Below are positions 1 to 64,000 of a DNA stretch of 64,000 nt, piece after piece. The position numbers and the translations under genes are program-made. The notes beneath the pieces were generated by a model, which saw nothing but the letters and a program-made list of their open reading frames with translations, made no database searches and had not been told where the DNA came from. This stretch comes from an uncultured bacterium (GTDB lineage: Bacteria > Vulcanimicrobiota > Xenobia > Xenobiales > Xenobiaceae): positions 10,862 to 74,861 of the forward strand of contig CAKTUZ010000005.1 of the NCBI GenBank assembly GCA_934621605.1, written 5' to 3'. Position 1 is the stretch's first letter. Each line of letters starts with the position of its first letter.

Positions 1-364
1 AAACGCCATGGAAAGTTAGGCTCCACATAATGGAAGCTACGAAGCCTGCTCCCAAGCCGGACAAGGCTCGCCAGACTAAGCCCAGCTCAAAGGAAGAAGA
101 AAAAGCAAAGGCTGCTTGAGTGAGCGCTAAAAGGAGCGTGCACCAAAAGAGCAATTTGCTTGATTTAAAAGCCGAAACTAGCGAAGGGCCAAAAATAAGG
201 CCAGCTACGGTGCCGCCGGTACAAAAAGAAATGAACAGCAGAGCCGTATGGGCCGGAATGGCGAAGCTTTGGCCAATAACGTCAGCCATGGGAGAGATGG
301 CATTGTCGATTGAATTGAAAGCAAAAATTAAAATAAAAGCTAAAACGACAACGACTCTCTCCAT
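1..364 (-). CDS. MFS-type transporter, N-terminal part (gene runs off the left edge)
   Basis: Absent from the ORF track because there is no in-window stop. Reverse-strand ATG at 362-364 follows AGAGG. Translation MERVVVVLAFILIFAFNSIDNAISPMADVIGQSF...ELGLVWRALSGLGAGFVASIMW shows consecutive hydrophobic helices and an MFS-like loop. It lies 25 nt downstream of the ATP-grasp gene on the same strand. Confidence 0.55.
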   Translation of the reverse strand, partial: MERVVVVLAFILIFAFNSIDNAISPMADVIGQSFAIPAHTALLFISFCTGGTVAGLIFGPSLVSAFKSSKLLFWCTLLLALTQAAFAFSSSFELGLVWRALSGLGAGFVASIMWSLTFHGV

Positions 365-389
365 AGTTGCGAACCTCTGATGTGCGAAA

Positions 390-1700
390 TTAGTGCAACT
401 CTTTTAAGGCTCGAGCAGCTAGGGCCAGAGCAGACTCAACATATTCTTCGCTTTCGCCTAAAGCGGCCAGGGCCACGGTGCCATGGGTCGGCGGCGAAGT
501 TATTACCAGTCCGCGTCTGCCTTTCGTTTTGTGCAAAAGGAGCGGTTCCCCTTCATAGGTGAGTGAGCTCAATTTGGTTAGCAATTCGTCTGTATTGGCG
601 GCTGTAGTAGGTAGCGACTCTCTGGAACTTATATGCAAGCTTGACCAATGGGCTCCGAAGAAGTGTCTGGCGACGTCAATTACGTAGCCAAAGCCGTTAT
701 GGCGGAAGTTGCACTCCAAGAAGACGGGTTCAAGTCTGCCTTGGGCATTTCTGGTTAAACCCCAGTCCATATTTAAATAGCCGCGAGCGCCGGCCAAATA
801 GACCGAACGGCCTAAGCGGTCGATGTCGGCCAACAACTTAGACAGAGCTTCGTCGGCTTCTGGGCCTACCACATTGGCCGGATAGTCAAAGCCGCACCAA
901 CCGCCGCGGTTGTCGAAAACTTGACTATCTAGACCCACAAAATGGCAACCTTGATCGTCGATTAAGTTCAGTGAACCGCAGACCGTTTCGAAGTTAATAA
1001 AATGCTCTACCAAGACTCGGCTACCGCCATACCAATCGGATATGGCAGCTTTGAGCTCGGCAGCCGTGCCCGCCAAGTTGCCGGCACCACCAGCCGACTG
1101 AATTTTACGCAACATAAGCCGAGGCTGATTCTGACCGTTTTGCTCGCTCAGCTGGGCTGAGACGGTGTCTATGGTATTTTCCAAAGCGGTTAAACTGTCG
1201 GCACACATACCGGGCGGTACTTGGCAGCCCGCACCTATAGCCAAGGCTTTGCAAAAGTCTTTGCTATTTAGATTATCTATTAAGCCCAAAGCTAAATATT
1301 TGGGATCGGTGCCCTTAACCGGAAGTTCCAGCTGTCGACTCAATTCCATAATGGGCTCTGTCTGAATGTAAGGCTCGACAAACCAACCTTCGCCCTGACA
1401 GCGCTCTTTTATGGCTTGTCTGGCTATATTGTCAGCTCTAATAGCGTCGGTTAAAAGACAGCTCTCGGCCATTTTAACATTGATAACCGTTTGCTCTGGT
1501 GAGCCCAAGTTTAACAAAGAACAAATATATCTCTGAAAAGAGGGTTCTATTTGAGTAGGCGTTACCAAAACGTCTCCGGGATTAAGTGAGCAAAGAAAAC
1601 GCGGAAATACCTTTAAAGTTTTATGCTGAAAAAAATCGGTAAAGCCGCCTTCAGAGCTGGGAATTACATTTTCAGCGTTGGGTAAAAAAAGTTTAGGCAT
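390..1700 (-). CDS. ATP-grasp family ligase (substrate unknown)
   Basis: 436-aa ORF with Gly-rich loop SAGGAGNLAG and the motif FLECNFRHNG (E-x-N-x-R, the ATP-grasp Mg/ATP site). Its ATG overlaps the stop of the upstream radical SAM gene by 8 nt (TATGCCTAA). Confidence 0.6.
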   Translation of the reverse strand: MPKLFLPNAENVIPSSEGGFTDFFQHKTLKVFPRFLCSLNPGDVLVTPTQIEPSFQRYICSLLNLGSPEQTVINVKMAESCLLTDAIRADNIARQAIKERCQGEGWFVEPYIQTEPIMELSRQLELPVKGTDPKYLALGLIDNLNSKDFCKALAIGAGCQVPPGMCADSLTALENTIDTVSAQLSEQNGQNQPRLMLRKIQSAGGAGNLAGTAAELKAAISDWYGGSRVLVEHFINFETVCGSLNLIDDQGCHFVGLDSQVFDNRGGWCGFDYPANVVGPEADEALSKLLADIDRLGRSVYLAGARGYLNMDWGLTRNAQGRLEPVFLECNFRHNGFGYVIDVARHFFGAHWSSLHISSRESLPTTAANTDELLTKLSSLTYEGEPLLLHKTKGRRGLVITSPPTHGTVALAALGESEEYVESALALAARALKELH

Positions 1701-2703
1701 AGAATTTGCCGTCGCAAAGCATATTGCGAGGATATTTTTGTAAATTCAAGCCACGAATGCTCTTTAAAGAGCAAAGCACGAACTGGAAATTGCGTTGCAT
1801 AAGAGCGGTGGCTACTTTATCTACGGAAGCTAAGGCTACCTCGTTCTTTTGAGCAAAGGAAATAGTATCGTCTTGGCCGGGCAAAATTTTACGGCTGGCA
1901 TCAAAATCGTAGCGGGACAAGATTTTATCTAATTCAGCCGGATCTAAAGCTTGACGTACAGCATCCATAATGCCGGGCGAGAAGAGCAAATAAGACCACA
2001 TTACTCGCTTCAAATGGTGCTGCTCTAATAAGTCGAGGAAAGGCAACAGAGCGTCGTCACGGTCGTCAATTTGAGCAATAAAAGGATCGAGGTGAATAGT
2101 TGTTTGACAGCCAGCTTGGCAAATTTCTTCAGCAGCTTCCAAACGAGGTTTTAAAGGCTTTAAGTTTTTCACAAACTTGGCCAAGGGGTTGGGATTGAGC
2201 ATAACCGAAGGACTGAAAGCGGCATTATAGGAGAACTTTTCGCGGCAATTGATAATTAAATCGATAATTTCGCGATTGGGAAGTCCTTTGGTGGTAATAA
2301 TAATACGATTAACTTTAGAAGTACTGAGTATTTTTAATATTTCCAAGCTCAGGCCGTTTTCTACGAACTTGGGCGTAAAAATATCAGTGTAGCGGGAAAG
2401 TTTTAAAATGTTAATATTGCCAGAATTCACTTCTTCGTGAATGCGACGCAGCAATTCTTCTGCAGGGAAAAGTAGAGCCGGATCGTCAAACTTGGCTTGC
2501 AATTCGCCTAAAGTATTGTTGACGGCCACACGGGAGCGAGCATAGCAATAAGGACAGTTATGCTGACAGCCTACCCAAGGCTCCAGATAATGATATTTTC
2601 CATACCAGCATGTTCCTAAGGAACCGGGAGCAAATAAAGTTACTTTTTCTTCCATCTGTACATGTTCTCGTTTATTCAAAAGATATTCTTTGCTTATAAG
2701 CAA
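1693..2703 (-). CDS. Radical SAM protein, SPL/COG1533-like
   Basis: CQHNCPYCYA is a CX3CX2C 4Fe-4S/SAM motif about 45 aa from the N-terminus, and there is no SPASM tail. The start is uncertain: either TTG at 2703 or ATG at 2655 (MEEKVTLF). Neither has a good SD. Confidence 0.7.
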   Translation of the reverse strand: MLISKEYLLNKREHVQMEEKVTLFAPGSLGTCWYGKYHYLEPWVGCQHNCPYCYARSRVAVNNTLGELQAKFDDPALLFPAEELLRRIHEEVNSGNINILKLSRYTDIFTPKFVENGLSLEILKILSTSKVNRIIITTKGLPNREIIDLIINCREKFSYNAAFSPSVMLNPNPLAKFVKNLKPLKPRLEAAEEICQAGCQTTIHLDPFIAQIDDRDDALLPFLDLLEQHHLKRVMWSYLLFSPGIMDAVRQALDPAELDKILSRYDFDASRKILPGQDDTISFAQKNEVALASVDKVATALMQRNFQFVLCSLKSIRGLNLQKYPRNMLCDGKFYA

Positions 2704-2804
2704 AATATGTCGAACCTATCGGGAAAGACAGTGCAGAAGCGGCTTTCTGTACAAAAATAAAGCCGCGCAACCTAAAACAACAGAGGTTATTCCCTCCATT
2801 GTCT

Positions 2805-2843
2805 CACACAAATAAATAAGCCGCAAGCAAAAAGAGCGGCTTA
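2805..2843 (-). terminator. Intrinsic terminator after the methyltransferase gene
   Basis: On the reverse strand, TAAGCCGC-(11 nt)-GCGGCTTA forms an 8-bp stem followed by TTTATTTGTGTG. A second 8-bp hairpin (GCGGCTTT/AAAGCCGC, 2739-2766) follows. Confidence 0.5.
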
Positions 2844-2876
2844 AGAATTGATTATAAGGAAAAATAAAGAACGTCT

Positions 2877-3539
2877 TTAGATTTTTTTCAGCATTATACC
2901 GCCATAGAAGGAACATTTAGGCATAAGCTTGATTAATTTGAAACCGGCGTTTTCTAAGCAGTTCTGCCAATATCTCACTCCGCAGGGGAATTCGTTGAGG
3001 AAGCTGTTCATAACGTCATGCTCTTTAGCTTTCCAGGCTGCACCATAATAGCGAGCAGCTTCTTCTTTTAATTTTTCCCAATTGTCCATTAGTTGCGGAC
3101 GCTCAAATTCGAAGAAAATGCCGTCTTCTATATACAGCAGGGCGCCGCTTTTAAAGGCCGGGCCGATATTTTTAGCAAAGATAGCTTTCTCTGCGTCGGT
3201 CAAGTGATGCAGAGCTTTTCGAGAAAAGCCTTTAGTGAAAATATTAGGCTGAGGCTTGTAGGCAGCAAAAGAACTACAGATAAGTTCGGCATTGGGGCAA
3301 TGGCTCAAATTTTTACCGGTAAGTTCGATTTGTAGTCGGGAGATATCCAAGCCGTATACTTTTTGAGCTCTGGCAGCAGCTAAGCCCAAAAATTCGCCGT
3401 TGCCGCAACCAAAGTCGATCAATATATCCTCGGCGCCGACCTCCAACCAGTTTAAACATTGCCGAAAATAATCGGCCTCTGTAGCGTAGTTTTTGTTGTA
3501 ATAAGCTACATATTCATCGTTTAACCAATTTTCTTCCAT
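2877..3539 (-). CDS. Class I SAM-dependent methyltransferase
   Basis: Motif I ILIDFGCGNGEF followed by VYGLDIS. 220 aa, with a GGAG RBS 12 nt after the GT2 stop. Confidence 0.75.
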   Translation of the reverse strand: MEENWLNDEYVAYYNKNYATEADYFRQCLNWLEVGAEDILIDFGCGNGEFLGLAAARAQKVYGLDISRLQIELTGKNLSHCPNAELICSSFAAYKPQPNIFTKGFSRKALHHLTDAEKAIFAKNIGPAFKSGALLYIEDGIFFEFERPQLMDNWEKLKEEAARYYGAAWKAKEHDVMNSFLNEFPCGVRYWQNCLENAGFKLIKLMPKCSFYGGIMLKKI

Positions 3540-3551
3540 AACGGTGGCTCC

Positions 3552-4301
3552 TTATTTATTTCCGGGAAAAGGAGTATAGGGCACTTTAGTATGCTGAGGA
3601 TGATTTTTCAGCCAATAGAGAGTAAGGGCCCATAAGTGCTTCAGGTAGTTGATAATTTCACCGCCTCCGAATTTGCTTTTGCCTGCCAGGCGATCTTCAA
3701 AAATAAAGGGTACTTCGGTGACGGTTTTATAGTGGCCCTTGATTAAAACTTCCAAGTTGATCTTAAAACCTATGGGGTTGAGTTCGGCTCCCTCAATTAC
3801 TTGGCGGCGCATAAGCATATAACCGCTGGTTACGTCGTTAACTGGACAAATCGGCCAGCCTAGGGCTACAGCCGTTAAGGAAGTAATGCGTCTGTACCAG
3901 GGCCAATTGCGCACTCCACCTCCTTTTATGTAGCGGCTGCCCATAGCTATATCGGCTCCGCCGTCGGTAATGGAATAAACCATATCGGGCAAAATATTAG
4001 GATCGTGGGATAAGTCGGCATCGATTACTCCTAATATCTCACCTTCTCCGGCTTGCCAACCGGCTACAACCGCAGAGGAGAGGCCGAGTTTGCCGCTCCT
4101 TTTAACGACTTTTATTCGTCCTTGATATTTATCGCTGAGCGATTCGGCCAAAGCGGCTGTACCGTCGGGCGAATTGTCATCGACTACGACCAGTTCTCCG
4201 CTAATAGAAGCTCTGTTCAAAGCGCCGAAGACTTTCTCTGCTAAAACCGGCAGAGTCTCTTTTTCATTGTAAGTGGGTACGATCAGCGAAAGTTGAATCA
4301 T
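3552..4301 (-). CDS. GT2 glycosyltransferase, polyprenol-phosphate mannose/glucose synthase-like
   Basis: LSLIVPTYNEKETLP, VVVDDNSPDGT and IDADLSHDP (DxD) are typical of Dpm1/Ppm1-type GT-A enzymes. Confidence 0.75.
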   Translation of the reverse strand: MIQLSLIVPTYNEKETLPVLAEKVFGALNRASISGELVVVDDNSPDGTAALAESLSDKYQGRIKVVKRSGKLGLSSAVVAGWQAGEGEILGVIDADLSHDPNILPDMVYSITDGGADIAMGSRYIKGGGVRNWPWYRRITSLTAVALGWPICPVNDVTSGYMLMRRQVIEGAELNPIGFKINLEVLIKGHYKTVTEVPFIFEDRLAGKSKFGGGEIINYLKHLWALTLYWLKNHPQHTKVPYTPFPGNK

Positions 4302-4303
4302 GA

Positions 4304-4810
4304 CTAGAAACGTATAACCTTTTCCGATTTAAGGCAAATCTCTGCAATTAGATGGGGCGATACTAAATGGCCGACCTTTATTTTGTCGCTCAAGGATAAT
4401 TTTTGAGCCGAATGCTCGCAAATACGCAGAGAGCAGCCGCGCTTTTGCAAAAGTTGTAAGGTAGGCAACAACCGAGAACTTTCGGTACATAGGCGTACCG
4501 CCTCATGCATAAAAATCATAAATCTGGGCAGTTCCGGTAAGTTGTTTAGGCCTACAATAACGTCATGCAAAAGCTCTTCGCCCAAAGTATCGGGAGCGCC
4601 GATGTAAGTTTGGCAAAGAAGAACGGCGCCGTATAATTTGTGAGAATCGGCGTCGGCCAACTGGGAATATTCGGCGAAGGGACGGCCGCTGCGCAGAGCG
4701 CTCAAATAATATTGGAGATCTTTTTCTTCAAAGCGCGGAGGAGTAGTAAGACTCACTTTTCCTTTAACTCTCGAAACTTTTGGGCTGTCCTGACGGCCTT
4801 TCAAGTTCAA
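4304..4810 (-). CDS. Hypothetical protein with DsrE/YedF-like C-terminal domain
   Basis: The C-terminal pattern FMIFMHEAVRLC...LQKRGCSLRICEHSAQKLSL...VGHLVSPHLIAEICLKSEKVI resembles the DsrE-like half of YedF-type proteins. TTG start. The stop lies 2 nt from the GT2 start. Confidence 0.35.
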   Translation of the reverse strand: MNLKGRQDSPKVSRVKGKVSLTTPPRFEEKDLQYYLSALRSGRPFAEYSQLADADSHKLYGAVLLCQTYIGAPDTLGEELLHDVIVGLNNLPELPRFMIFMHEAVRLCTESSRLLPTLQLLQKRGCSLRICEHSAQKLSLSDKIKVGHLVSPHLIAEICLKSEKVIRF

Positions 4811-4994
4811 CAGCCTTTCCCCTTCTGGGCTATCGCTTTTGACTTATGGGCGCTTTGCTTCGGCCCCTTGCGAAGGCCTAAAGGTGGCGGCAGGAATAGA
4901 CGCAATAAACAAGAATGCGCGACCGAATACGGCTCGGCAGAGACATATTTTAGCTGGCGTACTGTCGCGCCCACCGGAAGGTTAGGCTGTCCCC

Positions 4995-6371
4995 ATGAAT
5001 TCATTTACGAGCGCCGAGATCAAAAACAGATTGAGCCGTTTAATCGGCGGTTTTCGTTGGCGCGCTGTGGTTATGGTGGCTGTCATTTATCTATTCTCTT
5101 TCAGTATTGTAGCCGGTTCTGTAATTTGTTTGGCTCGCACCCGAGGTAAAGAAGAACTTTCTTTCGCTTTGGTGCAAAGTGTGAAAGCTTTTGGTTATGC
5201 CGGTACGCGTGAATTTGACACTGCCGTTACGCAAGCCGAGTTTTTGGCTGCCGATTCTTGCCTTGACGCCTACAGGCACAGTCCCAATCTCAAGCAAAGT
5301 TTCGCTTCGCTTTCCGAAGCCGACAAAAAACAACTTAGCGGCGATATGCTTACCGCCTTGGCCAATATTTCTAAGGACGCAGTTGCTGTTGTCGATTCTG
5401 AGGGCGAGGTATGTTTCTTTACAGAGCGTACTGCACCCAAAGAAAAAGGTGGCGGCGCTCCTGCCGAAATCGATTTTGGCAAGGCGGAAAACCATGATAA
5501 GCAAAGCGAGACGGCCGCTAAAAGTGAGACCGATAAAAATTTGGATAAACTTGAGGCTGATTTCTTGGATTCCGTCTTTAAGTTTGGCGAAGCCGGCAAA
5601 GGATGCTTGCGCTTTAGCTCTTCCTCTTCTGCGCCTCTCTATAATGTAGTGGCTGTACCTTTGAATAAGGGAAGTAAAGATGAAAAGAAGAGGGGGGCTT
5701 TGCTTTTAGCTGAGCGGATTGACGATAAAACGTTAGTTAAATGGAGTCAGAATATGCCTCCTGGCCTTTTGGTCTTGGTCTCTCAGGGCAAGTTGGTTTC
5801 AGCTTACGATAAACGCTCTGATTCGCGTCCTACTCCCACTATGGCTGCCGAGTTGGATAAAATGCTCAAATATTGGAGCCCGCGCCAAAATCTTGCCGAA
5901 TCTGGCAAAGGCAGCTCTCAGTTTAAGATTACCAGTTCCGACGTCAAGTTGGCAGGCAAAACTTGGAAAGCGGCTGTAGCCGAGCTGGATAGCAGCAAAA
6001 AACGCGAAGCAGTGGCCTATGTAGTCTTCTTGGCTGATCCTATGAATTTAGATCAAGAAGTGAGCCAACATGTATGGGTTTTAGGTATATGTTTGGCTGT
6101 CACTCTGATTATACAAAGTGTGTTAGTCTATTTCTTGAGTCCGCTCTGTTTGCGCTTTGCCAGAGTCCACTTACAAGCCGGTTCAGCCCATTTAGCTTCT
6201 TTAGAAGCAAAGTCGCGCCAAACTCAAAACCAGGCTGCCTCAGATAACGCCATCGCTAAACCTGCTTCCGTAGTCAATTCTATTGCCGAGGCTGCGCCTG
6301 GAGCCGGAACTGAAGCTTCTGCTAATCCTGTCGCTCCTATTGCTTCTGGTAGTGAAGAAGCCAAAAACTAA
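4995..6371 (+). CDS. Membrane protein with two TM segments flanking a large extracytoplasmic domain (sensor-like, no output domain)
   Basis: TM1 is AVVMVAVIYLFSFSIVAGSVICL and TM2 is VWVLGICLAVTLIIQSVLVYFL. No catalytic motif is recognisable. Confidence 0.5.
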   Translation: MNSFTSAEIKNRLSRLIGGFRWRAVVMVAVIYLFSFSIVAGSVICLARTRGKEELSFALVQSVKAFGYAGTREFDTAVTQAEFLAADSCLDAYRHSPNLKQSFASLSEADKKQLSGDMLTALANISKDAVAVVDSEGEVCFFTERTAPKEKGGGAPAEIDFGKAENHDKQSETAAKSETDKNLDKLEADFLDSVFKFGEAGKGCLRFSSSSSAPLYNVVAVPLNKGSKDEKKRGALLLAERIDDKTLVKWSQNMPPGLLVLVSQGKLVSAYDKRSDSRPTPTMAAELDKMLKYWSPRQNLAESGKGSSQFKITSSDVKLAGKTWKAAVAELDSSKKREAVAYVVFLADPMNLDQEVSQHVWVLGICLAVTLIIQSVLVYFLSPLCLRFARVHLQAGSAHLASLEAKSRQTQNQAASDNAIAKPASVVNSIAEAAPGAGTEASANPVAPIASGSEEAKN

Positions 6372-6395
6372 ATTAATATTTGTATTTACTGCACT

Positions 6396-6428
6396 AAGGC
6401 CAAGGTTTGAGCCCGGCCTTTTTTGTTG
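6396..6428 (+). terminator. Intrinsic terminator
   Basis: AAGGCC...GGCCTT stem followed by TTTTGTT. Confidence 0.6.
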
Positions 6429-6449
6429 AAATAAAAGAAAGCTACTCTT

Positions 6450-7277
6450 ATGAAAAAAACCAAAGTGCGTCTCGATTTGCTTTTGGTAGAGCGAGCCTTG
6501 GCTCCCACTCGAGAAAAAGCTAAATCTCTGTTGATGACCGGTCAAATTTTTGTCAATGGTGTCTGTCGCGACAAAGCTGGTTTTTTGGTCGATGAGGAAT
6601 CGGAAATAACGATCCAGGGGAGGGGTATACCTTTTTCCAGTCGCGGCGGTTTTAAATTGGAGAAAGCTTTACATTCTTTCGAAATATCTCCTCAAGACAA
6701 GATTGTGGCTGATTTGGGCGCTTCTACCGGTGGTTTTACTGATTGCTTGCTTAAAGGCGGAGCAGCTAAAGTTTACGCTGTAGATGTAGGTAAGGGGCTT
6801 TTGGATTATAAACTTACCCAAGACAGTCGCGTAGTGGTTATGGATCGCACCAATGCTCGCTATTTAACTCGCGAGATGTTTGCCGAACCTTTGGATTTGG
6901 TCACTATGGATTTGTCTTTTATCTCTTTGGAGCTTATTTTGCCTGCCGCCAAAGAGCTTTTGGCTGCCGAGGGGCGGATCGTCTGTTTGATTAAGCCTCA
7001 ATTTGAAGCTGGCCCCAAAAATATTAAAGGCGGTGTGGTACGTCGCCCTGAAGTACATGAGCAAGTTCTGACTAATTTTATAGCTTTTTGTCAAAGTATT
7101 GGTTTACTAGTAGAAAAATTGACGTTTTCGCCTATTAAAGGGCCTGCCGGCAATATTGAATTTTTGGCTTGTCTAACGATTGCTGATAGGGAAGAGCGCA
7201 GTTGCAATTCTGAAAACGGCGAATATGCTTGGGATATTAAAGAGTTAGTTTCTCAAGCTTGGCAAGAGGCTAAATAG
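6450..7277 (+). CDS. tlyA: TlyA-family 16S/23S rRNA (cytidine-2'-O)-methyltransferase
   Basis: N-terminal S4-like segment RLDLLLVERALAPTREKAKSLLMTGQIFVNG, plus the FtsJ-like motif DLGASTGGFTDCLLKGGAAKVYAVDVG. Confidence 0.85.
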   Translation: MKKTKVRLDLLLVERALAPTREKAKSLLMTGQIFVNGVCRDKAGFLVDEESEITIQGRGIPFSSRGGFKLEKALHSFEISPQDKIVADLGASTGGFTDCLLKGGAAKVYAVDVGKGLLDYKLTQDSRVVVMDRTNARYLTREMFAEPLDLVTMDLSFISLELILPAAKELLAAEGRIVCLIKPQFEAGPKNIKGGVVRRPEVHEQVLTNFIAFCQSIGLLVEKLTFSPIKGPAGNIEFLACLTIADREERSCNSENGEYAWDIKELVSQAWQEAK

Positions 7278-7319
7278 AAGTAGTCGGCTCCGAGCAATAC
7301 AGACTAAGGAGAAATCAGC

Positions 7320-8495
7320 TTGAGCAAAGAATCGAAGATAGGAGCCTTGTTGGTTCTGATGGTTGTTCTTTTGTTTATTTTCGCTCCCAGCAGCGAAACG
7401 CGGGACAGTCGTATCTTTGCCAATCAATATAGGTTGATTTTTAAGGAGACTCCCGGTCTGGAAGAAAATTACGATGTCAAAATGGCCGGCGTCGACATTG
7501 GCTATGTTAAAGAAATTGATTTTTGCACAGCCGAAGACAAAGAGCGTTTTGGCCGAGATGCCAACATCGCCGTCACTATTGCTACCGATTTTTCCACTTC
7601 CATTCCCGAAGACAGTTCGGCTAGCGTTTTGGAAGTTTCCAGTACTTTATTGTGGTTGGAAATTACTCCCGGAATCTCCGATAAGTTTTTACAAAGCGGC
7701 TCTTGTGTGCGCTTGCGTACTCCGCTTGCTTCTTCGGCTTCTTACGAGTCGGCTTTATTAGGTTCTCCTTTTAAAGATCTAAATAAACAGACTTTGGCTG
7801 TGCGCACTTTAATGACTGCTGAGGGATTTTCTCGCAGCATTTTGGATACGGCTTCTAACTTGCGCTTTTATAGCAATGAATTGCGCATTGCCAGCAAAGA
7901 TTCTCACCGCCAACTGAAACAAATATATTCCAAGCTTGACGAAGAAGAAAAAGCTATCGCCATGCAACTTGATCGTTTAGATACTCAGCTCAGCCAAGCC
8001 GGAGCAAATTTGCAAAAAACTTCGACAGCTTTAAAAGAACAGACGGCCAATCTGGCTGATACCGCTTCCGGCTATGAAGTTAAGCTGGGGCAAATGAGCG
8101 CTTTGGCGGTGAGCGAAACCGAACGCTTTAAAGCTTTAACCGATAATGTCGAAACAAAAATGACCGCCAAATGTTCGCCCGAGCTGTTGGAACGTTTGCA
8201 CAAAGCTTCGCGTAAACTTAAAAATTTTGCTCAGATTGCCGAAGATTTACATTACATGACCCAAGAACCGGCCACTCAGCAAGCTCTCAAAGAGGCCGCT
8301 CATAAATATCGCCTGCAATCTGAGCAAATTGACAAATTAGTGCGTAAAATTGAAAGATTTGTGCCCGGCAGCAGCTCGGGTGACGATAACGCCGCTCCAC
8401 CAAGCATACATGTACCTGTCGAGCCTATGTCCGCCGCGCCGGACGGCTCCTTCCGGGAAGCGCAGCCAGACGTCGCACCTACGCCTACTTTTTGA
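7320..8495 (+). CDS. MlaD/MCE-domain protein with long coiled-coil C-terminus
   Basis: N-terminal TM segment, then an MCE-like stretch YRLIFKETPGLEENYDVKMAGVDIGYVKEI. TTG start 7 nt after AGGAGA. Confidence 0.6.
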   Translation: MSKESKIGALLVLMVVLLFIFAPSSETRDSRIFANQYRLIFKETPGLEENYDVKMAGVDIGYVKEIDFCTAEDKERFGRDANIAVTIATDFSTSIPEDSSASVLEVSSTLLWLEITPGISDKFLQSGSCVRLRTPLASSASYESALLGSPFKDLNKQTLAVRTLMTAEGFSRSILDTASNLRFYSNELRIASKDSHRQLKQIYSKLDEEEKAIAMQLDRLDTQLSQAGANLQKTSTALKEQTANLADTASGYEVKLGQMSALAVSETERFKALTDNVETKMTAKCSPELLERLHKASRKLKNFAQIAEDLHYMTQEPATQQALKEAAHKYRLQSEQIDKLVRKIERFVPGSSSGDDNAAPPSIHVPVEPMSAAPDGSFREAQPDVAPTPTF

Positions 8496-8506
8496 TATAC
8501 TTCCCG

Positions 8507-8540
8507 TGCCCCGTGCCTGAAGGCAGGGGCTTTCTTTATA
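8507..8540 (+). terminator. Intrinsic terminator
   Basis: GCCCC(G)TGCC-TGAA-GGCAGGGGC followed by TTTCTTTAT. An 11-bp inverted repeat (8543-8553 / 8581-8591) probably serves the convergent PTS gene. Confidence 0.65.
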
Positions 8541-8609
8541 TAAGGCCGCTTTAGTCTTGGGGCATCTTGGAGACGCCGAGGCTAAAGCGGCCGTTTGTGA
8601 GAAGCGACT

Positions 8610-10496
8610 TTACTGTTTTAGGTCAAGCAAAGCCTGATTCATGGCTGCGGCTTCATCTAAAGCGCAGACCAAATGGAATTTGCCTTTACCTAAAGCCATA
8701 AGGTTAAAGCCTTGGGCTCCTAATTCTTCGGCTTTAACTTGGGCGGCGTCTTTCACTTGGAAAACTACACGAGTTAAGGAAGCCAAATGAATATTTTCCA
8801 AGTTGCCGATACCGCCAACCAAAGAGGCAAATTCAGTTGCTTTATGGCGTGTGGCTGCGTTGACTGACACAGGCTCGCTTGTGGTAGAGCTGACCGGTGT
8901 GGCGGTGGGCAAGGGAGCGGCGTCGCCGTGAGCGTTAATATATTCTTCAATGTCGGATTTGAGATTTTCGGAAAGGGTTCCGAAAATAGCTTGTAAGTTA
9001 TTGCCTACAGTAACTACTCCGGCAGCGCCTAAAGCTTTGAGAGTGTCGGGACTGGCTTTGGCAATATCTTTTAAGCCGACGCGCAAACGAGTAATGCAAG
9101 CGTCCAAGCTGACTAAGTTGGTTCGGCCGCCCAAAGCTTGGAGTACTTTACCGGCCAATTCACTGCCGCTGCCTCCGGCTTCGCTACCGGCCATAGCTTC
9201 TTCGCGGCCGGGAGTTTTGAAATCGAATATTTCGATAGCTTTGCGGAAAACTACGTAGTAAATCACTGCGTAAATCGGGCCGAGCCAGAGTACGCAGCTG
9301 GGATTGGTATCGTTGTGGAAATAGAGTAAATAGTCGATACAACCTTGGGAAAAAGTGAAGCCCATATGAGCTCCCACTAAGTTCATTACGTAGAAGGCGC
9401 TGCCTACCAAAATAGCATGAATAGCGTAAAGGGCCGGAGCTACGAAAAGGAAGGAAAATTCGATAGGCTCAGTGATACCGGTCAGGAAGGAAGTGAGAGC
9501 CGCCGACATCATTATTCCGCCTACCTGGACTCTGTTTTCCGGCTTGGCGCTGTGCCAAATAGCAATGGCCGCTGCTGGTAAGCCCCACATCTTAAAGAGG
9601 AAGCCGCCGCCTAAAATTCCGGCTGTGGGATCGCCGTTAAAGAAGCGGGTAATATCGCCTTGTACAATGCTGCCGTCGGGAGTGGTAAAGCTGCCCATTT
9701 GGAAGAAGAAGGGAGCATTCCAAGCATGGTGCAAGCCGAAAGGCAATAAAGCTCTTTCTACTACGCCGTATACGGTGGCAGCCAGGGAAGGGTTTTCGTT
9801 GGCAGCCCAGTTGCCGGCTAAGGTAATGAGAGCACCGATAGGCGGCCAGACAAAGCTGAGCACAATACCGGTCAGGATAGCGGCAAAGGCTGTCACAATA
9901 GGCACGAAGCGCTTACCGGCAAAGAAGCCTAAGTAGGGTGGCAGCGAAATACGATAGTATTTATTAAACAGATAGGCTGTAATGATACCTATAACGATGC
10001 CGCCGAAAACGCCGGTGTCGACACTTTTTATACCCATTATCGTTGTAGTGGAAAGAGTCGATTGGGCACTTAGCAAACCGCCACAATCCGGACAATATTT
10101 TAGTATATCCAATCCTCGGATAGTGGCCATAACTCCCATAGTAGCATTCATGACCATATAGCCGACTACGGCCGCTAAGGCGGAAACACCATCATTTTTA
10201 GTTAAACCTAAGGCTACGCCGATAGCAAAAATTAAGGGCAAGTTGCTGAAAATTACTTGACCTGAGTCGCCCATAATTTTCAAAATAGCTACGCCCAAGG
10301 CCATAATAGTAGGCCAACCTTGGGTAAATATATTGACGCCGCTCTTGAGGACAGCGTCTAAATTAGCAGGCATCCAGCCGTATTTGGAAGCGCCCACGCC
10401 CAACAAAATACCTGCCACAGGCAGGACGGCTACCGGCAACATTAGGGCTTTGCCTATTTGCTGCAGAATGCCGAAAGCTTTTTTGAAAAAGTTCAC
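8610..10496 (-). CDS. PTS glucose/GlcNAc-family permease EIICB with an extra degenerate EIIB-like C-terminal module
   Basis: EIIC N-terminus FGILQQIGKALMLPVAVLPVAGILLGVG. EIIB site GGRTNLVSLDACITRLRV. A second copy, GGIGNLENIHLASLTRVVF, has Ser where the phospho-Cys would be. The GTG start overlaps the upstream stop (GTGA). Confidence 0.85.
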   Translation of the reverse strand: MNFFKKAFGILQQIGKALMLPVAVLPVAGILLGVGASKYGWMPANLDAVLKSGVNIFTQGWPTIMALGVAILKIMGDSGQVIFSNLPLIFAIGVALGLTKNDGVSALAAVVGYMVMNATMGVMATIRGLDILKYCPDCGGLLSAQSTLSTTTIMGIKSVDTGVFGGIVIGIITAYLFNKYYRISLPPYLGFFAGKRFVPIVTAFAAILTGIVLSFVWPPIGALITLAGNWAANENPSLAATVYGVVERALLPFGLHHAWNAPFFFQMGSFTTPDGSIVQGDITRFFNGDPTAGILGGGFLFKMWGLPAAAIAIWHSAKPENRVQVGGIMMSAALTSFLTGITEPIEFSFLFVAPALYAIHAILVGSAFYVMNLVGAHMGFTFSQGCIDYLLYFHNDTNPSCVLWLGPIYAVIYYVVFRKAIEIFDFKTPGREEAMAGSEAGGSGSELAGKVLQALGGRTNLVSLDACITRLRVGLKDIAKASPDTLKALGAAGVVTVGNNLQAIFGTLSENLKSDIEEYINAHGDAAPLPTATPVSSTTSEPVSVNAATRHKATEFASLVGGIGNLENIHLASLTRVVFQVKDAAQVKAEELGAQGFNLMALGKGKFHLVCALDEAAAMNQALLDLKQ

Positions 10497-13123
10497 CGCT
10501 CAATATCCTCCTGTAATTTGCGCACCGCTTCGGAGCTTTCGCAAGCTAAAGCCTGATCGGCCAACTGACGGCATTCTTCCAGGCTTACTTGGCGGATTCT
10601 GTCTTTTACGGCAGGAATGGCCGGGGCCGCTACGCTTAGTTCGTCCACTCCCAAGCCCACCAAAATAGCTGTGGCTTGTAAGTCGCCGCCAATACCTCCG
10701 CATATACCTACTTTGCGTTTGTGTTTATGAGCTCCGTCGACTGTTAACTTAATCAAGCGCAAGATCGAAGGATGGAGGCTGTCTACCAAACCGGCCAACT
10801 GAGGATGGCCTCGGTCGATAGCTGTGGTATATTGGGTTAAATCATTGGTGCCAATGGAGAAAAATTCTACTTCTTGAGCTAAAGTTTCAGCCATTAAGGC
10901 GGCGGCAGGCACCTCGACCATAATTCCTAAAGGCACTTTAACGCCTAAATTTTTACACTCTTCGGTAAAAATAGCTTTGGCTTGACGATATTCGCCGATA
11001 GTTGTCACCATAGGTAGCATAATTTTCAATTTGGCAAAGCCTGCCGCTCTCAGAATGGCTCTAAACTGAGTACGTAACAAATCGGGGCGTAGCAAAGAAA
11101 TACGCAAACCGCGCTCGCCCAAGAAGGGGTTGGCCTCTTGCGGAATAGGTAAATAGGGCAAAGGCTTGTCGCCACCTACATCGAGAGTGCGGATAATCAG
11201 TGTGGCCTTGGGCCCCAAAGTGCGGGCAATTTGGCCGTAAATATCGGCTTGCTCGTCTTCGGTAGGGGGCGTGGTGCGAGCTAAGAAAAGGAACTCGCTA
11301 CGCAACAACCCTACGCCGTCTGCCCCTAAAGTGACTGCTTGCTCGGTGTCGGCAATCGAACCGACATTGGCTGCCACTTTAATTAGGCGACCGTCGGTAG
11401 TTTGGGCAAGGTCTTTGGCTTTTTCAAGCAGTAGACGACGGCGCTCTTGGCGGATTTTGAGTTTTTCTTTGGCGTCTTGATAGTGCCCATCGTCGGGATT
11501 GAGCTCTAAAGTGCCTTTAGTGCCGCTTAAAATAGCTTTGGTACCGTTGGGAATAGTCAGCGCTCGGGCAGAAATACCGGCTAAAGCTGGCAGATCCAAC
11601 GAGCGAGCCAAGATGGCAACGTGTGAAGTGGAGCCTCCCAATACTGTGGCAAAGCCGACAACTTTGGAGCGGTCTAAAGCGGCCGTATCGGAGGGAGTTA
11701 AATCTTCGGCGATGAGAATAGTGTTTTCGGGGAAATTGTGAATAGTGGGCGCTTCACCCATAAGTAAACGCAACACTCTTTCGCCTACGTCTTTTAAGTC
11801 GACGGCTCGGGCAGCCATAAGTTGATGGCTCAGTTGAGCTAAACGCTCGGATTGGCTGGTATAAGCTTGTTTCCAACTGTAAGCGGCGCTTTTGCCTTTT
11901 GCAATGCTAGCTTCGGCTTGCTCAAGTAAATCGGGATCTTCTAAAAGCTCGCGATGGGCAGCGAAGATACCGGCTTTATTGGGATCGGCTTTGGCCTTCA
12001 TGCTTATTTCTAAAAATTCCAGCTCGTTTTGGCCTTTTTTCAGAGCTTCGCGCAATTTCTGCAACTCTTGTTCCTGGCCTTGGCCTTCCTCTTCCACCTG
12101 GTATTCGGCCCGCTGCATTTGATAAATGCGCCCCACAGCTAAGCCCGGGGAAGCAGAAACTGCATACAGCAAATTGTCGGTGTCCGGTCTTTGTGGATTG
12201 GGTAAAGCTGGCGTTAAGGGGCCGGGCGTAATCATCGGTTGAGCCTGGACATTTATATCTGGTCGGGCTGCTACGCCGGAAGTGCCTCCTGCTTCTGGTT
12301 TTTCACCTAAACCGCTGGCCAAAGCTTCACTTAAAGCCTCTAAAGCTTCTTTGGCTTCTTCGCCGCTGGCTCGGAAGCGTACTACTTCATTGTGCAGCAC
12401 TTGTAAACTCATTAAGGCGACGACGCTTTTGCAATTAGCAAATTGCTCACCGCGCACGATTTGCAAATTGGCTTTAAATTTTTTGGCTAGATTGGCCAAG
12501 ACAGCAGCCGGGCGGGCGTGTAATCCTTGAGGATTTGGTACTACGATAGGCTCAGACATCAGGCTCAAACCTGAGGTGGTCTCTTTGTCTTCTTCTTTTT
12601 GGGCTAAGGTGGCTTTTATAAGCAAATCTTGACCGGCTTTTTTGCGACCTTGGCTGATTTCCAGATTGCTGACAGTCTCGGTATTGGTAATTAAGACCAA
12701 AGTAATTAGACTGCGGGCTTTTTCGGCGATAAGAGCCGCATCAAAGGCGATAAGTTCCTGTCCTTTTTCCACGGAATCGCCCACTTTGACTTTAGGGGTA
12801 AAACCTTCGCTCTTTAAAGCTACCGTATCTAAACCTATGTGCATAAGTACTTCTAAACCGGAGGAAGTTTCCAAAGTCAGAGCGTGACAGGAAGGGTGAA
12901 TTTGCTTGACGACTCCTGGACAAGGGGCCAGCAAGACTTCTGAAGTTGGATCTATAGCTACGCCGTCGCCTACCATCTTACCGGCAAAAACCGGATCGGG
13001 TACGCGTTCGAGCTCTACAGTCTGTCCCGAAAGGGGAGCATATAAAGCGACAGCATGATTGCTCACGTGAAACAGCACACTCCAAAAAAATATCAAAAAG
13101 CCTGCGAAAATTCGACGTTTCAA
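10493..13123 (-). CDS. PTS multiphosphoryl transfer protein: EIIA(Glc)-HPr-Enzyme I fusion
   Basis: EIIA: PDPVFAGKMVGDGVAIDP...HIGLDTV. HPr: GLHARPAA. EI: GGSTSHVAILARSLDLPA plus a PEP-utilising C-terminal barrel. TTG start 4 nt after AGGGAGG. The N-terminal 20 aa are hydrophobic (IFAGFLIFFWSVLF). Confidence 0.85.
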   Translation of the reverse strand: MKRRIFAGFLIFFWSVLFHVSNHAVALYAPLSGQTVELERVPDPVFAGKMVGDGVAIDPTSEVLLAPCPGVVKQIHPSCHALTLETSSGLEVLMHIGLDTVALKSEGFTPKVKVGDSVEKGQELIAFDAALIAEKARSLITLVLITNTETVSNLEISQGRKKAGQDLLIKATLAQKEEDKETTSGLSLMSEPIVVPNPQGLHARPAAVLANLAKKFKANLQIVRGEQFANCKSVVALMSLQVLHNEVVRFRASGEEAKEALEALSEALASGLGEKPEAGGTSGVAARPDINVQAQPMITPGPLTPALPNPQRPDTDNLLYAVSASPGLAVGRIYQMQRAEYQVEEEGQGQEQELQKLREALKKGQNELEFLEISMKAKADPNKAGIFAAHRELLEDPDLLEQAEASIAKGKSAAYSWKQAYTSQSERLAQLSHQLMAARAVDLKDVGERVLRLLMGEAPTIHNFPENTILIAEDLTPSDTAALDRSKVVGFATVLGGSTSHVAILARSLDLPALAGISARALTIPNGTKAILSGTKGTLELNPDDGHYQDAKEKLKIRQERRRLLLEKAKDLAQTTDGRLIKVAANVGSIADTEQAVTLGADGVGLLRSEFLFLARTTPPTEDEQADIYGQIARTLGPKATLIIRTLDVGGDKPLPYLPIPQEANPFLGERGLRISLLRPDLLRTQFRAILRAAGFAKLKIMLPMVTTIGEYRQAKAIFTEECKNLGVKVPLGIMVEVPAAALMAETLAQEVEFFSIGTNDLTQYTTAIDRGHPQLAGLVDSLHPSILRLIKLTVDGAHKHKRKVGICGGIGGDLQATAILVGLGVDELSVAAPAIPAVKDRIRQVSLEECRQLADQALACESSEAVRKLQEDIER

Positions 13124-13194
13124 GCCGCCTCCCTTTGCTACTTTGCTGCAGCTGCAGTTAAGAGGGAGGCGGCTAGAAAAAGGCGAAAGCCGCC
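13123..13194 (-). promoter_or_regulatory. SD/start-codon-sequestering hairpin with a competing upstream hairpin in the PTS 5' leader
   Basis: In mRNA sense, AGCCGCCTCCCT (13163-13174) is the perfect complement of AGGGAGGCGGCT (13123-13134), which is the SD plus the first base of TTG. GGCGGCT (13188-13194) can pair instead with AGCCGCC (13168-13174). Confidence 0.45.
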
Positions 13195-13239
13195 AAATTA
13201 ATCAGCTTTTTTACGGTGTGAACGGAGAGCTAATATTAT

Positions 13240-14592
13240 ATGGGTATGCGAACGACTACTCTAGATTTGATTATGGGCCAAGTTGCAGTACGCAATCCTG
13301 GCGAACCGGAGTTCCTTCAGGCGGTACGAGAAGTTTTCTCTTCGGTAGTGCCTGTGGTAGAAGCTAATCCTGTCTATAGGCGCATGAAAGTTTTAGAGCG
13401 TTTGGTCGAACCTGAAAGGGTTATTATCTTTCGCGTTCCTTGGGTAGACGATCTGGGCAATGTGCAAATCAATCGCGGATATCGCGTAGAAATGTGCGGA
13501 GCTATCGGCCCTTTCCAAGGCGGTTTACGTTTCCACCCCAGTGTTGATTTAAGTATCATTAAATTTTTGGCCTTTGAACAGGTCTTTCGCAATTCTCTTA
13601 CCTGTTTGCCTTTAGGTGGTGCCAAGGGTGGGGCCGATTTCGATCCTAAGGGCAAATCCGATATGGAAGTTATGCGTTTTTGCCAATCGTTTATGGCCGA
13701 GCTTTTTCGCCATCTTGGCCCTACCGTAGATGTGGCTACTAGCGGTTTGGGCGTAAGCGGACGCGAAATAGGCTATCTCTTCGGCATGTATAAAAAGCTC
13801 TCCGGCCAGTTTTCCGGCGCTCTGACCAATAAAGGTTTGGGCTGGGGTGGCTCTATGTTGCGTCCCGAAGCTACCGGTTTCGGCGTTATCTACTTTATCG
13901 AAAATATGTTGAAACGTCGCAGCGAAACTTTAGAAGATAAGCGCGTCGTTATTTCCGGCTCCGGCAATGTGGCTCAGTTTACCGCCAAAAAGGCTATCGC
14001 TATGGGAGCTAAAGTGCTCACAATGTCGGATTCTTCCGGCATGATTTACGATCCCGACGGTATTGATGAAGATAAGCTGGATTGGATTATGGAGCTTAAA
14101 AATTTGCGTCGCGGTCGCATAAGAGAATATGTCGATGAATTTGATGGCGCTGAGTATATAGAAGGAGGCGCTCCCTGGAATATTCCTTGTGATGTAGCTA
14201 TCCCAGCTGCCACACAAAATGAAATTTTCTTGGAAGATGCGCAAGCCTTAATTGCCAATGGCGTGGCCGTAGTGGCTGAAGCGGCCGATATGCCTTGTAT
14301 GCCGGAAGCTATTTCTGAATTTCTGCGCAATAAAGTGCTCTTTGGGCCCAGCAAAGCCGTCAATGCCGGCGGTGTGGCCACATCCGGTTTGGAAATGTCG
14401 CAAAATGCTTCGCATGAAAGTTGGAGCAGTGAGGAAATAGAACAGCGTTTACGTCGCATTATGTATTCTATACATGAAGCTTGCGTGCGTTATGGTCGCA
14501 GTGATGACGGCTTTGTTAATTATGTGCGCGGCGCTAATGTGGCTGGCTTTGTCAAAGTGGCCGATGCTATGGTCGATCAGGGGATCGTCTGA
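13240..14592 (+). CDS. gdhA: NADP-specific glutamate dehydrogenase
   Basis: GGAKGGADFDPKGKS signature, Rossmann motif ISGSGNVAQ, 450 aa. Confidence 0.9.
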   Translation: MGMRTTTLDLIMGQVAVRNPGEPEFLQAVREVFSSVVPVVEANPVYRRMKVLERLVEPERVIIFRVPWVDDLGNVQINRGYRVEMCGAIGPFQGGLRFHPSVDLSIIKFLAFEQVFRNSLTCLPLGGAKGGADFDPKGKSDMEVMRFCQSFMAELFRHLGPTVDVATSGLGVSGREIGYLFGMYKKLSGQFSGALTNKGLGWGGSMLRPEATGFGVIYFIENMLKRRSETLEDKRVVISGSGNVAQFTAKKAIAMGAKVLTMSDSSGMIYDPDGIDEDKLDWIMELKNLRRGRIREYVDEFDGAEYIEGGAPWNIPCDVAIPAATQNEIFLEDAQALIANGVAVVAEAADMPCMPEAISEFLRNKVLFGPSKAVNAGGVATSGLEMSQNASHESWSSEEIEQRLRRIMYSIHEACVRYGRSDDGFVNYVRGANVAGFVKVADAMVDQGIV

Positions 14593-14654
14593 GCGCAAAA
14601 TTAGCTTATTGGTCGAGAGGCCGGACTTCGGCAAAAAGGGAGTGGCCAAGTTAA

Positions 14655-17600
14655 ATGAGATCGCTGGGAAAATTTTACGAGTTGGCCTCGTACAGAGTGC
14701 GTGAAGTTCTGTTTATCTCTTCCGAATACGATGCTTTTATTTTAGAAACAGAAAATCAACTGGCTGAGCGTCTCTTTTATCGCTACTCTGAATTTTTTAT
14801 GGTTGGAGTGCCCAGTGTAAGCCATGCTTGTTCAGCGGATCGCGCTCTGGAAATCTTGGCCAGCCACCGTGTTGATCTTATAGTGATAGCCGTGCGCGAC
14901 GCTTCTTGGCTTAATAACGGTTTTCTCTCTCGTATTCATAAAAGCGCTTCCTCTGTTCCCGTAATTTTGCTGATTTTGGATCCTGCTTGTTTGTACGGTT
15001 TAGGCTGGGGGCGCTTACCTAAATGGCTAGCCGGAGTGTATCTCTGGACGGGCGATTTAAGTTTGATTACGGCTATGTTCAACCAAATTGAGGATCGTCT
15101 TAATGCGGAACGCGATACTGCTTCGACTGGTGTTCAGGTTATTATTACAGTGGAAGACACGGTGGCTGATTATTCTGTCTTTTTGCCCCACCTTTATGAT
15201 GAACTTTTTGAACAGAGCCGCTCCCTTTCCGGCGAAGGTGTAAATTTTACTCAGCGCACTTTGCGTATGTTGGCCCGCCCCAAAATTTTGTTGGCTTCCG
15301 ATTATGAGTCGGCCCAAGCTCTTTTTGATAAGTATCAGCGTTACGTTTTGGCTTTGATTAGTGATGTCAGTTTCAGAGTGAAAGGGCGACAGGATGCTAA
15401 GGCCGGCTTTAAGCTAGCAGCCTATTGTTCGGAGCGCAAGCCCAAGTTGCCCATTTTACTTCAGTCTTCAGATTCGTCTAATTCTCAAAGCGCGTCCGCC
15501 AAAGGTTGGCATTTCGCCAATAAAAAGCCGGAGTTTTTTCGTCCTGCTTTGCACCTTTTTTTAGAGGAGAGCTTGGGCTTTGGCAATTTTGTCTTCCGTA
15601 TGCCTGATCGTACTGAAGTTGCTAGAGCTCGCGATACTTACGAACTGGAACGCTTGCTGCATACGGTTGATTTGCGCTCTTTTTATTATCACGCGGCCAA
15701 TAATAATTTTAGCGTTTGGCTACGGGCCCGCAACTATTTTAATTTGGCCAATACTGTCGAAAGTCTGAAAATGGGTGATTTCTCCAATTCGGAGGAGATG
15801 CGCCAACATCTTATTCACATTTTGCAAGATTCGGCCCGCGAAGAGCGTCAAGGTGTGGTGGCCGATTTTTCTGTACACCGCAGCGGCAATTATGGTCACA
15901 ATTTTTTCCGAGTAGGTCGGGGCTCTATCGGTGGTAAGGGGCGCGGTATCGCTTTTATAAATTCATTATTGGCTAAAGATGATTTTATTACGGAGCGGCC
16001 GGGGTTGAAAATAGCTATTCCGCGTACCTTGGTTTTGGGCGTTGATGTATACGACCGCTTTATGGAACTTAATAATTTTAGCCTCACAGCGCAGCGTGGT
16101 TATACCGACGAAGAATTGACCGAACTCTATTTAAAAGCCAAATTGCCTCCGGAAATGCTTGAGGAATTGAGGGCGGCTTTTGCTCTCTTGCACGGTCCCT
16201 TGGCGGTGCGCTCTTCCAGTTTATTGGAAGATTCGCAAAATCAATCTTGCGCTGGTATTTACGCTACTTACATGATTCCCGACAATCATGAAGATTCACC
16301 GCGCCGCTTTGAGCTTATTTGCCAAGCTATTAAACGTGTTTATATGTCAGCCGTTTCCTCGCGAGCTCAAGCTTATTTGGCCAGCGCCCAATATTTGGGA
16401 ACCGAAGAAAAAATGGCTGTTATTTTGCAAGAAACAGTTGGCTCTACCTACGGTCGCTATTTCTATCCCAATTTTTCCGGTGTAGCTATGTCGGTCAATT
16501 ACTATCCCGTAGGGCCACAGCATGTAGACGACGGTATTGCCGCTATGGCTTTGGGCTTGGGCAATACTGTGGCTGATGGTGGCAGTTGTATGCGCTTTTC
16601 TCCCAAATGGCCCAAAGTTTTGCCTCATCAGTATTATCAAGAGCGTTACTTAAATTATTCTCAGCGCGAATTTTATGCTATCGAATTGGATGCTTCTACC
16701 AAAGAAAACCCCAGCGGCTTGGTTAAGCTTAAATTGAGTCAAGCCGAAGAGGACGGTACTTTGGCTCCAATCTGTTCCGTTTTTTCTCCCGAAAGCAATA
16801 CTTGGCGCGATTCTTTGGAATATCGGGGGCCGAGAGCCGTTACTTTCAGTAGCATTTTACAAAATGGCGAGGTGCCGCTGGCTCAATGTTTGGAAGAACT
16901 TTTGGAGCGTTTTAAAGTGGCTATCGGCTGTCCTGTAGAAGTTGAATTTGCCGTCGAGTTGGGGCCTTCTTTTATTAAACGTAGTGACTTTCTCTATGCA
17001 GTTCAGAGCGATCCCGAGCCTGATGAAGCCACTCAAAATGTGCCCACCCTTTATATTTTGCAACTCCGTCCTCTGACCAGTTTGAGTGTCGGTGAAGAAA
17101 TTCATGCTTGTGGCTATCGACAGCAAGATATTGTCTGTACTTGCGATTCTTTGGGCCATGGAGCCGTAGATGATATTTGCGACATCATTTTTGTATCCGG
17201 TTCCAACTTAAGTGCACGTGAAGCGCGGGTGGCCGCAGCCAGAATCGGTCGCTTCAACAGTGCTTTGGTTAGAGAAAAACGCCCCTATTTGCTTATCGGC
17301 CCTGGGCGTTGGGGTTCGCTGGATCCCAATTTGGGTATTCCCGTACAAATTAGCCAAGTAATGGGAGCTAAGACTATAGTGGAACTTCCTTACGGAGATC
17401 GCTTTGTTGAGCCTTCCATGGGCTCCCATTTTTTTCATGAATTGGCCGCTATGCATATTTTTTATATGAATTTATGTTTCGAAGGGCAAGAACGAGCTTT
17501 TAATCAGGGAATTCGCAACGGAATTTGTCGCGATGATACTTCGGTAAAATGTGCCGATAAGATTGCGCAAGACTATATAGATTTAGACTGGCTCAAGGCT

Positions 17601-17780
17601 TTACCGGCTTTGGCTGAAGCCGACGGAGTCAGACATATACGTTTGGAACAGCCCTTGCATGTGCGCGTCAATGGACGCTGCTGCCGCGGAGTTGTTCTTA
17701 AAAATAAGGTTAAAGAATTGGCTGAGCAAGATGATAAGCTTAACTTTTATCTGCCTCCGGCCGAGTCTTCGATTTGGTAG
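14655..17780 (+). CDS. PEP/pyruvate-binding (PPDK_N-type ATP-grasp) domain protein with two N-terminal receiver-like modules
   Basis: VGRGSIGGKGRGIAFINSLL and VRSSSLLEDS match the nucleotide-binding domain of PEP synthase and PPDK. The first N-terminal receiver-like fold reads DLIVIAVRD, with Ala at the usual phospho-Asp position. The second reads LALISDVSF. Confidence 0.6.
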   Translation: MRSLGKFYELASYRVREVLFISSEYDAFILETENQLAERLFYRYSEFFMVGVPSVSHACSADRALEILASHRVDLIVIAVRDASWLNNGFLSRIHKSASSVPVILLILDPACLYGLGWGRLPKWLAGVYLWTGDLSLITAMFNQIEDRLNAERDTASTGVQVIITVEDTVADYSVFLPHLYDELFEQSRSLSGEGVNFTQRTLRMLARPKILLASDYESAQALFDKYQRYVLALISDVSFRVKGRQDAKAGFKLAAYCSERKPKLPILLQSSDSSNSQSASAKGWHFANKKPEFFRPALHLFLEESLGFGNFVFRMPDRTEVARARDTYELERLLHTVDLRSFYYHAANNNFSVWLRARNYFNLANTVESLKMGDFSNSEEMRQHLIHILQDSAREERQGVVADFSVHRSGNYGHNFFRVGRGSIGGKGRGIAFINSLLAKDDFITERPGLKIAIPRTLVLGVDVYDRFMELNNFSLTAQRGYTDEELTELYLKAKLPPEMLEELRAAFALLHGPLAVRSSSLLEDSQNQSCAGIYATYMIPDNHEDSPRRFELICQAIKRVYMSAVSSRAQAYLASAQYLGTEEKMAVILQETVGSTYGRYFYPNFSGVAMSVNYYPVGPQHVDDGIAAMALGLGNTVADGGSCMRFSPKWPKVLPHQYYQERYLNYSQREFYAIELDASTKENPSGLVKLKLSQAEEDGTLAPICSVFSPESNTWRDSLEYRGPRAVTFSSILQNGEVPLAQCLEELLERFKVAIGCPVEVEFAVELGPSFIKRSDFLYAVQSDPEPDEATQNVPTLYILQLRPLTSLSVGEEIHACGYRQQDIVCTCDSLGHGAVDDICDIIFVSGSNLSAREARVAAARIGRFNSALVREKRPYLLIGPGRWGSLDPNLGIPVQISQVMGAKTIVELPYGDRFVEPSMGSHFFHELAAMHIFYMNLCFEGQERAFNQGIRNGICRDDTSVKCADKIAQDYIDLDWLKALPALAEADGVRHIRLEQPLHVRVNGRCCRGVVLKNKVKELAEQDDKLNFYLPPAESSIW

Positions 17781-17789
17781 AATATAACG

Positions 17790-18869
17790 ATGTCAGGACA
17801 AGAACACACCCGAGCCCGGGCTGAACAGGGGAGTAAGCCTTTGGGGCTAATTTTGGCTTTCAGCGTATTGAGTCTGCTGGGCCAATATTTTTTTAAATTG
17901 GGCATGGATAGCGAGTGGGCTAAGCAACTTGTTGCTTTTTTAGGCTATGAGGCTGGAGCTCTCATGCATGGAGACTTTTTTGAAGGTGTTAAGCTCATTT
18001 TCCATTGTGCAGCTCTTTTCTTACAACCCATGGTCTTTGTTGGCATGATTGCTTATGGATTGTCGGCTGTTTGCTGGCTTTCTATCCTTAGTAAAGTAGA
18101 TCTCAGCTTTGCTTATCCTATGATTAGCATAGGCTATGTGGCCGTTTTGCTTATGGGTTGGTTGGGCTTTGGCGAAGAGGTCTCCTGGTTACGTTGGATG
18201 GGGGTTTTTCTTATCTCTCTGGGAATTTTGGCTATTTATTCGGAAAAAGCTTTTTTGAGTCGCAGCTCCTGGGCAGCGGCTTTTCTTTTGGCGTTGGCGG
18301 CAGCCGTTTTTATTTTGTCTGGTGGCCAAAAAGTTGAGGTTGTCGACTTTGATAAACCTGTACTATTGATCGTTTGCACTATACCTTTGGGAGTAATTGG
18401 CCAAATATTACTTAAGGCCGGTATGAATTTAGACATAAATAAAGGGCGTGTCCAAAAAATCGGTCAGGCTTGTGGGCAAATAAAAGAAAGTTGGCTCCCT
18501 TCCACTTGGCAAGCCTTATTTAACGCTTGTACTTTATGCTTAAGTCCTAGAGTTTTTTGCGGCTTAGGTATTTATGTGTTGTCTACGGTCCTTTGGTTGG
18601 TTTTGCTAACTAAAGTACCTATTAGCTTTTTGTATCCTTTGTTGAGCTTCGGGTACGTTTTGGTTTTGCTTATCGGTTGGCTGGTTTTTGGTGAAAAGGT
18701 CAGTTTTGTGCGCTGGTACGGCGTTTTGGTTATTTGCTTGGGCATAGTTTTTATCTATTCGGAAGTTTTGGTAAATGCTCACGCCTTACTTTTCGGGGCC
18801 GCTTTGGTAACTTTGGCTGCCGCCATACTTAGTGCTAAGCATTTTGTTAAAGTAGAGCCGCTCGCTTAA
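17790..18869 (+). CDS. Internally duplicated EamA/SMR-like (ArnE/ArnF-like) membrane protein
   Basis: Two homologous halves end in AYPMISIGYVAVLLMGWLGFGEEVSWLRWMGVFLISLGILAIY and LYPLLSFGYVLVLLIGWLVFGEKVSFVRWYGVLVICLGIVFIY. It starts 9 nt after the upstream stop. Confidence 0.6.
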   Translation: MSGQEHTRARAEQGSKPLGLILAFSVLSLLGQYFFKLGMDSEWAKQLVAFLGYEAGALMHGDFFEGVKLIFHCAALFLQPMVFVGMIAYGLSAVCWLSILSKVDLSFAYPMISIGYVAVLLMGWLGFGEEVSWLRWMGVFLISLGILAIYSEKAFLSRSSWAAAFLLALAAAVFILSGGQKVEVVDFDKPVLLIVCTIPLGVIGQILLKAGMNLDINKGRVQKIGQACGQIKESWLPSTWQALFNACTLCLSPRVFCGLGIYVLSTVLWLVLLTKVPISFLYPLLSFGYVLVLLIGWLVFGEKVSFVRWYGVLVICLGIVFIYSEVLVNAHALLFGAALVTLAAAILSAKHFVKVEPLA

Positions 18870-18900
18870 ATATAAGGGATCGAGGTTTAATAGAAAAAGA

Positions 18901-19773
18901 ATGAGGGCATTTAGAGATTATCTACCTAAGGAAAGGCGAAACTACATTACACTTTCGACGGGCGAGTATTATCCCGACATTCTTTCTGATGCTCGCAGGC
19001 TATATACTCCCGTTTTAGAAATCTTTTCTGAAATATTACATCGTTCCGCAAGTTCGACAGCTCTTTTTATGAATCTAGCTCAGATTTCTAATCAGTGGAT
19101 GAGAATCCAGCTTTGTCGCGTGTTCAGAAAATATGTTTCTCCCGAAACGCCTGTTGAAATGCTTAAAAAAAAGTCAAAAGCTCATCAAATATGTGCAGAA
19201 TTTGGCAATAATTTCAGACCTATTTATGCGGTACAAGAAAAATTTGATTCTCGTCCTTTTCCTGACGAAGCACTTTGTGCCATATTGTGGGAATACAAGG
19301 ATAGGGGAAGAAAGGGGTACGACTTAACAGAAAAATTCTTCGATATGTTCCAAGAACGTTTTCCTGGTATGAAAATATGGGGGCCCAAGCGTTCTGGTTC
19401 AGATATACAGGCGATTTCTATTTGGCAAGATTACATAAATCCAAGTCGCCCGCTGGATTTTGTTATTTCCTCGCCCGACAGAAGCATTATCTATGCTGTG
19501 GGGTTAGTACGCTATGATGGAGACAGAGGTGGTGCCCAAGAAGATGATAGAATTGGCGGATATAAAAATTGCGCTGATGAAATATTGAACTATGTTCATT
19601 CCCACAATTTAAAAACAAAGATTATCTTTTTGAACGATGGTCCAGGCTTGTTGTTAGGCTCTATGTGGGAAGATTACTGTCACATTGAAGAACGCTATCC
19701 TAATGAAATTAAAGTTATAACTTTGCGTATGATCGAAGAACGCCTGACTGAAAGCTGGCTAAAAGGAGAATAG
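18901..19773 (+). CDS. Putative type II restriction endonuclease (partner of the adjacent methyltransferase)
   Basis: 290-aa ORF with no motif I recognise. It ends 6 nt before the co-oriented DNA methyltransferase, and both genes are visibly more AT-rich than their flanks. The call rests on context only. Confidence 0.4.
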   Translation: MRAFRDYLPKERRNYITLSTGEYYPDILSDARRLYTPVLEIFSEILHRSASSTALFMNLAQISNQWMRIQLCRVFRKYVSPETPVEMLKKKSKAHQICAEFGNNFRPIYAVQEKFDSRPFPDEALCAILWEYKDRGRKGYDLTEKFFDMFQERFPGMKIWGPKRSGSDIQAISIWQDYINPSRPLDFVISSPDRSIIYAVGLVRYDGDRGGAQEDDRIGGYKNCADEILNYVHSHNLKTKIIFLNDGPGLLLGSMWEDYCHIEERYPNEIKVITLRMIEERLTESWLKGE

Positions 19774-19779
19774 CTCATA

Positions 19780-21021
19780 ATGGCAACGGGAATCCCACCT
19801 AGAGAAGGTAAAATTAAGCGAAAGAGGCCAGTTAGCATAGTTTATGACGGTAAACTATCTAGTGGAGAGATCTTAGCCGCTGAGTATACCGATTTTTCCC
19901 TGTTTTGCCATATTAACGGTGGCGGCGATAATCGCTTTTTTTTTGGTGACAACTTAAATGCTTTACTTTATATGCTTGGCAATGGTTATAAGAAAAAAAT
20001 TAGGCTAATATACATCGATCCTCCCTTTGCGACTGCCTCAAACTTTGTCAATCGTAGTCAAGAACATGCTTATAGCGATTCTTTATGTGGAGGGGAATAT
20101 GTCGAATTTTTACGCGAACGCTTGATTGTAATGCGTGAATTGCTTGCTGATGATGGCTCTATATATTTGCATCTTGATGGCAATATGGCATTTACCATGA
20201 AATTGATTATGGATGAAGTCTTTGGAGAGAAGAATTTTAGAGCTTTCATTACGCGCAAAAAATGTAGCACTAAGAATTACACGAAAAATACATACGGCAA
20301 TATCTCTGATTATATTATTTTTTATTCAAAATCTTCTACTTATATATGGAATAGACCATTTTCCCCTTGGGAATATGATCGGATGATTAAAGAATATCCC
20401 TGTATAGATGAAAAGACAGGAAAACGTTATAAGAAGGTGCCTGTTCATGCACCAGGAGTAAGGAAGGGAGAGACAGGCAAAGAATGGCGCGAAAAACTAC
20501 CACCCAAGGGTAAACATTGGCAATATACACCTGAAAAACTTGATCAATTTGATGCGGCGGGTGAAATATACTGGAGTCCAACAGGAAACCCACGTCGGAT
20601 GGTATTTTGCAATCCTGATCAAGGAATACCGATTCAAGATATTTGGCTTGACTATCGAGATTCAGTCAATCAAGCCCAAAAGACTACCGGCTACCCTACC
20701 GAGAAGAATCTTGAAATGTTAAAGCTTATAGTAAAAGCTTCATCTGATCCTGGTGATATTGTGCTTGATTGTTTTGCTGGTAGCGGAACGACATTAGCTG
20801 CTGCCTTTGAGTCAGATAGAAAATGGATTGGGGTTGACAATAGTCCCGAGAGTATGAAAGCCATATTAAAACGGTTTACAGTTGGCCTTGATATTTATGG
20901 AGATTATGTTACGAAACAAGATGAATATAAACAAATGAGTCTTGAATTATCGACTAAATGTCCATTTGATATTATGACTGACGCCAATGGACAAAGGACT
21001 ATATCATTTATCAAGAATTGA
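19780..21021 (+). CDS. Beta-class N6-adenine/N4-cytosine DNA methyltransferase (N6_N4_Mtase family)
   Basis: Catalytic motif IV IYIDPPFATASNF lies upstream of SAM motif I VLDCFAGSGTTLAAA. This is the permuted beta order. Confidence 0.85.
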   Translation: MATGIPPREGKIKRKRPVSIVYDGKLSSGEILAAEYTDFSLFCHINGGGDNRFFFGDNLNALLYMLGNGYKKKIRLIYIDPPFATASNFVNRSQEHAYSDSLCGGEYVEFLRERLIVMRELLADDGSIYLHLDGNMAFTMKLIMDEVFGEKNFRAFITRKKCSTKNYTKNTYGNISDYIIFYSKSSTYIWNRPFSPWEYDRMIKEYPCIDEKTGKRYKKVPVHAPGVRKGETGKEWREKLPPKGKHWQYTPEKLDQFDAAGEIYWSPTGNPRRMVFCNPDQGIPIQDIWLDYRDSVNQAQKTTGYPTEKNLEMLKLIVKASSDPGDIVLDCFAGSGTTLAAAFESDRKWIGVDNSPESMKAILKRFTVGLDIYGDYVTKQDEYKQMSLELSTKCPFDIMTDANGQRTISFIKN

Positions 21022-21113
21022 TATTCTGTGTCGAGAACTAAAAGCCCAATCAGCTTCTTTTCCTTTAGAGAAAAAAACTGGTCGGGCTTCTTTATTTACC
21101 AATCAGCCAGCGC

Positions 21114-22424
21114 CTATTTTTGTTGGCTCTTAATCCAATCTTGCAAAGGCAATTGTACTTGCTCACCGGTTTTTAAGTCTTTAACTTCAACCAATTGAGC
21201 CTCCTCTGTGTATTGGTGAGGGAAGAGCATAAAGGGAATACCTTTGCGGTCGGCGTAGCGAATTTGCTTTTTTAAGGCGGCTACTTCATGGAAAATTTCG
21301 GTAGGAACACCTTGGTTGCGCAGAGCAGCGGCTACGGTGCGGCAAACCGGACGTAATTCTTCGCTGGGCCAACTGATCAGTACTTGGGTGGGAGTTTGGC
21401 GAGAACAATCCAAAACATTTTGAGCAAATAAGTGAGAAATGAGGCGACTCAAGCCGATGCTGATACCGACGCCGGGCAACTTGCGATTGATAAATTGGGA
21501 AGCTAAATTTTCATAGCGTCCGCCGGAGCAAATACTGCCTAAGCTGGGATAATCGGGCAACATCGTTTCGTAAATAGTGCCAGTATAATAATCCAAACCG
21601 CGTACAATTCCCAAGTTAAAGATTAAATTTTCGCTGCCAATATGGGAGAGCTCTTCAGCTACGAAGGCCAGCTCTTCCAAACCTTTTTGGAAAATTTCGT
21701 TACTGGTGCCTAATTTTTGAGCTTTGGCCAAAACTTCTTGGGGAGCGCCTTTGAGTGAGCATAAGGCTAGGCACTTATCGGCTGTTTTACTGTCTATTCC
21801 CAGGTTGGTTAAAGTTTCTCTGACTTTGCCAGCACCGATTTTGTCAATTTTGTCAACTTCGCGCAATACTTCGGCGCTCTTAGCTTCATCTAAACCTAAG
21901 CTTTGGTAGTAACCCAAAAGTACTTTGCGATTATTGATATTTATCTGAGCGCGAATGCCCAGCTTTTGAAAAATTTCGTGGATTACAGCGGGCAGTTCGG
22001 CGTCGAAACTTAAGGGCAATTCGCCGTCGCCGATAACGTCTATATCAGCCTGGTAAAACTCGCGGAAGCGCCCTTCCTGAGGTCGTTCGCCGCGCCAAAC
22101 TTTTTGAATTTGCCAGCGCTTGAAGGGGAAGTTGACCGCCCCGCTGTTTTGGGCTACATAGCGAGCTAAAGGCACGGTTAAGTCGAAATGCAAAGCCATC
22201 TCCCAGCGGCCGGGAGCACCCTGCAAACGGCCCAAACCGTAAATCTCTTTATTTATCTCACCTTTGGCAGCCAATATAGAGACGCGTTCTACGGCGCTAG
22301 TTTCGAGGCGGGAAAAACCGTGCAGTTCGTATACGCTGCGAATAATGTCTATAACGCGCTGTTCGGCAATTTGTTGGCCGGGAAGCCATTCGGGAAAACC
22401 GCTTAAAGGAGTAGGTTTGATCAT
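21114..22424 (-). CDS. hisS: Histidine--tRNA ligase
   Basis: Class II aaRS HisRS pattern (GFPEWLP..., FKRWQIQKVWRGERPQEGRFREFYQ, GGRYENL) plus a C-terminal anticodon-binding domain. ATG at 22424 (MIKPTPL) is preferred over the upstream TTG at 22448. Confidence 0.9.
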   Translation of the reverse strand: MIKPTPLSGFPEWLPGQQIAEQRVIDIIRSVYELHGFSRLETSAVERVSILAAKGEINKEIYGLGRLQGAPGRWEMALHFDLTVPLARYVAQNSGAVNFPFKRWQIQKVWRGERPQEGRFREFYQADIDVIGDGELPLSFDAELPAVIHEIFQKLGIRAQININNRKVLLGYYQSLGLDEAKSAEVLREVDKIDKIGAGKVRETLTNLGIDSKTADKCLALCSLKGAPQEVLAKAQKLGTSNEIFQKGLEELAFVAEELSHIGSENLIFNLGIVRGLDYYTGTIYETMLPDYPSLGSICSGGRYENLASQFINRKLPGVGISIGLSRLISHLFAQNVLDCSRQTPTQVLISWPSEELRPVCRTVAAALRNQGVPTEIFHEVAALKKQIRYADRKGIPFMLFPHQYTEEAQLVEVKDLKTGEQVQLPLQDWIKSQQK

Positions 22425-22514
22425 ATCTATATTTCTCTCTGAATGCAAAAAAACAGCCCCAAGGAAATAATTCCCACGAGGCTGCTGTTCTAAAAGCCAG
22501 AAATAAGAAGCAGA

Positions 22515-22943
22515 TTACTTCTCAGACTGGTTCTCCAACCACTGGTAGAACGGGATCGTGCGAGCTGAACGTACGCGGTTGCGGTTGTCAGCGCGGACTT
22601 CGATCTTGGAACCAACGCGGATAGCGTCGAAGGAAGGAGTGTACTGAGTCAAGTTTTCGTACAGATAGAAGTTGGCAATGTCATCTTCAGAACCGTCGAT
22701 ATCGACGCTCATGTACTTACCGTCGACGTACACGACTTCGCCGGTGAAATCCTTCTGCCAGGTTACGCCGGCGTCAGGAGTACCGAACTCCAAGTTCTCG
22801 GGACCCATCCAAGTAGTGTACCATACGCCAGGAGCCATCTGATGATTAGACTGGACGTCTGTTTCTGCTGTTGCGACACCAGCTGAAGCGCAGATTACGG
22901 CCGCCATGAACGCGGTGCAAGCTAAATTACGGAGAGCCTTCAT
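22515..22943 (-). CDS. Small secreted protein of unknown function, probably highly expressed
   Basis: ATG at 22941-22943 follows AAGGAGGTGA. Signal peptide MKALRNLACTAFMAAVICASAGVATA. Strong C-ending codon bias like dnaK. Hairpin plus T-run downstream. The 212-aa track ORF is a 5' over-extension. Confidence 0.7.
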   Translation of the reverse strand: MKALRNLACTAFMAAVICASAGVATAETDVQSNHQMAPGVWYTTWMGPENLEFGTPDAGVTWQKDFTGEVVYVDGKYMSVDIDGSEDDIANFYLYENLTQYTPSFDAIRVGSKIEVRADNRNRVRSARTIPFYQWLENQSEK

Positions 22944-23160
22944 TTCGTTTTTCACCTCCTTGATTAAGAACTCAACCGCAACGGCTACGGCAGCCAACTG
23001 CGGCGGGGCGATCTCTGTTCCGAGACCTAAGATTATGCTGGCAAGTTCGCCTAAAATCTTTCTTACCCTGCCCGAACCCAGGAATATTTTCGCGTCTGCA
23101 CATCTGAAAATCCGGGGCAGGCCAAAATCTTTCAAAAGGTTGGGAGTTCTCACAGTCCCA
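22944..23160 (-). promoter_or_regulatory. Long structured 5' leader (at least three stem-loops) of the small secreted-protein gene
   Basis: mRNA-sense stems: CCTGCCC/GGGCAGG enclosing ATTTTC/GAAAAT; AAGATT/AATCTT enclosing GGC/GCC; and CCGCA..GGCT..AGCC..TGCGG immediately upstream of the SD. No known riboswitch is recognised. Confidence 0.35.
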
Positions 23161-23353
23161 CCTTATGCGCCGAGCTAAAAATAATTCCTTCTTGGGGAGA
23201 TTTTTTTTTTATATTTTTTAGCTTATTTGTGAACTAGCCGCCATCTAAAGGTGATGGGTGTTCACTTAGGAAATTGCTAATATGGGCATAAAGTTGAAAA
23301 AAGCCTGATTTTTTGCTAATTTGGGGCTAAAGTTCTTTAGGTGGGTGATCTTT

Positions 23354-24358
23354 ATGTTTTGGCAATCGTTGGGCGTAGGTTCTCTTATCAATTTGGTTGG
23401 AACTAATAACCAAAAGCGCGATGTCAGCTTGATTCAGCAGCAAAGTTTAGTTTCTTTGCGTGATGAACTTAACAAGCTTTTGGCTTCTGGTCAGAGTGAG
23501 ATAGAGGCCAATTTTGAAGAAGATGGCTCTTTGGAAGCCAAAGCTCAACTGGTCGAGGCTTTAAATCAGTTTACTTCTCCGGAAGAAAGTAATGAAGTCG
23601 TAGCTCAAATGCAAAGCGATTATTATACCGAAAAACATAGACTTAGCTCGGCTTTAAGTGCTCGTTTGGCTGATTTGAAAGCCGACTTTTACGATAAATA
23701 TTGCCTAAAAAATCGCCAATTACCCGATGGCGCCGTCGAACTTATTCTCGACGAAAACGGTCAGCCTCAATTGGTAGATGGTTATGAAACGCCGGAATTG
23801 AAGATCTTGCGCACCAAATGGGAAACTGAGCAGCGTCGTCAGCTTATTGAAAAGCAAGACCAAGAACGCGATGAATTTATAGCTCAATGGAAAATTAAAT
23901 TGTTAGAGTTTTTGCAAGACAACAAAAGGCGTTTTATCGTTGAGCGAGTTTATAACGAATTATTCGACATGCTTATGGAAATGCGCTCGGCCGCCGTGGA
24001 AATTGTTTTGCGCCAAGACAGAGAACGCTGGCTTTTGGAAGTGCCGCCTGAAGAAGATATTCGAGCTGTGGCCGAAGAGGGGCTCAATGAATTAGAAGAA
24101 CTGTGTCATCAGGAAGCGGCTTGGGAACGCGAATCGTCTGATATGCAGGAAATACTTTCTTTCGAACGCGAACTGGCTGCTTATATTTGTCAATGTCGCT
24201 ATGAGCTGCGTCGCAAGCATTATGATGACAGTGATTTTCTCGATTTGCGCAGTGGGTTGCAAGCTCGTCAGGAAGAATATACCGATTTTACCGAGGCTTT
24301 ACCTGCTCACGTTGTCAGTTGTTTGGAAGATTTAGGGCTTGGTAATGACAGTCTGTAG
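23354..24358 (+). CDS. Acidic, coiled-coil-rich hypothetical protein
   Basis: Long ORF with genome-typical codon usage. ATG at 23354 is preferred over TTG at 23321. No motif recognised. Confidence 0.5.
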   Translation: MFWQSLGVGSLINLVGTNNQKRDVSLIQQQSLVSLRDELNKLLASGQSEIEANFEEDGSLEAKAQLVEALNQFTSPEESNEVVAQMQSDYYTEKHRLSSALSARLADLKADFYDKYCLKNRQLPDGAVELILDENGQPQLVDGYETPELKILRTKWETEQRRQLIEKQDQERDEFIAQWKIKLLEFLQDNKRRFIVERVYNELFDMLMEMRSAAVEIVLRQDRERWLLEVPPEEDIRAVAEEGLNELEELCHQEAAWERESSDMQEILSFERELAAYICQCRYELRRKHYDDSDFLDLRSGLQARQEEYTDFTEALPAHVVSCLEDLGLGNDSL

Positions 24359-24466
24359 TTGGGTTCCCGTAGCTTCATAAAAGCGAAGTACGCTGCTCCA
24401 ATGCGGTAAGTGCAACTTAAGGAGCGGGCGCATATCAGTTTCGAAAGCTCATTGCCATGAGCTGGT

Positions 24467-25762
24467 TTAGCAAGATCGACCTACGCCGTAGTAGCTGAAG
24501 TTGTGCTCGGTCATGCGCTTGGGCTCAAAGAGGTTGCGTCCATCCAGTATCAGCGGAGAGGCCATAAGTGAGCGCAGGGCCAGCAGGTCGATGCTTTTAA
24601 ATTGAGGCCATTCAGTGCATATAATCAAGGCTTGAGCTTGGCAGCACGCTTCCAAAGCGCTCTGACACATGATCGCGTGGGGTAAGAGTGCGGCGGCTTT
24701 GCTCATAGCTGCTGGATCATAGCATTGTACTTGAGCGCCGGCCAAGAGCAGTTCTTCTATTATTTCTACTGCTGGGGCAAAGCGCAAGTCGTCGGTATGT
24801 GGCTTAAAGGACAAGCCCCATACGGCTAGGCGGAGACCGCGCAAATCGGGATAAATCTTTTTTAGTTGTTCAAGAGCCCAGCGGCGCTGACTGTTATTTA
24901 CTTTTTCGACCGCTTCGAGCAACTCAAAATTGTAACCCAAATCTTTGGCTATTCTGATATAGGCGGCCACATCTTTAGGCAAACACATGCCGCCATAGCC
25001 TATGCCCGCTTCCATAGAGGCCATGCCTATGCGATGATCGAGGCCGATACCTTTGGCCACTTTTTTTATGTCTGCGCCTGAGCGCTGGCAAACTTGCGCT
25101 ACCGAGTTGATAAAAGATATTTTTAAGGCCAGAAAGGCGTTAGCCGAATGTTTGATAAGTTCGGCTGAATTGATGTCGGTAATAAGCAAAGGCGCATTTA
25201 AGGGTTCGTAAAGCTCGACCAATAGCGAGGAAGCCTTTTGCGAAGAGACGCCAATTACCACACGGTCGGGGTGTAAAAAATCGTGAATAGCTGTGCCTTC
25301 GCGCAGAAATTCGGGGTTGGAAGCCACGTCAAATTCTACACCTTGGCTAGCATAGGTACTTATAGTACGTTTTACCCATTCGCCGGTGCGTACTGGCACG
25401 GTACTTTTTTCCACAATGAGACGATAGCTGTCCATATTGACGGCTATTTCTTTAGAAACGGATTCTACAAAAGAAAGATCGGCCCGACCGTCTGGCAGCG
25501 GCGGCGTGTTGACGCAAATAAAAATGATTTGGCTGCAATGCACAGCTTCGGCAATGCTGGAGGAGAAGCGCAGCTTCCCTTCAGAGGTGTAAATCTTGAT
25601 CAGTTGCTCGAGGCCGGGCTCGTAGATAGGACACTCTTGACGCTGCAACTGGGCCAATTTCTTTAAATCGTTATCTACCGCTATAATGTTGTGCCCCAGC
25701 TCGGCCAGGCAAGCGCCGGTAACTAAACCGACATAGCCGCAGCCTATAATACTTATGTCCAT
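24467..25762 (-). CDS. ugd: UDP-glucose 6-dehydrogenase
   Basis: N-terminal Rossmann MDISIIGCGYVGLVTGACLAELGH, the catalytic Cys region GYGGMCLPKD, 431 aa. Confidence 0.9.
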   Translation of the reverse strand: MDISIIGCGYVGLVTGACLAELGHNIIAVDNDLKKLAQLQRQECPIYEPGLEQLIKIYTSEGKLRFSSSIAEAVHCSQIIFICVNTPPLPDGRADLSFVESVSKEIAVNMDSYRLIVEKSTVPVRTGEWVKRTISTYASQGVEFDVASNPEFLREGTAIHDFLHPDRVVIGVSSQKASSLLVELYEPLNAPLLITDINSAELIKHSANAFLALKISFINSVAQVCQRSGADIKKVAKGIGLDHRIGMASMEAGIGYGGMCLPKDVAAYIRIAKDLGYNFELLEAVEKVNNSQRRWALEQLKKIYPDLRGLRLAVWGLSFKPHTDDLRFAPAVEIIEELLLAGAQVQCYDPAAMSKAAALLPHAIMCQSALEACCQAQALIICTEWPQFKSIDLLALRSLMASPLILDGRNLFEPKRMTEHNFSYYGVGRSC

Positions 25763-25938
25763 CTTTTTCTCTCCTAAAAGCGGCGCTTGCGCCCGCTTTG
25801 CAGCATTTTGCCGAAGCTATAGCTTTTCACCTTCTCAAAATGGCCTTAAAACGTGCTTTTTAGGCAAAAAAGCCACACTTATACAAGGTTTGAGGCGCTC
25901 CTAAACTTATCTGTCTATAAAAGACGGCGGTTGGCGGC

Positions 25939-28059
25939 TTATTGGCTAAAATAAGGTCTCTGACCTAGTTCTAAAGTGAGCGTCTTTAATTTAGGACTTT
26001 TTATAAAGATGCGTGAGTTGTTGGCTGCCGTCTCCAAGTTGAGGCAGGCTGTGCCGCAACGGTCGGTTTGGCCTTTGTAGAGCACTTGCCCTTGTGCGTC
26101 TTCTACACTAAAAGGCGACAAAGGCAAAGCGTTGTGCCACTCGTCCTCAACCAACACTTTTAAAGCTAACTTCAACTTGGAAGCGATCTCCGGAGCAGCT
26201 TCTTCTATTGTCAGGGGCGAAGTTGTCTCTGTTGGCGCAACTTGTGGGGGATCGGGATATTCGGCTTCGCCCAATTCTATTAAGCCTTTGAGAGGCTGTT
26301 CCGGAATGGGAATTTCCAGGTCGTCTTCGTCGGGCTGGGCCTGAACAGGGGGCGGACTATTCACAGGTTGTCCGCTTGAGGGTACCAAGCTCTTGCGGCC
26401 CGAACTGGCGGCTACCAAAGTGCAAGCGGACAGTTGGGCTATAAGCTTATGTGGGGCGCCGCTCTCCAAGCGCATAGCAGCCGTACCTTTGGAAAATAGG
26501 CCGCAGGCGGAGAGGCTGCCCATTCCTGGAGAGCGCAGAGATTGTACCTCAAAGTCGGCCCGCCCGTTTTTAGTTATCACCTTGCAAGGGCAGCTCAGGC
26601 CCGATCCGTAAAGGTCGAGTACCGTACCGTCAGGCACTGGGTTACCTTTAGAGTTGAGAGCCAGAACAGAAGCTTGGCCTTTGTCGCGTCCGTCGCTTTT
26701 GAGCGTTTTGGGCAAGTCGATTTTGATAAGGCTGGGATAGGTGGTGCCGCGGCTGTCTTTGAGCACCAAAGCATCGCCGATAGGACGTTGATAGGTGCCT
26801 GCTTGGGGGCCGTTGCCCACAATATTGGGGCCGATAGCCATGCCCACCGAGCCGCCGCCATCGAGGTTTAAAGCTTCGGTCATGCCTTTTTTCTGCAAAT
26901 ACTTGGCTAAGACGGGCAGCTTCCAACCTTGACTGTGGCTGTCGCGGGAGCCGGATAAAGTGGCCAGCATCATTTTGTCTTTATTATAGGCAATAAGGCT
27001 GCGGCCGCAGGCTCGGGTAATATCGTTACCTTTGGGGCCTAATTCTTCGGCGTCGGCGGTAATATGAAGTTGACCATTTTTGAGCAGAGTGGGGCCGGCT
27101 CCTAGGGCCATGCGCAGAGGAGGGGTAGGCTGGCCGTTCAGGCGCACCACTTGGCCGTTTATGGCTTTAAGGCGTTCAATAAAAGGCTGCCCGTCTTTGG
27201 TAAAAGCGATTACGCTGCGGGCGGGGCGGCGGCCTACATGTGGTGAGATAAGCTGGCCGTCTTTTACCACTAAGCCGAGCAAGCCGCCATTGGGCATATT
27301 GAAGAATCCGCCGTTAATACCAGCAATGGCTCCTTCCTCTTGGGGTACGATTTTGCTAAGCACAGCCACAGTATGGGGATTGCTGTTGTTGGCCAAAGCC
27401 ACATCTACACTAATGTGAGGATCGGCGCGATCAAAAATAAGTTGGTTCCAGAGTAAAGTGCCGAAAGTCGGATCTTTAATAAGCTGGCGGCTCCAAGTAA
27501 TACCTGGAGATATTTTATAAGTTGAAGGCAGCGGCTTGGGGGTAGTGTCCATATCTACTACCAGGCGGTGTGGCTCTTTCAATTTAAAAAATGATACCTT
27601 ATCGGGCTGAATGGCGGCAGTAAAATTGATGGTAAAGCGGCTGCGGTTGAAATCGGGCCAGCTTATTTGCCAATTTTTGATAGCTTTACTTTTGGGAGCG
27701 CTTTCCGGTTTTGCCCTATTTTGACGGGTATTTATTAAGTCGATAGTGAGGCTTTGGCCTCGATTGCCAAAACTGTAATCAAAGACAGGCTCGGCGCACA
27801 TATTCAGCACTAAGCGTATTTTGGAGCCGGATACAGAATGGCGTATGGCTTCTAAACTGTTAAATTGGCCTGAATCGGAATTGAGCGGCTCCTCAACAAG
27901 GCTATCGGCGGCAGAGGGCGCAGTTGCAACAGCTGGACGTACTTTTACGCTCTCGGCTTTAGCGGCCGCTTGAGCATTTTCAAATATGGTCGGCAGCCAC
28001 AAGCTTAACCCCAGAGTAGCAGTCAAAATGAATAGATAAGAAAAACGATTGCTGTTCAT
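25939..28059 (-). CDS. Secreted phosphodiester glycosidase (DUF2233/NAGPA) family protein with N-terminal AMIN-like repeats
   Basis: Signal peptide; AMIN-like stretches KIRLVLNM...SLTIDL and RFTINF...HRLVVDMD; GINGGFF and LNLDGGGS motifs of the phosphodiester glycosidase family. Confidence 0.65.
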   Translation of the reverse strand: MNSNRFSYLFILTATLGLSLWLPTIFENAQAAAKAESVKVRPAVATAPSAADSLVEEPLNSDSGQFNSLEAIRHSVSGSKIRLVLNMCAEPVFDYSFGNRGQSLTIDLINTRQNRAKPESAPKSKAIKNWQISWPDFNRSRFTINFTAAIQPDKVSFFKLKEPHRLVVDMDTTPKPLPSTYKISPGITWSRQLIKDPTFGTLLWNQLIFDRADPHISVDVALANNSNPHTVAVLSKIVPQEEGAIAGINGGFFNMPNGGLLGLVVKDGQLISPHVGRRPARSVIAFTKDGQPFIERLKAINGQVVRLNGQPTPPLRMALGAGPTLLKNGQLHITADAEELGPKGNDITRACGRSLIAYNKDKMMLATLSGSRDSHSQGWKLPVLAKYLQKKGMTEALNLDGGGSVGMAIGPNIVGNGPQAGTYQRPIGDALVLKDSRGTTYPSLIKIDLPKTLKSDGRDKGQASVLALNSKGNPVPDGTVLDLYGSGLSCPCKVITKNGRADFEVQSLRSPGMGSLSACGLFSKGTAAMRLESGAPHKLIAQLSACTLVAASSGRKSLVPSSGQPVNSPPPVQAQPDEDDLEIPIPEQPLKGLIELGEAEYPDPPQVAPTETTSPLTIEEAAPEIASKLKLALKVLVEDEWHNALPLSPFSVEDAQGQVLYKGQTDRCGTACLNLETAANNSRIFIKSPKLKTLTLELGQRPYFSQ

Positions 28060-28141
28060 AATTTTGTATATTTAAGTCGCTAAAAAGAAAGAAAAGCCCC
28101 CTCAGCTTAAGCGAAGGAGGCTGAATCGGGAATTGAGACGG

Positions 28142-28831
28142 CTATTTGTTAAAGGTGTAAACATCTCCGGCAGCCATTACCTGCACTTTTTTACCGGTAT
28201 CTGCCTCTACTATGCGCTTAAACTCTTGCGGATCGGCTTGCACTACTGGGAATGTATTAAAGTGCATAGGGACAATTTCGCGAGGCTTAAGCATTTTGAC
28301 TGCTTCTGCAGCTTCTTCGATATCCATAGTGAAGGTACCGCCGATAGGTAAAAGGGCCAAATCTAAATCGTAACGTTTGCCAATTAGTTCCATGTCGCCG
28401 AAAAGTCCGGTGTCACCAGAGTGATAGATCGTTACACCCTCAATATTGAGTACGATACCTACAGAAGCACCGGCGTATTTGCCTTCAAAAGAAGAACTAT
28501 GCGTAGCCGGAACTAAACGCATCCATCCCCAGGGGAAAGTTAATTTGCCGCCCAAGGCACAGGAAAAAGTTTTTACTCCTTTAGCTGCTAAAAGGTTGGC
28601 CAATTCGAAGGGAGCTACTACAGTAGCGCCGTGTAATTTAGCCAAAGATTCTGCGTCGCCGCTGTGATCGCCGTGGCCGTGAGTCAGTAAAATATGGGAA
28701 AATATCAAGCCTTTGGGCAAGCTTTTGCCTTGCATATGAGGATTGCCCGTAATAAAAGGATCGATAATGATAGCTTGTTGGTCTTGAGTTTCTAAAGCAA
28801 AAGCGGAGTGACCGAAGTAATGAAGTTTCAT
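28142..28831 (-). CDS. Metallo-beta-lactamase-fold hydrolase (UPF0173-like)
   Basis: MKLHYFGHSAFALE...LLTHGHGDHSGD. ATG at 28829-28831 follows AAGGAGGAACAT. Confidence 0.8.
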   Translation of the reverse strand: MKLHYFGHSAFALETQDQQAIIIDPFITGNPHMQGKSLPKGLIFSHILLTHGHGDHSGDAESLAKLHGATVVAPFELANLLAAKGVKTFSCALGGKLTFPWGWMRLVPATHSSSFEGKYAGASVGIVLNIEGVTIYHSGDTGLFGDMELIGKRYDLDLALLPIGGTFTMDIEEAAEAVKMLKPREIVPMHFNTFPVVQADPQEFKRIVEADTGKKVQVMAAGDVYTFNK

Positions 28832-28885
28832 ATGTTCCTCCTTAATAACTTCGTTGCCAAAAAAATAATTGGCCAACAGAAAAGC

Positions 28886-29293
28886 TTAGCCTAGATGGGT
28901 GACTTTAAGAAAATTTTCCAAGCGCTTTTGTGAGCAGCTCTTTAAGTAATTGTCGAATTGACGTTTCTCTTTGGCTTTGCGTTCTAAAAGGAGCCTAAAC
29001 TCGCGGTAGGGAGCCGGACTAGACAGAGCGTCGGTCAATTTGGCAGCCAAAGCTTTGTCGGCCACAATCTTAATAAAACCTTGTAATTCGGCATAGCGGT
29101 CGGTGCCGGTCTTTTTGGGAATTTGCACAAAACGCTTGGCGTCGGCGGCCATATCGCGCTTAAATCTTTCAATGCCTTGCGGATCCTGTAAGCTGACTTT
29201 GCGTACAGTTTGCAATTTTATATCGGCAAACCATTGCACGCCGGGATCACTTTCATTTAAAGCTTCGATAAGTTTGGCATGATCTATAGCCAT
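28886..29293 (-). CDS. UPF0158-like hypothetical protein
   Basis: RFVQIP...YAELQGFI...APYREFRLLL pattern. AGGAGGG RBS. Confidence 0.45.
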   Translation of the reverse strand: MAIDHAKLIEALNESDPGVQWFADIKLQTVRKVSLQDPQGIERFKRDMAADAKRFVQIPKKTGTDRYAELQGFIKIVADKALAAKLTDALSSPAPYREFRLLLERKAKEKRQFDNYLKSCSQKRLENFLKVTHLG

Positions 29294-29387
29294 TTTTGCT
29301 TTTCCCTCCTAAAAAATGCGGTGCTGCCAATTTTTGCAAACACTCCACCTATTTCAATTGCTTAAGTTTAGCCGCTTTCCTTTTTTT

Positions 29388-29912
29388 TTAATCAGTCAGA
29401 CGGCGCAATAAGACGGAAGCAGAGGCGGCCATACCTTCGCCTTTGCCACAGAAGCCCATCTTTTCTGTAGTAGTGGCTTTTACACTGACAGCTTCATCGG
29501 AGATTCCCAAAGCAGCGGCTATATTGTGAGCCATTTGGGTAAAGTAAGGAGAAATCTTTGGCTTTTGGGCTACTAAAATGGCGTCAATATTGATAATCTC
29601 ATAGCCTGCTTTTTTTACCAAATCGGCTACGGCCGCAGCTAATTTTAAAGAATTAGCCCCTTTCCATTTCTCGTCACTGTCGGGAAAATGAACGCCTATA
29701 TCGGCCAATTTGGCAGCTCCCAAAAGAGCATCCATAACGGCATGTACCAAAACATCGGCATCGGAGTGGCCCAAAAGGCCAAGATGGTAAGGAATATTGA
29801 CGCCGCCGACAATTAAGGGGCGCCCTTCAGTAAGCTGATGCACATCAAAGCCTAAACCAGTACGAAATTGGGTCTGTTCTTTTATAAGTTTGATAATTTC
29901 TTGCTTGTCCAT
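29388..29912 (-). CDS. ispF: 2-C-methyl-D-erythritol 2,4-cyclodiphosphate synthase
   Basis: RTGLGFDVHQL...GHSDADVLVHAVMDALLGA signature. The ATG at 29912 (MDKQEI) gives the normal length of about 174 aa. Confidence 0.9.
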   Translation of the reverse strand: MDKQEIIKLIKEQTQFRTGLGFDVHQLTEGRPLIVGGVNIPYHLGLLGHSDADVLVHAVMDALLGAAKLADIGVHFPDSDEKWKGANSLKLAAAVADLVKKAGYEIINIDAILVAQKPKISPYFTQMAHNIAAALGISDEAVSVKATTTEKMGFCGKGEGMAASASVLLRRLTD

Positions 29913-30065
29913 AGAGCAGCCTTTCTGCAAAACTACCGCACTGAGGGCGGTACTGATTAGAACGAAAAAAAGAGACGCAGAGTCAAAAAAAATCGACACT
30001 CCGTCTCTATTCACCTTAATATATTTTCCTGCGGAGGAAAAATAAACTGAAAACCTTTATCTCAA

Positions 30066-30605
30066 TTAAGCGATGCGTACACCGTCAGTATTGTAAAAAC
30101 CTTGGCTGACAGTCGAGGGGCCGTTAAGGAAAATCTCGATACCGGAAACTGATTCCGTCTTGGTATCGTTTATAGATGCGGCGCTGTTTACTGAAGAAGA
30201 CTGTAAGTCAGAAGGTTGCTGTATATCATCGATAAGAGCAATGGTGCCCAAACTGGAAACGGCTAACTCTTTGACTTGACCTTGAGAACTGACTGTTGCC
30301 GAAGAAGCATCGGCAATTAAGAAGCCGTCAAATTCGCTGCTGGTTAAACCGTGTTTGGCAGAGGTAGCGGCGGAAGTGAAACTGTCAATTGCAGAGGGGG
30401 GTGAATCGACTTGTTCGGAGGCAAAAGTAACCGACTCCAGTGACTCGGAGTAAGTGAGAGCCGAGCCGATATTTACCTGATCGAGTTGCTGTTCGGGTTC
30501 GGGATTGACGGAGGGACGCTCGCGCTGAGCAGAAGCCGCTTGACCGTAGCTTAAAGCGCCCGTGGCACGGACGGTGTGCATTCCAGTCAAATTGATCTCG
30601 TTCAT
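30066..30605 (-). CDS. Ser/Thr-rich hypothetical protein
   Basis: GGAGGG RBS 8 nt upstream of the ATG. 179 aa, low complexity, no signal peptide or motif recognised. Confidence 0.45.
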   Translation of the reverse strand: MNEINLTGMHTVRATGALSYGQAASAQRERPSVNPEPEQQLDQVNIGSALTYSESLESVTFASEQVDSPPSAIDSFTSAATSAKHGLTSSEFDGFLIADASSATVSSQGQVKELAVSSLGTIALIDDIQQPSDLQSSSVNSAASINDTKTESVSGIEIFLNGPSTVSQGFYNTDGVRIA

Positions 30606-31001
30606 AATAATAACCCTCCAAAGGTTGAGCCCGATTCTTCGAGACTACAACCATAAAAAGCGCAGTCCTACTGCCAACTTAATTCTGTGCTTAAAAATAT
30701 CCGAAAATGTTCGGCCGACAAACCAAAAACGCTGCTCGGCCTTTCAAAACTTCAGCCCTGCCGGAAAATCCGCACTTAAAAAATACCTACTAAAATTTCT
30801 AAATGAGAACTTTTTGGGGCACAGCCACAAGGAAAATTCTGTTCTTTTTTGGTTCGCAAGGATATATTAAAAATAGGGACTCTTAAAGTCAACGAACATA
30901 ATGGGCCGTTTTGTTAAAATCTGGTAGGAAAGGCTGTAAAGGTTTTGCCGTTAAAAAAATAGAAAGTCGGCCTCGCGCTTGGTCGGGCGGCCTGGAGGAG
31001 T

Positions 31002-31029
31002 TTATCGGCTTTATCGGCTTAAATCGGCC
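31002..31029. repeat. Short tandem repeat TTATCGGCT x2 plus a degenerate third copy
   Basis: TTATCGGC occurs at 31002-31009 and 31011-31018, and AAATCGGC at 31021-28. The reverse complement is GCCGATAA. Confidence 0.6.
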
Positions 31030-31061
31030 AATTTTTTCGCATTCGGAGAAGACTTAAATTT

Positions 31062-31376
31062 ATGGAGATTACTACTAAAATCGTCCCTATATCTGAAGCC
31101 GGAGGCAATGACGTCACTCTGGTATTAAATGGGCGCTTCGGTAACAATTCCGCTTCCGAAGTAGAAAGCGCAGTTCAGGAAGTTATCGGCTCCTGTCGCA
31201 AACTTGTTTTCGATTTTGCGGGCGTCGATTATATTTCCAGCGCCGGTTTGCGCGTTTTACTTATGGCCAAAAAAAAGTTGGGCTCGGCCGTTGAGGTAAG
31301 TGTAATTAACGCCAATGACGTTGTTAAAGAAATTTTTGATATTTCCGGCTTTTCCAAAATATTGCGAGTTCAATAG
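31062..31376 (+). CDS. STAS-domain anti-sigma-factor antagonist (SpoIIAA/RsbV-like)
   Basis: 104 aa. DYISSAGLRVLL contains the conserved phosphorylatable Ser. Confidence 0.8.
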   Translation: MEITTKIVPISEAGGNDVTLVLNGRFGNNSASEVESAVQEVIGSCRKLVFDFAGVDYISSAGLRVLLMAKKKLGSAVEVSVINANDVVKEIFDISGFSKILRVQ

Positions 31377-31408
31377 ATAAATAGTTTCCTTTTTTTAAAC
31401 TGAAAAAT

Positions 31409-33730
31409 ATGCGTACCGCTATCCGCAAAAAGCTCCTAATAGTAGTTTCTATAGCTGCTCTAATTGTTTCTTGGTTGGCTTTAGATTTAGTCGATCGCAA
31501 CTGTCGTTTGCATGTCAGCAAGTTGTTTAATGAGGCAGGCAAAGATACTGCCCGCGCTTTGGCTACTAGCGACAAACGGGCTTACGATACGCGTTCGAGT
31601 ATGATGCATACCGTTTTAACTTCTTTGGAAACTGTCACTGAAGTTGTCAATTCTTTTCCCGGTATAGAAAAAAATCATGCCGCCTTGGACGGATTGCGCA
31701 GTAGTTTGGGGATCAGTCGCATAGATATTATCGAGGCCACGCAGTGGAAAATTATAGTTAGTTCCGATAAACAATTGGACGGAGCGCCTGTGCAAGTGGA
31801 CAGGCCTGCGCCACTGCAGGATAGTAATCCGGATTTTAGCGCTTTTGTCAGCAGTATGGGTAGTTACCATCCTGTCGACTACGTTACTGACAGACATAAT
31901 CGCGATTTATTGCTTTTTTATAGTGAACTTAAACGCAAAGGGCGTGTCTTGCGTTTGGGGTTTAATGCTGTAAGTTTCAAAAATACCTACAATGTGGCCG
32001 AGCATGAGTTAGTGACGGGCAGTTTGCCTTTGGGGGAACATGGTGGTGTTGACGTGCTTTCGCAAAATGGAGTTATTGTCAACAGTATCAATAAAGAGTT
32101 TATCGGCACTCCTTTTGGCGAAGTTTACCCCGGTTTGGATTTTGACCGCTTCAAAGCTGGTCAGCTTATAAAAGTCAGCCGTCGCGGGACGGTCAGCTAT
32201 TGCACCTTTTACACTACTCAATACGGCTACATAATGGTGCCATTTATGCCTGCGGCTGAAGTTTACGCCACGCGTACGACTATCTTGAAAGTTATGCTGA
32301 CTGGTTTTCTGATCATTTTGGCCGCTATCTTTTTTAGCACTTCCCGCATTGTTAAAAAGGTAATTTTGGACGGTTTGGAGCGCATTAACGCTTCTTTGGC
32401 CAAAATCGAAGCTGGCGATTTGGAAGAAAAGGTCAACGAGAGGAGTTATCCTGAGTTCTGTGTGCTCAGCCAAGGTATAAATTCTACGGTAGAGGCTTTG
32501 AAACAGCTAATGGAGAGCCAGTCGGCCTATGACGCCGAGCAGATGAATTTGGCTCGCACCATTCAGCTCTCTTGTTTACCTAAATTTTTTCCCACTTATC
32601 CGGAACTTAAGCAACTCGATCTTTGTGCCCGCACTTCTCCAGCTCAGGAAGTGGGCGGCGATTTTTATGATTATTTCCGCATTAAAGACAACCTCTATTG
32701 CGTAATCATTGCTGACGTTTCCGAACATGGTATTCCGGCAGCTCTGATGATGATGACGGCCAAAACCGCTTTGCACGATGCTATTTTGTCCGGCGACACA
32801 CTGGAGCACTGTATGGAAAGTGTCAATTTTTCGCTATGTGAAAATAACAGTACCGGTATGTTTGTCACCGCTTTTGCCGCCACAGTTAATACCGAGACGG
32901 GTGAATTCCGTTTTGTTAATGCTGGCCACTGTCGTCCGCTTTTGCGCCGTCGTGACGGTATTTGGCATTCGGTAAAAATCGGTTCCGGCATGGTCTTGGG
33001 CGGTATTGATAATTTGAGCTACAGTGCCGAAAGTTGGTTCTTGAAAGAAGGCGACCGTGTCTTTTTATATACTGACGGCGTTACTGAAGCTATTGACGAA
33101 AAAGGCGATATGTTTGGCTTGGGCGGTTTGGAAGTGGTACTCAATCGCCAGACTTGCGACGATTATGATCCCGCTTCTTTAATAAATTTAGTGCATGATG
33201 AGCTGGACAAATTCGCCCAAAATTCCACTTTGGAAGATGACGTTACTATGGTGGCCTTGGAATATTATGGCGATCATTCTCGGGCCAAATTTATGCGAGT
33301 ACCGGCCGTAAGCGAAAAATTGGACGAAATACTCAATTTTATCGGTAATTTGCTGGACGGCGCCGAAGTTGATCCTGATGTTTTGAAGCAAGTTAAAAGT
33401 TCTATGGCTACTGCCGCCGATGATATCTTTACGAATATTGTGAATTATGCTGGCCAAGGTCGCCAAGAGACTGTGACCGTTACAGTGCGGGCGGAAATTC
33501 AAGCCTATCCTTATCAATTGGTGGTTCACTTTATAGATAACGGCCATCCTTACGATCCCACTGCTGTTTCCGATCCCAATGTCAACTTGGATTTCCAAGA
33601 GCGTTGCTGTGGCGGTTTGGGTATATTCTTAGTAAAAAAACTGACTGATCAAATGACTTATCGCTATACGGAGGGGTGTAATATTCTTCGCTTGGCGAAA
33701 AAATTAGAAAAAGCGGAAGAGAAAAATTAG
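31409..33730 (+). CDS. Membrane sensor - HAMP - PP2C (SpoIIE) phosphatase - RsbW-like HATPase kinase fusion
   Basis: Two TM segments flank an extracytoplasmic domain. HAMP region (INASLAKIEAGDLEEKV). PP2C motifs GGDFYDY, IADVSEHGIPAAL and LYTDGVTEA. C-terminal GHKL-type module (FIDNGHPYDP...GGLGIFLVKKLTD). Confidence 0.75.
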   Translation: MRTAIRKKLLIVVSIAALIVSWLALDLVDRNCRLHVSKLFNEAGKDTARALATSDKRAYDTRSSMMHTVLTSLETVTEVVNSFPGIEKNHAALDGLRSSLGISRIDIIEATQWKIIVSSDKQLDGAPVQVDRPAPLQDSNPDFSAFVSSMGSYHPVDYVTDRHNRDLLLFYSELKRKGRVLRLGFNAVSFKNTYNVAEHELVTGSLPLGEHGGVDVLSQNGVIVNSINKEFIGTPFGEVYPGLDFDRFKAGQLIKVSRRGTVSYCTFYTTQYGYIMVPFMPAAEVYATRTTILKVMLTGFLIILAAIFFSTSRIVKKVILDGLERINASLAKIEAGDLEEKVNERSYPEFCVLSQGINSTVEALKQLMESQSAYDAEQMNLARTIQLSCLPKFFPTYPELKQLDLCARTSPAQEVGGDFYDYFRIKDNLYCVIIADVSEHGIPAALMMMTAKTALHDAILSGDTLEHCMESVNFSLCENNSTGMFVTAFAATVNTETGEFRFVNAGHCRPLLRRRDGIWHSVKIGSGMVLGGIDNLSYSAESWFLKEGDRVFLYTDGVTEAIDEKGDMFGLGGLEVVLNRQTCDDYDPASLINLVHDELDKFAQNSTLEDDVTMVALEYYGDHSRAKFMRVPAVSEKLDEILNFIGNLLDGAEVDPDVLKQVKSSMATAADDIFTNIVNYAGQGRQETVTVTVRAEIQAYPYQLVVHFIDNGHPYDPTAVSDPNVNLDFQERCCGGLGIFLVKKLTDQMTYRYTEGCNILRLAKKLEKAEEKN

Positions 33731-33748
33731 CCGCAATTTGTCAAAAGC

Positions 33749-35032
33749 ATGGCTTTAGAAGATAACTATAACGAAAATAACGTTTCTCCCTTGACGGCCG
33801 TTATGCTCACTGTGCTTATCGGAGGCTTGGTCTGGTTGGGAGCTTCTTTCTTTGATAATCTTACCGATTATGGTACTCAGCCCAAGCCGGATCCGGTAAA
33901 TTTGATGGCTTCAGGTAGTACCGAAGAAAATTTTTATAGTCCCGGACGAGCCAAAAGGAGAGCCAATTTCTTTTTGCGTCGTCAAGGTGACGAAACGGAG
34001 ATTTCCTCCGAAGAGAAGGCTCTTTTGGAGGAAGAAGATCGCGCTAAAGAGCGAGATAGAGAAGATAGGGCAGAAGGTAGGTTAGAACAGCGAGGCGCTC
34101 TATCCGGCGACGAGTTGGTAAAGTCTGTTCAGCCTTCCGAAACAATTTCCGGTTGGGGGGAGAGCAGCGGCAGTGTTTCGGCAGTAAGTCCGGTCGCTCC
34201 GGACGGTTTGAAACTTTCTGGCATTATGCTGGGCAGCGGCGCTGGTATTGCCGTTATCGATTACAATGGCACTTCTTATACCAAATCGGAAGGGCAAAAA
34301 GTAGGGCGTTACACTGTCGCCAAAATTATGTCTGATCGCGTGGTTGTGGAAGATGGCCTCAACAGTTTTACTTTGGGATTAAGTTCTTCTTCTTCCGACT
34401 CGGTCGCTTCGGTTGGGGGGAGAAGCTTAAAAAGCGGCCACCCCATTTTGCCAGATCCTGGGCTTGTTCCGCCTCCGCCTGCTCCTGGTGTAACGGCTAA
34501 GACCTCTTTTAAAAGCGACAAGTTCGGTGCGGCGGTACGGCAAGATTACGGCGATGATGATTCGGAAATCGGCCTCTCAAGCTCTTCTTCAGCTCCGGTG
34601 CCCAGTAAAATTGATGTTTACGATTTAACCCAAGAGCGTCGGGCCGAAGAAGAGAAAAAAAACGAAAGCTTGTATTCCTCCAAGAGTTCGGCTCAAGCCA
34701 AGGTAAAATTACCTAAGGCTGACCCTACGCCTGTGCGTCCCACTCGCGAAGAAATTGAAAAGTACCTACAGCGTGGCGCAGCTATCATTTCCGAAATTAA
34801 AGTGCAACCCGATTCTAGCGGTCTGGGCGTTAAAGTTAAATTTGTGCAAGAAGATAATGTCTTGCATCGCTTGGGCATAAAAGATGGCGACGTTATTACC
34901 AGAGTAAATAACAAAACTATCTTAAATAGTGAAGAATTGTTTAATTCTGTGCTCAATATTAGTGAAATGCCTTTTGTTAATATCGAATACAAACGCCAAG
35001 GTCAAACTGGCACTTTAATTTATGATTTATAA
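33749..35032 (+). CDS. GspC-like type II secretion protein (TM - HR domain - PDZ)
   Basis: N-terminal TM. HR-like LKLSGIMLGSGAGIAVIDYNGTSYTKSEGQKVGRYTVAKIMSDRVVV. C-terminal PDZ-like LGIKDGDVITRVNNKTILNSEELFN. Confidence 0.55.
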   Translation: MALEDNYNENNVSPLTAVMLTVLIGGLVWLGASFFDNLTDYGTQPKPDPVNLMASGSTEENFYSPGRAKRRANFFLRRQGDETEISSEEKALLEEEDRAKERDREDRAEGRLEQRGALSGDELVKSVQPSETISGWGESSGSVSAVSPVAPDGLKLSGIMLGSGAGIAVIDYNGTSYTKSEGQKVGRYTVAKIMSDRVVVEDGLNSFTLGLSSSSSDSVASVGGRSLKSGHPILPDPGLVPPPPAPGVTAKTSFKSDKFGAAVRQDYGDDDSEIGLSSSSSAPVPSKIDVYDLTQERRAEEEKKNESLYSSKSSAQAKVKLPKADPTPVRPTREEIEKYLQRGAAIISEIKVQPDSSGLGVKVKFVQEDNVLHRLGIKDGDVITRVNNKTILNSEELFNSVLNISEMPFVNIEYKRQGQTGTLIYDL

Positions 35033-35166
35033 GTTCGGGCCGCGCCTTTAAGCGGTCGGCCTTGTGGCGAGGGCGCCTTCCAGTGTAGCTTCTCTTGGGG
35101 GCTGGGCTAAAATGGACGGGCTTTTTAGCAGGAGCCGCCCTTTGAAAGACAAATTACCTACGCCCT

Positions 35167-36456
35167 ATGGGTACGTTTTATAAGACAGCTCTCAGCCTGG
35201 CTGCTGTAGCCGGCATTGGTTTATCTCTTTGCGCTCCTAGCTTGGCCGAGCCTTGCATTTCGGCTGAAGGGCGCCTTGTGGCCGCTTCTTACGGCGTAAA
35301 AAAATATGACCGCGCTTCCAAAGCTAAAAAAGCACCGACTTCGGCCAAGAAAAATGTGGCTCAAGATCAGTCTGTGCAAGCTCTGAACGAAATGCGTTTA
35401 GTTTCGCGTTGGTTTGCCTCCGCCTATGATATTCCGGCTCGCGTGCCCGAAGAAATGTTTTTGGCTGGCTACACCTATAGCGACGCTATTGTGGCTCTTT
35501 CGCTTATGGATGCCGGAGCTTCATTAAATGAAGTATTGGAAAAAAGACGCAACCATCGTTGGAATGAGGTAGCTGCTTTGGTCGGTATTGAGCCTTCTTC
35601 GTTGCCTAAGCCGGTTCTTAAAGTAATGAATACCCAAAATGGCAACAAAGCTTTGGAATATGTGCATTTTACCCCCGATGTGCGCTCCGGTTTGGCCAGT
35701 CGTCTTCGTTTGCCTTCTTTTTCTCCTACTGTGCCTGATCCGGTAGCTGTCGAACGTTTTCGTTTATCCAAGAAAGATATAGCCAATATCAGGAAAGCTT
35801 TGGAAAATGTCAATGATTTGGATGAGGCTACTTTGCGTTTACCGGCTGGTCGTTCTTTAAAAGTTGGCGATTGGGTAATAGCTGGAGTCCTTTCCAAATA
35901 TAAGCCGTTCCCTATAGACACTATTCTCTCGGTTCGCACTGGCGAAGTGGTAGAGTGGGGCGATGTGGCTGCTATGTTTAGCGTCGATCCGAGTATTTTT
36001 GTGGAAGGCCCCTTGGCTCCCATTTACGGCGCCTTGGTTGAAGGCGAAAATTATGCCACTTTATCCAGTTTGCGCCGCTCTTCTTATCCCGATACGCTCA
36101 ATAATATTTATGCTTTAAATAATGTAGAGGGCGCCGAGTTACAAGCTTTAGGCTGGCTTATGAGCCTCTACTACAAAGAAACTGAAGAAGAAAGAGCTTT
36201 ACTCAATTCTTATGGCCTTTCTTTTGCCGATCAAGCTTTGGCTTTGGCTGTGGCCCGTATGGCCTTTGTTGACGTTAGTGAAATAGCTAATCGCATTCGC
36301 CACGGAGCCAATTGGCAATACTTAATCGATTACTACAAACTGGATATGACTGGTCAAGATGTAGTTATGGCTGCTGCCATCAGCCGTGACCAAGCTCGCT
36401 TCCCCGAAACACCTTCACCAGATTCTAAGTCTGTACGCAGCAAGCGTTTTAATTAG
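35167..36456 (+). CDS. Secreted hypothetical protein
   Basis: Signal peptide MGTFYKTALSLAAVAGIGLSLCAPSLA. No motif recognised. Confidence 0.45.
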   Translation: MGTFYKTALSLAAVAGIGLSLCAPSLAEPCISAEGRLVAASYGVKKYDRASKAKKAPTSAKKNVAQDQSVQALNEMRLVSRWFASAYDIPARVPEEMFLAGYTYSDAIVALSLMDAGASLNEVLEKRRNHRWNEVAALVGIEPSSLPKPVLKVMNTQNGNKALEYVHFTPDVRSGLASRLRLPSFSPTVPDPVAVERFRLSKKDIANIRKALENVNDLDEATLRLPAGRSLKVGDWVIAGVLSKYKPFPIDTILSVRTGEVVEWGDVAAMFSVDPSIFVEGPLAPIYGALVEGENYATLSSLRRSSYPDTLNNIYALNNVEGAELQALGWLMSLYYKETEEERALLNSYGLSFADQALALAVARMAFVDVSEIANRIRHGANWQYLIDYYKLDMTGQDVVMAAAISRDQARFPETPSPDSKSVRSKRFN

Positions 36457-36464
36457 GCGATCAA

Positions 36465-36881
36465 GTGAACTTATTGGTATGCCGAAAAAAATATGAGCGG
36501 GGAGGCAAGTGTGGCTTTTCGCTCTTGGAAGTGCTCATATCTTTAGGTTTGGTCTCTATGGTCTTTGGCAGTTTAATTGGCGGCTTTTGTCAACACGTGC
36601 AACGTGTCGCCCGCTTGGGGCCATTTTATCGCAACTTAATTGTCGCTTCGGTGGGCCTGGAAAAAAGCATGGCCAAAAGAAATGACGGCGAGACCGATTC
36701 CCTAAACGATATTGAGTATAAAGTCACTGTCGGGGCCATGCCTTCCGATCCTCGTATCGACAGAATAGAAAGTAAAGTCAGCAGCAATCGCCCCGGATAT
36801 AGTGCTGTAGTAAAAGCCTATCGTTTGCGCCAAGTCAGTTCCTCTTCCTCATCTTCCTCAAGCAATTCTTCCGGCACTTAG
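36465..36881 (+). CDS. Minor pseudopilin (GspI-like) with C-terminal poly-Ser tail
   Basis: Prepilin cleavage/methylation motif KCG|FSLLEVLISLGLVSMVF. The C-terminus is SSSSSSSSSNSSGT. Confidence 0.65.
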   Translation: MNLLVCRKKYERGGKCGFSLLEVLISLGLVSMVFGSLIGGFCQHVQRVARLGPFYRNLIVASVGLEKSMAKRNDGETDSLNDIEYKVTVGAMPSDPRIDRIESKVSSNRPGYSAVVKAYRLRQVSSSSSSSSSNSSGT

Positions 36882-36894
36882 TTAGAAGTTTTTT

Positions 36895-37701
36895 TTGTTC
36901 ATGTTTAAAGGCAGCTTCAGCGGTAAAAATATAACTTCGCTTTCCGGACGCTCCGGTGGTTTCACTTTACTTGAACTTATGCTGGTCATGGGACTAGCCA
37001 CTTTAGTTTATTCTCTGATTTCTTACATGACAATTCAGATGAATAATACGGTGCGCCATTCGCAAGTAGCCTTCAAACGCCAAGAATTAACTATCGAAAC
37101 TGCCGAGCGTTTGCGCTGGCAATTGCGTTGCCTTTACGACCGTGTGCCTGAAAGTGCTTCTTCCGAAGCTCCAGCCAGCCATACCAATCCTCCTACCTTG
37201 CTAAAATCGGCCATATATGGGAAGAGTTTGGGGGAAAAAGGCAAAGACGTGCTCCTTTTCAAAACTACCTATTTCCCTTTGCGAGTTAAAAATAGCGGTA
37301 CTGCTGAAGTCGGTTATAAAATTATGACCGATAGCTCTAGTAGCTTTTCTCTTACCGAGCCGGTAAAAACAGATGACGATAAGCTGCGCTCTCTGGAAGC
37401 GGCCGATTTTATTGGCTCTAGCCAAGCTGCTGAAAGTAAAAACTATTTAGCTTACAGACAGTACCCTTGGGCCGATCCTTTGGGGTTACACGATGTCGGC
37501 GACGATAGCCAGGTGCCTTGGGAAAAAATAAGCTCGGAAATTATCGGTATGGAAGTGCGTTTTTCCGACGATCTGGAAATTTGGCAGCAAGATTGGACCG
37601 GCGAGGGAGTGCCTAAGTGGGTGGAAGTTACTTTTGAATTTAAACGCGGGGAACCCTTAGTTTTTATGACCGGCCCTGTAGTAGCGGCTGATCGCTGGTA
37701 G
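36895..37701 (+). CDS. Minor pseudopilin (GspJ-like)
   Basis: GG|FTLLELMLVMGLATLVY prepilin motif, 268 aa. The start may be the ATG at 36901. Confidence 0.6.
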   Translation: MFMFKGSFSGKNITSLSGRSGGFTLLELMLVMGLATLVYSLISYMTIQMNNTVRHSQVAFKRQELTIETAERLRWQLRCLYDRVPESASSEAPASHTNPPTLLKSAIYGKSLGEKGKDVLLFKTTYFPLRVKNSGTAEVGYKIMTDSSSSFSLTEPVKTDDDKLRSLEAADFIGSSQAAESKNYLAYRQYPWADPLGLHDVGDDSQVPWEKISSEIIGMEVRFSDDLEIWQQDWTGEGVPKWVEVTFEFKRGEPLVFMTGPVVAADRW

Positions 37702-37713
37702 GGGGAAATAATT

Positions 37714-38853
37714 ATGGTTTTAATGGCTGTTTTGGGAGCTATTTTGGTTGCTTTGGTTATTGCGGCCAAAATGAGCGAAGTAGGCGTCGACGCCCAAAAT
37801 TTAATAAATTACACTTCGGCTCGAGAAAACAATTATCAAATAGCGCGTTCGGCTGCCGAAATGGGCTTTGAACTTCTTAAGGCCGATAATGGCGACACTG
37901 ACAGCTTAAATGATATGTGGGCTGCCGGTTCTGTCACTATGGAATGGGAAGGCAAAAATGTAATTATTAGCATAGTTGACGAAGAGAGCAAGTTCCCTTT
38001 GAGCGCTATGCAAAAAGCTCCCGATAACTGCGAATATTTGGAAAAAGGCTTAGTTCGCCTTTTCGAAAACGGCGGTTTGGGCTGCGGTGAAGAAGCCAAA
38101 GATCGCTTTCTCGATTGGGTCGATCCCGATTCACAAAGGCGTAACCAAGGCGGCGAAGTTAGCGACTATGATGAATTGACTATTAAAGATGCGCCTGTTG
38201 ATTCGCTGCAAGAAATTTTGGGATTGCCCGGTTGGGAAAAAGGTCCTTCTTACATTTCTTCTCGCGCCCAGAATAGCTTGCAAAGCGTTATGGGCTCAGT
38301 CTCTGCTAGCAGCTCCACCACTTTAAGCCAGACAGCCGCTCAATCTTCAACCGAAAGCCAAAATACTACTACGAACAATACTTCTGCCAACAATGGCCAA
38401 TTTAGTAAGTTCGGATCTGGCAATTCAAGCCAAACTGCTGCCAATTCGGAAGACGATGGCTACAAATTGGATGTACCTTCGGCTCAAACTCAAGGCGGTA
38501 CGACTACCACTCCTTGGGAAGAGTGGGTCAGCGTCGATTCTAACGGAAAAATAAATATTAATACTGCTCCCAAAGAAGTACTATTAGCTTTAGACGAGAG
38601 CATGAGTCAAGTTTTGGTTAATGAAATTGATTCTAAGCGCCGCTCTGAAGCTTTTAAAAAGGTGGACGACTTGCATAATGTCACTGGTATGGACGCCGAT
38701 TTGCTCTTTCGTATTCAGGATTATTTATGTGTGAAGAGCTATACTTTTAGTGTGGATGTAACGGTACTTTCTACTCCGGGGCGCATTAAATTACACAGTG
38801 TAGTCAGCCGCGAGAGCGGCGCTATAAAAATTTTGCGCTGGGAAGTCCGGTGA
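37714..38853 (+). CDS. GspK-like type II secretion protein
   Basis: N-terminal TM MVLMAVLGAILVALVIAA. C-terminal helix-hairpin-helix pattern KININTAPKEVLLAL...DDLHNVTGMD. GGGGGA RBS. Confidence 0.55.
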   Translation: MVLMAVLGAILVALVIAAKMSEVGVDAQNLINYTSARENNYQIARSAAEMGFELLKADNGDTDSLNDMWAAGSVTMEWEGKNVIISIVDEESKFPLSAMQKAPDNCEYLEKGLVRLFENGGLGCGEEAKDRFLDWVDPDSQRRNQGGEVSDYDELTIKDAPVDSLQEILGLPGWEKGPSYISSRAQNSLQSVMGSVSASSSTTLSQTAAQSSTESQNTTTNNTSANNGQFSKFGSGNSSQTAANSEDDGYKLDVPSAQTQGGTTTTPWEEWVSVDSNGKININTAPKEVLLALDESMSQVLVNEIDSKRRSEAFKKVDDLHNVTGMDADLLFRIQDYLCVKSYTFSVDVTVLSTPGRIKLHSVVSRESGAIKILRWEVR

Positions 38854-39142
38854 AGGAGACTTCTTTGTGTTGTATTGAGTTAAATTTGATTTAAATTCAG
38901 GCAGGAACGCAAAAACGGTGAGGAGAACTTGTGCAGGAGTAGGGTAAAGCCTGTGCGTCATATCATTTGATTTTTTTATGACCAACTTCAGGTTTCTTTT
39001 CGTGGTTATAGAAAAAAAATAACTATGTGGAGGAACTTGCTATCTTATATGGAAAAACCGCCGGAAAGAAGGTTGGTGCTCTCGCAAGGCATCTCCTTGA
39101 AGTAATTCCTACAAACTTTCACAGGTTTTTCTCGAAAGGGAT

Positions 39143-40726
39143 TTGTTACAAAACATGACTAACAAGAACACGTTTCGTTTTGCTACTTTCGCTGCTGTAG
39201 CCAGCTTAGGTTTGGGCTTGATGATCTCCGGCTGTGGTGACAGCGGTTCCACTACCCCCAACCCTTTAAATGCCAAATATGGCCAAGTTACTTTTAACTA
39301 CAACGTATTAGCCGCTAAGGTCGCTACCCCCGTTGCCAAAGAAATCGTTACTGTAAAGTATGCTTTCTTCGGTTTGAAGACCGGTGGCGCTCGCTTTATC
39401 GATGGTCCTAGCGCTGCCTATACTCGCGATTTCGTCCATGGCGATAAGGATCAGGAAAAAACTGTTACGATTGATAATGTCGATCTCGATGCCCGCGGCG
39501 TAATCGCTACTTACTATGACAAAGCCGGTAATATTGTGGCTATGGGAGAAGATACCATCGCTTTCACCGATCGTAAGTGCGCTATCGAAGAGCCCGACTT
39601 AGCTACTATTGATGCTACTACTATCAAGATGGATGCTAGTACGCATGTGCTTTCTCCCAAGGGTGAGACCGAAATCAGCATTATTGCTGATGGTAAGACT
39701 GCTGCCGGTGGCGTTAAGACTTATAAGCTTACTCCTTTCGTGACCATTGAAGGTCTCGATAAATATACCGATGTTTTGGCTTTCAATTATGCCAGCTATC
39801 AGGGCTTAACTTACGAAGGTGTGGGCTATGACGGCGCCAATAAGGGTATCGTTCCCGGCAAGACCATTAAAGCTACCATCAATGGCGCCGACTACTATGT
39901 AGACGAGGCTATTTATGTTACCGATCAGCATCCTGTCGACATCCAAGTTGTCGTTGATGATATTGACGGTGTGGCTCCCTTCGTTGGTGCCACAAAGGTA
40001 CCCCTTATCTTCGCCGATAAGGAAAGCTTGGTTGCCGGTAAGAATATTATCAATATGACTGAAGCCGGTACTACTACCGTTGAGCATGTAGCTGTCAACA
40101 AGTTGCCTTTCAAAGTTCATGCTGCTGCTTATAGCAAAGATCCTGGTAAGGGTGAGACGCCTGTACTTCCTACTGGCTCTACTGCTTTTGATATTTCCGA
40201 TTTAACCGGTCTTAAACTCGTCTCTTCTTTACCCGACACAGTCGAAGTTGCCGGTTTGGGCGTCACCGCTAAGAAAGCCGGTTCCACCGCTATTTCCGCT
40301 GAGCTTAAGATTGACGAGACCACTACTATTAAGAGCGACAGCAGCAAGGATATTAATGTCGAAGTCTTGTCTACCACTGAGAACCTCACTTTCGCTAATA
40401 TTGAAGCTGGCCCGAAATTCATGGAAGACATTACTGTAGATACCACCAAACCTCAGAACTTCACTATGGCTATCTATGGTAAAGTTGGCATGACCTTTGA
40501 TGCTAAGGACTATGTCGCCGCTCCTATCGAGTACACCGCCGAAACTTATCCCGATGTCGAGGCCCTCGATGCCAGTTTAACTGGTAGTACTTATGAAAAG
40601 ACCGTTGACAAGAATGAGTATAAACTTCATGTTGATACTACCGCTCCCGCAGCTGCTGTTCCCGTAACTGTTAAAGATGCGGCCAGTCTCAAGCCCGCCT
40701 TCGCCTCCATCCAGATTAAACCCTAA
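39143..40726 (+). CDS. Paralogous surface lipoprotein family member P1
   Basis: Lipobox LMISG|C followed by GDSGSTTPNPL. Homologous to P2 along its length (VTFNYNVLA, IVTVKYAFFG, ATYYDKAGNIVAMG, IYVTDQ). TTG start after GAAAGGG. dnaK-like codon bias. Confidence 0.75.
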   Translation: MLQNMTNKNTFRFATFAAVASLGLGLMISGCGDSGSTTPNPLNAKYGQVTFNYNVLAAKVATPVAKEIVTVKYAFFGLKTGGARFIDGPSAAYTRDFVHGDKDQEKTVTIDNVDLDARGVIATYYDKAGNIVAMGEDTIAFTDRKCAIEEPDLATIDATTIKMDASTHVLSPKGETEISIIADGKTAAGGVKTYKLTPFVTIEGLDKYTDVLAFNYASYQGLTYEGVGYDGANKGIVPGKTIKATINGADYYVDEAIYVTDQHPVDIQVVVDDIDGVAPFVGATKVPLIFADKESLVAGKNIINMTEAGTTTVEHVAVNKLPFKVHAAAYSKDPGKGETPVLPTGSTAFDISDLTGLKLVSSLPDTVEVAGLGVTAKKAGSTAISAELKIDETTTIKSDSSKDINVEVLSTTENLTFANIEAGPKFMEDITVDTTKPQNFTMAIYGKVGMTFDAKDYVAAPIEYTAETYPDVEALDASLTGSTYEKTVDKNEYKLHVDTTAPAAAVPVTVKDAASLKPAFASIQIKP

Positions 40727-40798
40727 GATTGATGGCGTAGGATTATGCTTCATCTAGGCTGAGTTATATAACATTACGCCTGGTTGAAGTTAGGTAGC

Positions 40799-40840
40799 AG
40801 CCCCCAACTTGTTGTCAAGTTGGGGGCTGTCTTCTTTAAT
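40799..40840 (+). terminator. Intrinsic terminator after P1
   Basis: Perfect 13-bp stem AGCCCCCAACTTG-TTGT-CAAGTTGGGGGCT followed by a T-rich tract. Confidence 0.85.
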
Positions 40841-40878
40841 ATATATATTGGCTTTTTTTGCTCCAAATGAAAGGAACT

Positions 40879-42564
40879 ATGTTAAATAATATGAGCCATA
40901 AAAATACTTTTCGTTTTGCTGTCTGCGCCGCTGTAGTCAGTGTGGCTTTGGGCTTATTCCTTTCCGCTTGCGGTGACAGCGGCTCTACCACACCTAATCC
41001 TTTGCAACCGGAAGGAAAATCTTATCAAGTTGTCTTTAATTACAATGTGTTAGCCCAAGCTGCAGCTAAAGCTACCGATATAAAAGCTGATATTGTTACG
41101 GTAAAATACGCTTTTTATGGCAAAATTGATGGCGCCGACTTTGTAGAAGGCCCTGAAACCGATCCTTCTTATATTCATAGCTTTAGTCATGGAGCCGAAG
41201 CTGCTGAAGATGTAGTTACTGTCAATAAAGTTGATCCGAGAGCTACTTCGGTGGTAGCTGCTTATTACGACGCTAAGGGCAACTTGATAGCCGTCGGTCA
41301 AAATGATATTTCTTTTAATGAAGATCGTATCGCTACTGTGGCTGAGCCCGAATTAGACGAAGTAGCTGACGACAGCATAACTTTTACCGCTAGCAAATAC
41401 GTTATACCTTTACAAGACACCGTCGTAATGTCTCTTAAAGCTATAGCTGCCAACAAAGAGTACGATTTGAGCGCTTTTGCTGAAATTAGCGGCTTAGATG
41501 AAAATATACTCGCTTTGCAAGAAGGCAACTTAGAAGGCTTCACCTATAAGGGTGTCAAGTATGGCACTATTGAAGGTGGCACCATTAGCGCTACTGTTGG
41601 TAATACTAAGTGCTTAGTAGGCAATTCTATTTATGTTACCGATCAAACTCCTGCTGCTATTAGCTTAAAGCCTGCTTCAGTTGAAGGCCATGATATTTTT
41701 GCCGGTAGTGATGTCAATGGCCAAAAGTATTATATGCAATACGTTGACGAGAAGTGTTTACTTAGCCATTTCCCCTACATAAAGTATCACGCTAATTCTT
41801 CTAAGAAACAATACGATCCCATATATTACTATATAAACGAGCAGCCTTTTATCGTTTATGCCACCGCTTATACTTCCGAAGATCCTACCAAAGGGCCTAC
41901 TCCCACTATTAAAGATGGACAAATTGGTATCAATATTACCGATGATCCTAACGTTAAGCTTTTAGATATCGAATTTTCCGATCCTGAGTTTATGAAGCAT
42001 CTTGGCTACAAAATTCAGGCTAGTATAGTCGATAGAACTAAAGTTCATGCCAATAGCGTAAACTCTTATAATTATGGCGACGATTACAAAATAACTGCCC
42101 AATATGGCCAAGGCGACCAAGCTATAAAGAGCGATCCCATAAGGTTAATTATAGAAGCCGAAGGCGTAAGGAATGAAGTTATTCAGTTTGCCTCCGTAGA
42201 GGAAGGTCAAGAACCTACTTTCTTTGTTCCTTATAACATTGAAGCTAAGAAAACTAAGATCGACTTTAAGTTGAAACTTATGGGCCTTTCTAGTGTGCTT
42301 GTTACCTTTGATGGAGAAGAACCGGTATCTTTCTATACCGATCCTTTGGAAATTCCCGCTGATGTAATTGCTGCTGATAAATATCCTGATGTTGTTAAGC
42401 AAACTGAGTTTTCCAACTTAATTTATAAGCAGGATGAACCTGGACTCAATGCTTACACCTTAAAAGCTGAAGGCGAGCTGGAAGCCAATAAAATAGTTAA
42501 GCTTTTTATTGAAGACGTGGAAGGCGCTCCGCAGTATTCTTTCATATCTATTACCACTTATTAG
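40879..42564 (+). CDS. Paralogous surface lipoprotein family member P2
   Basis: MLNNMSHKNTFRFAV...FLSA|CGDSGSTTPNPL. ATG at 40879 was chosen because its RBS/start region aligns base-for-base with the P1 start. Visibly more AT-rich than P1. Confidence 0.75.
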   Translation: MLNNMSHKNTFRFAVCAAVVSVALGLFLSACGDSGSTTPNPLQPEGKSYQVVFNYNVLAQAAAKATDIKADIVTVKYAFYGKIDGADFVEGPETDPSYIHSFSHGAEAAEDVVTVNKVDPRATSVVAAYYDAKGNLIAVGQNDISFNEDRIATVAEPELDEVADDSITFTASKYVIPLQDTVVMSLKAIAANKEYDLSAFAEISGLDENILALQEGNLEGFTYKGVKYGTIEGGTISATVGNTKCLVGNSIYVTDQTPAAISLKPASVEGHDIFAGSDVNGQKYYMQYVDEKCLLSHFPYIKYHANSSKKQYDPIYYYINEQPFIVYATAYTSEDPTKGPTPTIKDGQIGINITDDPNVKLLDIEFSDPEFMKHLGYKIQASIVDRTKVHANSVNSYNYGDDYKITAQYGQGDQAIKSDPIRLIIEAEGVRNEVIQFASVEEGQEPTFFVPYNIEAKKTKIDFKLKLMGLSSVLVTFDGEEPVSFYTDPLEIPADVIAADKYPDVVKQTEFSNLIYKQDEPGLNAYTLKAEGELEANKIVKLFIEDVEGAPQYSFISITTY

Positions 42565-42590
42565 AGTGATAGTTTTGTAAACTAACTATA

Positions 42591-42630
42591 AGCGGTTGTA
42601 CTTTTTGACAAGTGCAGCCGCTTTTTTTTG
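42591..42630 (+). terminator. Intrinsic terminator after P2
   Basis: 11-bp stem (AGCGGTTGTAC / GTGCAGCCGCT, with two G-U pairs) followed by T8. Confidence 0.75.
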
Positions 42631-42845
42631 TTGGCAGGCTTGGCAGGAGGGAGGGCGCCTTGTTTGAAAATAGACAAGTTATCTTTATTTTTGCCTGCGC
42701 TGGGCTGGCTCTTTTTTCGTGCCAAGTCGGCGGCGCTTGTCTCTTGTAAGCAATTCTCCAGCTGCAAAGCGGAGAAATGATTTGAGAAATTTTCGCGTTT
42801 TTGGGCGCGGTTCAACTCTTTTTATATCTGAGAGGAACAGAAAAT

Positions 42846-44450
42846 ATGGCTAAGTCCGCCTGTAAGAATCTATATGGCTTTACTGCTTTTGCGGCTGTTG
42901 CCGGTTTGGCTTTATGTTTAACTGCCACCGGGTGCAGCGACGATACTTCTAATCCCAATCCTTTTGAGGCCAATCGCGGTACTGTCACCTACAATTATAC
43001 TAAAGCCGTAGCCAAAGCAGCCGAGCTCCCCGCCAGCGCTGTCAAAGCTACCTATACTTTTAGTGCCGGTGATGCTTTGCTCTATGCTGTCGATGCTTCT
43101 ATCGATAAAATTACAGATGAGGAAGCTACTGTCGGTGAAGCGGTGTCCCGTACAGTTGTTATAGAGCAAGTGCCTGCCGATGCCGACAAGGTTTCTGTTA
43201 TGTATTTCGACGCTAATGGCACCCCTGTAGGCTTAGGCGTAGACAGGCTCGATTGGACTTCTACTACCACAGGTAAAGCTGCTGTTGTAGATCAGCCCGA
43301 CTTGGTAGATAGCACCACTATTGCTGCCCAAATTGTCTCTAAACAAATCGTTCCCCAGTTAGTCACTTCCGCTCCTTGTGTAGATAAGGGCAATTATGTT
43401 TGGGTTAAACCTGTTTTGGCTTATAATAACAGTTTGGGGCAGTCGGTCACTTTCGATCTCAGCAGTTTTGCTACTTATTCTTTGAATAAGAAATATGACG
43501 GTCAGCCTACTTATTTAAAAGAGGCCAAGTATGCTTATTATGCTGGTAACAAAGCTGCATCTTTGGTGGAAACTACTGAAGGTGAAACTACCAGTGAAGG
43601 AACTGAAGCTACTGCTAAATCGGCCGCTTCCGATGCTACTCCCGGTTATTACGAAGCTGTCGAGTACGGTCAGCAAGAAGTGACCGTCTCTTTAACTGGT
43701 TTGGAAGTGTTGGGTGAGCTCGATCCTGTCACTGTCTATATTAGTGATGCCAAGCTTTCCGGCGTAACTATAGATGGTGAAGATGATGTATATGTTGTAG
43801 TTCCGGATTATGACTTTGGTCAAAAATCCGCAATTGTTTCTGGCCTTAGCCTTGGGGAAATTCCTTTTAATACAGTTTCTTTCAAAGCTGTAGGTAACTA
43901 TGTGGGTACTAACGGCCCTAGCTTCACTACCGACGCTAGCCAGTTTGTCAGCTGGAGCGTGGATGATAGTCAAGACGTCGTTGCTGCCAAAGATGCTTTA
44001 GGTCACTATGTAGTTACCTCTAAAGTTGCTTCTTTGAAAGATATTGCCGTAATTGCTCAGGCTAACGGTACTTCCGACAAAGTAACTTTACACTCTCTGC
44101 CCGCTGCTGCTGATATTAAGGTTAATATCGCCAAAGAAATCGTTTTTGGTACGGTCGCGGATGGTACGGTTGATGGTTACTTTGCTGTTCAAACCTCCGG
44201 TGGCAAAGTCGATACTTCTTCTTTCAACGTTCCCGATTATAAGAAAGTTAAAATTAGGAACATTGAATCCGATCGAGCCGACAGTAAACCTAAAGTGGCC
44301 GTAAATGAGAACAATAACGGTTTTTATCTTAGCCTTGATCAAGAAGAGGTCGGAAACAGCGTTTCCTTCGATATCGTTTACAAAGACGGTAAGAAGATAA
44401 ATAAAACTGTTTCTAATACGGTAAAAGTAATAGAAGATGTAGAACCGTAA
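42846..44450 (+). CDS. Paralogous surface lipoprotein family member P3
   Basis: MAKSACKNLYGFTAFAAVAGLALCLTATG|CSDDTSNPNPF. Shares TVTYNY, VKATYTF, VSVMYFDANGTPVGLG and VYISD with P1 and P2. Confidence 0.7.
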   Translation: MAKSACKNLYGFTAFAAVAGLALCLTATGCSDDTSNPNPFEANRGTVTYNYTKAVAKAAELPASAVKATYTFSAGDALLYAVDASIDKITDEEATVGEAVSRTVVIEQVPADADKVSVMYFDANGTPVGLGVDRLDWTSTTTGKAAVVDQPDLVDSTTIAAQIVSKQIVPQLVTSAPCVDKGNYVWVKPVLAYNNSLGQSVTFDLSSFATYSLNKKYDGQPTYLKEAKYAYYAGNKAASLVETTEGETTSEGTEATAKSAASDATPGYYEAVEYGQQEVTVSLTGLEVLGELDPVTVYISDAKLSGVTIDGEDDVYVVVPDYDFGQKSAIVSGLSLGEIPFNTVSFKAVGNYVGTNGPSFTTDASQFVSWSVDDSQDVVAAKDALGHYVVTSKVASLKDIAVIAQANGTSDKVTLHSLPAAADIKVNIAKEIVFGTVADGTVDGYFAVQTSGGKVDTSSFNVPDYKKVKIRNIESDRADSKPKVAVNENNNGFYLSLDQEEVGNSVSFDIVYKDGKKINKTVSNTVKVIEDVEP

Positions 44451-44625
44451 CAATATTGTGATATTGAAGATTAATGCTTTTTTAGCGTAAAAGGTGGCTG
44501 TCTCAGCTCTCTGGGGCTGCCCCTTTTTTTTAGATAAATCTTACTTTTAGGGCAGGCGGAAAATTTTCAGCCTCGACAAAAGTATTTGGGGTTTTAGTAT
44601 CAATTTTTATTTGAAAGGAATATCT

Positions 44626-46071
44626 ATGAGTAAAATTTTTCTTAATAAGCGCTCTTGGAAAGTTTTAGTTACTTTTCTTATAGTGTTGGGCTTGTGCACC
44701 GTTTTGAGTGCATGCTCCGACGATGACGAGTTGGCTAATCCCTCTCGCGCTTCTATTCTGGTAACTCACGAAATTTCTTCCGCTAAAATAGGAGCTTCGG
44801 CTCGTGCTTTAGGTTCCGATATTCACAGTGTGATTTACTATTGCTACAATAGCCAAGGCGTACGCACTTTTGGCCCGGCCCAGTTGGTAAAAGCTCACCA
44901 AGTGCTTTTGCAAGCCGTTCCAGTTGAATCTACTTCTATTGGCATGACCTACTACAATAGCGACGGTAAAGCTTTGGCTTACTACAGCCAACCTGTCAGC
45001 TTAAAAGTGGGCCAGGTCTATGAAGTAACCAATCCCGAGTGGAAATATCTTGACGAAATCGACAATATGGTCGGCTTAGAAATCGCTCAAGACGAGATGC
45101 GTTTGCATACCGGCGACGACGCCATTTTCTATGCTTTGGCTTTATTTAAAGATGCCACTAGCGGTAAGGTTTATCCTCAGCTTTTCACCGGTATGTGCGA
45201 TTGGAAGAGCAGCAATACTAAAGTTGCTTCTTTAACTAAGCAAACTGACGATGGCGAAAACACTTTGGGCAACGGCAAGTTCTACACTTTAGCTGCCGGC
45301 AGTGCTGACATAAGTGCTACTTTCCAAAAATATACTGATACCGTAACCTTAAATGTTACAGATGCTGATATTACGGGAGTAAAATTTGCTGAAACTGAAG
45401 TCACTTTGCCTTTAGGCTTGCCTTCTTACGAGTGTCCCTTAATAGCTACTTGGTCTGACGGCGAAACTACCGATGTAAGTTACCAGAGCAACTGGAGTTC
45501 TAGCAATATCGATCGCGTTTTAGCTAGCTATGGCGCTATCTTCCCCAAATCTTGCCACGAAACTGAAGAACAGCCTACTACTATTACCGCTACTTGCACT
45601 TCCAATGGCAACAGTTATCAAGCTCAGTGTCAAGTTACCGTAGTTAATGGTACTTTCAAAGGTGTAAGTGTCAATATCGATCCCGAGCCTGTCTATGTGG
45701 GTGAAAGTAGTATTATTGAAGTTTTTGCCACTTTTACCGTTAATGGAGCAGAGAAGAGTTACGAAATAGATGATTCCAGTTCCTATACAGTAACTTCCTC
45801 CGATCCTAAAGTAGCTTCTGTCAGCCTTTACGGTATTTCGTTGGAAGGTTTATCCGTAGGTACTACAGAGCTGACTGTAAAGTTTGATAGTGGAGAAATT
45901 AAGGGAGACATCACTGTTACAGTTCCTGTTATTGAGCGTTCTGCTTCCGGTACTGATGTTGACACCGACGAAGATGGTGGTAATGAAGATGGCGATGGGA
46001 CCGGAGATTCTGAAGGCGACGGCAGCGGCGAAGGGGAAGATGGCGGCGACATCGACATCGGTGGCCTGTAA
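44626..46071 (+). CDS. Paralogous surface lipoprotein family member P4 with Big_2-like Ig domains and acidic Gly/Asp tail
   Basis: MSKIFLN...VLSA|CSDDDELANP. N-terminal module is related to P1-P3 (IGMTYYNSDGKALAYY). Big_2-like segments (SSNTKVASLT...GKFYTLAAGSADISATF; SSDPKVASVS...GLSVGTTELTV). The tail is DTDEDGGNEDGDGTGDSEGDGSGEGEDGGDIDIGGL. Confidence 0.7.
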   Translation: MSKIFLNKRSWKVLVTFLIVLGLCTVLSACSDDDELANPSRASILVTHEISSAKIGASARALGSDIHSVIYYCYNSQGVRTFGPAQLVKAHQVLLQAVPVESTSIGMTYYNSDGKALAYYSQPVSLKVGQVYEVTNPEWKYLDEIDNMVGLEIAQDEMRLHTGDDAIFYALALFKDATSGKVYPQLFTGMCDWKSSNTKVASLTKQTDDGENTLGNGKFYTLAAGSADISATFQKYTDTVTLNVTDADITGVKFAETEVTLPLGLPSYECPLIATWSDGETTDVSYQSNWSSSNIDRVLASYGAIFPKSCHETEEQPTTITATCTSNGNSYQAQCQVTVVNGTFKGVSVNIDPEPVYVGESSIIEVFATFTVNGAEKSYEIDDSSSYTVTSSDPKVASVSLYGISLEGLSVGTTELTVKFDSGEIKGDITVTVPVIERSASGTDVDTDEDGGNEDGDGTGDSEGDGSGEGEDGGDIDIGGL

Positions 46072-46099
46072 TTTGCTTACCAAACTTCAATAAGTCATA

Positions 46100-46143
46100 A
46101 AAAATGAGCCCTCTGCTTTTAGCGGAAGGGCTCAATTTTTTTT
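46100..46143. terminator. Bidirectional intrinsic terminator shared by P4 and the convergent rSAM/SPASM gene
   Basis: GAGCCCTCTGC-TTTTA-GCGGAAGGGCTC hairpin, with an A-run on one side and a T-run on the other. Confidence 0.8.
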
Positions 46144-47248
46144 ACTTTTCTTCAACTTGCCAGCGCTCTAAGCTGCCGGGAATTTCTGAACTGAGTCGCT
46201 CCAAAATAGCTTGCATAGCTTCGCACATAATGGTTTGTCGATCCGGATCGCCGCTGAGTTGGCGCTCCCAGGCGCAACCTCCGCGACAGAAATGGAACCA
46301 CTTGCAATTGCGGCAATTGACGGGGATTTGCGCCCAACGTCGGAAAAATTCTATAGCTTTGGGAGAAGTCATCAGCTCTTTTAAGGTATGCTGATGAATA
46401 TTGCCTAAGCAGAATTCTTTCATGCCGGAAAATTCGTCGCAAGGGTAGACGTCACCGTTGTGAGCAAAGCCCACAAAGTGGGAACATTTGCCTTGCAATT
46501 TGCAATAATGCGGTGTATGACCGGCCAATTTGCGGGAAATTTCAGAAAGGATACGTACTCGGAAGTTGGGATTGCCTATAGCCAACCAGCGATCCAAAAC
46601 GCGCATAATAAAATCTTTATATTGCTTGCCGCTGATTTCTACTTCGAAATGGCCTTCATGGAAACGGGTTGAGGGAACAAAGTCCATTTCTCGGACGCCT
46701 TGGCTTTCGAACCAATCGACCAATTCTTCAGGATGTTCCAAGCCTCGAGGAGTAAGTACGGCCGATACGCGGGGATTTATTCCCATTTTGCGCAAATGGG
46801 TAATGCCCTTCCATACGGCTTCAAAAGTGCCTTTACCGGCTTGGGTTCCGGCTCTGTATACGCGCTGTTGATCGTGTAACCAAGGAGGGCCGTCCAAACT
46901 GACAGTGACGGCAAAGCCTCTTTTAGCTAAAAGGTCAGCCCACTCATCGTTAATGAGCGTACCGTTAGTTTGTAAGCCGTGGTAGACGGTACGTCCGGCA
47001 AAATACTGATCCACTAATTCCATCGCTTGAGCGAAGCGCTTGACGCCATAGAGGGTAGGTTCGCCGCCGAACCACAAAAGATGGATAGAGCCTTGAGTAT
47101 TTTGGGCTACCGCTTCGAGGGATTTTTCTAACGTCGCCCGGTCCATAAAATAACCGGAGCCCAGCTTCCCATCCTGACAGCAATACTTGCAGGCGAGGTT
47201 GCAGGACTCGGTTAATTTAAAGACTGGCCTTAATTGGCCGGAAATCAC
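46142..47248 (-). CDS. Radical SAM/SPASM-domain enzyme (candidate peptide maturase)
   Basis: CNLACKYC (CX3CX2C) at residues 16-23, GGEPTL and LQTNGTL. C-terminal SPASM Cys pattern YCKLQGKCSHF...VYPCDEF...CRNCKWFHFCRGGC. The GTG start overlaps the TGA of the upstream 30-aa ORF. Confidence 0.85.
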   Translation of the reverse strand: MISGQLRPVFKLTESCNLACKYCCQDGKLGSGYFMDRATLEKSLEAVAQNTQGSIHLLWFGGEPTLYGVKRFAQAMELVDQYFAGRTVYHGLQTNGTLINDEWADLLAKRGFAVTVSLDGPPWLHDQQRVYRAGTQAGKGTFEAVWKGITHLRKMGINPRVSAVLTPRGLEHPEELVDWFESQGVREMDFVPSTRFHEGHFEVEISGKQYKDFIMRVLDRWLAIGNPNFRVRILSEISRKLAGHTPHYCKLQGKCSHFVGFAHNGDVYPCDEFSGMKEFCLGNIHQHTLKELMTSPKAIEFFRRWAQIPVNCRNCKWFHFCRGGCAWERQLSGDPDRQTIMCEAMQAILERLSSEIPGSLERWQVEEK

Positions 47249-47337
47249 GCCTTAACCCAGCAAACGCAGTCTTTTTCTTCGGGATCAGCATTGATAGCTG
47301 CAGCGATTACAGCATTAACTTCTTTGGTCTCTGCCAT
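47245..47337 (-). CDS. 30-aa candidate RiPP precursor peptide MAETKEVNAVIAAAINADPEEKDCVCWVKA
   Basis: Translated by hand and absent from the ORF track because it is under 60 aa. AAGGAG ends 8 nt before the ATG (47335-47337). An in-frame TAA lies 15 nt upstream. The TGA stop (47245-47247) overlaps the maturase GTG (47246-47248). Confidence 0.6.
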   Translation of the reverse strand: MAETKEVNAVIAAAINADPEEKDCVCWVKA

Positions 47338-47353
47338 TTTGATTTCTCCTTAT

Positions 47354-47384
47354 ATTGTAGGCGGCGGGGTTGAAATGAAAGCAA
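47354..47384 (-). promoter_or_regulatory. Possible sigma70-type promoter for the peptide/rSAM operon
   Basis: On the reverse strand, TTGCTT (47379-47384) - 19 nt - TACAAT (47354-47359), just upstream of the peptide RBS. The spacer is longer than optimal. Confidence 0.25.
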
Positions 47385-47512
47385 CCTCGTGTATTTTGTC
47401 TTTGGCTAGTCGTTATAGGCGGCTCAGCCAAAAAGACGAATGGCCGCCTTCGCTTCCTGAGGAATGCGCTCCTGCTTTGATTTAGGGCCTTAAGCAAGGG
47501 AAGACTCGGCCT

Positions 47513-48889
47513 CTATTTTTTATCTTGTTGGTCGACTTGAGGTTGTGTCTCCTTAACAGTAACCTCTTTAGAAGTGGGCTCTTGAGTCTGTCCCTCGGCA
47601 GTATTTTGAGTTTCGGCAGCGTTGATTGCGGCAAGTTCGGAGCTTTTTAAGCCGTATTGACGCAACTTATGAACTAATTGTTTGCTGTCTTTAACTTTGC
47701 CATGTACTTTGCTGACTATTTGCTTTACCGATTCGCGAGCTGGTACGGTGGCATTGGCTTCGGGAGGGTAAGGCGTTTCCGGCAAGCGCATATCTTCTTC
47801 GGTAAGTGGGCCGAAAGCTGGGTTCTTCTCTACGTAAAATTCTATACATACTCTGGTAATGGCCGCCAAAGGAATAGCTATAAGCATACCCATAATGCCG
47901 CCGATTTCGGCTCCGGCAATTAAAGCTACCATTACTGTAAGGGGAGGCAATTTGACAGAGCGTCCAATTACAGCCGGCACAATAATATGGCCTTCTAGCC
48001 AGTGTACGGCTTGCAAAACAATGATGGTAAAGACGGCAAAGAGCGGCCCTTTATTGAGTAGGGCAATAATAAAGGCTGGTATGTAGCTTATGGCTACGCC
48101 CACGTAGGGAATAATATCGATAAGGCCGGAAAATACTCCGATTAAGACGGCATAATCGATGCCCATAATCCAGAGAGAGATTCCAACAAAAAAACCGATA
48201 GTGACACAGACAATAAGTTGGCCGCGAATAAATTTGCCCAAGACATAGTCTATACGGCGTAATAAATCGACGGCTCCGCTGCGCCAAGCTTTGGGTAAAC
48301 AGCCGACAAAACTTTCTTTATAAACTCCGGCGTCCATTAGAATATAGAAGACCAAGAGGGGGACGAGTATGGCGCCGCCCATAATACTGGCCATGCTGCG
48401 CACTCCGGAGAGGAAGCCGGGCATAGAATTTTTGACTAAACTGGGACTGTTGCTTTGCATAAATTGCATTATATGCTGAGTGCTGAGCTTTTCCGGATCT
48501 ACCATAGGCTTAAGTGTAGTCGGCAACCAGCTCTGAATAGTGAGGGCCCATTGTGAGGTAATGTGATTTAAGTTGGCCGACATTGTGCTCATATTACTGA
48601 GTAAACGATGAAATTCAAGTTTGACAATGGGTAACAAATAAGCCACAAAAAAGCTTATTAAAGCCAACAGAACCAAATATATGATCACTATGGCTGTAGT
48701 TTTTGGTACTCCCTTTTCATGCAAGAAATGGACGCCGGGAGCGATTAAATAAGTGACCAAGACAGACACGATCAAAATATTGACGATCATGTGAATTTGG
48801 CCTAAGAACCAGCAAAAGGCTCCGATTAAGATTAAAAGTCCCAATAAATAGAAAATTATATGGAACTTATTTTTATTATTAGAATCCAT
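47513..48889 (-). CDS. AI-2E (PerM/UPF0118) family transporter with a hydrophilic C-terminal tail of roughly 100 aa
   Basis: Multiple TM segments and the conserved region GLIDIIPYVGVAISYIPAFIIAL. The tail starts after FYVEKNP. Confidence 0.75.
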   Translation of the reverse strand: MDSNNKNKFHIIFYLLGLLILIGAFCWFLGQIHMIVNILIVSVLVTYLIAPGVHFLHEKGVPKTTAIVIIYLVLLALISFFVAYLLPIVKLEFHRLLSNMSTMSANLNHITSQWALTIQSWLPTTLKPMVDPEKLSTQHIMQFMQSNSPSLVKNSMPGFLSGVRSMASIMGGAILVPLLVFYILMDAGVYKESFVGCLPKAWRSGAVDLLRRIDYVLGKFIRGQLIVCVTIGFFVGISLWIMGIDYAVLIGVFSGLIDIIPYVGVAISYIPAFIIALLNKGPLFAVFTIIVLQAVHWLEGHIIVPAVIGRSVKLPPLTVMVALIAGAEIGGIMGMLIAIPLAAITRVCIEFYVEKNPAFGPLTEEDMRLPETPYPPEANATVPARESVKQIVSKVHGKVKDSKQLVHKLRQYGLKSSELAAINAAETQNTAEGQTQEPTSKEVTVKETQPQVDQQDKK

Positions 48890-48935
48890 ATTTGAGATGG
48901 TAAAAAGTCCTTGTTAAATTTTTGCTTTATTGTTT

Positions 48936-50012
48936 CTAGAAGGCGACAATAACCTTTCTGGCTTCTATTATACCTGCAGCGTTTGCCATGCCCTGCACGG
49001 AAATGGCCATGCCCGGTTGAATATTGGCTAAGTCGACAGTCTGTCCGGAAGTATTGGTGGGACTGACCATTTGGTGCAGTATTACCTGAGTGGGTTGATT
49101 TTGGCCGTCGGGCATAATTGTTAAGCTGCGGGTGCGAGCGTCGGAGCTTATAACGCGGCCGCTGAAAGTGACTAATTGCATGGAAAAGGGACCGTTGGGA
49201 GCTGGCATAAAGTTGCCCTGTTCTTCTTTATCTTTGTCGTCGCCACCATAAATTAAAGAAGCGGTGCTGTTAAATTGGGCTTCGTTGCCCAAACTGTAAG
49301 GATTTTGAGCGTAAGGATTGGCTCCGCCTAAATTGGTCTGGCCATTTTGGCTCATATTGGCTTGGGGAGAAGTTTGGGTAGCCGGAGTTGCGCCCTGAGC
49401 GATAGTGGCCGGATTGCCGGCATTAGGGAAAGCGCTGTTGCTGGGGATGCCGTTAGTTCCGGAGTTGGTATTGGAACCAGGGAAATTGCCACCTATGCCC
49501 AAGGGGCCCATTACATTGGGAGCTGCTCCTGTTGCATTGGAAAAGACGCTGGTTAAAGTGGCTGCTGGGCCTGCGGTACCGGCAAATCCTCCTACAGTAG
49601 TGGGGTTGGGCGTACCGGCGTGGCGGGCAACTACATTTTTTGAGGACATAAAATCGGCAATTAAGTCGCATTCCAAAGGATCGCCTACTACCGAGCCGCA
49701 AATGCGCACACAAACTCTCATTTGCGGGCGGAAGGCGTTGCTGGAAGCTTTTTGGCCATTGAGCATAAACTGACATCCCGGGCGCATAATAATAGTTTTT
49801 ACTACACCATCATCACGCTGGATTTGCATACGGCGACCGCCAGGATTGTAACTTTTGATAAGACCAGAAATGGTCGGTTTACCGGCCCAAGCCAAAGCCG
49901 GATAGAAAAAAATGGCGATCAAAAATAGAGCAGCGGTTTGCTTCAATAATTTATGTAAAAAAACAACTTGCGTCATATCAATTTGCTCAAACTCCTTCAT
50001 CTCTTTTTTCAA
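48936..50012 (-). CDS. Secreted/membrane-anchored protein with a central Asn/Gly/Pro/Ala/Gln-rich low-complexity region
   Basis: Hydrophobic N-terminal segment ALFLIAIFFYPALAWA. Two beta-rich ends flank the low-complexity linker. The start is uncertain (TTG 50012, ATG 50000 or ATG 49976). Confidence 0.45.
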   Translation of the reverse strand: MKKEMKEFEQIDMTQVVFLHKLLKQTAALFLIAIFFYPALAWAGKPTISGLIKSYNPGGRRMQIQRDDGVVKTIIMRPGCQFMLNGQKASSNAFRPQMRVCVRICGSVVGDPLECDLIADFMSSKNVVARHAGTPNPTTVGGFAGTAGPAATLTSVFSNATGAAPNVMGPLGIGGNFPGSNTNSGTNGIPSNSAFPNAGNPATIAQGATPATQTSPQANMSQNGQTNLGGANPYAQNPYSLGNEAQFNSTASLIYGGDDKDKEEQGNFMPAPNGPFSMQLVTFSGRVISSDARTRSLTIMPDGQNQPTQVILHQMVSPTNTSGQTVDLANIQPGMAISVQGMANAAGIIEARKVIVAF

Positions 50013-50209
50013 TTGTACACGATTTTTGCTTTTTCGGTTAATTGCCTATATTTTTGTATAAAGATCGTCGACAGTTGTTTGTTTTGAATTTAGTTTTGCT
50101 GGAAGCCCTCTATCGCGCGGGTAGGGGATGAAACGATTGTGGCGAATTTTCCCGTGTATACGGTGTATCACTTATTCTTGGGCGCTTAACCGGCGGGAGG
50201 TTTATCATT

Positions 50210-50602
50210 ATGGATGCGCAGACCAATGCTTTGATAAAAAGTTTAATCCACATGATGTGGGTTGACGGTGTGATTGAAGAGCACGAACGTGAATTCTTAG
50301 GCAGCGTAATTTCTGAGCTCGGCTGTACCAAAGAAGAAATGGAAGAAATCTCTAAAATGATGGTCGTTCCTCCCACTGAAGAACTTGACTTTGACGTGGA
50401 TAGCATTGAGCCCAGCAAGCGCGAAGAAATTTTGCAAGCGGCTGCAGCTATGGCTATGGTTGATGGCGTTTTGGTCGGCAGCGAGAAAAATTTGTTCGAA
50501 GTTTTGGCTTCTCACTTGGATATTCCCATCGCCAGACGTCAAGCTTTGATTGAAGAAGTGCGTCAAGGTGTAACTTCCGTGCGTTCGTTGCGAGAGGAAT
50601 AG
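50210..50602 (+). CDS. TerB-like (tellurite-resistance/DjlA N-terminal-type) domain protein
   Basis: LIHMMWVDGVIEEHEREFLGSVISELG and AAAAMAMVDGVLVGSEKNLF form the duplicated TerB-type helix pattern. GGGAGG RBS. Confidence 0.55.
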   Translation: MDAQTNALIKSLIHMMWVDGVIEEHEREFLGSVISELGCTKEEMEEISKMMVVPPTEELDFDVDSIEPSKREEILQAAAAMAMVDGVLVGSEKNLFEVLASHLDIPIARRQALIEEVRQGVTSVRSLREE

Positions 50603-50609
50603 GCTTTTT

Positions 50610-51272
50610 TTGCTTCTTCAACCTTCGATAGTCTTTGAAAATAACGCTTGGGCCGTGATCGTTAAGCCTGTGGGTATGCCTGCTCAGCCCGATCCTGGCC
50701 GGGCGTTTTCTCTTTTAGATTGGGCTCAGCAACAATGGGGAAAAGCCTATGTAGTCAACCGCTTAGATAGGCCCGCAGGCGGTCTGATGCTTATGGCCAA
50801 AACTTCCGCTGGAGCTGCTGCTCTCAATAAGCTGTTGCAAACTGATCGGGTTGATAAGTCATATCTGGTGCTTATAGAAAACGGCAGTCGTCTGTCTGAT
50901 AGCGCTGCCTCTTTAGAAGATTATTTGCTTAAAGACGGGCGGGCCAATCTTTCTCGCGCAGTCAGTGCTGCAGAGCCCGGTGCCAAATTAGCTCGGTTGA
51001 ATTATAAAGTTTTGGCCCGGGGGCGGACGCGTACTTTGGTGGAAGTGCAGTTGGAGACTGGTCGTCACCATCAAATTAGAGCCCAGTTTGCCAATTTGGG
51101 CTGCCCAGTAGCTGGCGATATTAAATATGGAGCTGGTAGCGCTTTGCGCCAAGGAGGTATAGCCTTATGGTCTTACAAGGTCAGCTTCCCTTGGAAAAAA
51201 GCTGACCTTGCTTTTACTTATTGGCCCGCTGGCCGAGTGTGGCAGCCATTTTTAGATATGCTGGAGAAGTAG
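50610..51272 (+). CDS. RluA-family pseudouridine synthase (no S4 domain)
   Basis: Catalytic VVNRLDRPAGGLMLMAKT and GRHHQIRAQFA motifs. TTG start. Confidence 0.8.
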   Translation: MLLQPSIVFENNAWAVIVKPVGMPAQPDPGRAFSLLDWAQQQWGKAYVVNRLDRPAGGLMLMAKTSAGAAALNKLLQTDRVDKSYLVLIENGSRLSDSAASLEDYLLKDGRANLSRAVSAAEPGAKLARLNYKVLARGRTRTLVEVQLETGRHHQIRAQFANLGCPVAGDIKYGAGSALRQGGIALWSYKVSFPWKKADLAFTYWPAGRVWQPFLDMLEK

Positions 51273-51275
51273 AAA

Positions 51276-52058
51276 ATGGCTGTCACACATGATGCGTGCG
51301 CTTCCGCTCCCCCTTTGGAAGCCTTCCTACACGAAGGCTGGGGTTGTATTACTTTGCAAAGACCTCGTAAAGCCAACGCTTACAACGCGCCCATGTTGGA
51401 AAGTTTGCGTTCTGCTTTGAGCCAATGGCAACAAGAGGGAAAGCAAGCTCTTATTATCAAGTCGGCTCAGCCGCGTTTTTTCTGTGCCGGAGCTGACAAA
51501 GACGAATTAGAGGCGCGTTCCGGTTTAGATGCCTTTAACCTTTTAGCTCGCGAGGTCTTTGCTGAACTGTACGCTTGGCCGGGACTTACTATAGCTGTAA
51601 TTGAAGGTGCGGCTCGAGGTGGCGGTGTGGAGTTGGCTCTAGCTTGCGATGTGCGTTTGGTTACGGCGCAGGCTAGCTTCGCTTTTCCCGAACTTAGCCT
51701 AAGTCTTATGCCCGCCGCCGGGGGGATCGGCCGTTTAACCCAATTGGCAGGTCCCGGCCTGACTAAAAGTATGGTGTTAGCAGGCCAAGTGTTAGGGGGA
51801 GCGGAAGCGCACGCTGTGGGGCTGGCCGCTTATTTTTGCCAGGATGGAGCTGCAGCTGTCGACTTGGCTGAGCGCCTGGCCCGGCGAGCGGCCAGCTTAG
51901 ATAGGGCAGCTTTGCTTTTAGCAAAGCAGCAATGTAACGCGGCCGCCTGCGGAGCTTGGGGAAGAGAAGCGCAGGCGGCTTTCGAGGGGGCAGCGCAAGC
52001 TTTTTTGTATGAGCGGCGCAGCCAAATATTAAGAAAAGAGCAGCATTTTCATGGATAA
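51276..52058 (+). CDS. Enoyl-CoA hydratase/isomerase (crotonase) family protein
   Basis: ITLQRPRKANAYN...FFCAGADKDEL...GAARGGGVELALACD oxyanion-hole pattern. Visibly GC-richer than its neighbours. Confidence 0.8.
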   Translation: MAVTHDACASAPPLEAFLHEGWGCITLQRPRKANAYNAPMLESLRSALSQWQQEGKQALIIKSAQPRFFCAGADKDELEARSGLDAFNLLAREVFAELYAWPGLTIAVIEGAARGGGVELALACDVRLVTAQASFAFPELSLSLMPAAGGIGRLTQLAGPGLTKSMVLAGQVLGGAEAHAVGLAAYFCQDGAAAVDLAERLARRAASLDRAALLLAKQQCNAAACGAWGREAQAAFEGAAQAFLYERRSQILRKEQHFHG

Positions 52059-53130
52059 TCCGCGAGTTATCTCTATCGGTACAGCCAGGCCGACGACTTC
52101 TTACACGCAAGCCCAACTGGCTCAATATTTTGGCATCGGTAATCGCAAGATTCAGGCTCTTTTCGCTAACAGTCACATTAAAAAGCGCTGTCTGAATTTG
52201 CCGCGTTTGCAAGAGGCATTACAAAATGACCGAGCCGAAGAGCCCATGCTCAGTGAAGATCCCGATATTTTGGCTTCTCGCCATCGCCAAGGGGTGATTT
52301 CCTTAGGTTCGTCTGCTTTGCGCGAAGCTTTGCAAAAAGCCCAATTGGCCGTTCAAGATCTTGATTATATCGTTTGTGTAACCTCCACAGGTTTTCTCTG
52401 TCCTGGCGCTAGCGCTTTGCTAACTAAAGAATTGGGCTTGGCTGAGACTATTTATCGTTTGGATGTAGTGGGCATGGGCTGCAACGCAGCTATGAATGGT
52501 TTGCAGCCTTTGGTCAATTTTTTGCGCCTCAATCCGCAAAAAGTGGGCGCTTTGGTCTGTGTGGAAAATTGCTCTTCAGCTTATGTCGTTGACGAAAAAA
52601 TGGTAACGGCGGTAGTTAATTCACTTTTTGGAGATGCTTGTGCGGCTTTAATTGTGGCTGGTAGTCAATGTTCCAAAACAGAAGTCAATCCTGATTTACC
52701 GCAAATTGTAGATTTTGAAAGTCAGATAGTTGTCGAAGCCCAAGAGACTATGCGCTTTGAACATAAGCAAGGACGCTTGGCTTTTTTTCTGGATAAGGAT
52801 ATCCCTTATTTTTTGGGGCAAAATGCTCATAAGCCAGTGCGACGTCTCTGGGAACGCAATCATTTGAAGAAACGCGACATTTCTTGGTGGCTAGTTCATT
52901 CCGGCGGTAAGAAAGTGATCGACAGTTTGAAGATGAATTTAGGACTTTCCGATTATGATTTACGCCATACTGTCGATATATTGGCTGACTATGGCAACAT
53001 CTCTTCTTGTTCGGTACTTTACTCTTTAGGCCGTTTAAGCGCTGAAAATGTGGCTGTACCCGGAGATTATGCTACTTTAATAACCATGGGCCCCGGAGCC
53101 TCTGTCGAAACGGCTTTGCTGCGTTGGTAA
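52051..53130 (+). CDS. Type III polyketide synthase (chalcone/stilbene synthase superfamily)
   Basis: Cys-His-Asn triad contexts VVGMGCNAAMNGL, WWLVHSGGKKVID and YGNISSCSVLY. The ATG overlaps the crotonase stop by 8 nt. Confidence 0.75.
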   Translation: MDNPRVISIGTARPTTSYTQAQLAQYFGIGNRKIQALFANSHIKKRCLNLPRLQEALQNDRAEEPMLSEDPDILASRHRQGVISLGSSALREALQKAQLAVQDLDYIVCVTSTGFLCPGASALLTKELGLAETIYRLDVVGMGCNAAMNGLQPLVNFLRLNPQKVGALVCVENCSSAYVVDEKMVTAVVNSLFGDACAALIVAGSQCSKTEVNPDLPQIVDFESQIVVEAQETMRFEHKQGRLAFFLDKDIPYFLGQNAHKPVRRLWERNHLKKRDISWWLVHSGGKKVIDSLKMNLGLSDYDLRHTVDILADYGNISSCSVLYSLGRLSAENVAVPGDYATLITMGPGASVETALLRW

Positions 53131-53281
53131 AATTAAACTGATTTCTGTTCAAAATTCTAACACTACTCTAATACTCAACAAGCATATTTCTTACGTCTGA
53201 AGTAGTACATTATCTGCGAAGAAAAAGAAGTTTACGTTCGCCGGGGGAGCTCGGGGAAAGCGAACGAGGAGGATAAAATTT

Positions 53282-55129
53282 ATGTCGAAAGTTGTTGGTA
53301 TTGACTTAGGAACTACTAACTCAGTAATCGCCTTTATGGAAAATGGCAAACCTACCGTAATTGCCAATGCCGAAGGCAATCGCACTACGCCTTCTGTGGT
53401 AGGTTTCTCTAAGACTGGCGAGCGTTTGGTCGGTGAATTGGCCAAGCGTCAGGCCGTAAGCAACCCTCACGGCACTGTAGCTTCCATTAAGCGTTATATG
53501 GGTACTGATCATCGTGTCGAGATTGATGGCAAGAAATACTCTCCCGAAGAGATTTCCGCTATGATTCTTCAGAAATTGAAGACCGATGCTGAAGCTTATT
53601 TGGGCGAGCCCGTCAAAGAAGCCGTTATTACTGTGCCTGCCTACTTTAATGACTCCCAGCGTCAGGCTACTAAAAATGCCGGTATTATTGCTGGTTTAGA
53701 TGTTAAGAGAATCATCAACGAGCCTACGGCTGCTGCTTTGGCTTATGGTCTTGATAAAGGCGAAGGCGACATGAAGGTCGTGGTCTTCGACTTAGGTGGT
53801 GGTACTTTCGATGTCTCCATTTTGGAAATTGGTGATGGCGTGTTCGAAGTAAAGGCTACCAACGGTGATACTCACTTGGGCGGCGATGACTGGGATATGC
53901 GCATTGTCGACAAGATTGCTGAAGACTTCAAGAAAGAAAACGGCGTAGATTTGCGTCAAGATAAGATGGCCGCTCAGCGTATCAAAGATGCTGCCGAGAA
54001 AGCTAAGATTGAACTCTCTCAGATGCTGAACGTCAATATTAACTTGCCCTTCATTACTGCCGACGCTACCGGCCCTAAGCACTTGGACATGAACCTCTCC
54101 CGCGCTCAGTTCGAAGCTTTGACTGCTGATTTGTTGGAGCGCTGTGAGGGCCCCTGCCGTAAGGCTTTGGAAGATTCCGGTTTGAAGAAAAATGAGATCG
54201 ATCGTGTCTTGTTAGTCGGTGGTTCCACTCGTATGCCTCAGGTAGTGGAATTTGTCCGCAAATTCTTCGGCAAAGATCCTTCCAAGGATATCAACCCCGA
54301 TGAGTGTGTTGCTTTGGGTGCCGCCATTCAGGGCGCTGTAATTACCGGTGAAGTCAAAGACGTAGTCTTGGTCGATGTAACTCCTCTGTCCTTAGGTATC
54401 GAGACCTTGGGCGGCGTAATGACCAAGCTTATTGATCGTAACACTTCCATTCCTTGTAAGAAGAGTGAAGTCTTCTCCACCGCTGCTGATATGCAAACTC
54501 AGGTAGAGATTCACGTATTACAAGGTGAGCGTGAGTTCGCTCGTGACAATAAGACTCTGGGCAAGTTTGTACTTACCGATATCCCGCCGGCACCCCGTGG
54601 GGTACCTCAGATTGAAGTCTCCTTCGAGATCGATGCTAACGGTATCATCAATGTAAGCGCCGTCGATAAGGGTACTGGTAAGAGCCAGAACATCAAGATC
54701 ACCGCTTCCACCAACCTCTCCAAAGAAGAAGTGGATCGTATGGTCAAAGACGCCGACAGTCATGCCAGCGAAGATAAGAAGAGACGTGAAGAGATTGAGC
54801 TTCGCCACAAAGCTGACAGCTTAGTCTATCAAATCGAGAAAGCTCTGCGCGATGCTGGTGACAAGGTCTCCGCTACCGTCAAGGCTCCTATCGAAAACGC
54901 TATCGAGAGAGTGAAGAAAGCTTCCGCTGCCGAACCTTTGGATCGCGACGAGCTCAAGAAGGCTACCGACGAGTTGGCTCAGACCGCTCAGAAGATTGGT
55001 GAGAGCCTCTACCAAGCCCAGCAGCAAGCCGGGGCCGGACAGGCTGGAGCCAGCCAGGAAGCTCCTAAGAGCGGTAAAGCTGAAGGCGACGAAGAAGTTG
55101 TCGACGCCGACTATACCGTAAAAGACTAA
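53282..55129 (+). CDS. dnaK: Molecular chaperone DnaK (Hsp70)
   Basis: [20 protein letters not shown] and [11 protein letters not shown] signatures. AGGAGG RBS. Confidence 0.97.
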
Positions 55130-55190
55130 TAGATAAAATTGTCGCGAGTTAGTTCACCGCTAAAGTGAGTCAGCTCGACTAAGTAAAAAA

Positions 55191-55235
55191 ATGCGCAACT
55201 CCCAATTTTTGGAAGCTGCGCATTTTTCTTTATTT
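55191..55235 (+). terminator. Intrinsic terminator after dnaK
   Basis: ATGCGCAACTCCC...GGAAGCTGCGCAT stem followed by TTTTTCTTTATTTT. Confidence 0.75.
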
Positions 55236-55259
55236 TATGCTGAACGAGGTTAAATTCCG

Positions 55260-55529
55260 ATGAATGGTGAGGCTTTTTTAAGCAATAAAGGTGGATATAC
55301 GACCTTTTCTTATGGGAAAAAGGTTATACGTTTTAAGACTTCAGCAAAATTGGAATGGTATACAGATATTATTAATTGGGATAATGGATATATTGAAGTG
55401 GTGGCTAAATATCGTGGAGTTGGTGAAGTTGAGGATTACATAGATCTTGTACCTATTAAAAAAAACTTGTACATGGATGCTGAGACGTTCTTAAAACCCA
55501 TAAAGAAAGTGAGCCTTCGTTATGCTTAA
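55260..55529 (+). CDS. Small hypothetical protein (AT-rich cassette, gene 1)
   Basis: 89 aa with a GAGG RBS. The stop overlaps the next start by 8 nt (ATGCTTAA). No motif recognised. Confidence 0.45.
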   Translation: MNGEAFLSNKGGYTTFSYGKKVIRFKTSAKLEWYTDIINWDNGYIEVVAKYRGVGEVEDYIDLVPIKKNLYMDAETFLKPIKKVSLRYA

Positions 55530-55737
55530 TTTGGAAAGGGTTATTGATCAAGCCGCTATGGTCTCTTTGGGCTATGCTTTTACTGTTAAAGGTCGTTTTA
55601 TCAGAGTTCTAAATTTATATACCCCTGAATGCGCTGCGGTAATAGAACACGATGGAAGCGTCGTTGAAACCAATATGGACGATCAAGAATTGCATAAAAT
55701 GTTGCAAGTCTACAATAGAAATGAGGAGTTTCTATAA
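55522..55737 (+). CDS. Small hypothetical protein (AT-rich cassette, gene 2)
   Basis: 71 aa, translationally coupled to gene 1 and followed by a hairpin plus T-run. No motif recognised. Confidence 0.45.
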   Translation: MLNLERVIDQAAMVSLGYAFTVKGRFIRVLNLYTPECAAVIEHDGSVVETNMDDQELHKMLQVYNRNEEFL

Positions 55738-55817
55738 GTGGATAATTTAATAGATCGTATAAAAAAGCGGCCGAACCTTTTAGGGACGACCGCTTTTGTT
55801 TTAGCTTTATAGGCTAA

Positions 55818-57260
55818 CTACTTTTGCTCAAGTGAAGGGCGGGGAGCTTCCATGCCGGGGCCTTCTTTGGAGCGCATGTTGATGCCGGTATTCTTTTCGG
55901 CTTTTTCAATCATGTAATTCGACCAGCGGTTGGCTTCGTGGAAGATTTCCATTTCGTCGACTAAGCAAAGCTTGCCGTCTTTGACAACCTGGCGACCGTT
56001 GACTACGGAGAAGTCCACAATGTGGCTGTCACCGCAGAATACTATAGCAGCGACCGGATCGGAAAGAGCGCCGGCATAGCCGAGTCTATTTAAGGAAATA
56101 CCGATAATGTCGGCTCCGGCTCCTACTTCCAGTTTGCCCAGCTCTTTGTAACCCAAAACGCGAGCACCGCCGCGAGTAGCTAAAGTGAGAGCTCTTTCGG
56201 CAGGCATAGCGTCTACGCCGAAGTGGAGGCGCTGTACTAACATACAATTGCGCACTTCACCCAACATATCGGAAGAGTCGTTGGAAGCGCTGCCATCGAC
56301 GCCTAAACCTACGGCCACATTGTGCTCAACCATAGAAGGTACGCGAGCCACGCCGGAGGCTAAGCGCATATTGGAAGCGGGGCAGTGAGATACGCCGGTG
56401 CCGCTTTCGGCCGCTCTCTTAATTTCTTCGTCATTTAAGTAGCAGCAGTGAGCGAACCAAATATCATCGCCAGTCCAGCCTACGCTCTCCATGAAGTCGT
56501 AGGGGCGCTTGCCATACATTTCTAAGCAATAAGCGTCTTCGTCTTTGGTTTCGGCTACGTGAGTGTGGCAGCGTACTTTGTACTTTCTGGCTAATTTGAC
56601 CGTTTCCGACAAAAGTTCGGGAGTAACGGAGAAAGGAGAGCAAGGAGCCAAAGCGATCTTAATCATGGCTAAAGGATCGGGATCGTGATAGGCTTTAATG
56701 ACGCGCTCGCAATCAGCCAGAATTTTATTTTCGCTTTGCACTACATCGTTGGGAGGCAAGCCGCCCTTATCTTTACCACGGGACATAGAACCGCGGGTAG
56801 GCTGGAAGCGGATACCGATCTTCTGAGCGGCTTTAATTTGCTGATCGAAGAGATGATCGGGGCAATGCTCAGGAAATACATAGAAGTGGTCGGTACTAGT
56901 AGTACAACCGGTTAAGAGCAATTCGCCCAAGCCGGTCAGAGTAGACCAATAGAGAGCTTCGGGAGTAAGTTCGCGCCAAAGCTCATATAAGTTCACCAGC
57001 CAAGGGAAGAGTTCGGCTTCCTGGACGCGAGGAATATTGCGCGTCAAAGTCTGATAAAGGTGATGGTGGCAATTGATCATACCGGGCATCACCAACATGC
57101 CGGTGGCGTCGATCACCTTATCGACGTTGGGGGCCTCTAACTTGGGGCCTATTTCGGCAATACGATTGCCTTTAACTAAAATGTCACAATTTTCAATGCG
57201 CCTCATGTTGTCATCGAAAGTGGCAACCATAGCGGCGTTCTTAATCAAGAGGGTACTCAT
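55818..57260 (-). CDS. Amidohydrolase of the TRZ/ATZ deaminase group, 8-oxoguanine deaminase-like
   Basis: MPGMINCHHHLYQTLTRN metal-binding HxH context, HVAET, FAHCCYL and GVDGSASND motifs. ATG at 57260 is preferred; a TTG at 57269 is possible. Confidence 0.65.
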   Translation of the reverse strand: MSTLLIKNAAMVATFDDNMRRIENCDILVKGNRIAEIGPKLEAPNVDKVIDATGMLVMPGMINCHHHLYQTLTRNIPRVQEAELFPWLVNLYELWRELTPEALYWSTLTGLGELLLTGCTTSTDHFYVFPEHCPDHLFDQQIKAAQKIGIRFQPTRGSMSRGKDKGGLPPNDVVQSENKILADCERVIKAYHDPDPLAMIKIALAPCSPFSVTPELLSETVKLARKYKVRCHTHVAETKDEDAYCLEMYGKRPYDFMESVGWTGDDIWFAHCCYLNDEEIKRAAESGTGVSHCPASNMRLASGVARVPSMVEHNVAVGLGVDGSASNDSSDMLGEVRNCMLVQRLHFGVDAMPAERALTLATRGGARVLGYKELGKLEVGAGADIIGISLNRLGYAGALSDPVAAIVFCGDSHIVDFSVVNGRQVVKDGKLCLVDEMEIFHEANRWSNYMIEKAEKNTGINMRSKEGPGMEAPRPSLEQK

Positions 57261-57417
57261 GGTTAGCAAAATTTCTAATTAGCAAAAAAAGTTCCTCTCA
57301 ATTTGTTATGTATTTGCTTAAATAACGCAGCCATTTGTGGAGAAAAATCCAATAAAGGGGAGAAAGGCACTCGGAGGCGAATTTAAGATCAATTTTAGGC
57401 GAATAAGGATTTATCTA

Positions 57418-58395
57418 ATGAACAGACGTTGGCTTTTGACTTTTATATTGGGAGTAGCTGTTTCTGCTCAGGCGTTGGCTTCCGGACTCGAACCTAAAAA
57501 TGGCGCAGCATTTGCCGAGGCTGATTCCGAGCCCTCTCGGAGTCTTGTCGAATCTGTAGCCGTTTGTGTCGATAATAACAGCCAATTTATAGCCGCCGAA
57601 CCAGCTTCTAAAGCTAAAGTTGCGCCTACTAAAAAGAAAGAAGCCAAGGTCGGTGATAATCAAAAACAGAGCGCAGCCAACGGCCAAAAGAAGACTGCTG
57701 CCCAAAAAGCTTCGGTTGCCGCCAAAAAGTTGAAGCCTAAGCTTACCGAGCAAGAGCGCAAAGTTAAATTGCGTGGTACGCGCAACACCAGACAACTTGG
57801 CGGTTTGCCCACTTCTGACGGCAAATTTATCAAAGAAGGCGTACTTTATCGCTCCGGTGCGTTGTGCTACATCAACGATTCCGATATCGAAATATTAAAA
57901 GATAAAGGTATCGTTTCAGTTATCGAATTGCGTACTACTAAAGAAATAGCTTCCGAAGGGCGTGATAAACCCGCCTTTGCTGGCAGTCTCAATAAAATTT
58001 ACAATTTGCCCATGGTCTGTACCAGCGGTACCGGTCAAGAAGCTTATGCTTCTTATATCAAAAAGCAAAATTATTCTACCATTAGTCAATTTTTCAAAGT
58101 GTTGGCCAACAATAACAGCTATCCGCTTCTTTTCCATTGCTCGGCTGGTAAAGATCGCACCGGTATTATGGCTGCTTTAGTTTTGGAACTTTTGCGCGTA
58201 CCGCGTCCTATCATTATGGACGATTATTTGGCCTCTCAACGCAATAGTAAGGGGCTGAAAGTAAATGCCGATTGGCTGAGAGGCGTATTTAAAAATGTTG
58301 ATAAAGCTGGCGGTATTGAGCCTTTCTTGCACAGCTGCGGCGTCAGTACTGCGGATATGAAAAAAGTCCGCGAAAATTTGCTTGTGAATAAATAA
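57418..58395 (+). CDS. Secreted protein-tyrosine phosphatase (Y_phosphatase3-like)
   Basis: Signal peptide MNRRWLLTFILGVAVSAQALA. Lys/Ala-rich linker. CX5R P-loop HCSAGKDRTG. Confidence 0.75.
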   Translation: MNRRWLLTFILGVAVSAQALASGLEPKNGAAFAEADSEPSRSLVESVAVCVDNNSQFIAAEPASKAKVAPTKKKEAKVGDNQKQSAANGQKKTAAQKASVAAKKLKPKLTEQERKVKLRGTRNTRQLGGLPTSDGKFIKEGVLYRSGALCYINDSDIEILKDKGIVSVIELRTTKEIASEGRDKPAFAGSLNKIYNLPMVCTSGTGQEAYASYIKKQNYSTISQFFKVLANNNSYPLLFHCSAGKDRTGIMAALVLELLRVPRPIIMDDYLASQRNSKGLKVNADWLRGVFKNVDKAGGIEPFLHSCGVSTADMKKVRENLLVNK

Positions 58396-58434
58396 GTATT
58401 TTTTCGGGCACTTGGAGGTATAAACTAAACCGAT

Positions 58435-59472
58435 ATGTATAAATTCGCTGGAAAATTTTTCCTTTCTCTGGCTCTTTGCGCTGCCTGTGTAATGCCTTTT
58501 GGAGTTCAAGCTGCTGAAGAATCCAAAGATCCTACTGCTCGTCTCACTCCTTTAACCGCTTCCATTACTTGGTTACAAACTTCTGCCGAATATAAAGGCC
58601 TCTGCTACCAAACTTATAATATGGCCACTCAGGCTATTGACGACAAACTTCGCCTTAATAGTTACGTGTGCGTCAACGGCAAGCTTTGCAAAGAAGTGTA
58701 CCATCGCCAGCCCGACGGCTCAATTTTGCACCTTTATCAGCCTTTGGCTATCGTATTGGATATTGACGAAACCGTAATCGATAATAGCGGTATTGAAGCT
58801 TGGTGTTTGATTAACAATATTCCTTACAATGAGCAATTATGGAGCGCTTGGTGTCAAGGCCAAGGCGCCGAGCCTGCTATGTGTCGTGAAGTGCCCGGCG
58901 CTGTCAGTTTCTTGCTATATTGCCAAGAATTGGGTATTACTCCCATTTATCTTACTAACCGTGATGAATCTTTGCGTGAAGCAACTTTGAAAGCTTTGGT
59001 CAATTTAGGCTTAAATACTCCCGACTTAAATGAACGCTTAATTCTGCGCGACAAAAAGCGCGATAAAGCTGGGGCTAAAAAGATCGTAGAAGATATGAAA
59101 ATTTCTGCTGCCAGCATTTTGGGTAAGGATATTGCTCAAAATTACAGTGATAAGGCTGGTCGTCGCGTAGAGGTACGTACTCAGTATGAGGTAATCGGTT
59201 GGTTCGGCGACAATTTATACGATATGCCCGTCTTTGTTGATAATGAAATGACTGACAATAAAGAAATTTTGCAAGCTCGCAACGAACAAGTAAAGAGCAA
59301 TATTACCAAATTGGGCAATACTTTCTTCCTTTTGCCTAATCCTATTTATGGCAGCTGGCTTAAGGATCAGACTGTGCCTCCTATGGAAATGCGCAAATAT
59401 ATCGACGATTATGGTTTTGGCGCTTGGTATAAGAATAACAAAAATAAAATTCATGGTACCAGCGGCCGTTAG
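58435..59472 (+). CDS. HAD-superfamily class B/C acid phosphatase, 5'-nucleotidase e(P4)-like
   Basis: Signal peptide. DDDD-type motif LDIDETVIDNS, YLTNRDE and GDNLYD. Confidence 0.7.
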   Translation: MYKFAGKFFLSLALCAACVMPFGVQAAEESKDPTARLTPLTASITWLQTSAEYKGLCYQTYNMATQAIDDKLRLNSYVCVNGKLCKEVYHRQPDGSILHLYQPLAIVLDIDETVIDNSGIEAWCLINNIPYNEQLWSAWCQGQGAEPAMCREVPGAVSFLLYCQELGITPIYLTNRDESLREATLKALVNLGLNTPDLNERLILRDKKRDKAGAKKIVEDMKISAASILGKDIAQNYSDKAGRRVEVRTQYEVIGWFGDNLYDMPVFVDNEMTDNKEILQARNEQVKSNITKLGNTFFLLPNPIYGSWLKDQTVPPMEMRKYIDDYGFGAWYKNNKNKIHGTSGR

Positions 59473-59636
59473 TTCGCTTATTTAGAAATCTTTTGCGAAA
59501 TGCTCCCGCCCTCTGCGCTTGGCCAAGTTTGGCTTAAATGTGGGGGGCGGCAGTCTGTTAGGTGTCTTTCGCTGATAGCTTCCGATAACAAGGGGCAGTC
59601 AGCTATTCCTGTTTTTTATTAAGAAAGAAGTTTTTT

Positions 59637-60599
59637 ATGAGAAAATGTCCCGCTTGTCAAGCGGAATGTGCTTCCGACAATCGTTTTTGTATGGAATGCG
59701 GCGCTTCTCTGTTGCCGGTAAAAGCTGAAGAAGCTGAAGAACCTGCTCCTGCTCGCTCTGTTTCTAGTTTTGGGGTGGTGCAATCAGCTATGGCAGCCAA
59801 GGAAAACTCTCCCTTGGTCGCTCCGACAATGGCTGCGCCTTCTACCCGGAAAATTGCCGACATTGCGCCAACTGTGACTACTGGATCGCTTCCTGCCGCT
59901 CCAACTACTTCAAAGCTTTTGAAGGTAGATGTAAGCAAAAGGAAAGGCTCTACACATCAACAATCTGCCAATCAACAGGCGCAGCTTACTCGCCCTTTGT
60001 TAGAATTTACCGAAAATAGCGAAGTTAAACGTCCATTTTCGATAAAATCTGAATCTGTTGGGAGTGTTGATACTTCCGATGCTCCACCTCTTTCCTCAGC
60101 TGTTACGACTGCTGCTGCCGGTGGCAAGGTGCTTAAGGATACCGGCGAATTGCATCGCTGGGTGGAAAATTCTGTGGCTCAGTGGGGGGCCAACGGGTCT
60201 GATGAAAGTAAATCTGATCCCGCGTCATCTGCCCCTCGCTTGCTTGATGCCAAGCCGGAACCGAGCCCTGAGCAAAGGCGGGACGGAGCTATCGCAGCGG
60301 CAGCTGCTCCTTTTAGCGCATCAGTTGCTGCCGCCGTGGCTCCGGTTGCTCCGCCCCCTTCCGCGCCGGAAACGGTTGCCGCTCCTCGCAAAGCTGTTGT
60401 TGAACATACTAATCGAAAAGCTCAATTCCGCCCGACTAGTACGTCGCAGCCGGTAGATGTAGCCAAAGAAGAGCAAAAGAAAAAACTCAATAATAGCTTC
60501 TACTCCGGTATGGCTTTGGGCTGTTGTGGCGGTGTGACTTTGCTCATAATCTTCGGTATCATACTGTCCATTATTATAGGAGCAGCTTTTGCCGATTAA
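59637..60599 (+). CDS. Zinc-ribbon protein with long disordered region and C-terminal TM anchor
   Basis: MRKCPACQAECASDNRFCMECGASL (CxxC...CxxC). Ala/Pro/Ser-rich middle. The C-terminus is LGCCGGVTLLIIFGIILSIIIGAAF. Confidence 0.6.
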   Translation: MRKCPACQAECASDNRFCMECGASLLPVKAEEAEEPAPARSVSSFGVVQSAMAAKENSPLVAPTMAAPSTRKIADIAPTVTTGSLPAAPTTSKLLKVDVSKRKGSTHQQSANQQAQLTRPLLEFTENSEVKRPFSIKSESVGSVDTSDAPPLSSAVTTAAAGGKVLKDTGELHRWVENSVAQWGANGSDESKSDPASSAPRLLDAKPEPSPEQRRDGAIAAAAAPFSASVAAAVAPVAPPPSAPETVAAPRKAVVEHTNRKAQFRPTSTSQPVDVAKEEQKKKLNNSFYSGMALGCCGGVTLLIIFGIILSIIIGAAFAD

Positions 60600-60639
60600 A
60601 GTTTGGGGGGGTCGGCTCAATTCAGTTTAGGCTTGAAGC

Positions 60640-62700
60640 CTAAACTTTGCTTGGCATCAAGCTTTTGAGCAAACCGGGCAGTGCCATCTTTAAGGCTATA
60701 GCTACACCGACTAGAGATTCGCCGGCAATAATACCGGAAGCCACCGGTACTACGTAGTCGTCGGACATTTGCTTGTGCTTCTTCTCTAAATAAGTGGCAA
60801 TGCAGGCGCCGATGAACATCGACAGTGAATTATAAAAGGGGATTACCATAGCCAAGCCCAAACCGGTAGCCGAAGGGATGAACTTGCGGAATTTTTCCGG
60901 CAAATATTTCTCCAGCAAAGGAATGGCAATACCGATTAAGCAGCCTATAAGCATACCCAATTGAGCTGTGGGATGTAAAGCACTGAAACCATCTTTCAAA
61001 AGTTCAGCTACCTTAGCCCACACTTGAGCACTGGGAGCGGGCCACTGGTCGCCACCTAATACGGAGGCGTCGGGAACGATTAAATAAAAAGCGGGAACAG
61101 CTACCAAAGTACCGGCGAAGATACCGCTAAATTGAGCTAAAAACTGTTGTCTGGGGTTGGCACCCAAAACGTAACCGCTTTTGAGGTCGGTTAGCAAGTC
61201 GGCGGAAGAACCGGCCGCACCGGCAGTTAGACCGGCGGTCATTAAGTTGGTAGTTACATTGGAGGGAGCTAACAAACCGAAAGTTAGCTGAGTAATTTTG
61301 CCCATAGCGCCGACGGGAGTAATATCAGATTCACCGGTAGCACGGCAAGCGACCAAGGCCAGGAAGAAAGTAGCCACCACGGCTATTAAGCCCATCCACC
61401 AAGTGGTATGGAAGATGAAGTGAAGCACTAAAATACAACCAATACCGGAAACGAGCGTACCTAGCATAAACCAAGAGGTAGGTACTTCGATATCTTCCAA
61501 AGGATCGTGAACTTTTTCTTTCTTCTTACCGAAGATGTTGGCCAAGCCGCTGAAAGCACGGGCCATGGTCTTCCATTCCATAAAGAACATTGTCAAACCG
61601 GAAGCGACCATAATAGCGGCGCCGGTCCAGGTGCTCCAACCTACAATAGTACGATAGCCGCTTTCTGCCAAAGCGGTGCTGTCGATGGCTCCTATACTGG
61701 TCATCCAGGGAGCCAATACTCCGTAGCAAATAATACCGCCCAAGAGCATGGACCAAGAGACGCGCCAACCTACCAAAGCGCCGGCGGCAATCATAACGCC
61801 GCTAATGTCGAAGCTAAAGGTTAGACTCTTCATGGAGTAGCCGCCAATAGAGCCAGGAAAATGTATCTGGCCGGGAATTTTTTCCCAACCGTCGCGTAAG
61901 AAGGCTAGCAAACCACCACCTAAGCCCGCTATACCCAAAGCTTTGGCTTTGCGCATAGCTTCGGCACCGTGGGAGTGTAAGCTACGCAAAGTTTCGGCAC
62001 AGGCAATGCCGGAGGGAAACTTCAATTGCTCGATATTGATCATTTGGCGTTTCATAGGTATTGCCATACAAACGCCCAGAGCGGCTAGGAAGAAAGTCCA
62101 GATAGTTAAAACTCCCCAGCTCATATGGGTGCCGGTTAGGATTAAGTAGGCGGCGATAGCTGAAACCATAGTGCCGCCAGTAGAGTAACCAGCTGAAGAG
62201 GCGCAGGATTGCATACAATTATTTTCCAGAATGCTCATCTGCGTTTTGAAAATTTTAGGAAATAGCGAATGCAAAGTTGTCCAAATTGAATAAGACAAAA
62301 TACAGGCTGTAATGGCTACACCTAAGCCCCAGCCGGTTTTTAAGCCTACATATAAGTTGGATAAGGACATTATACCGCCGATTAAAGCGCCCATAACTAC
62401 GGCTCGAACTGTCAGCTGGGGCACGCCTGGCCCTTGATAGACATGATGGAACCAGTAGTGCTCCGGATCTTCGCCTTCTTGAAGCGGGGGAGGAGTTTGT
62501 ACCCCTTCTTCGTGGCCCTTTGCTTGAGCGTTTTCAGTGGTATACTCAATAGGGGACTCAATCGGAACTTCTTCTTCCTCTTGACTGTTTAGCTCAGGCA
62601 AAGAGGTTTTTTCTTGAGGCTGTTGGGCAGAAACCTGCGACTCTGTTGCGTCGAGGGCTTCTTTATCCTCAATTTTTGTGCTTGGATTTTTGTTTGTCAC
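60640..62700 (-). CDS. OPT-family oligopeptide transporter
   Basis: 686 aa with many TM segments. LTVRAVVMGALIGGIMSLSNLYVGLKTGWG is typical of bacterial OPT proteins. Confidence 0.8.
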   Translation of the reverse strand: MTNKNPSTKIEDKEALDATESQVSAQQPQEKTSLPELNSQEEEEVPIESPIEYTTENAQAKGHEEGVQTPPPLQEGEDPEHYWFHHVYQGPGVPQLTVRAVVMGALIGGIMSLSNLYVGLKTGWGLGVAITACILSYSIWTTLHSLFPKIFKTQMSILENNCMQSCASSAGYSTGGTMVSAIAAYLILTGTHMSWGVLTIWTFFLAALGVCMAIPMKRQMINIEQLKFPSGIACAETLRSLHSHGAEAMRKAKALGIAGLGGGLLAFLRDGWEKIPGQIHFPGSIGGYSMKSLTFSFDISGVMIAAGALVGWRVSWSMLLGGIICYGVLAPWMTSIGAIDSTALAESGYRTIVGWSTWTGAAIMVASGLTMFFMEWKTMARAFSGLANIFGKKKEKVHDPLEDIEVPTSWFMLGTLVSGIGCILVLHFIFHTTWWMGLIAVVATFFLALVACRATGESDITPVGAMGKITQLTFGLLAPSNVTTNLMTAGLTAGAAGSSADLLTDLKSGYVLGANPRQQFLAQFSGIFAGTLVAVPAFYLIVPDASVLGGDQWPAPSAQVWAKVAELLKDGFSALHPTAQLGMLIGCLIGIAIPLLEKYLPEKFRKFIPSATGLGLAMVIPFYNSLSMFIGACIATYLEKKHKQMSDDYVVPVASGIIAGESLVGVAIALKMALPGLLKSLMPSKV

Positions 62701-63024
62701 GTTTTTACAACGCTCTCCTCTTTGGATCTTTTATGCAACTTTAAGCTCAAAAAAATAACAGCATTTTTGGTAAAGTTGCGATGTAGACAATTTTTTTTGC
62801 TTATATCATCTTTTTCTTGATACTAACTATTAAAGCTTTTCTTTTTTATGTTGGTTCCCTTTTAGCAAAATGTTGATTCTTGGTACTGAATGTACAGTTA
62901 CTTAACCGACTTGGGAATTACTGGGGCGGGAAAATCTTCTTGTTCTCTAGAAAAAAACAAACGGTGGGTATATAAAAATTGTTGTAGTGTTAACATTTTT
63001 AGAAAAAAAGGAAGAATATACATA

Positions 63025-64000
63025 GTGAGCCTTTTTCATTCGCGTCATCAAGCTTTAGCTAAAGCATTCGCGCCTTATAGTGCCCTTTTGAGCAGCGGCT
63101 TCGAACAGTGTCGCAATTATCCTGACAACACCTATCCCTTCCGACCGGCTAGTCATTTTCTTTATTTTGCTGGTTGGGCCGCGCCGGGCAGCTATTTTCT
63201 GCTTCACGAAGGTCAAGCCCATCTATTTTTGCCTCCCTACACTCTAGACGATATTATTTGGAGCGGTCCCGGCCAAAATCCTCGGGAAGCTGCAGTTCGC
63301 AGCGGTTGCCAGGTCCACTGTACTGATGAACTGGAAGCTTTTTTAGCTAATATCGATAATGATAAGTTGGCTGCTTTGCCTCTGCCTGCCGAAGGACAGA
63401 ATTTAGCTTTTGAGTCGCTTTTAGGGCGCATCCCCAGTTTAGATCATGAGTTGGATCGTAAATTGGCTAAAGCTGTGATTAATTTGCGCTTACAAGCCGA
63501 TACGGCCGCTCAACAAGAACTGCGTGACGCCTGTCAGCTGACTGTGCAGGCTCATTTGGCCGGTTTACGTGCCTTACCTAAAGCCAAAAATGAATATGAT
63601 ATTGCTGCTGCTATGTTGCAAGTAGTCAATCAAGCTGGAGGTGCGCTCTCTTTTAATCCTATTATTAGCACTTCCGGTGAGCGATTGCACCAAGTTAAAC
63701 TGGGGAACGATTTGGCGGCCAATCGTTTACTTTTAGTCGATTTCGGCGCTGAAAATAAAAACGGCTGGGCAGGCGATATTACCAATACCTGGCCGGTCAG
63801 CGGTCGTTATACTCCCGTACAGGCGCAAATTTACAATATTGTTCTGGCTGCTCACCGTCGCTGTGTCGGAGCTCTCCAAGTCGGAGTTGATTATGCTGAT
63901 ATTCATCGTTTGGCTTTGGAAACTTTTGCTGAGGGACTGTCCGATTATGGTCTTTTGCAAGGTGGAACCGTTCAGGAATATCTTGATAAAAATGTACTCT
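63025..64000 (+). CDS. M24-family Xaa-Pro aminopeptidase (gene runs off the right edge)
   Basis: Absent from the ORF track because there is no in-window stop. GTG at 63025 follows AAAGGAAG. YPFRPASHFLYFAG N-terminal domain and the LLLVDFGAE...GWAGDITNTWPVSG metal-site context. Confidence 0.7.
   Translation, partial: MSLFHSRHQALAKAFAPYSALLSSGFEQCRNYPDNTYPFRPASHFLYFAGWAAPGSYFLLHEGQAHLFLPPYTLDDIIWSGPGQNPREAAVRSGCQVHCTDELEAFLANIDNDKLAALPLPAEGQNLAFESLLGRIPSLDHELDRKLAKAVINLRLQADTAAQQELRDACQLTVQAHLAGLRALPKAKNEYDIAAAMLQVVNQAGGALSFNPIISTSGERLHQVKLGNDLAANRLLLVDFGAENKNGWAGDITNTWPVSGRYTPVQAQIYNIVLAAHRRCVGALQVGVDYADIHRLALETFAEGLSDYGLLQGGTVQEYLDKNVL

Follow-up and report, generated by a model that had tools for sequence, protein, structure and literature searches.

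Thousands of radical SAM RiPP families await characterisation. The tryglysin (WgkB), streptide (StrB-SuiB) and WprB enzymes, which join a Trp to a Lys or Arg, carry an N-terminal RRE, and quorum-sensing regulators are associated with their clusters. SCIFF (ScfA/ScfB) is a clade-wide two-gene cassette of a peptide with a highly conserved core and a radical SAM/SPASM enzyme, like the Xenobia pair described below, although SCIFF is Cys-rich, thioether-forming and clostridial. Triceptides are defined by an aromatic-X-X three-residue cyclophane (PMC11499958). Within this class, HtkB joins His-C2 to Lys-C-beta on H-T-K, its selectivity for Lys being controlled by an Asp, and ChlB cross-links the basic X3 residue, the Arg of Y-D-R (PMC11499958). 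A comparable bond connects W3-C6 to K5-C-beta in darobactin (PMC9055067), and the WSK/WTK rings of the xenorceptides contain Trp-C6 to C-beta bonds (bioRxiv 10.1101/2024.12.16.628070). Aromatic-X-aromatic is the ether cross-link motif of the daropeptide/darobactin family (PMC12912966; PMC9055067).

Here we describe a locus from an uncultured member of the Xenobia which, by analogy with these systems, we on balance take to be a minimal two-gene RiPP cassette, whose maturase would cross-link Trp and Lys of a W-x-K motif into a three-residue cyclophane of the triceptide/darobactin ring-B type. It resembles the triceptide systems (XyeB/XncB, OscB/GrrM, HtkB, HaaB, ChlB, and MicB) in combining an RRE-less radical SAM/SPASM enzyme of ~360-375 aa with a short adjoining precursor, and in having an aromatic-X-X target with a basic third residue (HTK, YSK, FTK, WSK/WTK, and YDR in those systems). 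It shares with darobactin both the W-x-K motif of ring B and a minimal cluster of a precursor and one radical SAM enzyme (PMC9055067), and with tryglysin and WprB the same W-x-(K/R) spacing (PMC9389541; PMC11851443). The differences are equally clear. Characterised triceptide clusters usually include proteases or exporters and often several motifs, whereas the Xenobia peptide has a single motif one residue from the C-terminus, a near-invariant core, and no partner genes. Unlike darobactin, it lacks the W-x-W ether motif; no ABC exporter is linked to the cassette, in contrast to darobactin and dynobactin; and its K-(A/G) end differs from the conserved S-F tail of the BamA-targeting bamabactins (bioRxiv 10.1101/2024.12.16.628070).

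The peptide gene and its pairing with the enzyme

Both genes lie on the reverse strand of the window, i.e., the whole 64-kb stretch of DNA that was analysed. The putative precursor gene (47245..47337, stop included), recognised as an ORF conserved beside the enzyme gene, encodes the 30-aa peptide MAETKEVNAVIAAAINADPEEKDCVCWVKA. A Shine-Dalgarno sequence AAGGAG (47346..47351, reverse strand) stands 8 nt before its ATG, and an in-frame TAA 15 nt upstream bounds the ORF. The TGA stop of the peptide overlaps the GTG start of the enzyme gene (46142..47248, reverse strand) in a GTGA junction at 47245..47248 on the same strand, a translational-coupling arrangement. This GTG is the earliest possible start, with an in-frame stop two codons upstream, and orthologues keep the enzyme N-terminus VISGQLRPVFKLTESC, in line with the preliminary description of the locus, which had regarded the start as effectively forced. 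The sequence statements made there (the ORF, AAGGAG, TAA, the GTGA overlap, and the enzyme motifs CNLACKYC and CRNCKWFHFCRGGC) all hold. The peptide had also been called unannotated; it is nameless in public data, but gene callers had predicted exactly this peptide on more than 100 public contigs. Equivalent signals (GGAGG or AAGGAG) precede the inferred peptide start in most orthologous loci, and 15 of the 25 representative loci show an NTGA overlap; in two more, peptide and enzyme genes abut with 0 to 1 nt between them.

The unit appears to end with these two genes. Between the enzyme gene and the convergent gene is a hairpin flanked by A- and T-runs (46099..46137; MFE -19.8 kcal/mol, z = -4.0 against shuffles), which according to the folding model is likely a bidirectional terminator closing the two-gene unit. 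A simple promoter/terminator scan gave nothing above shuffle expectation and missed this long-loop hairpin, which was found by folding. The upstream intergenic fold is unremarkable (z = -1.8), and the Rfam scan of positions 45900-47700 (E up to 1) returned no match and hence no riboswitch or known RNA upstream. Neighbouring genes are kept only among close relatives; an AI-2E family transporter upstream and a Big_2 protein downstream were considered as cassette members and, for this reason, rejected. At two related loci (L007 and L008) the AI-2E transporter gene is located ~1.6-2.1 kb upstream and is not adjacent.

The pairing of peptide and enzyme far exceeds chance. Except for one nested paralogue group, all relatives of the enzyme with at least 38% identity and readable upstream DNA have an abutting or overlapping ORF ending in W-x-K-(A/G)-stop, versus none of the 66 anSME-like outgroup loci. 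The adjacent small ORF, on whose retention in orthologues the preliminary description had staked its proposal, is thus a regular companion of the enzyme. When 1.84 billion representatives were searched exhaustively with a profile, 18 small peptides emerged, all ending in W-x-K-(A/G), and the peptide profile searches recover only peptides with this ending. The peptides are 30-73 aa long, with an N-terminal part of variable length and a fixed C-terminus. Judged from its substitution pattern, the ORF is a real protein-coding gene under purifying selection: pN/pS of the peptide is 0.13 in clade A and 0.41 in clade B, and third codon positions hold 19 of the 27 variable sites in the clade A peptide gene. 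Adjacency of the peptide gene is not obligatory, since there are paralogues that carry the same signature residues but have no peptide gene beside them; at three such loci (L020, L022, and L023) no W-x-K peptide was found within 13 kb on either strand.

The radical SAM/SPASM enzyme and its closest relatives

The enzyme (368 aa) contains the Pfam domains Radical_SAM and SPASM, with a CX3CX2C motif (CNLACKYC) at residues 16-23 and a SPASM-type CRNCKWFHFCRGGC, and no RRE domain was found in it. Its cysteines C16/C20/C23 together with C249, C255, C270, C312, C315, C321, C325, and C342 match the cluster ligands of anSMEcpe, and all eight auxiliary-cluster Cys align with those of that enzyme. Full Cys ligation of three [4Fe-4S] clusters is common to many SPASM enzymes and is not discriminating.

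Among the NCBIfam models, the top match is anSME (TIGR03942; 244.6 bits, cut-off 349.45), followed by the dynobactin maturase DynA (NF041298), the best peptide-maturase model, against which the enzyme scores 219.8 bits, half of the cut-off of 450. The next peptide-maturase models are the DarE-related maturase DarW (156 bits, cut-off 650) and AmcB, which is cyclophane-forming according to NCBIfam (155 bits, cut-off 425). Scores are lower for GrrM/OscB (136 bits, cut-off 310), the ranthipeptide model PapB (129 bits), YhhB (126 bits, cut-off 445), DarE (120 bits, cut-off 650), FxsB (101 bits, cut-off 370), XyeB (91 bits, cut-off 450), and ScfB (80 bits); the enzyme thus falls below the cut-off of every named triceptide subfamily model. 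None of the 31 members of the enzyme family reaches an NCBIfam cut-off. Across these members the best E-value is 1.2e-74 for the anSME model, with all scores ~100 bits under its cut-off, 5e-66 for DynA, and 4.7e-47 for the group of XyeB, GrrM/OscB, FxsB, YhhB, and AmcB (obtained with AmcB).

The AF2 model (pLDDT 91.4) matches anSMEcpe (PDB 4K36-4K39; TM-score 0.83-0.85) and ChlB (0.83) about equally well in Foldseek. With anSMEcpe, the best match in both sequence (27% identity) and structure, the enzyme shares the three-cluster architecture, the lack of an RRE, and the C-D pair that follows the third SPASM Cys. The next-best structural match, ChlB, has been crystallised in complex with its own precursor's leader, and the Asp of the ChlB sequence 'LDFL' aligns with D189 of the enzyme; however, the two are only 21% identical, and several of the eight anSME-type auxiliary-cluster Cys are unmatched in the alignment. 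SuiB is a distant structural match (TM ~0.6). The preliminary description had considered the missing PqqD-like RRE unusual, which does not stand, as anSME and the triceptide synthase ChlB also lack one.

With an anSME at the top of both the NCBIfam and the PDB matches, and with all eight auxiliary-cluster Cys kept, together with the Asp that follows the third SPASM Cys, the enzyme might be a true anSME or act on some other protein, the small ORF then not being its substrate; some paralogues have no adjacent peptide, and two of them adjoin a gene with an FGE-sulfatase domain. We consider this the least probable of the explanations weighed here. The score deficit against the anSME model is common to all 31 members, and in the tree the family forms a separate clade on a long stem outside the anSME-like sequences, rather than nesting within the anSMEs; such nesting had been named in the preliminary description as evidence against its proposal. 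Positions whose residue is at least 92% conserved in the outgroup carry a different one in the family (N->H90, N->R160, Q->D189, F->E272, and F->L234); in terms of the anSME side, the replaced positions are N95->H, N161->R, Q190->D, F278->E, and Y24->Q. Unlike the anSMEs, the enzyme co-occurs strictly with a 30-57-aa peptide that lacks the C/S-x-P-x-R motif, and no PROSITE-type sulfatase signature is found in any frame of the 64-kb window, where a sulfatase gene had likewise been reported missing. The data therefore support the assignment of the enzyme as a peptide maturase and not an anSME, and with it the central proposal of the preliminary description, a RiPP precursor translationally coupled to a radical SAM/SPASM maturase, for which the retained adjacent ORF and the position of the clade speak together.

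Core and leader motifs and the proposed Trp-Lys ring

Family-wide conservation is limited to the Trp, the Lys, one small residue at the C-terminus, and, in the leader, the motif (V/I)(N/H)P(V)(L/I)A..L. W-(V/F/A/T)-K occurs in all ~40 distinct peptides recovered, in every case with the Lys two positions after the Trp and a single residue between the Lys and the stop, and only M1, W, and K are invariant in the alignments A2-A4. The predicted modification site in the window peptide is W27-V28-K29-A30 (codons at 47248..47259, reverse strand); pN of the core is 0 against a pS of 0.29 in clade A, and 0-0.05 over clades A and B. The leader motif, VNAVIAAA at residues 7-14 (47296..47319, reverse strand), matches the consensus (V/I)(N/H)P(V)(L/I)A..(L/I). 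It is the sole conserved leader stretch in the alignments A2-A4, and it putatively binds the enzyme.

A different role for the same conserved residues would be that of a regulatory leader peptide (ribosome-arrest or coupling, TnaC-like), in which W-x-K-(A/G)-stop controls translation of the enzyme and the peptide stays unmodified. The conserved stop-start overlap suits this role, as do paralogues that function without an adjacent peptide and the concentration of conservation in the last ~25 residues, about the length of the ribosomal exit tunnel. Yet the distance from leader motif to Trp varies (~16-19 residues, counted on aligned peptides), the peptide is found together with an enzyme whose active site is remodelled, and the nearest peptide maturases act on just this kind of substrate, an aromatic-x-basic motif beside an RRE-less radical SAM/SPASM enzyme (PMC11499958; PMC12912966). 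We regard a purely regulatory peptide as very unlikely, and the 30-aa peptide is very probably modified by the coupled radical SAM enzyme.

Which residues are modified is suggested by the variation around the Trp. A conserved C-x-C-W-x-K had been predicted, with Cys thioethers among the expected chemistries; W-x-K-(A/G)-stop is indeed conserved, but the Cys are confined to the gut clade, so Cys thioethers cannot define the chemistry of the family. C24 and C26 of the window peptide are replaced by S, T, A, or P elsewhere, and one gut-clade variant has R in a Cys position. Cys, Ser, and Thr neighbours are dispensable altogether (e.g., ...EAVPWVKG and ...DELAWAKG), and the family as a whole has no conserved Cys donors in its core of the kind that mark sactipeptides and ranthipeptides. 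It is accordingly very unlikely that the gut-clade enzyme forms thioethers of this type from both Cys of CVCWVKA, even though these Cys adjoin the conserved motif and the PapB model gives a detectable score: the active-site signature residues are identical in the Cys-containing and Cys-free clades, and thioether formation would be at most an additional reaction in one clade. Formylglycine-type oxidation of the Ser, Cys, or Thr before the Trp, followed by imine formation with the Lys, was also considered as family chemistry and was rejected, since in some members both positions are occupied by Ala or Pro (as in ...EAVPWVKG). As for an ether link, no second aromatic residue lies two positions from the Trp, the -2 position being V, F, L, or I and not a conserved aromatic. 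The aromatic-X-X motif of the triceptides, on the other hand, is present in the precursor. The preliminary description had been unable to assign the pair to any named RiPP class; by motif and enzyme type it fits the triceptide definition, although none of the named subfamilies includes it.

From the invariant residues and the nearest characterised enzymes, the chemistry may be outlined as follows. The 30-aa peptide would be translated first, and the ribosome would re-initiate at the overlapping GTG. The RRE-less enzyme may then bind the leader helix (V/I)(N/H)PV(L/I)A..L directly, as ChlB does the leader of its precursor, and bring the C-terminal W-x-K-(A/G)-COOH into its active site. Reductive cleavage of SAM would yield a 5'-deoxyadenosyl radical that abstracts H from the side chain of the Lys, with C-beta as the most likely site, and the Lys radical would attack the indole of the Trp two residues upstream. 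Re-aromatisation, with an electron passing to the two auxiliary [4Fe-4S] clusters, would complete the C-C bond with a net change of -2 Da, and the predicted product is a three-residue cyclophane like darobactin ring B or the xenorceptide WSK/WTK rings. As to the residues involved, our guess is that the Lys ammonium group might be held by the acidic D189 and E272, and the free C-terminal carboxylate by the basic R160, R195, and R239.

The regiochemistry is not readable from homology, as the enzyme belongs to no characterised subfamily, and it is a lesser but credible possibility that the same pair performs another chemistry on W-x-K: two C-C bonds as in tryglysin (tetrahydrobenzindole), a link to another Lys carbon (C-gamma/C-delta) or indole carbon, a C-N or C-O link, or epimerisation or dehydrogenation. 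Precedents exist, as WgkB puts two C-C bonds on the W-G-K of tryglysin (PMC9389541), WprB links Trp-C5 to Arg-C-gamma on W-P-R (PMC11851443), and DarE also forms ether bonds and dehydro-Trp (PMC9055067). However, the tryglysin, streptide, and WprB enzymes, with their other bond positions, are of an RRE-bearing streptococcal type, whereas the enzyme here is RRE-less and anSME/ChlB-like; the top peptide-maturase models are DynA, DarW, and AmcB, the last of these described as cyclophane-forming, and epimerisation would leave the strict conservation of W and K at a fixed spacing unexplained.

Distribution and implications for the Xenobia

The peptide-enzyme family is confined to uncultured Xenobia, including members from the primate and human gut, and in this restriction the enzyme family again differs from the triceptide enzymes. 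Literature searches with the core strings SWVKG, CWVKA, TWFKG, and SWVKA gave unrelated matches only, and found no paper tying Eremiobacterota or Bruticola to a peptide-radical SAM system. Because the core hardly varies within an entire bacterial class and the cassette has no linked protease or exporter, a conserved physiological role of the product seems to us favoured over that of a fast-evolving antibiotic. A stronger version, which we think rather unlikely, is that the cassette is a class-wide, near-housekeeping system of the Xenobia, with the W-K-cross-linked peptide serving as a cofactor precursor, a metal or redox carrier, or a signal. In that case the W-x-K chemistry might be one not yet seen, with the free C-terminal carboxylate aiding recognition, a second unlinked enzyme paralogue would act on the same peptide in some genomes, and the system would have a status comparable to SCIFF, mycofactocin, or PQQ.

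The predicted Trp-Lys cyclophane also occurs in the BamA-targeting antibiotics darobactin and xenorceptides, and this shared ring could draw natural-product and peptide-engineering groups to the product and to the enzyme, which would act as a compact catalyst for C-terminal stapling. We see the locus as a solid genome-mining lead, with a ring type that is already known and no new principle, and the two-gene cassette is close to the simplest possible system for heterologous reconstitution. For the family itself, the comparison defines an uncharacterised precursor family ending in W-x-K-(A/G)-COOH and an enzyme clade with the signature H90, R160, D189, and E272, and this clade illustrates how a few substitutions retune an anSME-like scaffold for a peptide substrate.

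The coupled peptide-enzyme unit

The peptide ORF comprises 30 codons on the minus strand (47245-47337, from the ORF listing of minus strand 45900-47700) and encodes MAETKEVNAVIAAAINADPEEKDCVCWVKA, which has no match in Pfam or NCBIfam. A Shine-Dalgarno AAGGAG ends 8 nt 5' of its ATG, an in-frame TAA precedes this ATG by 15 nt, and its TGA overlaps, in a GTGA junction, the GTG of a 368-aa enzyme ORF (46142-47248, minus strand; N-terminus VISGQLRPVFKLTESCNLACKYC) in which Pfam recognizes a Radical_SAM and a SPASM domain. The CX3CX2C motif of the enzyme begins at residue 16, and CRNCKWFHFCRGGC is found close to the C-terminal end. The minus-strand reading and ORF listing thus agree with the preliminary description on the ORF, AAGGAG, TAA, GTGA overlap, and CX3CX2C, and a scan for PROSITE-type sulfatase signatures in all frames of the window bore out its claim that no sulfatase is encoded there. 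Located 3' of the enzyme gene is a hairpin between A- and T-runs (46099-46137; -19.8 kcal/mol, z = -4.0) that faces a convergent gene, and the unit therefore appears to end there.

We compared 25 loci from species-representative genomes, 80 metagenomic loci (most of them outgroup), and 11 further loci retrieved via individual proteins (L106-L113 in-family, L114-L116 sister outgroup). In a search of 5.8 billion proteins, homologs of the enzyme form a tight series from 96% to about 39% identity (P0001-P0043, referred to as in-family), below which identity falls to about 33% with anSME-like proteins. Whether orthologs keep the coupled small ORF had been put forward as a check, and an ORF ending W-x-K-(A/G)-stop indeed abuts or overlaps the enzyme start in all in-family loci with readable upstream DNA except three paralog loci (L020, L022, and L023), and in none of 66 outgroup loci (≤36% identity). 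Most orthologs have GGAGG or AAGGAG 6-9 nt 5' of the inferred peptide ATG, with peptides of 30-56 aa. An NTGA stop-start overlap is present in 15 of the 25 representative loci and abutting genes in two more, including the clade whose enzyme carries a 30-aa N-terminal extension. Within the 30-aa-peptide clade, 19 of 27 variable sites fall at third codon positions and pN/pS is 0.13, while the last eight codons have a pN of 0 vs. a pS of 0.29. A peptide profile search of the 5.8-billion-protein collection yielded 26 clusters, and an HMM search run exhaustively against 1.84 billion representatives found 18 small peptides, all ending W-(V/F/A/T)-K-(A/G), besides three spurious repeat proteins. Gene callers had already predicted the exact peptide of the window on more than 100 contigs, in no source of which it has a name. 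Co-occurrence, gene signals, selection, and family searches together establish the small ORF as a real gene under selection with a specific link to this enzyme clade, and the two genes very probably encode a precursor and its maturase. The conserved C-terminus and overlap would formally also suit a regulatory arrest or coupling peptide, a highly improbable reading that leaves unexplained why the motif is the exact substrate type of the nearest maturases.

The C-terminal motif of the peptide

In the peptide alignments (A2-A4), only the initiator Met, a Trp, and a Lys are invariant. The spacing from Trp to Lys is constant at two residues, and between the Lys and the stop there is invariably a single small residue, Ala or Gly. 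The -2 position is hydrophobic, with an acidic patch a few residues further upstream, and a leader motif (V/I/L)(N/H)P(V/A)(L/I)A..(L/I) precedes the Trp by about 16-19 residues (counted by hand in the alignments). Both Cys of the window peptide are unique to the gut clade, and elsewhere these positions are Ser, Thr, Ala, or Pro, as in the cores DSVSWVKA, DTFTWFKG, DTVSWVKG, EAVPWVKG, and DELAWAKG. Of the C-x-C-W-x-K motif predicted earlier, the W-x-K part therefore holds, in the form W-x-K-(A/G)-COOH, while the C-x-C part is confined to the gut clade. Even there, a natural variant (P0164, a relative of the L015 peptide; ...EEKDRVCWVKA) has Arg in place of the first Cys, further evidence that this Cys is not essential.

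As Cys is restricted to the gut clade, thioethers cannot define the chemistry of the family, nor can Ser/Cys oxidation, since the positions concerned are Ala or Pro in some cores. Thioethers within the gut clade, where both Cys are available, are very unlikely, and the lack of Cys outside that clade contradicts them as a family trait. A daropeptide system was likewise rejected because the aromatic-X-aromatic motif is absent. The peptide qualifies, by its sequence, as a candidate triceptide precursor under a published definition (PMC11499958). The preliminary description could name no RiPP class; this still applies to named subfamilies, as every membership test with curated HMMs failed, but not to the motif, which fits the triceptide definition. 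We found no description of the peptide or the enzyme clade in the literature.

The enzyme and its proposed chemistry

The window enzyme reaches no NCBIfam cut-off, scoring 244.6 bits with the anSME model (cut-off 349), 219.8 with the dynobactin maturase model (cut-off 450), and 156, 155, 136, and 120 bits with DarW, AmcB, GrrM/OscB, and DarE respectively; nor does any of the 31 family members tested. In a neighbor-joining tree of 120 sequences rooted with anSMEcpe, an anaerobic sulfatase-maturating enzyme, P0001-P0043 form one clade on a long stem, within which the peptide-less paralogs nest. Cut-offs and tree thus favor a maturase over an anSME, as was proposed earlier. By sequence, anSMEcpe (4K36-4K39) is the nearest solved structure, followed by the triceptide synthase ChlB (9GM3/9GMC). 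An AlphaFold2 model (pLDDT 91.4) superposes on them with TM-scores of 0.83-0.85 and 0.83 respectively, and the enzyme keeps the full set of eight anSME auxiliary-cluster Cys. ChlB was crystallized with its precursor leader and, like the window enzyme, contains no PqqD-like recognition domain (RRE); the absence of this domain, previously considered unusual, is therefore normal for this branch.

Several positions are fixed both in 43 family and in 77 outgroup sequences with different residues: H90 vs. N (99% of outgroup), R160 vs. N (96%), D189 vs. Q (96%), E272 vs. F (95%), L234 vs. F (92%), and W305 vs. K (94%). E187, R195, and R239 are likewise fixed in the family. Residues 90, 160, and 189 lie on predicted beta-strands of the model, and we infer that they contribute to the barrel around the substrate cavity. 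In ChlB, whose substrate motif is Y-D-R, the residue aligned with D189 is the Asp of 'LDFL'; in HtkB, it is an Asp (D214) that controls how selectively the Lys of H-T-K is used (PMC11499958). These switches may reflect an active site retuned to accept a cationic, C-terminal peptide instead of a sulfatase loop. A true anSME, for which the best matches might speak, is hardly credible given the cut-offs, tree, residue switches, and peptide co-occurrence (the sulfatase signature scan covered the window only), and having anSME as top match is no argument against cyclophane chemistry.

In the L010-L012 clade, the enzyme has a Pro/Gly-rich N-terminal extension of ~30 aa (MSTGLNPPPG...), starting from an ATG that overlaps the peptide stop and missing in all other clades. 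The paralogs, found in the same MAGs as L017 and L018 (L020 5068-5805 and about 5990-7074; L023 5211-5903), are 43-46% identical to the window enzyme and keep all family signature residues. No W-x-K peptide occurs within 13 kb of them; an FGE-sulfatase (SUMF1-like) domain gene (Pfam 8.6e-49) is directly upstream in two loci, and L020 contains a further radical SAM gene (8825-9802). Among outgroup enzymes the nearest is P0044 (33% identity), which has upstream of it a 64-aa ORF that ends ...GADWWQFHEHSDST and downstream of it DUF364, a further two radical SAM genes, and a PNP_UDP_1 gene (L114 2345-2539 and 2617-7408; same arrangement in L115). This locus may represent a second, different type of aromatic-rich RiPP cluster.

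Sequence and comparison show a coupled pair, an invariant W-x-K one residue from the C-terminus, an anSME/ChlB-like three-cluster rSAM enzyme, and remodeled conserved residues. By analogy, the enzyme is predicted to work like a three-residue cyclophane-forming enzyme. It would bind the leader helix directly, and a 5'-deoxyadenosyl radical would take a hydrogen from the Lys, most likely at C-beta. The Lys radical would then attack the Trp indole, and oxidation via the auxiliary clusters would leave a C-C bond (-2 Da) and a three-residue cyclophane. Ring B of darobactin similarly joins W3-C6 to K5-C-beta (PMC9055067), and the WSK/WTK rings of xenorceptide A2 join Trp-C6 to C-beta (bioRxiv 10.1101/2024.12.16.628070); related motifs are HTK (PMC11499958) and YSK/FTK (PMC12912966). 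We therefore regard a single Trp-Lys C-C cyclophane as somewhat probable. Another chemistry on the same motif is less likely but conceivable: the WGK of tryglysin gains two C-C bonds (PMC9389541), and WprB acts through Arg C-gamma on W-P-R (PMC11851443).

Distribution and significance of the cassette

Cassette-bearing records trace to the gut of primates or humans, the rumen, and the environment and are labeled UBP9, Candidatus Bruticola (class Xenobia of Vulcanimicrobiota in NCBI taxonomy), Xenobia, Eremiobacterota, or Vulcanimicrobiota. A few carry other labels (Burkholderiales in L012, L014, and L018/L023; Riflebacteria in L009; Armatimonadetes in L021; Nitrosotenuis in L108); as their closest relatives are labeled Xenobia/Eremiobacterota, these are probably binning or labeling errors or outdated names.

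Neighboring genes are conserved only among close relatives. In the window, an AI-2E family transporter gene (PF01594; 3e-62; 47513-48889, minus strand) lies 175 nt upstream of the peptide gene; it adjoins the peptide gene only in the closest relatives, in L007 and L008 it sits 1.6-2.1 kb farther upstream, and it has a possible, unsupported role in export. A convergent Big_2 protein gene lies downstream, and other clades have a zinc-ribbon protein and histidine kinase, AsnA, or MlaD instead. The system is thus a two-gene cassette with no dedicated protease or exporter. Nearby are four tandem ORFs of 486-568 aa (39143-46071, plus strand), kept only in the gut clade, at least two of them paralogous to each other; Pfam matches none of them apart from a weak Big_2 hit in the last, whose C-terminal end is an acidic tail rich in Gly and Asp. 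Another small biosynthetic locus, ~4 kb from the cassette (51276-53130, plus strand), consists of an enoyl-CoA hydratase gene overlapping a type III polyketide synthase (chalcone/stilbene synthase-like) gene, a pair conserved in L001, L002, L005, L006, and L009.

The cassette is distinguished by a single C-terminally anchored motif, a full anSME-type cluster set, its minimal size, and its restriction to Xenobia. Unlike fast-diversifying antibiotic RiPPs, it has a core that hardly varies across a bacterial class and no dedicated protease or exporter, and in this it resembles the conserved SCIFF cassette. On these grounds it might be a class-wide, near-housekeeping system of Xenobia rather than an antibiotic pathway, although we consider this doubtful. 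With its chemistry likely already known and many such families awaiting study, its interest is moderate; it offers a clean genome-mining lead that is easy to test, from a lineage that is uncultured and in part gut-associated.
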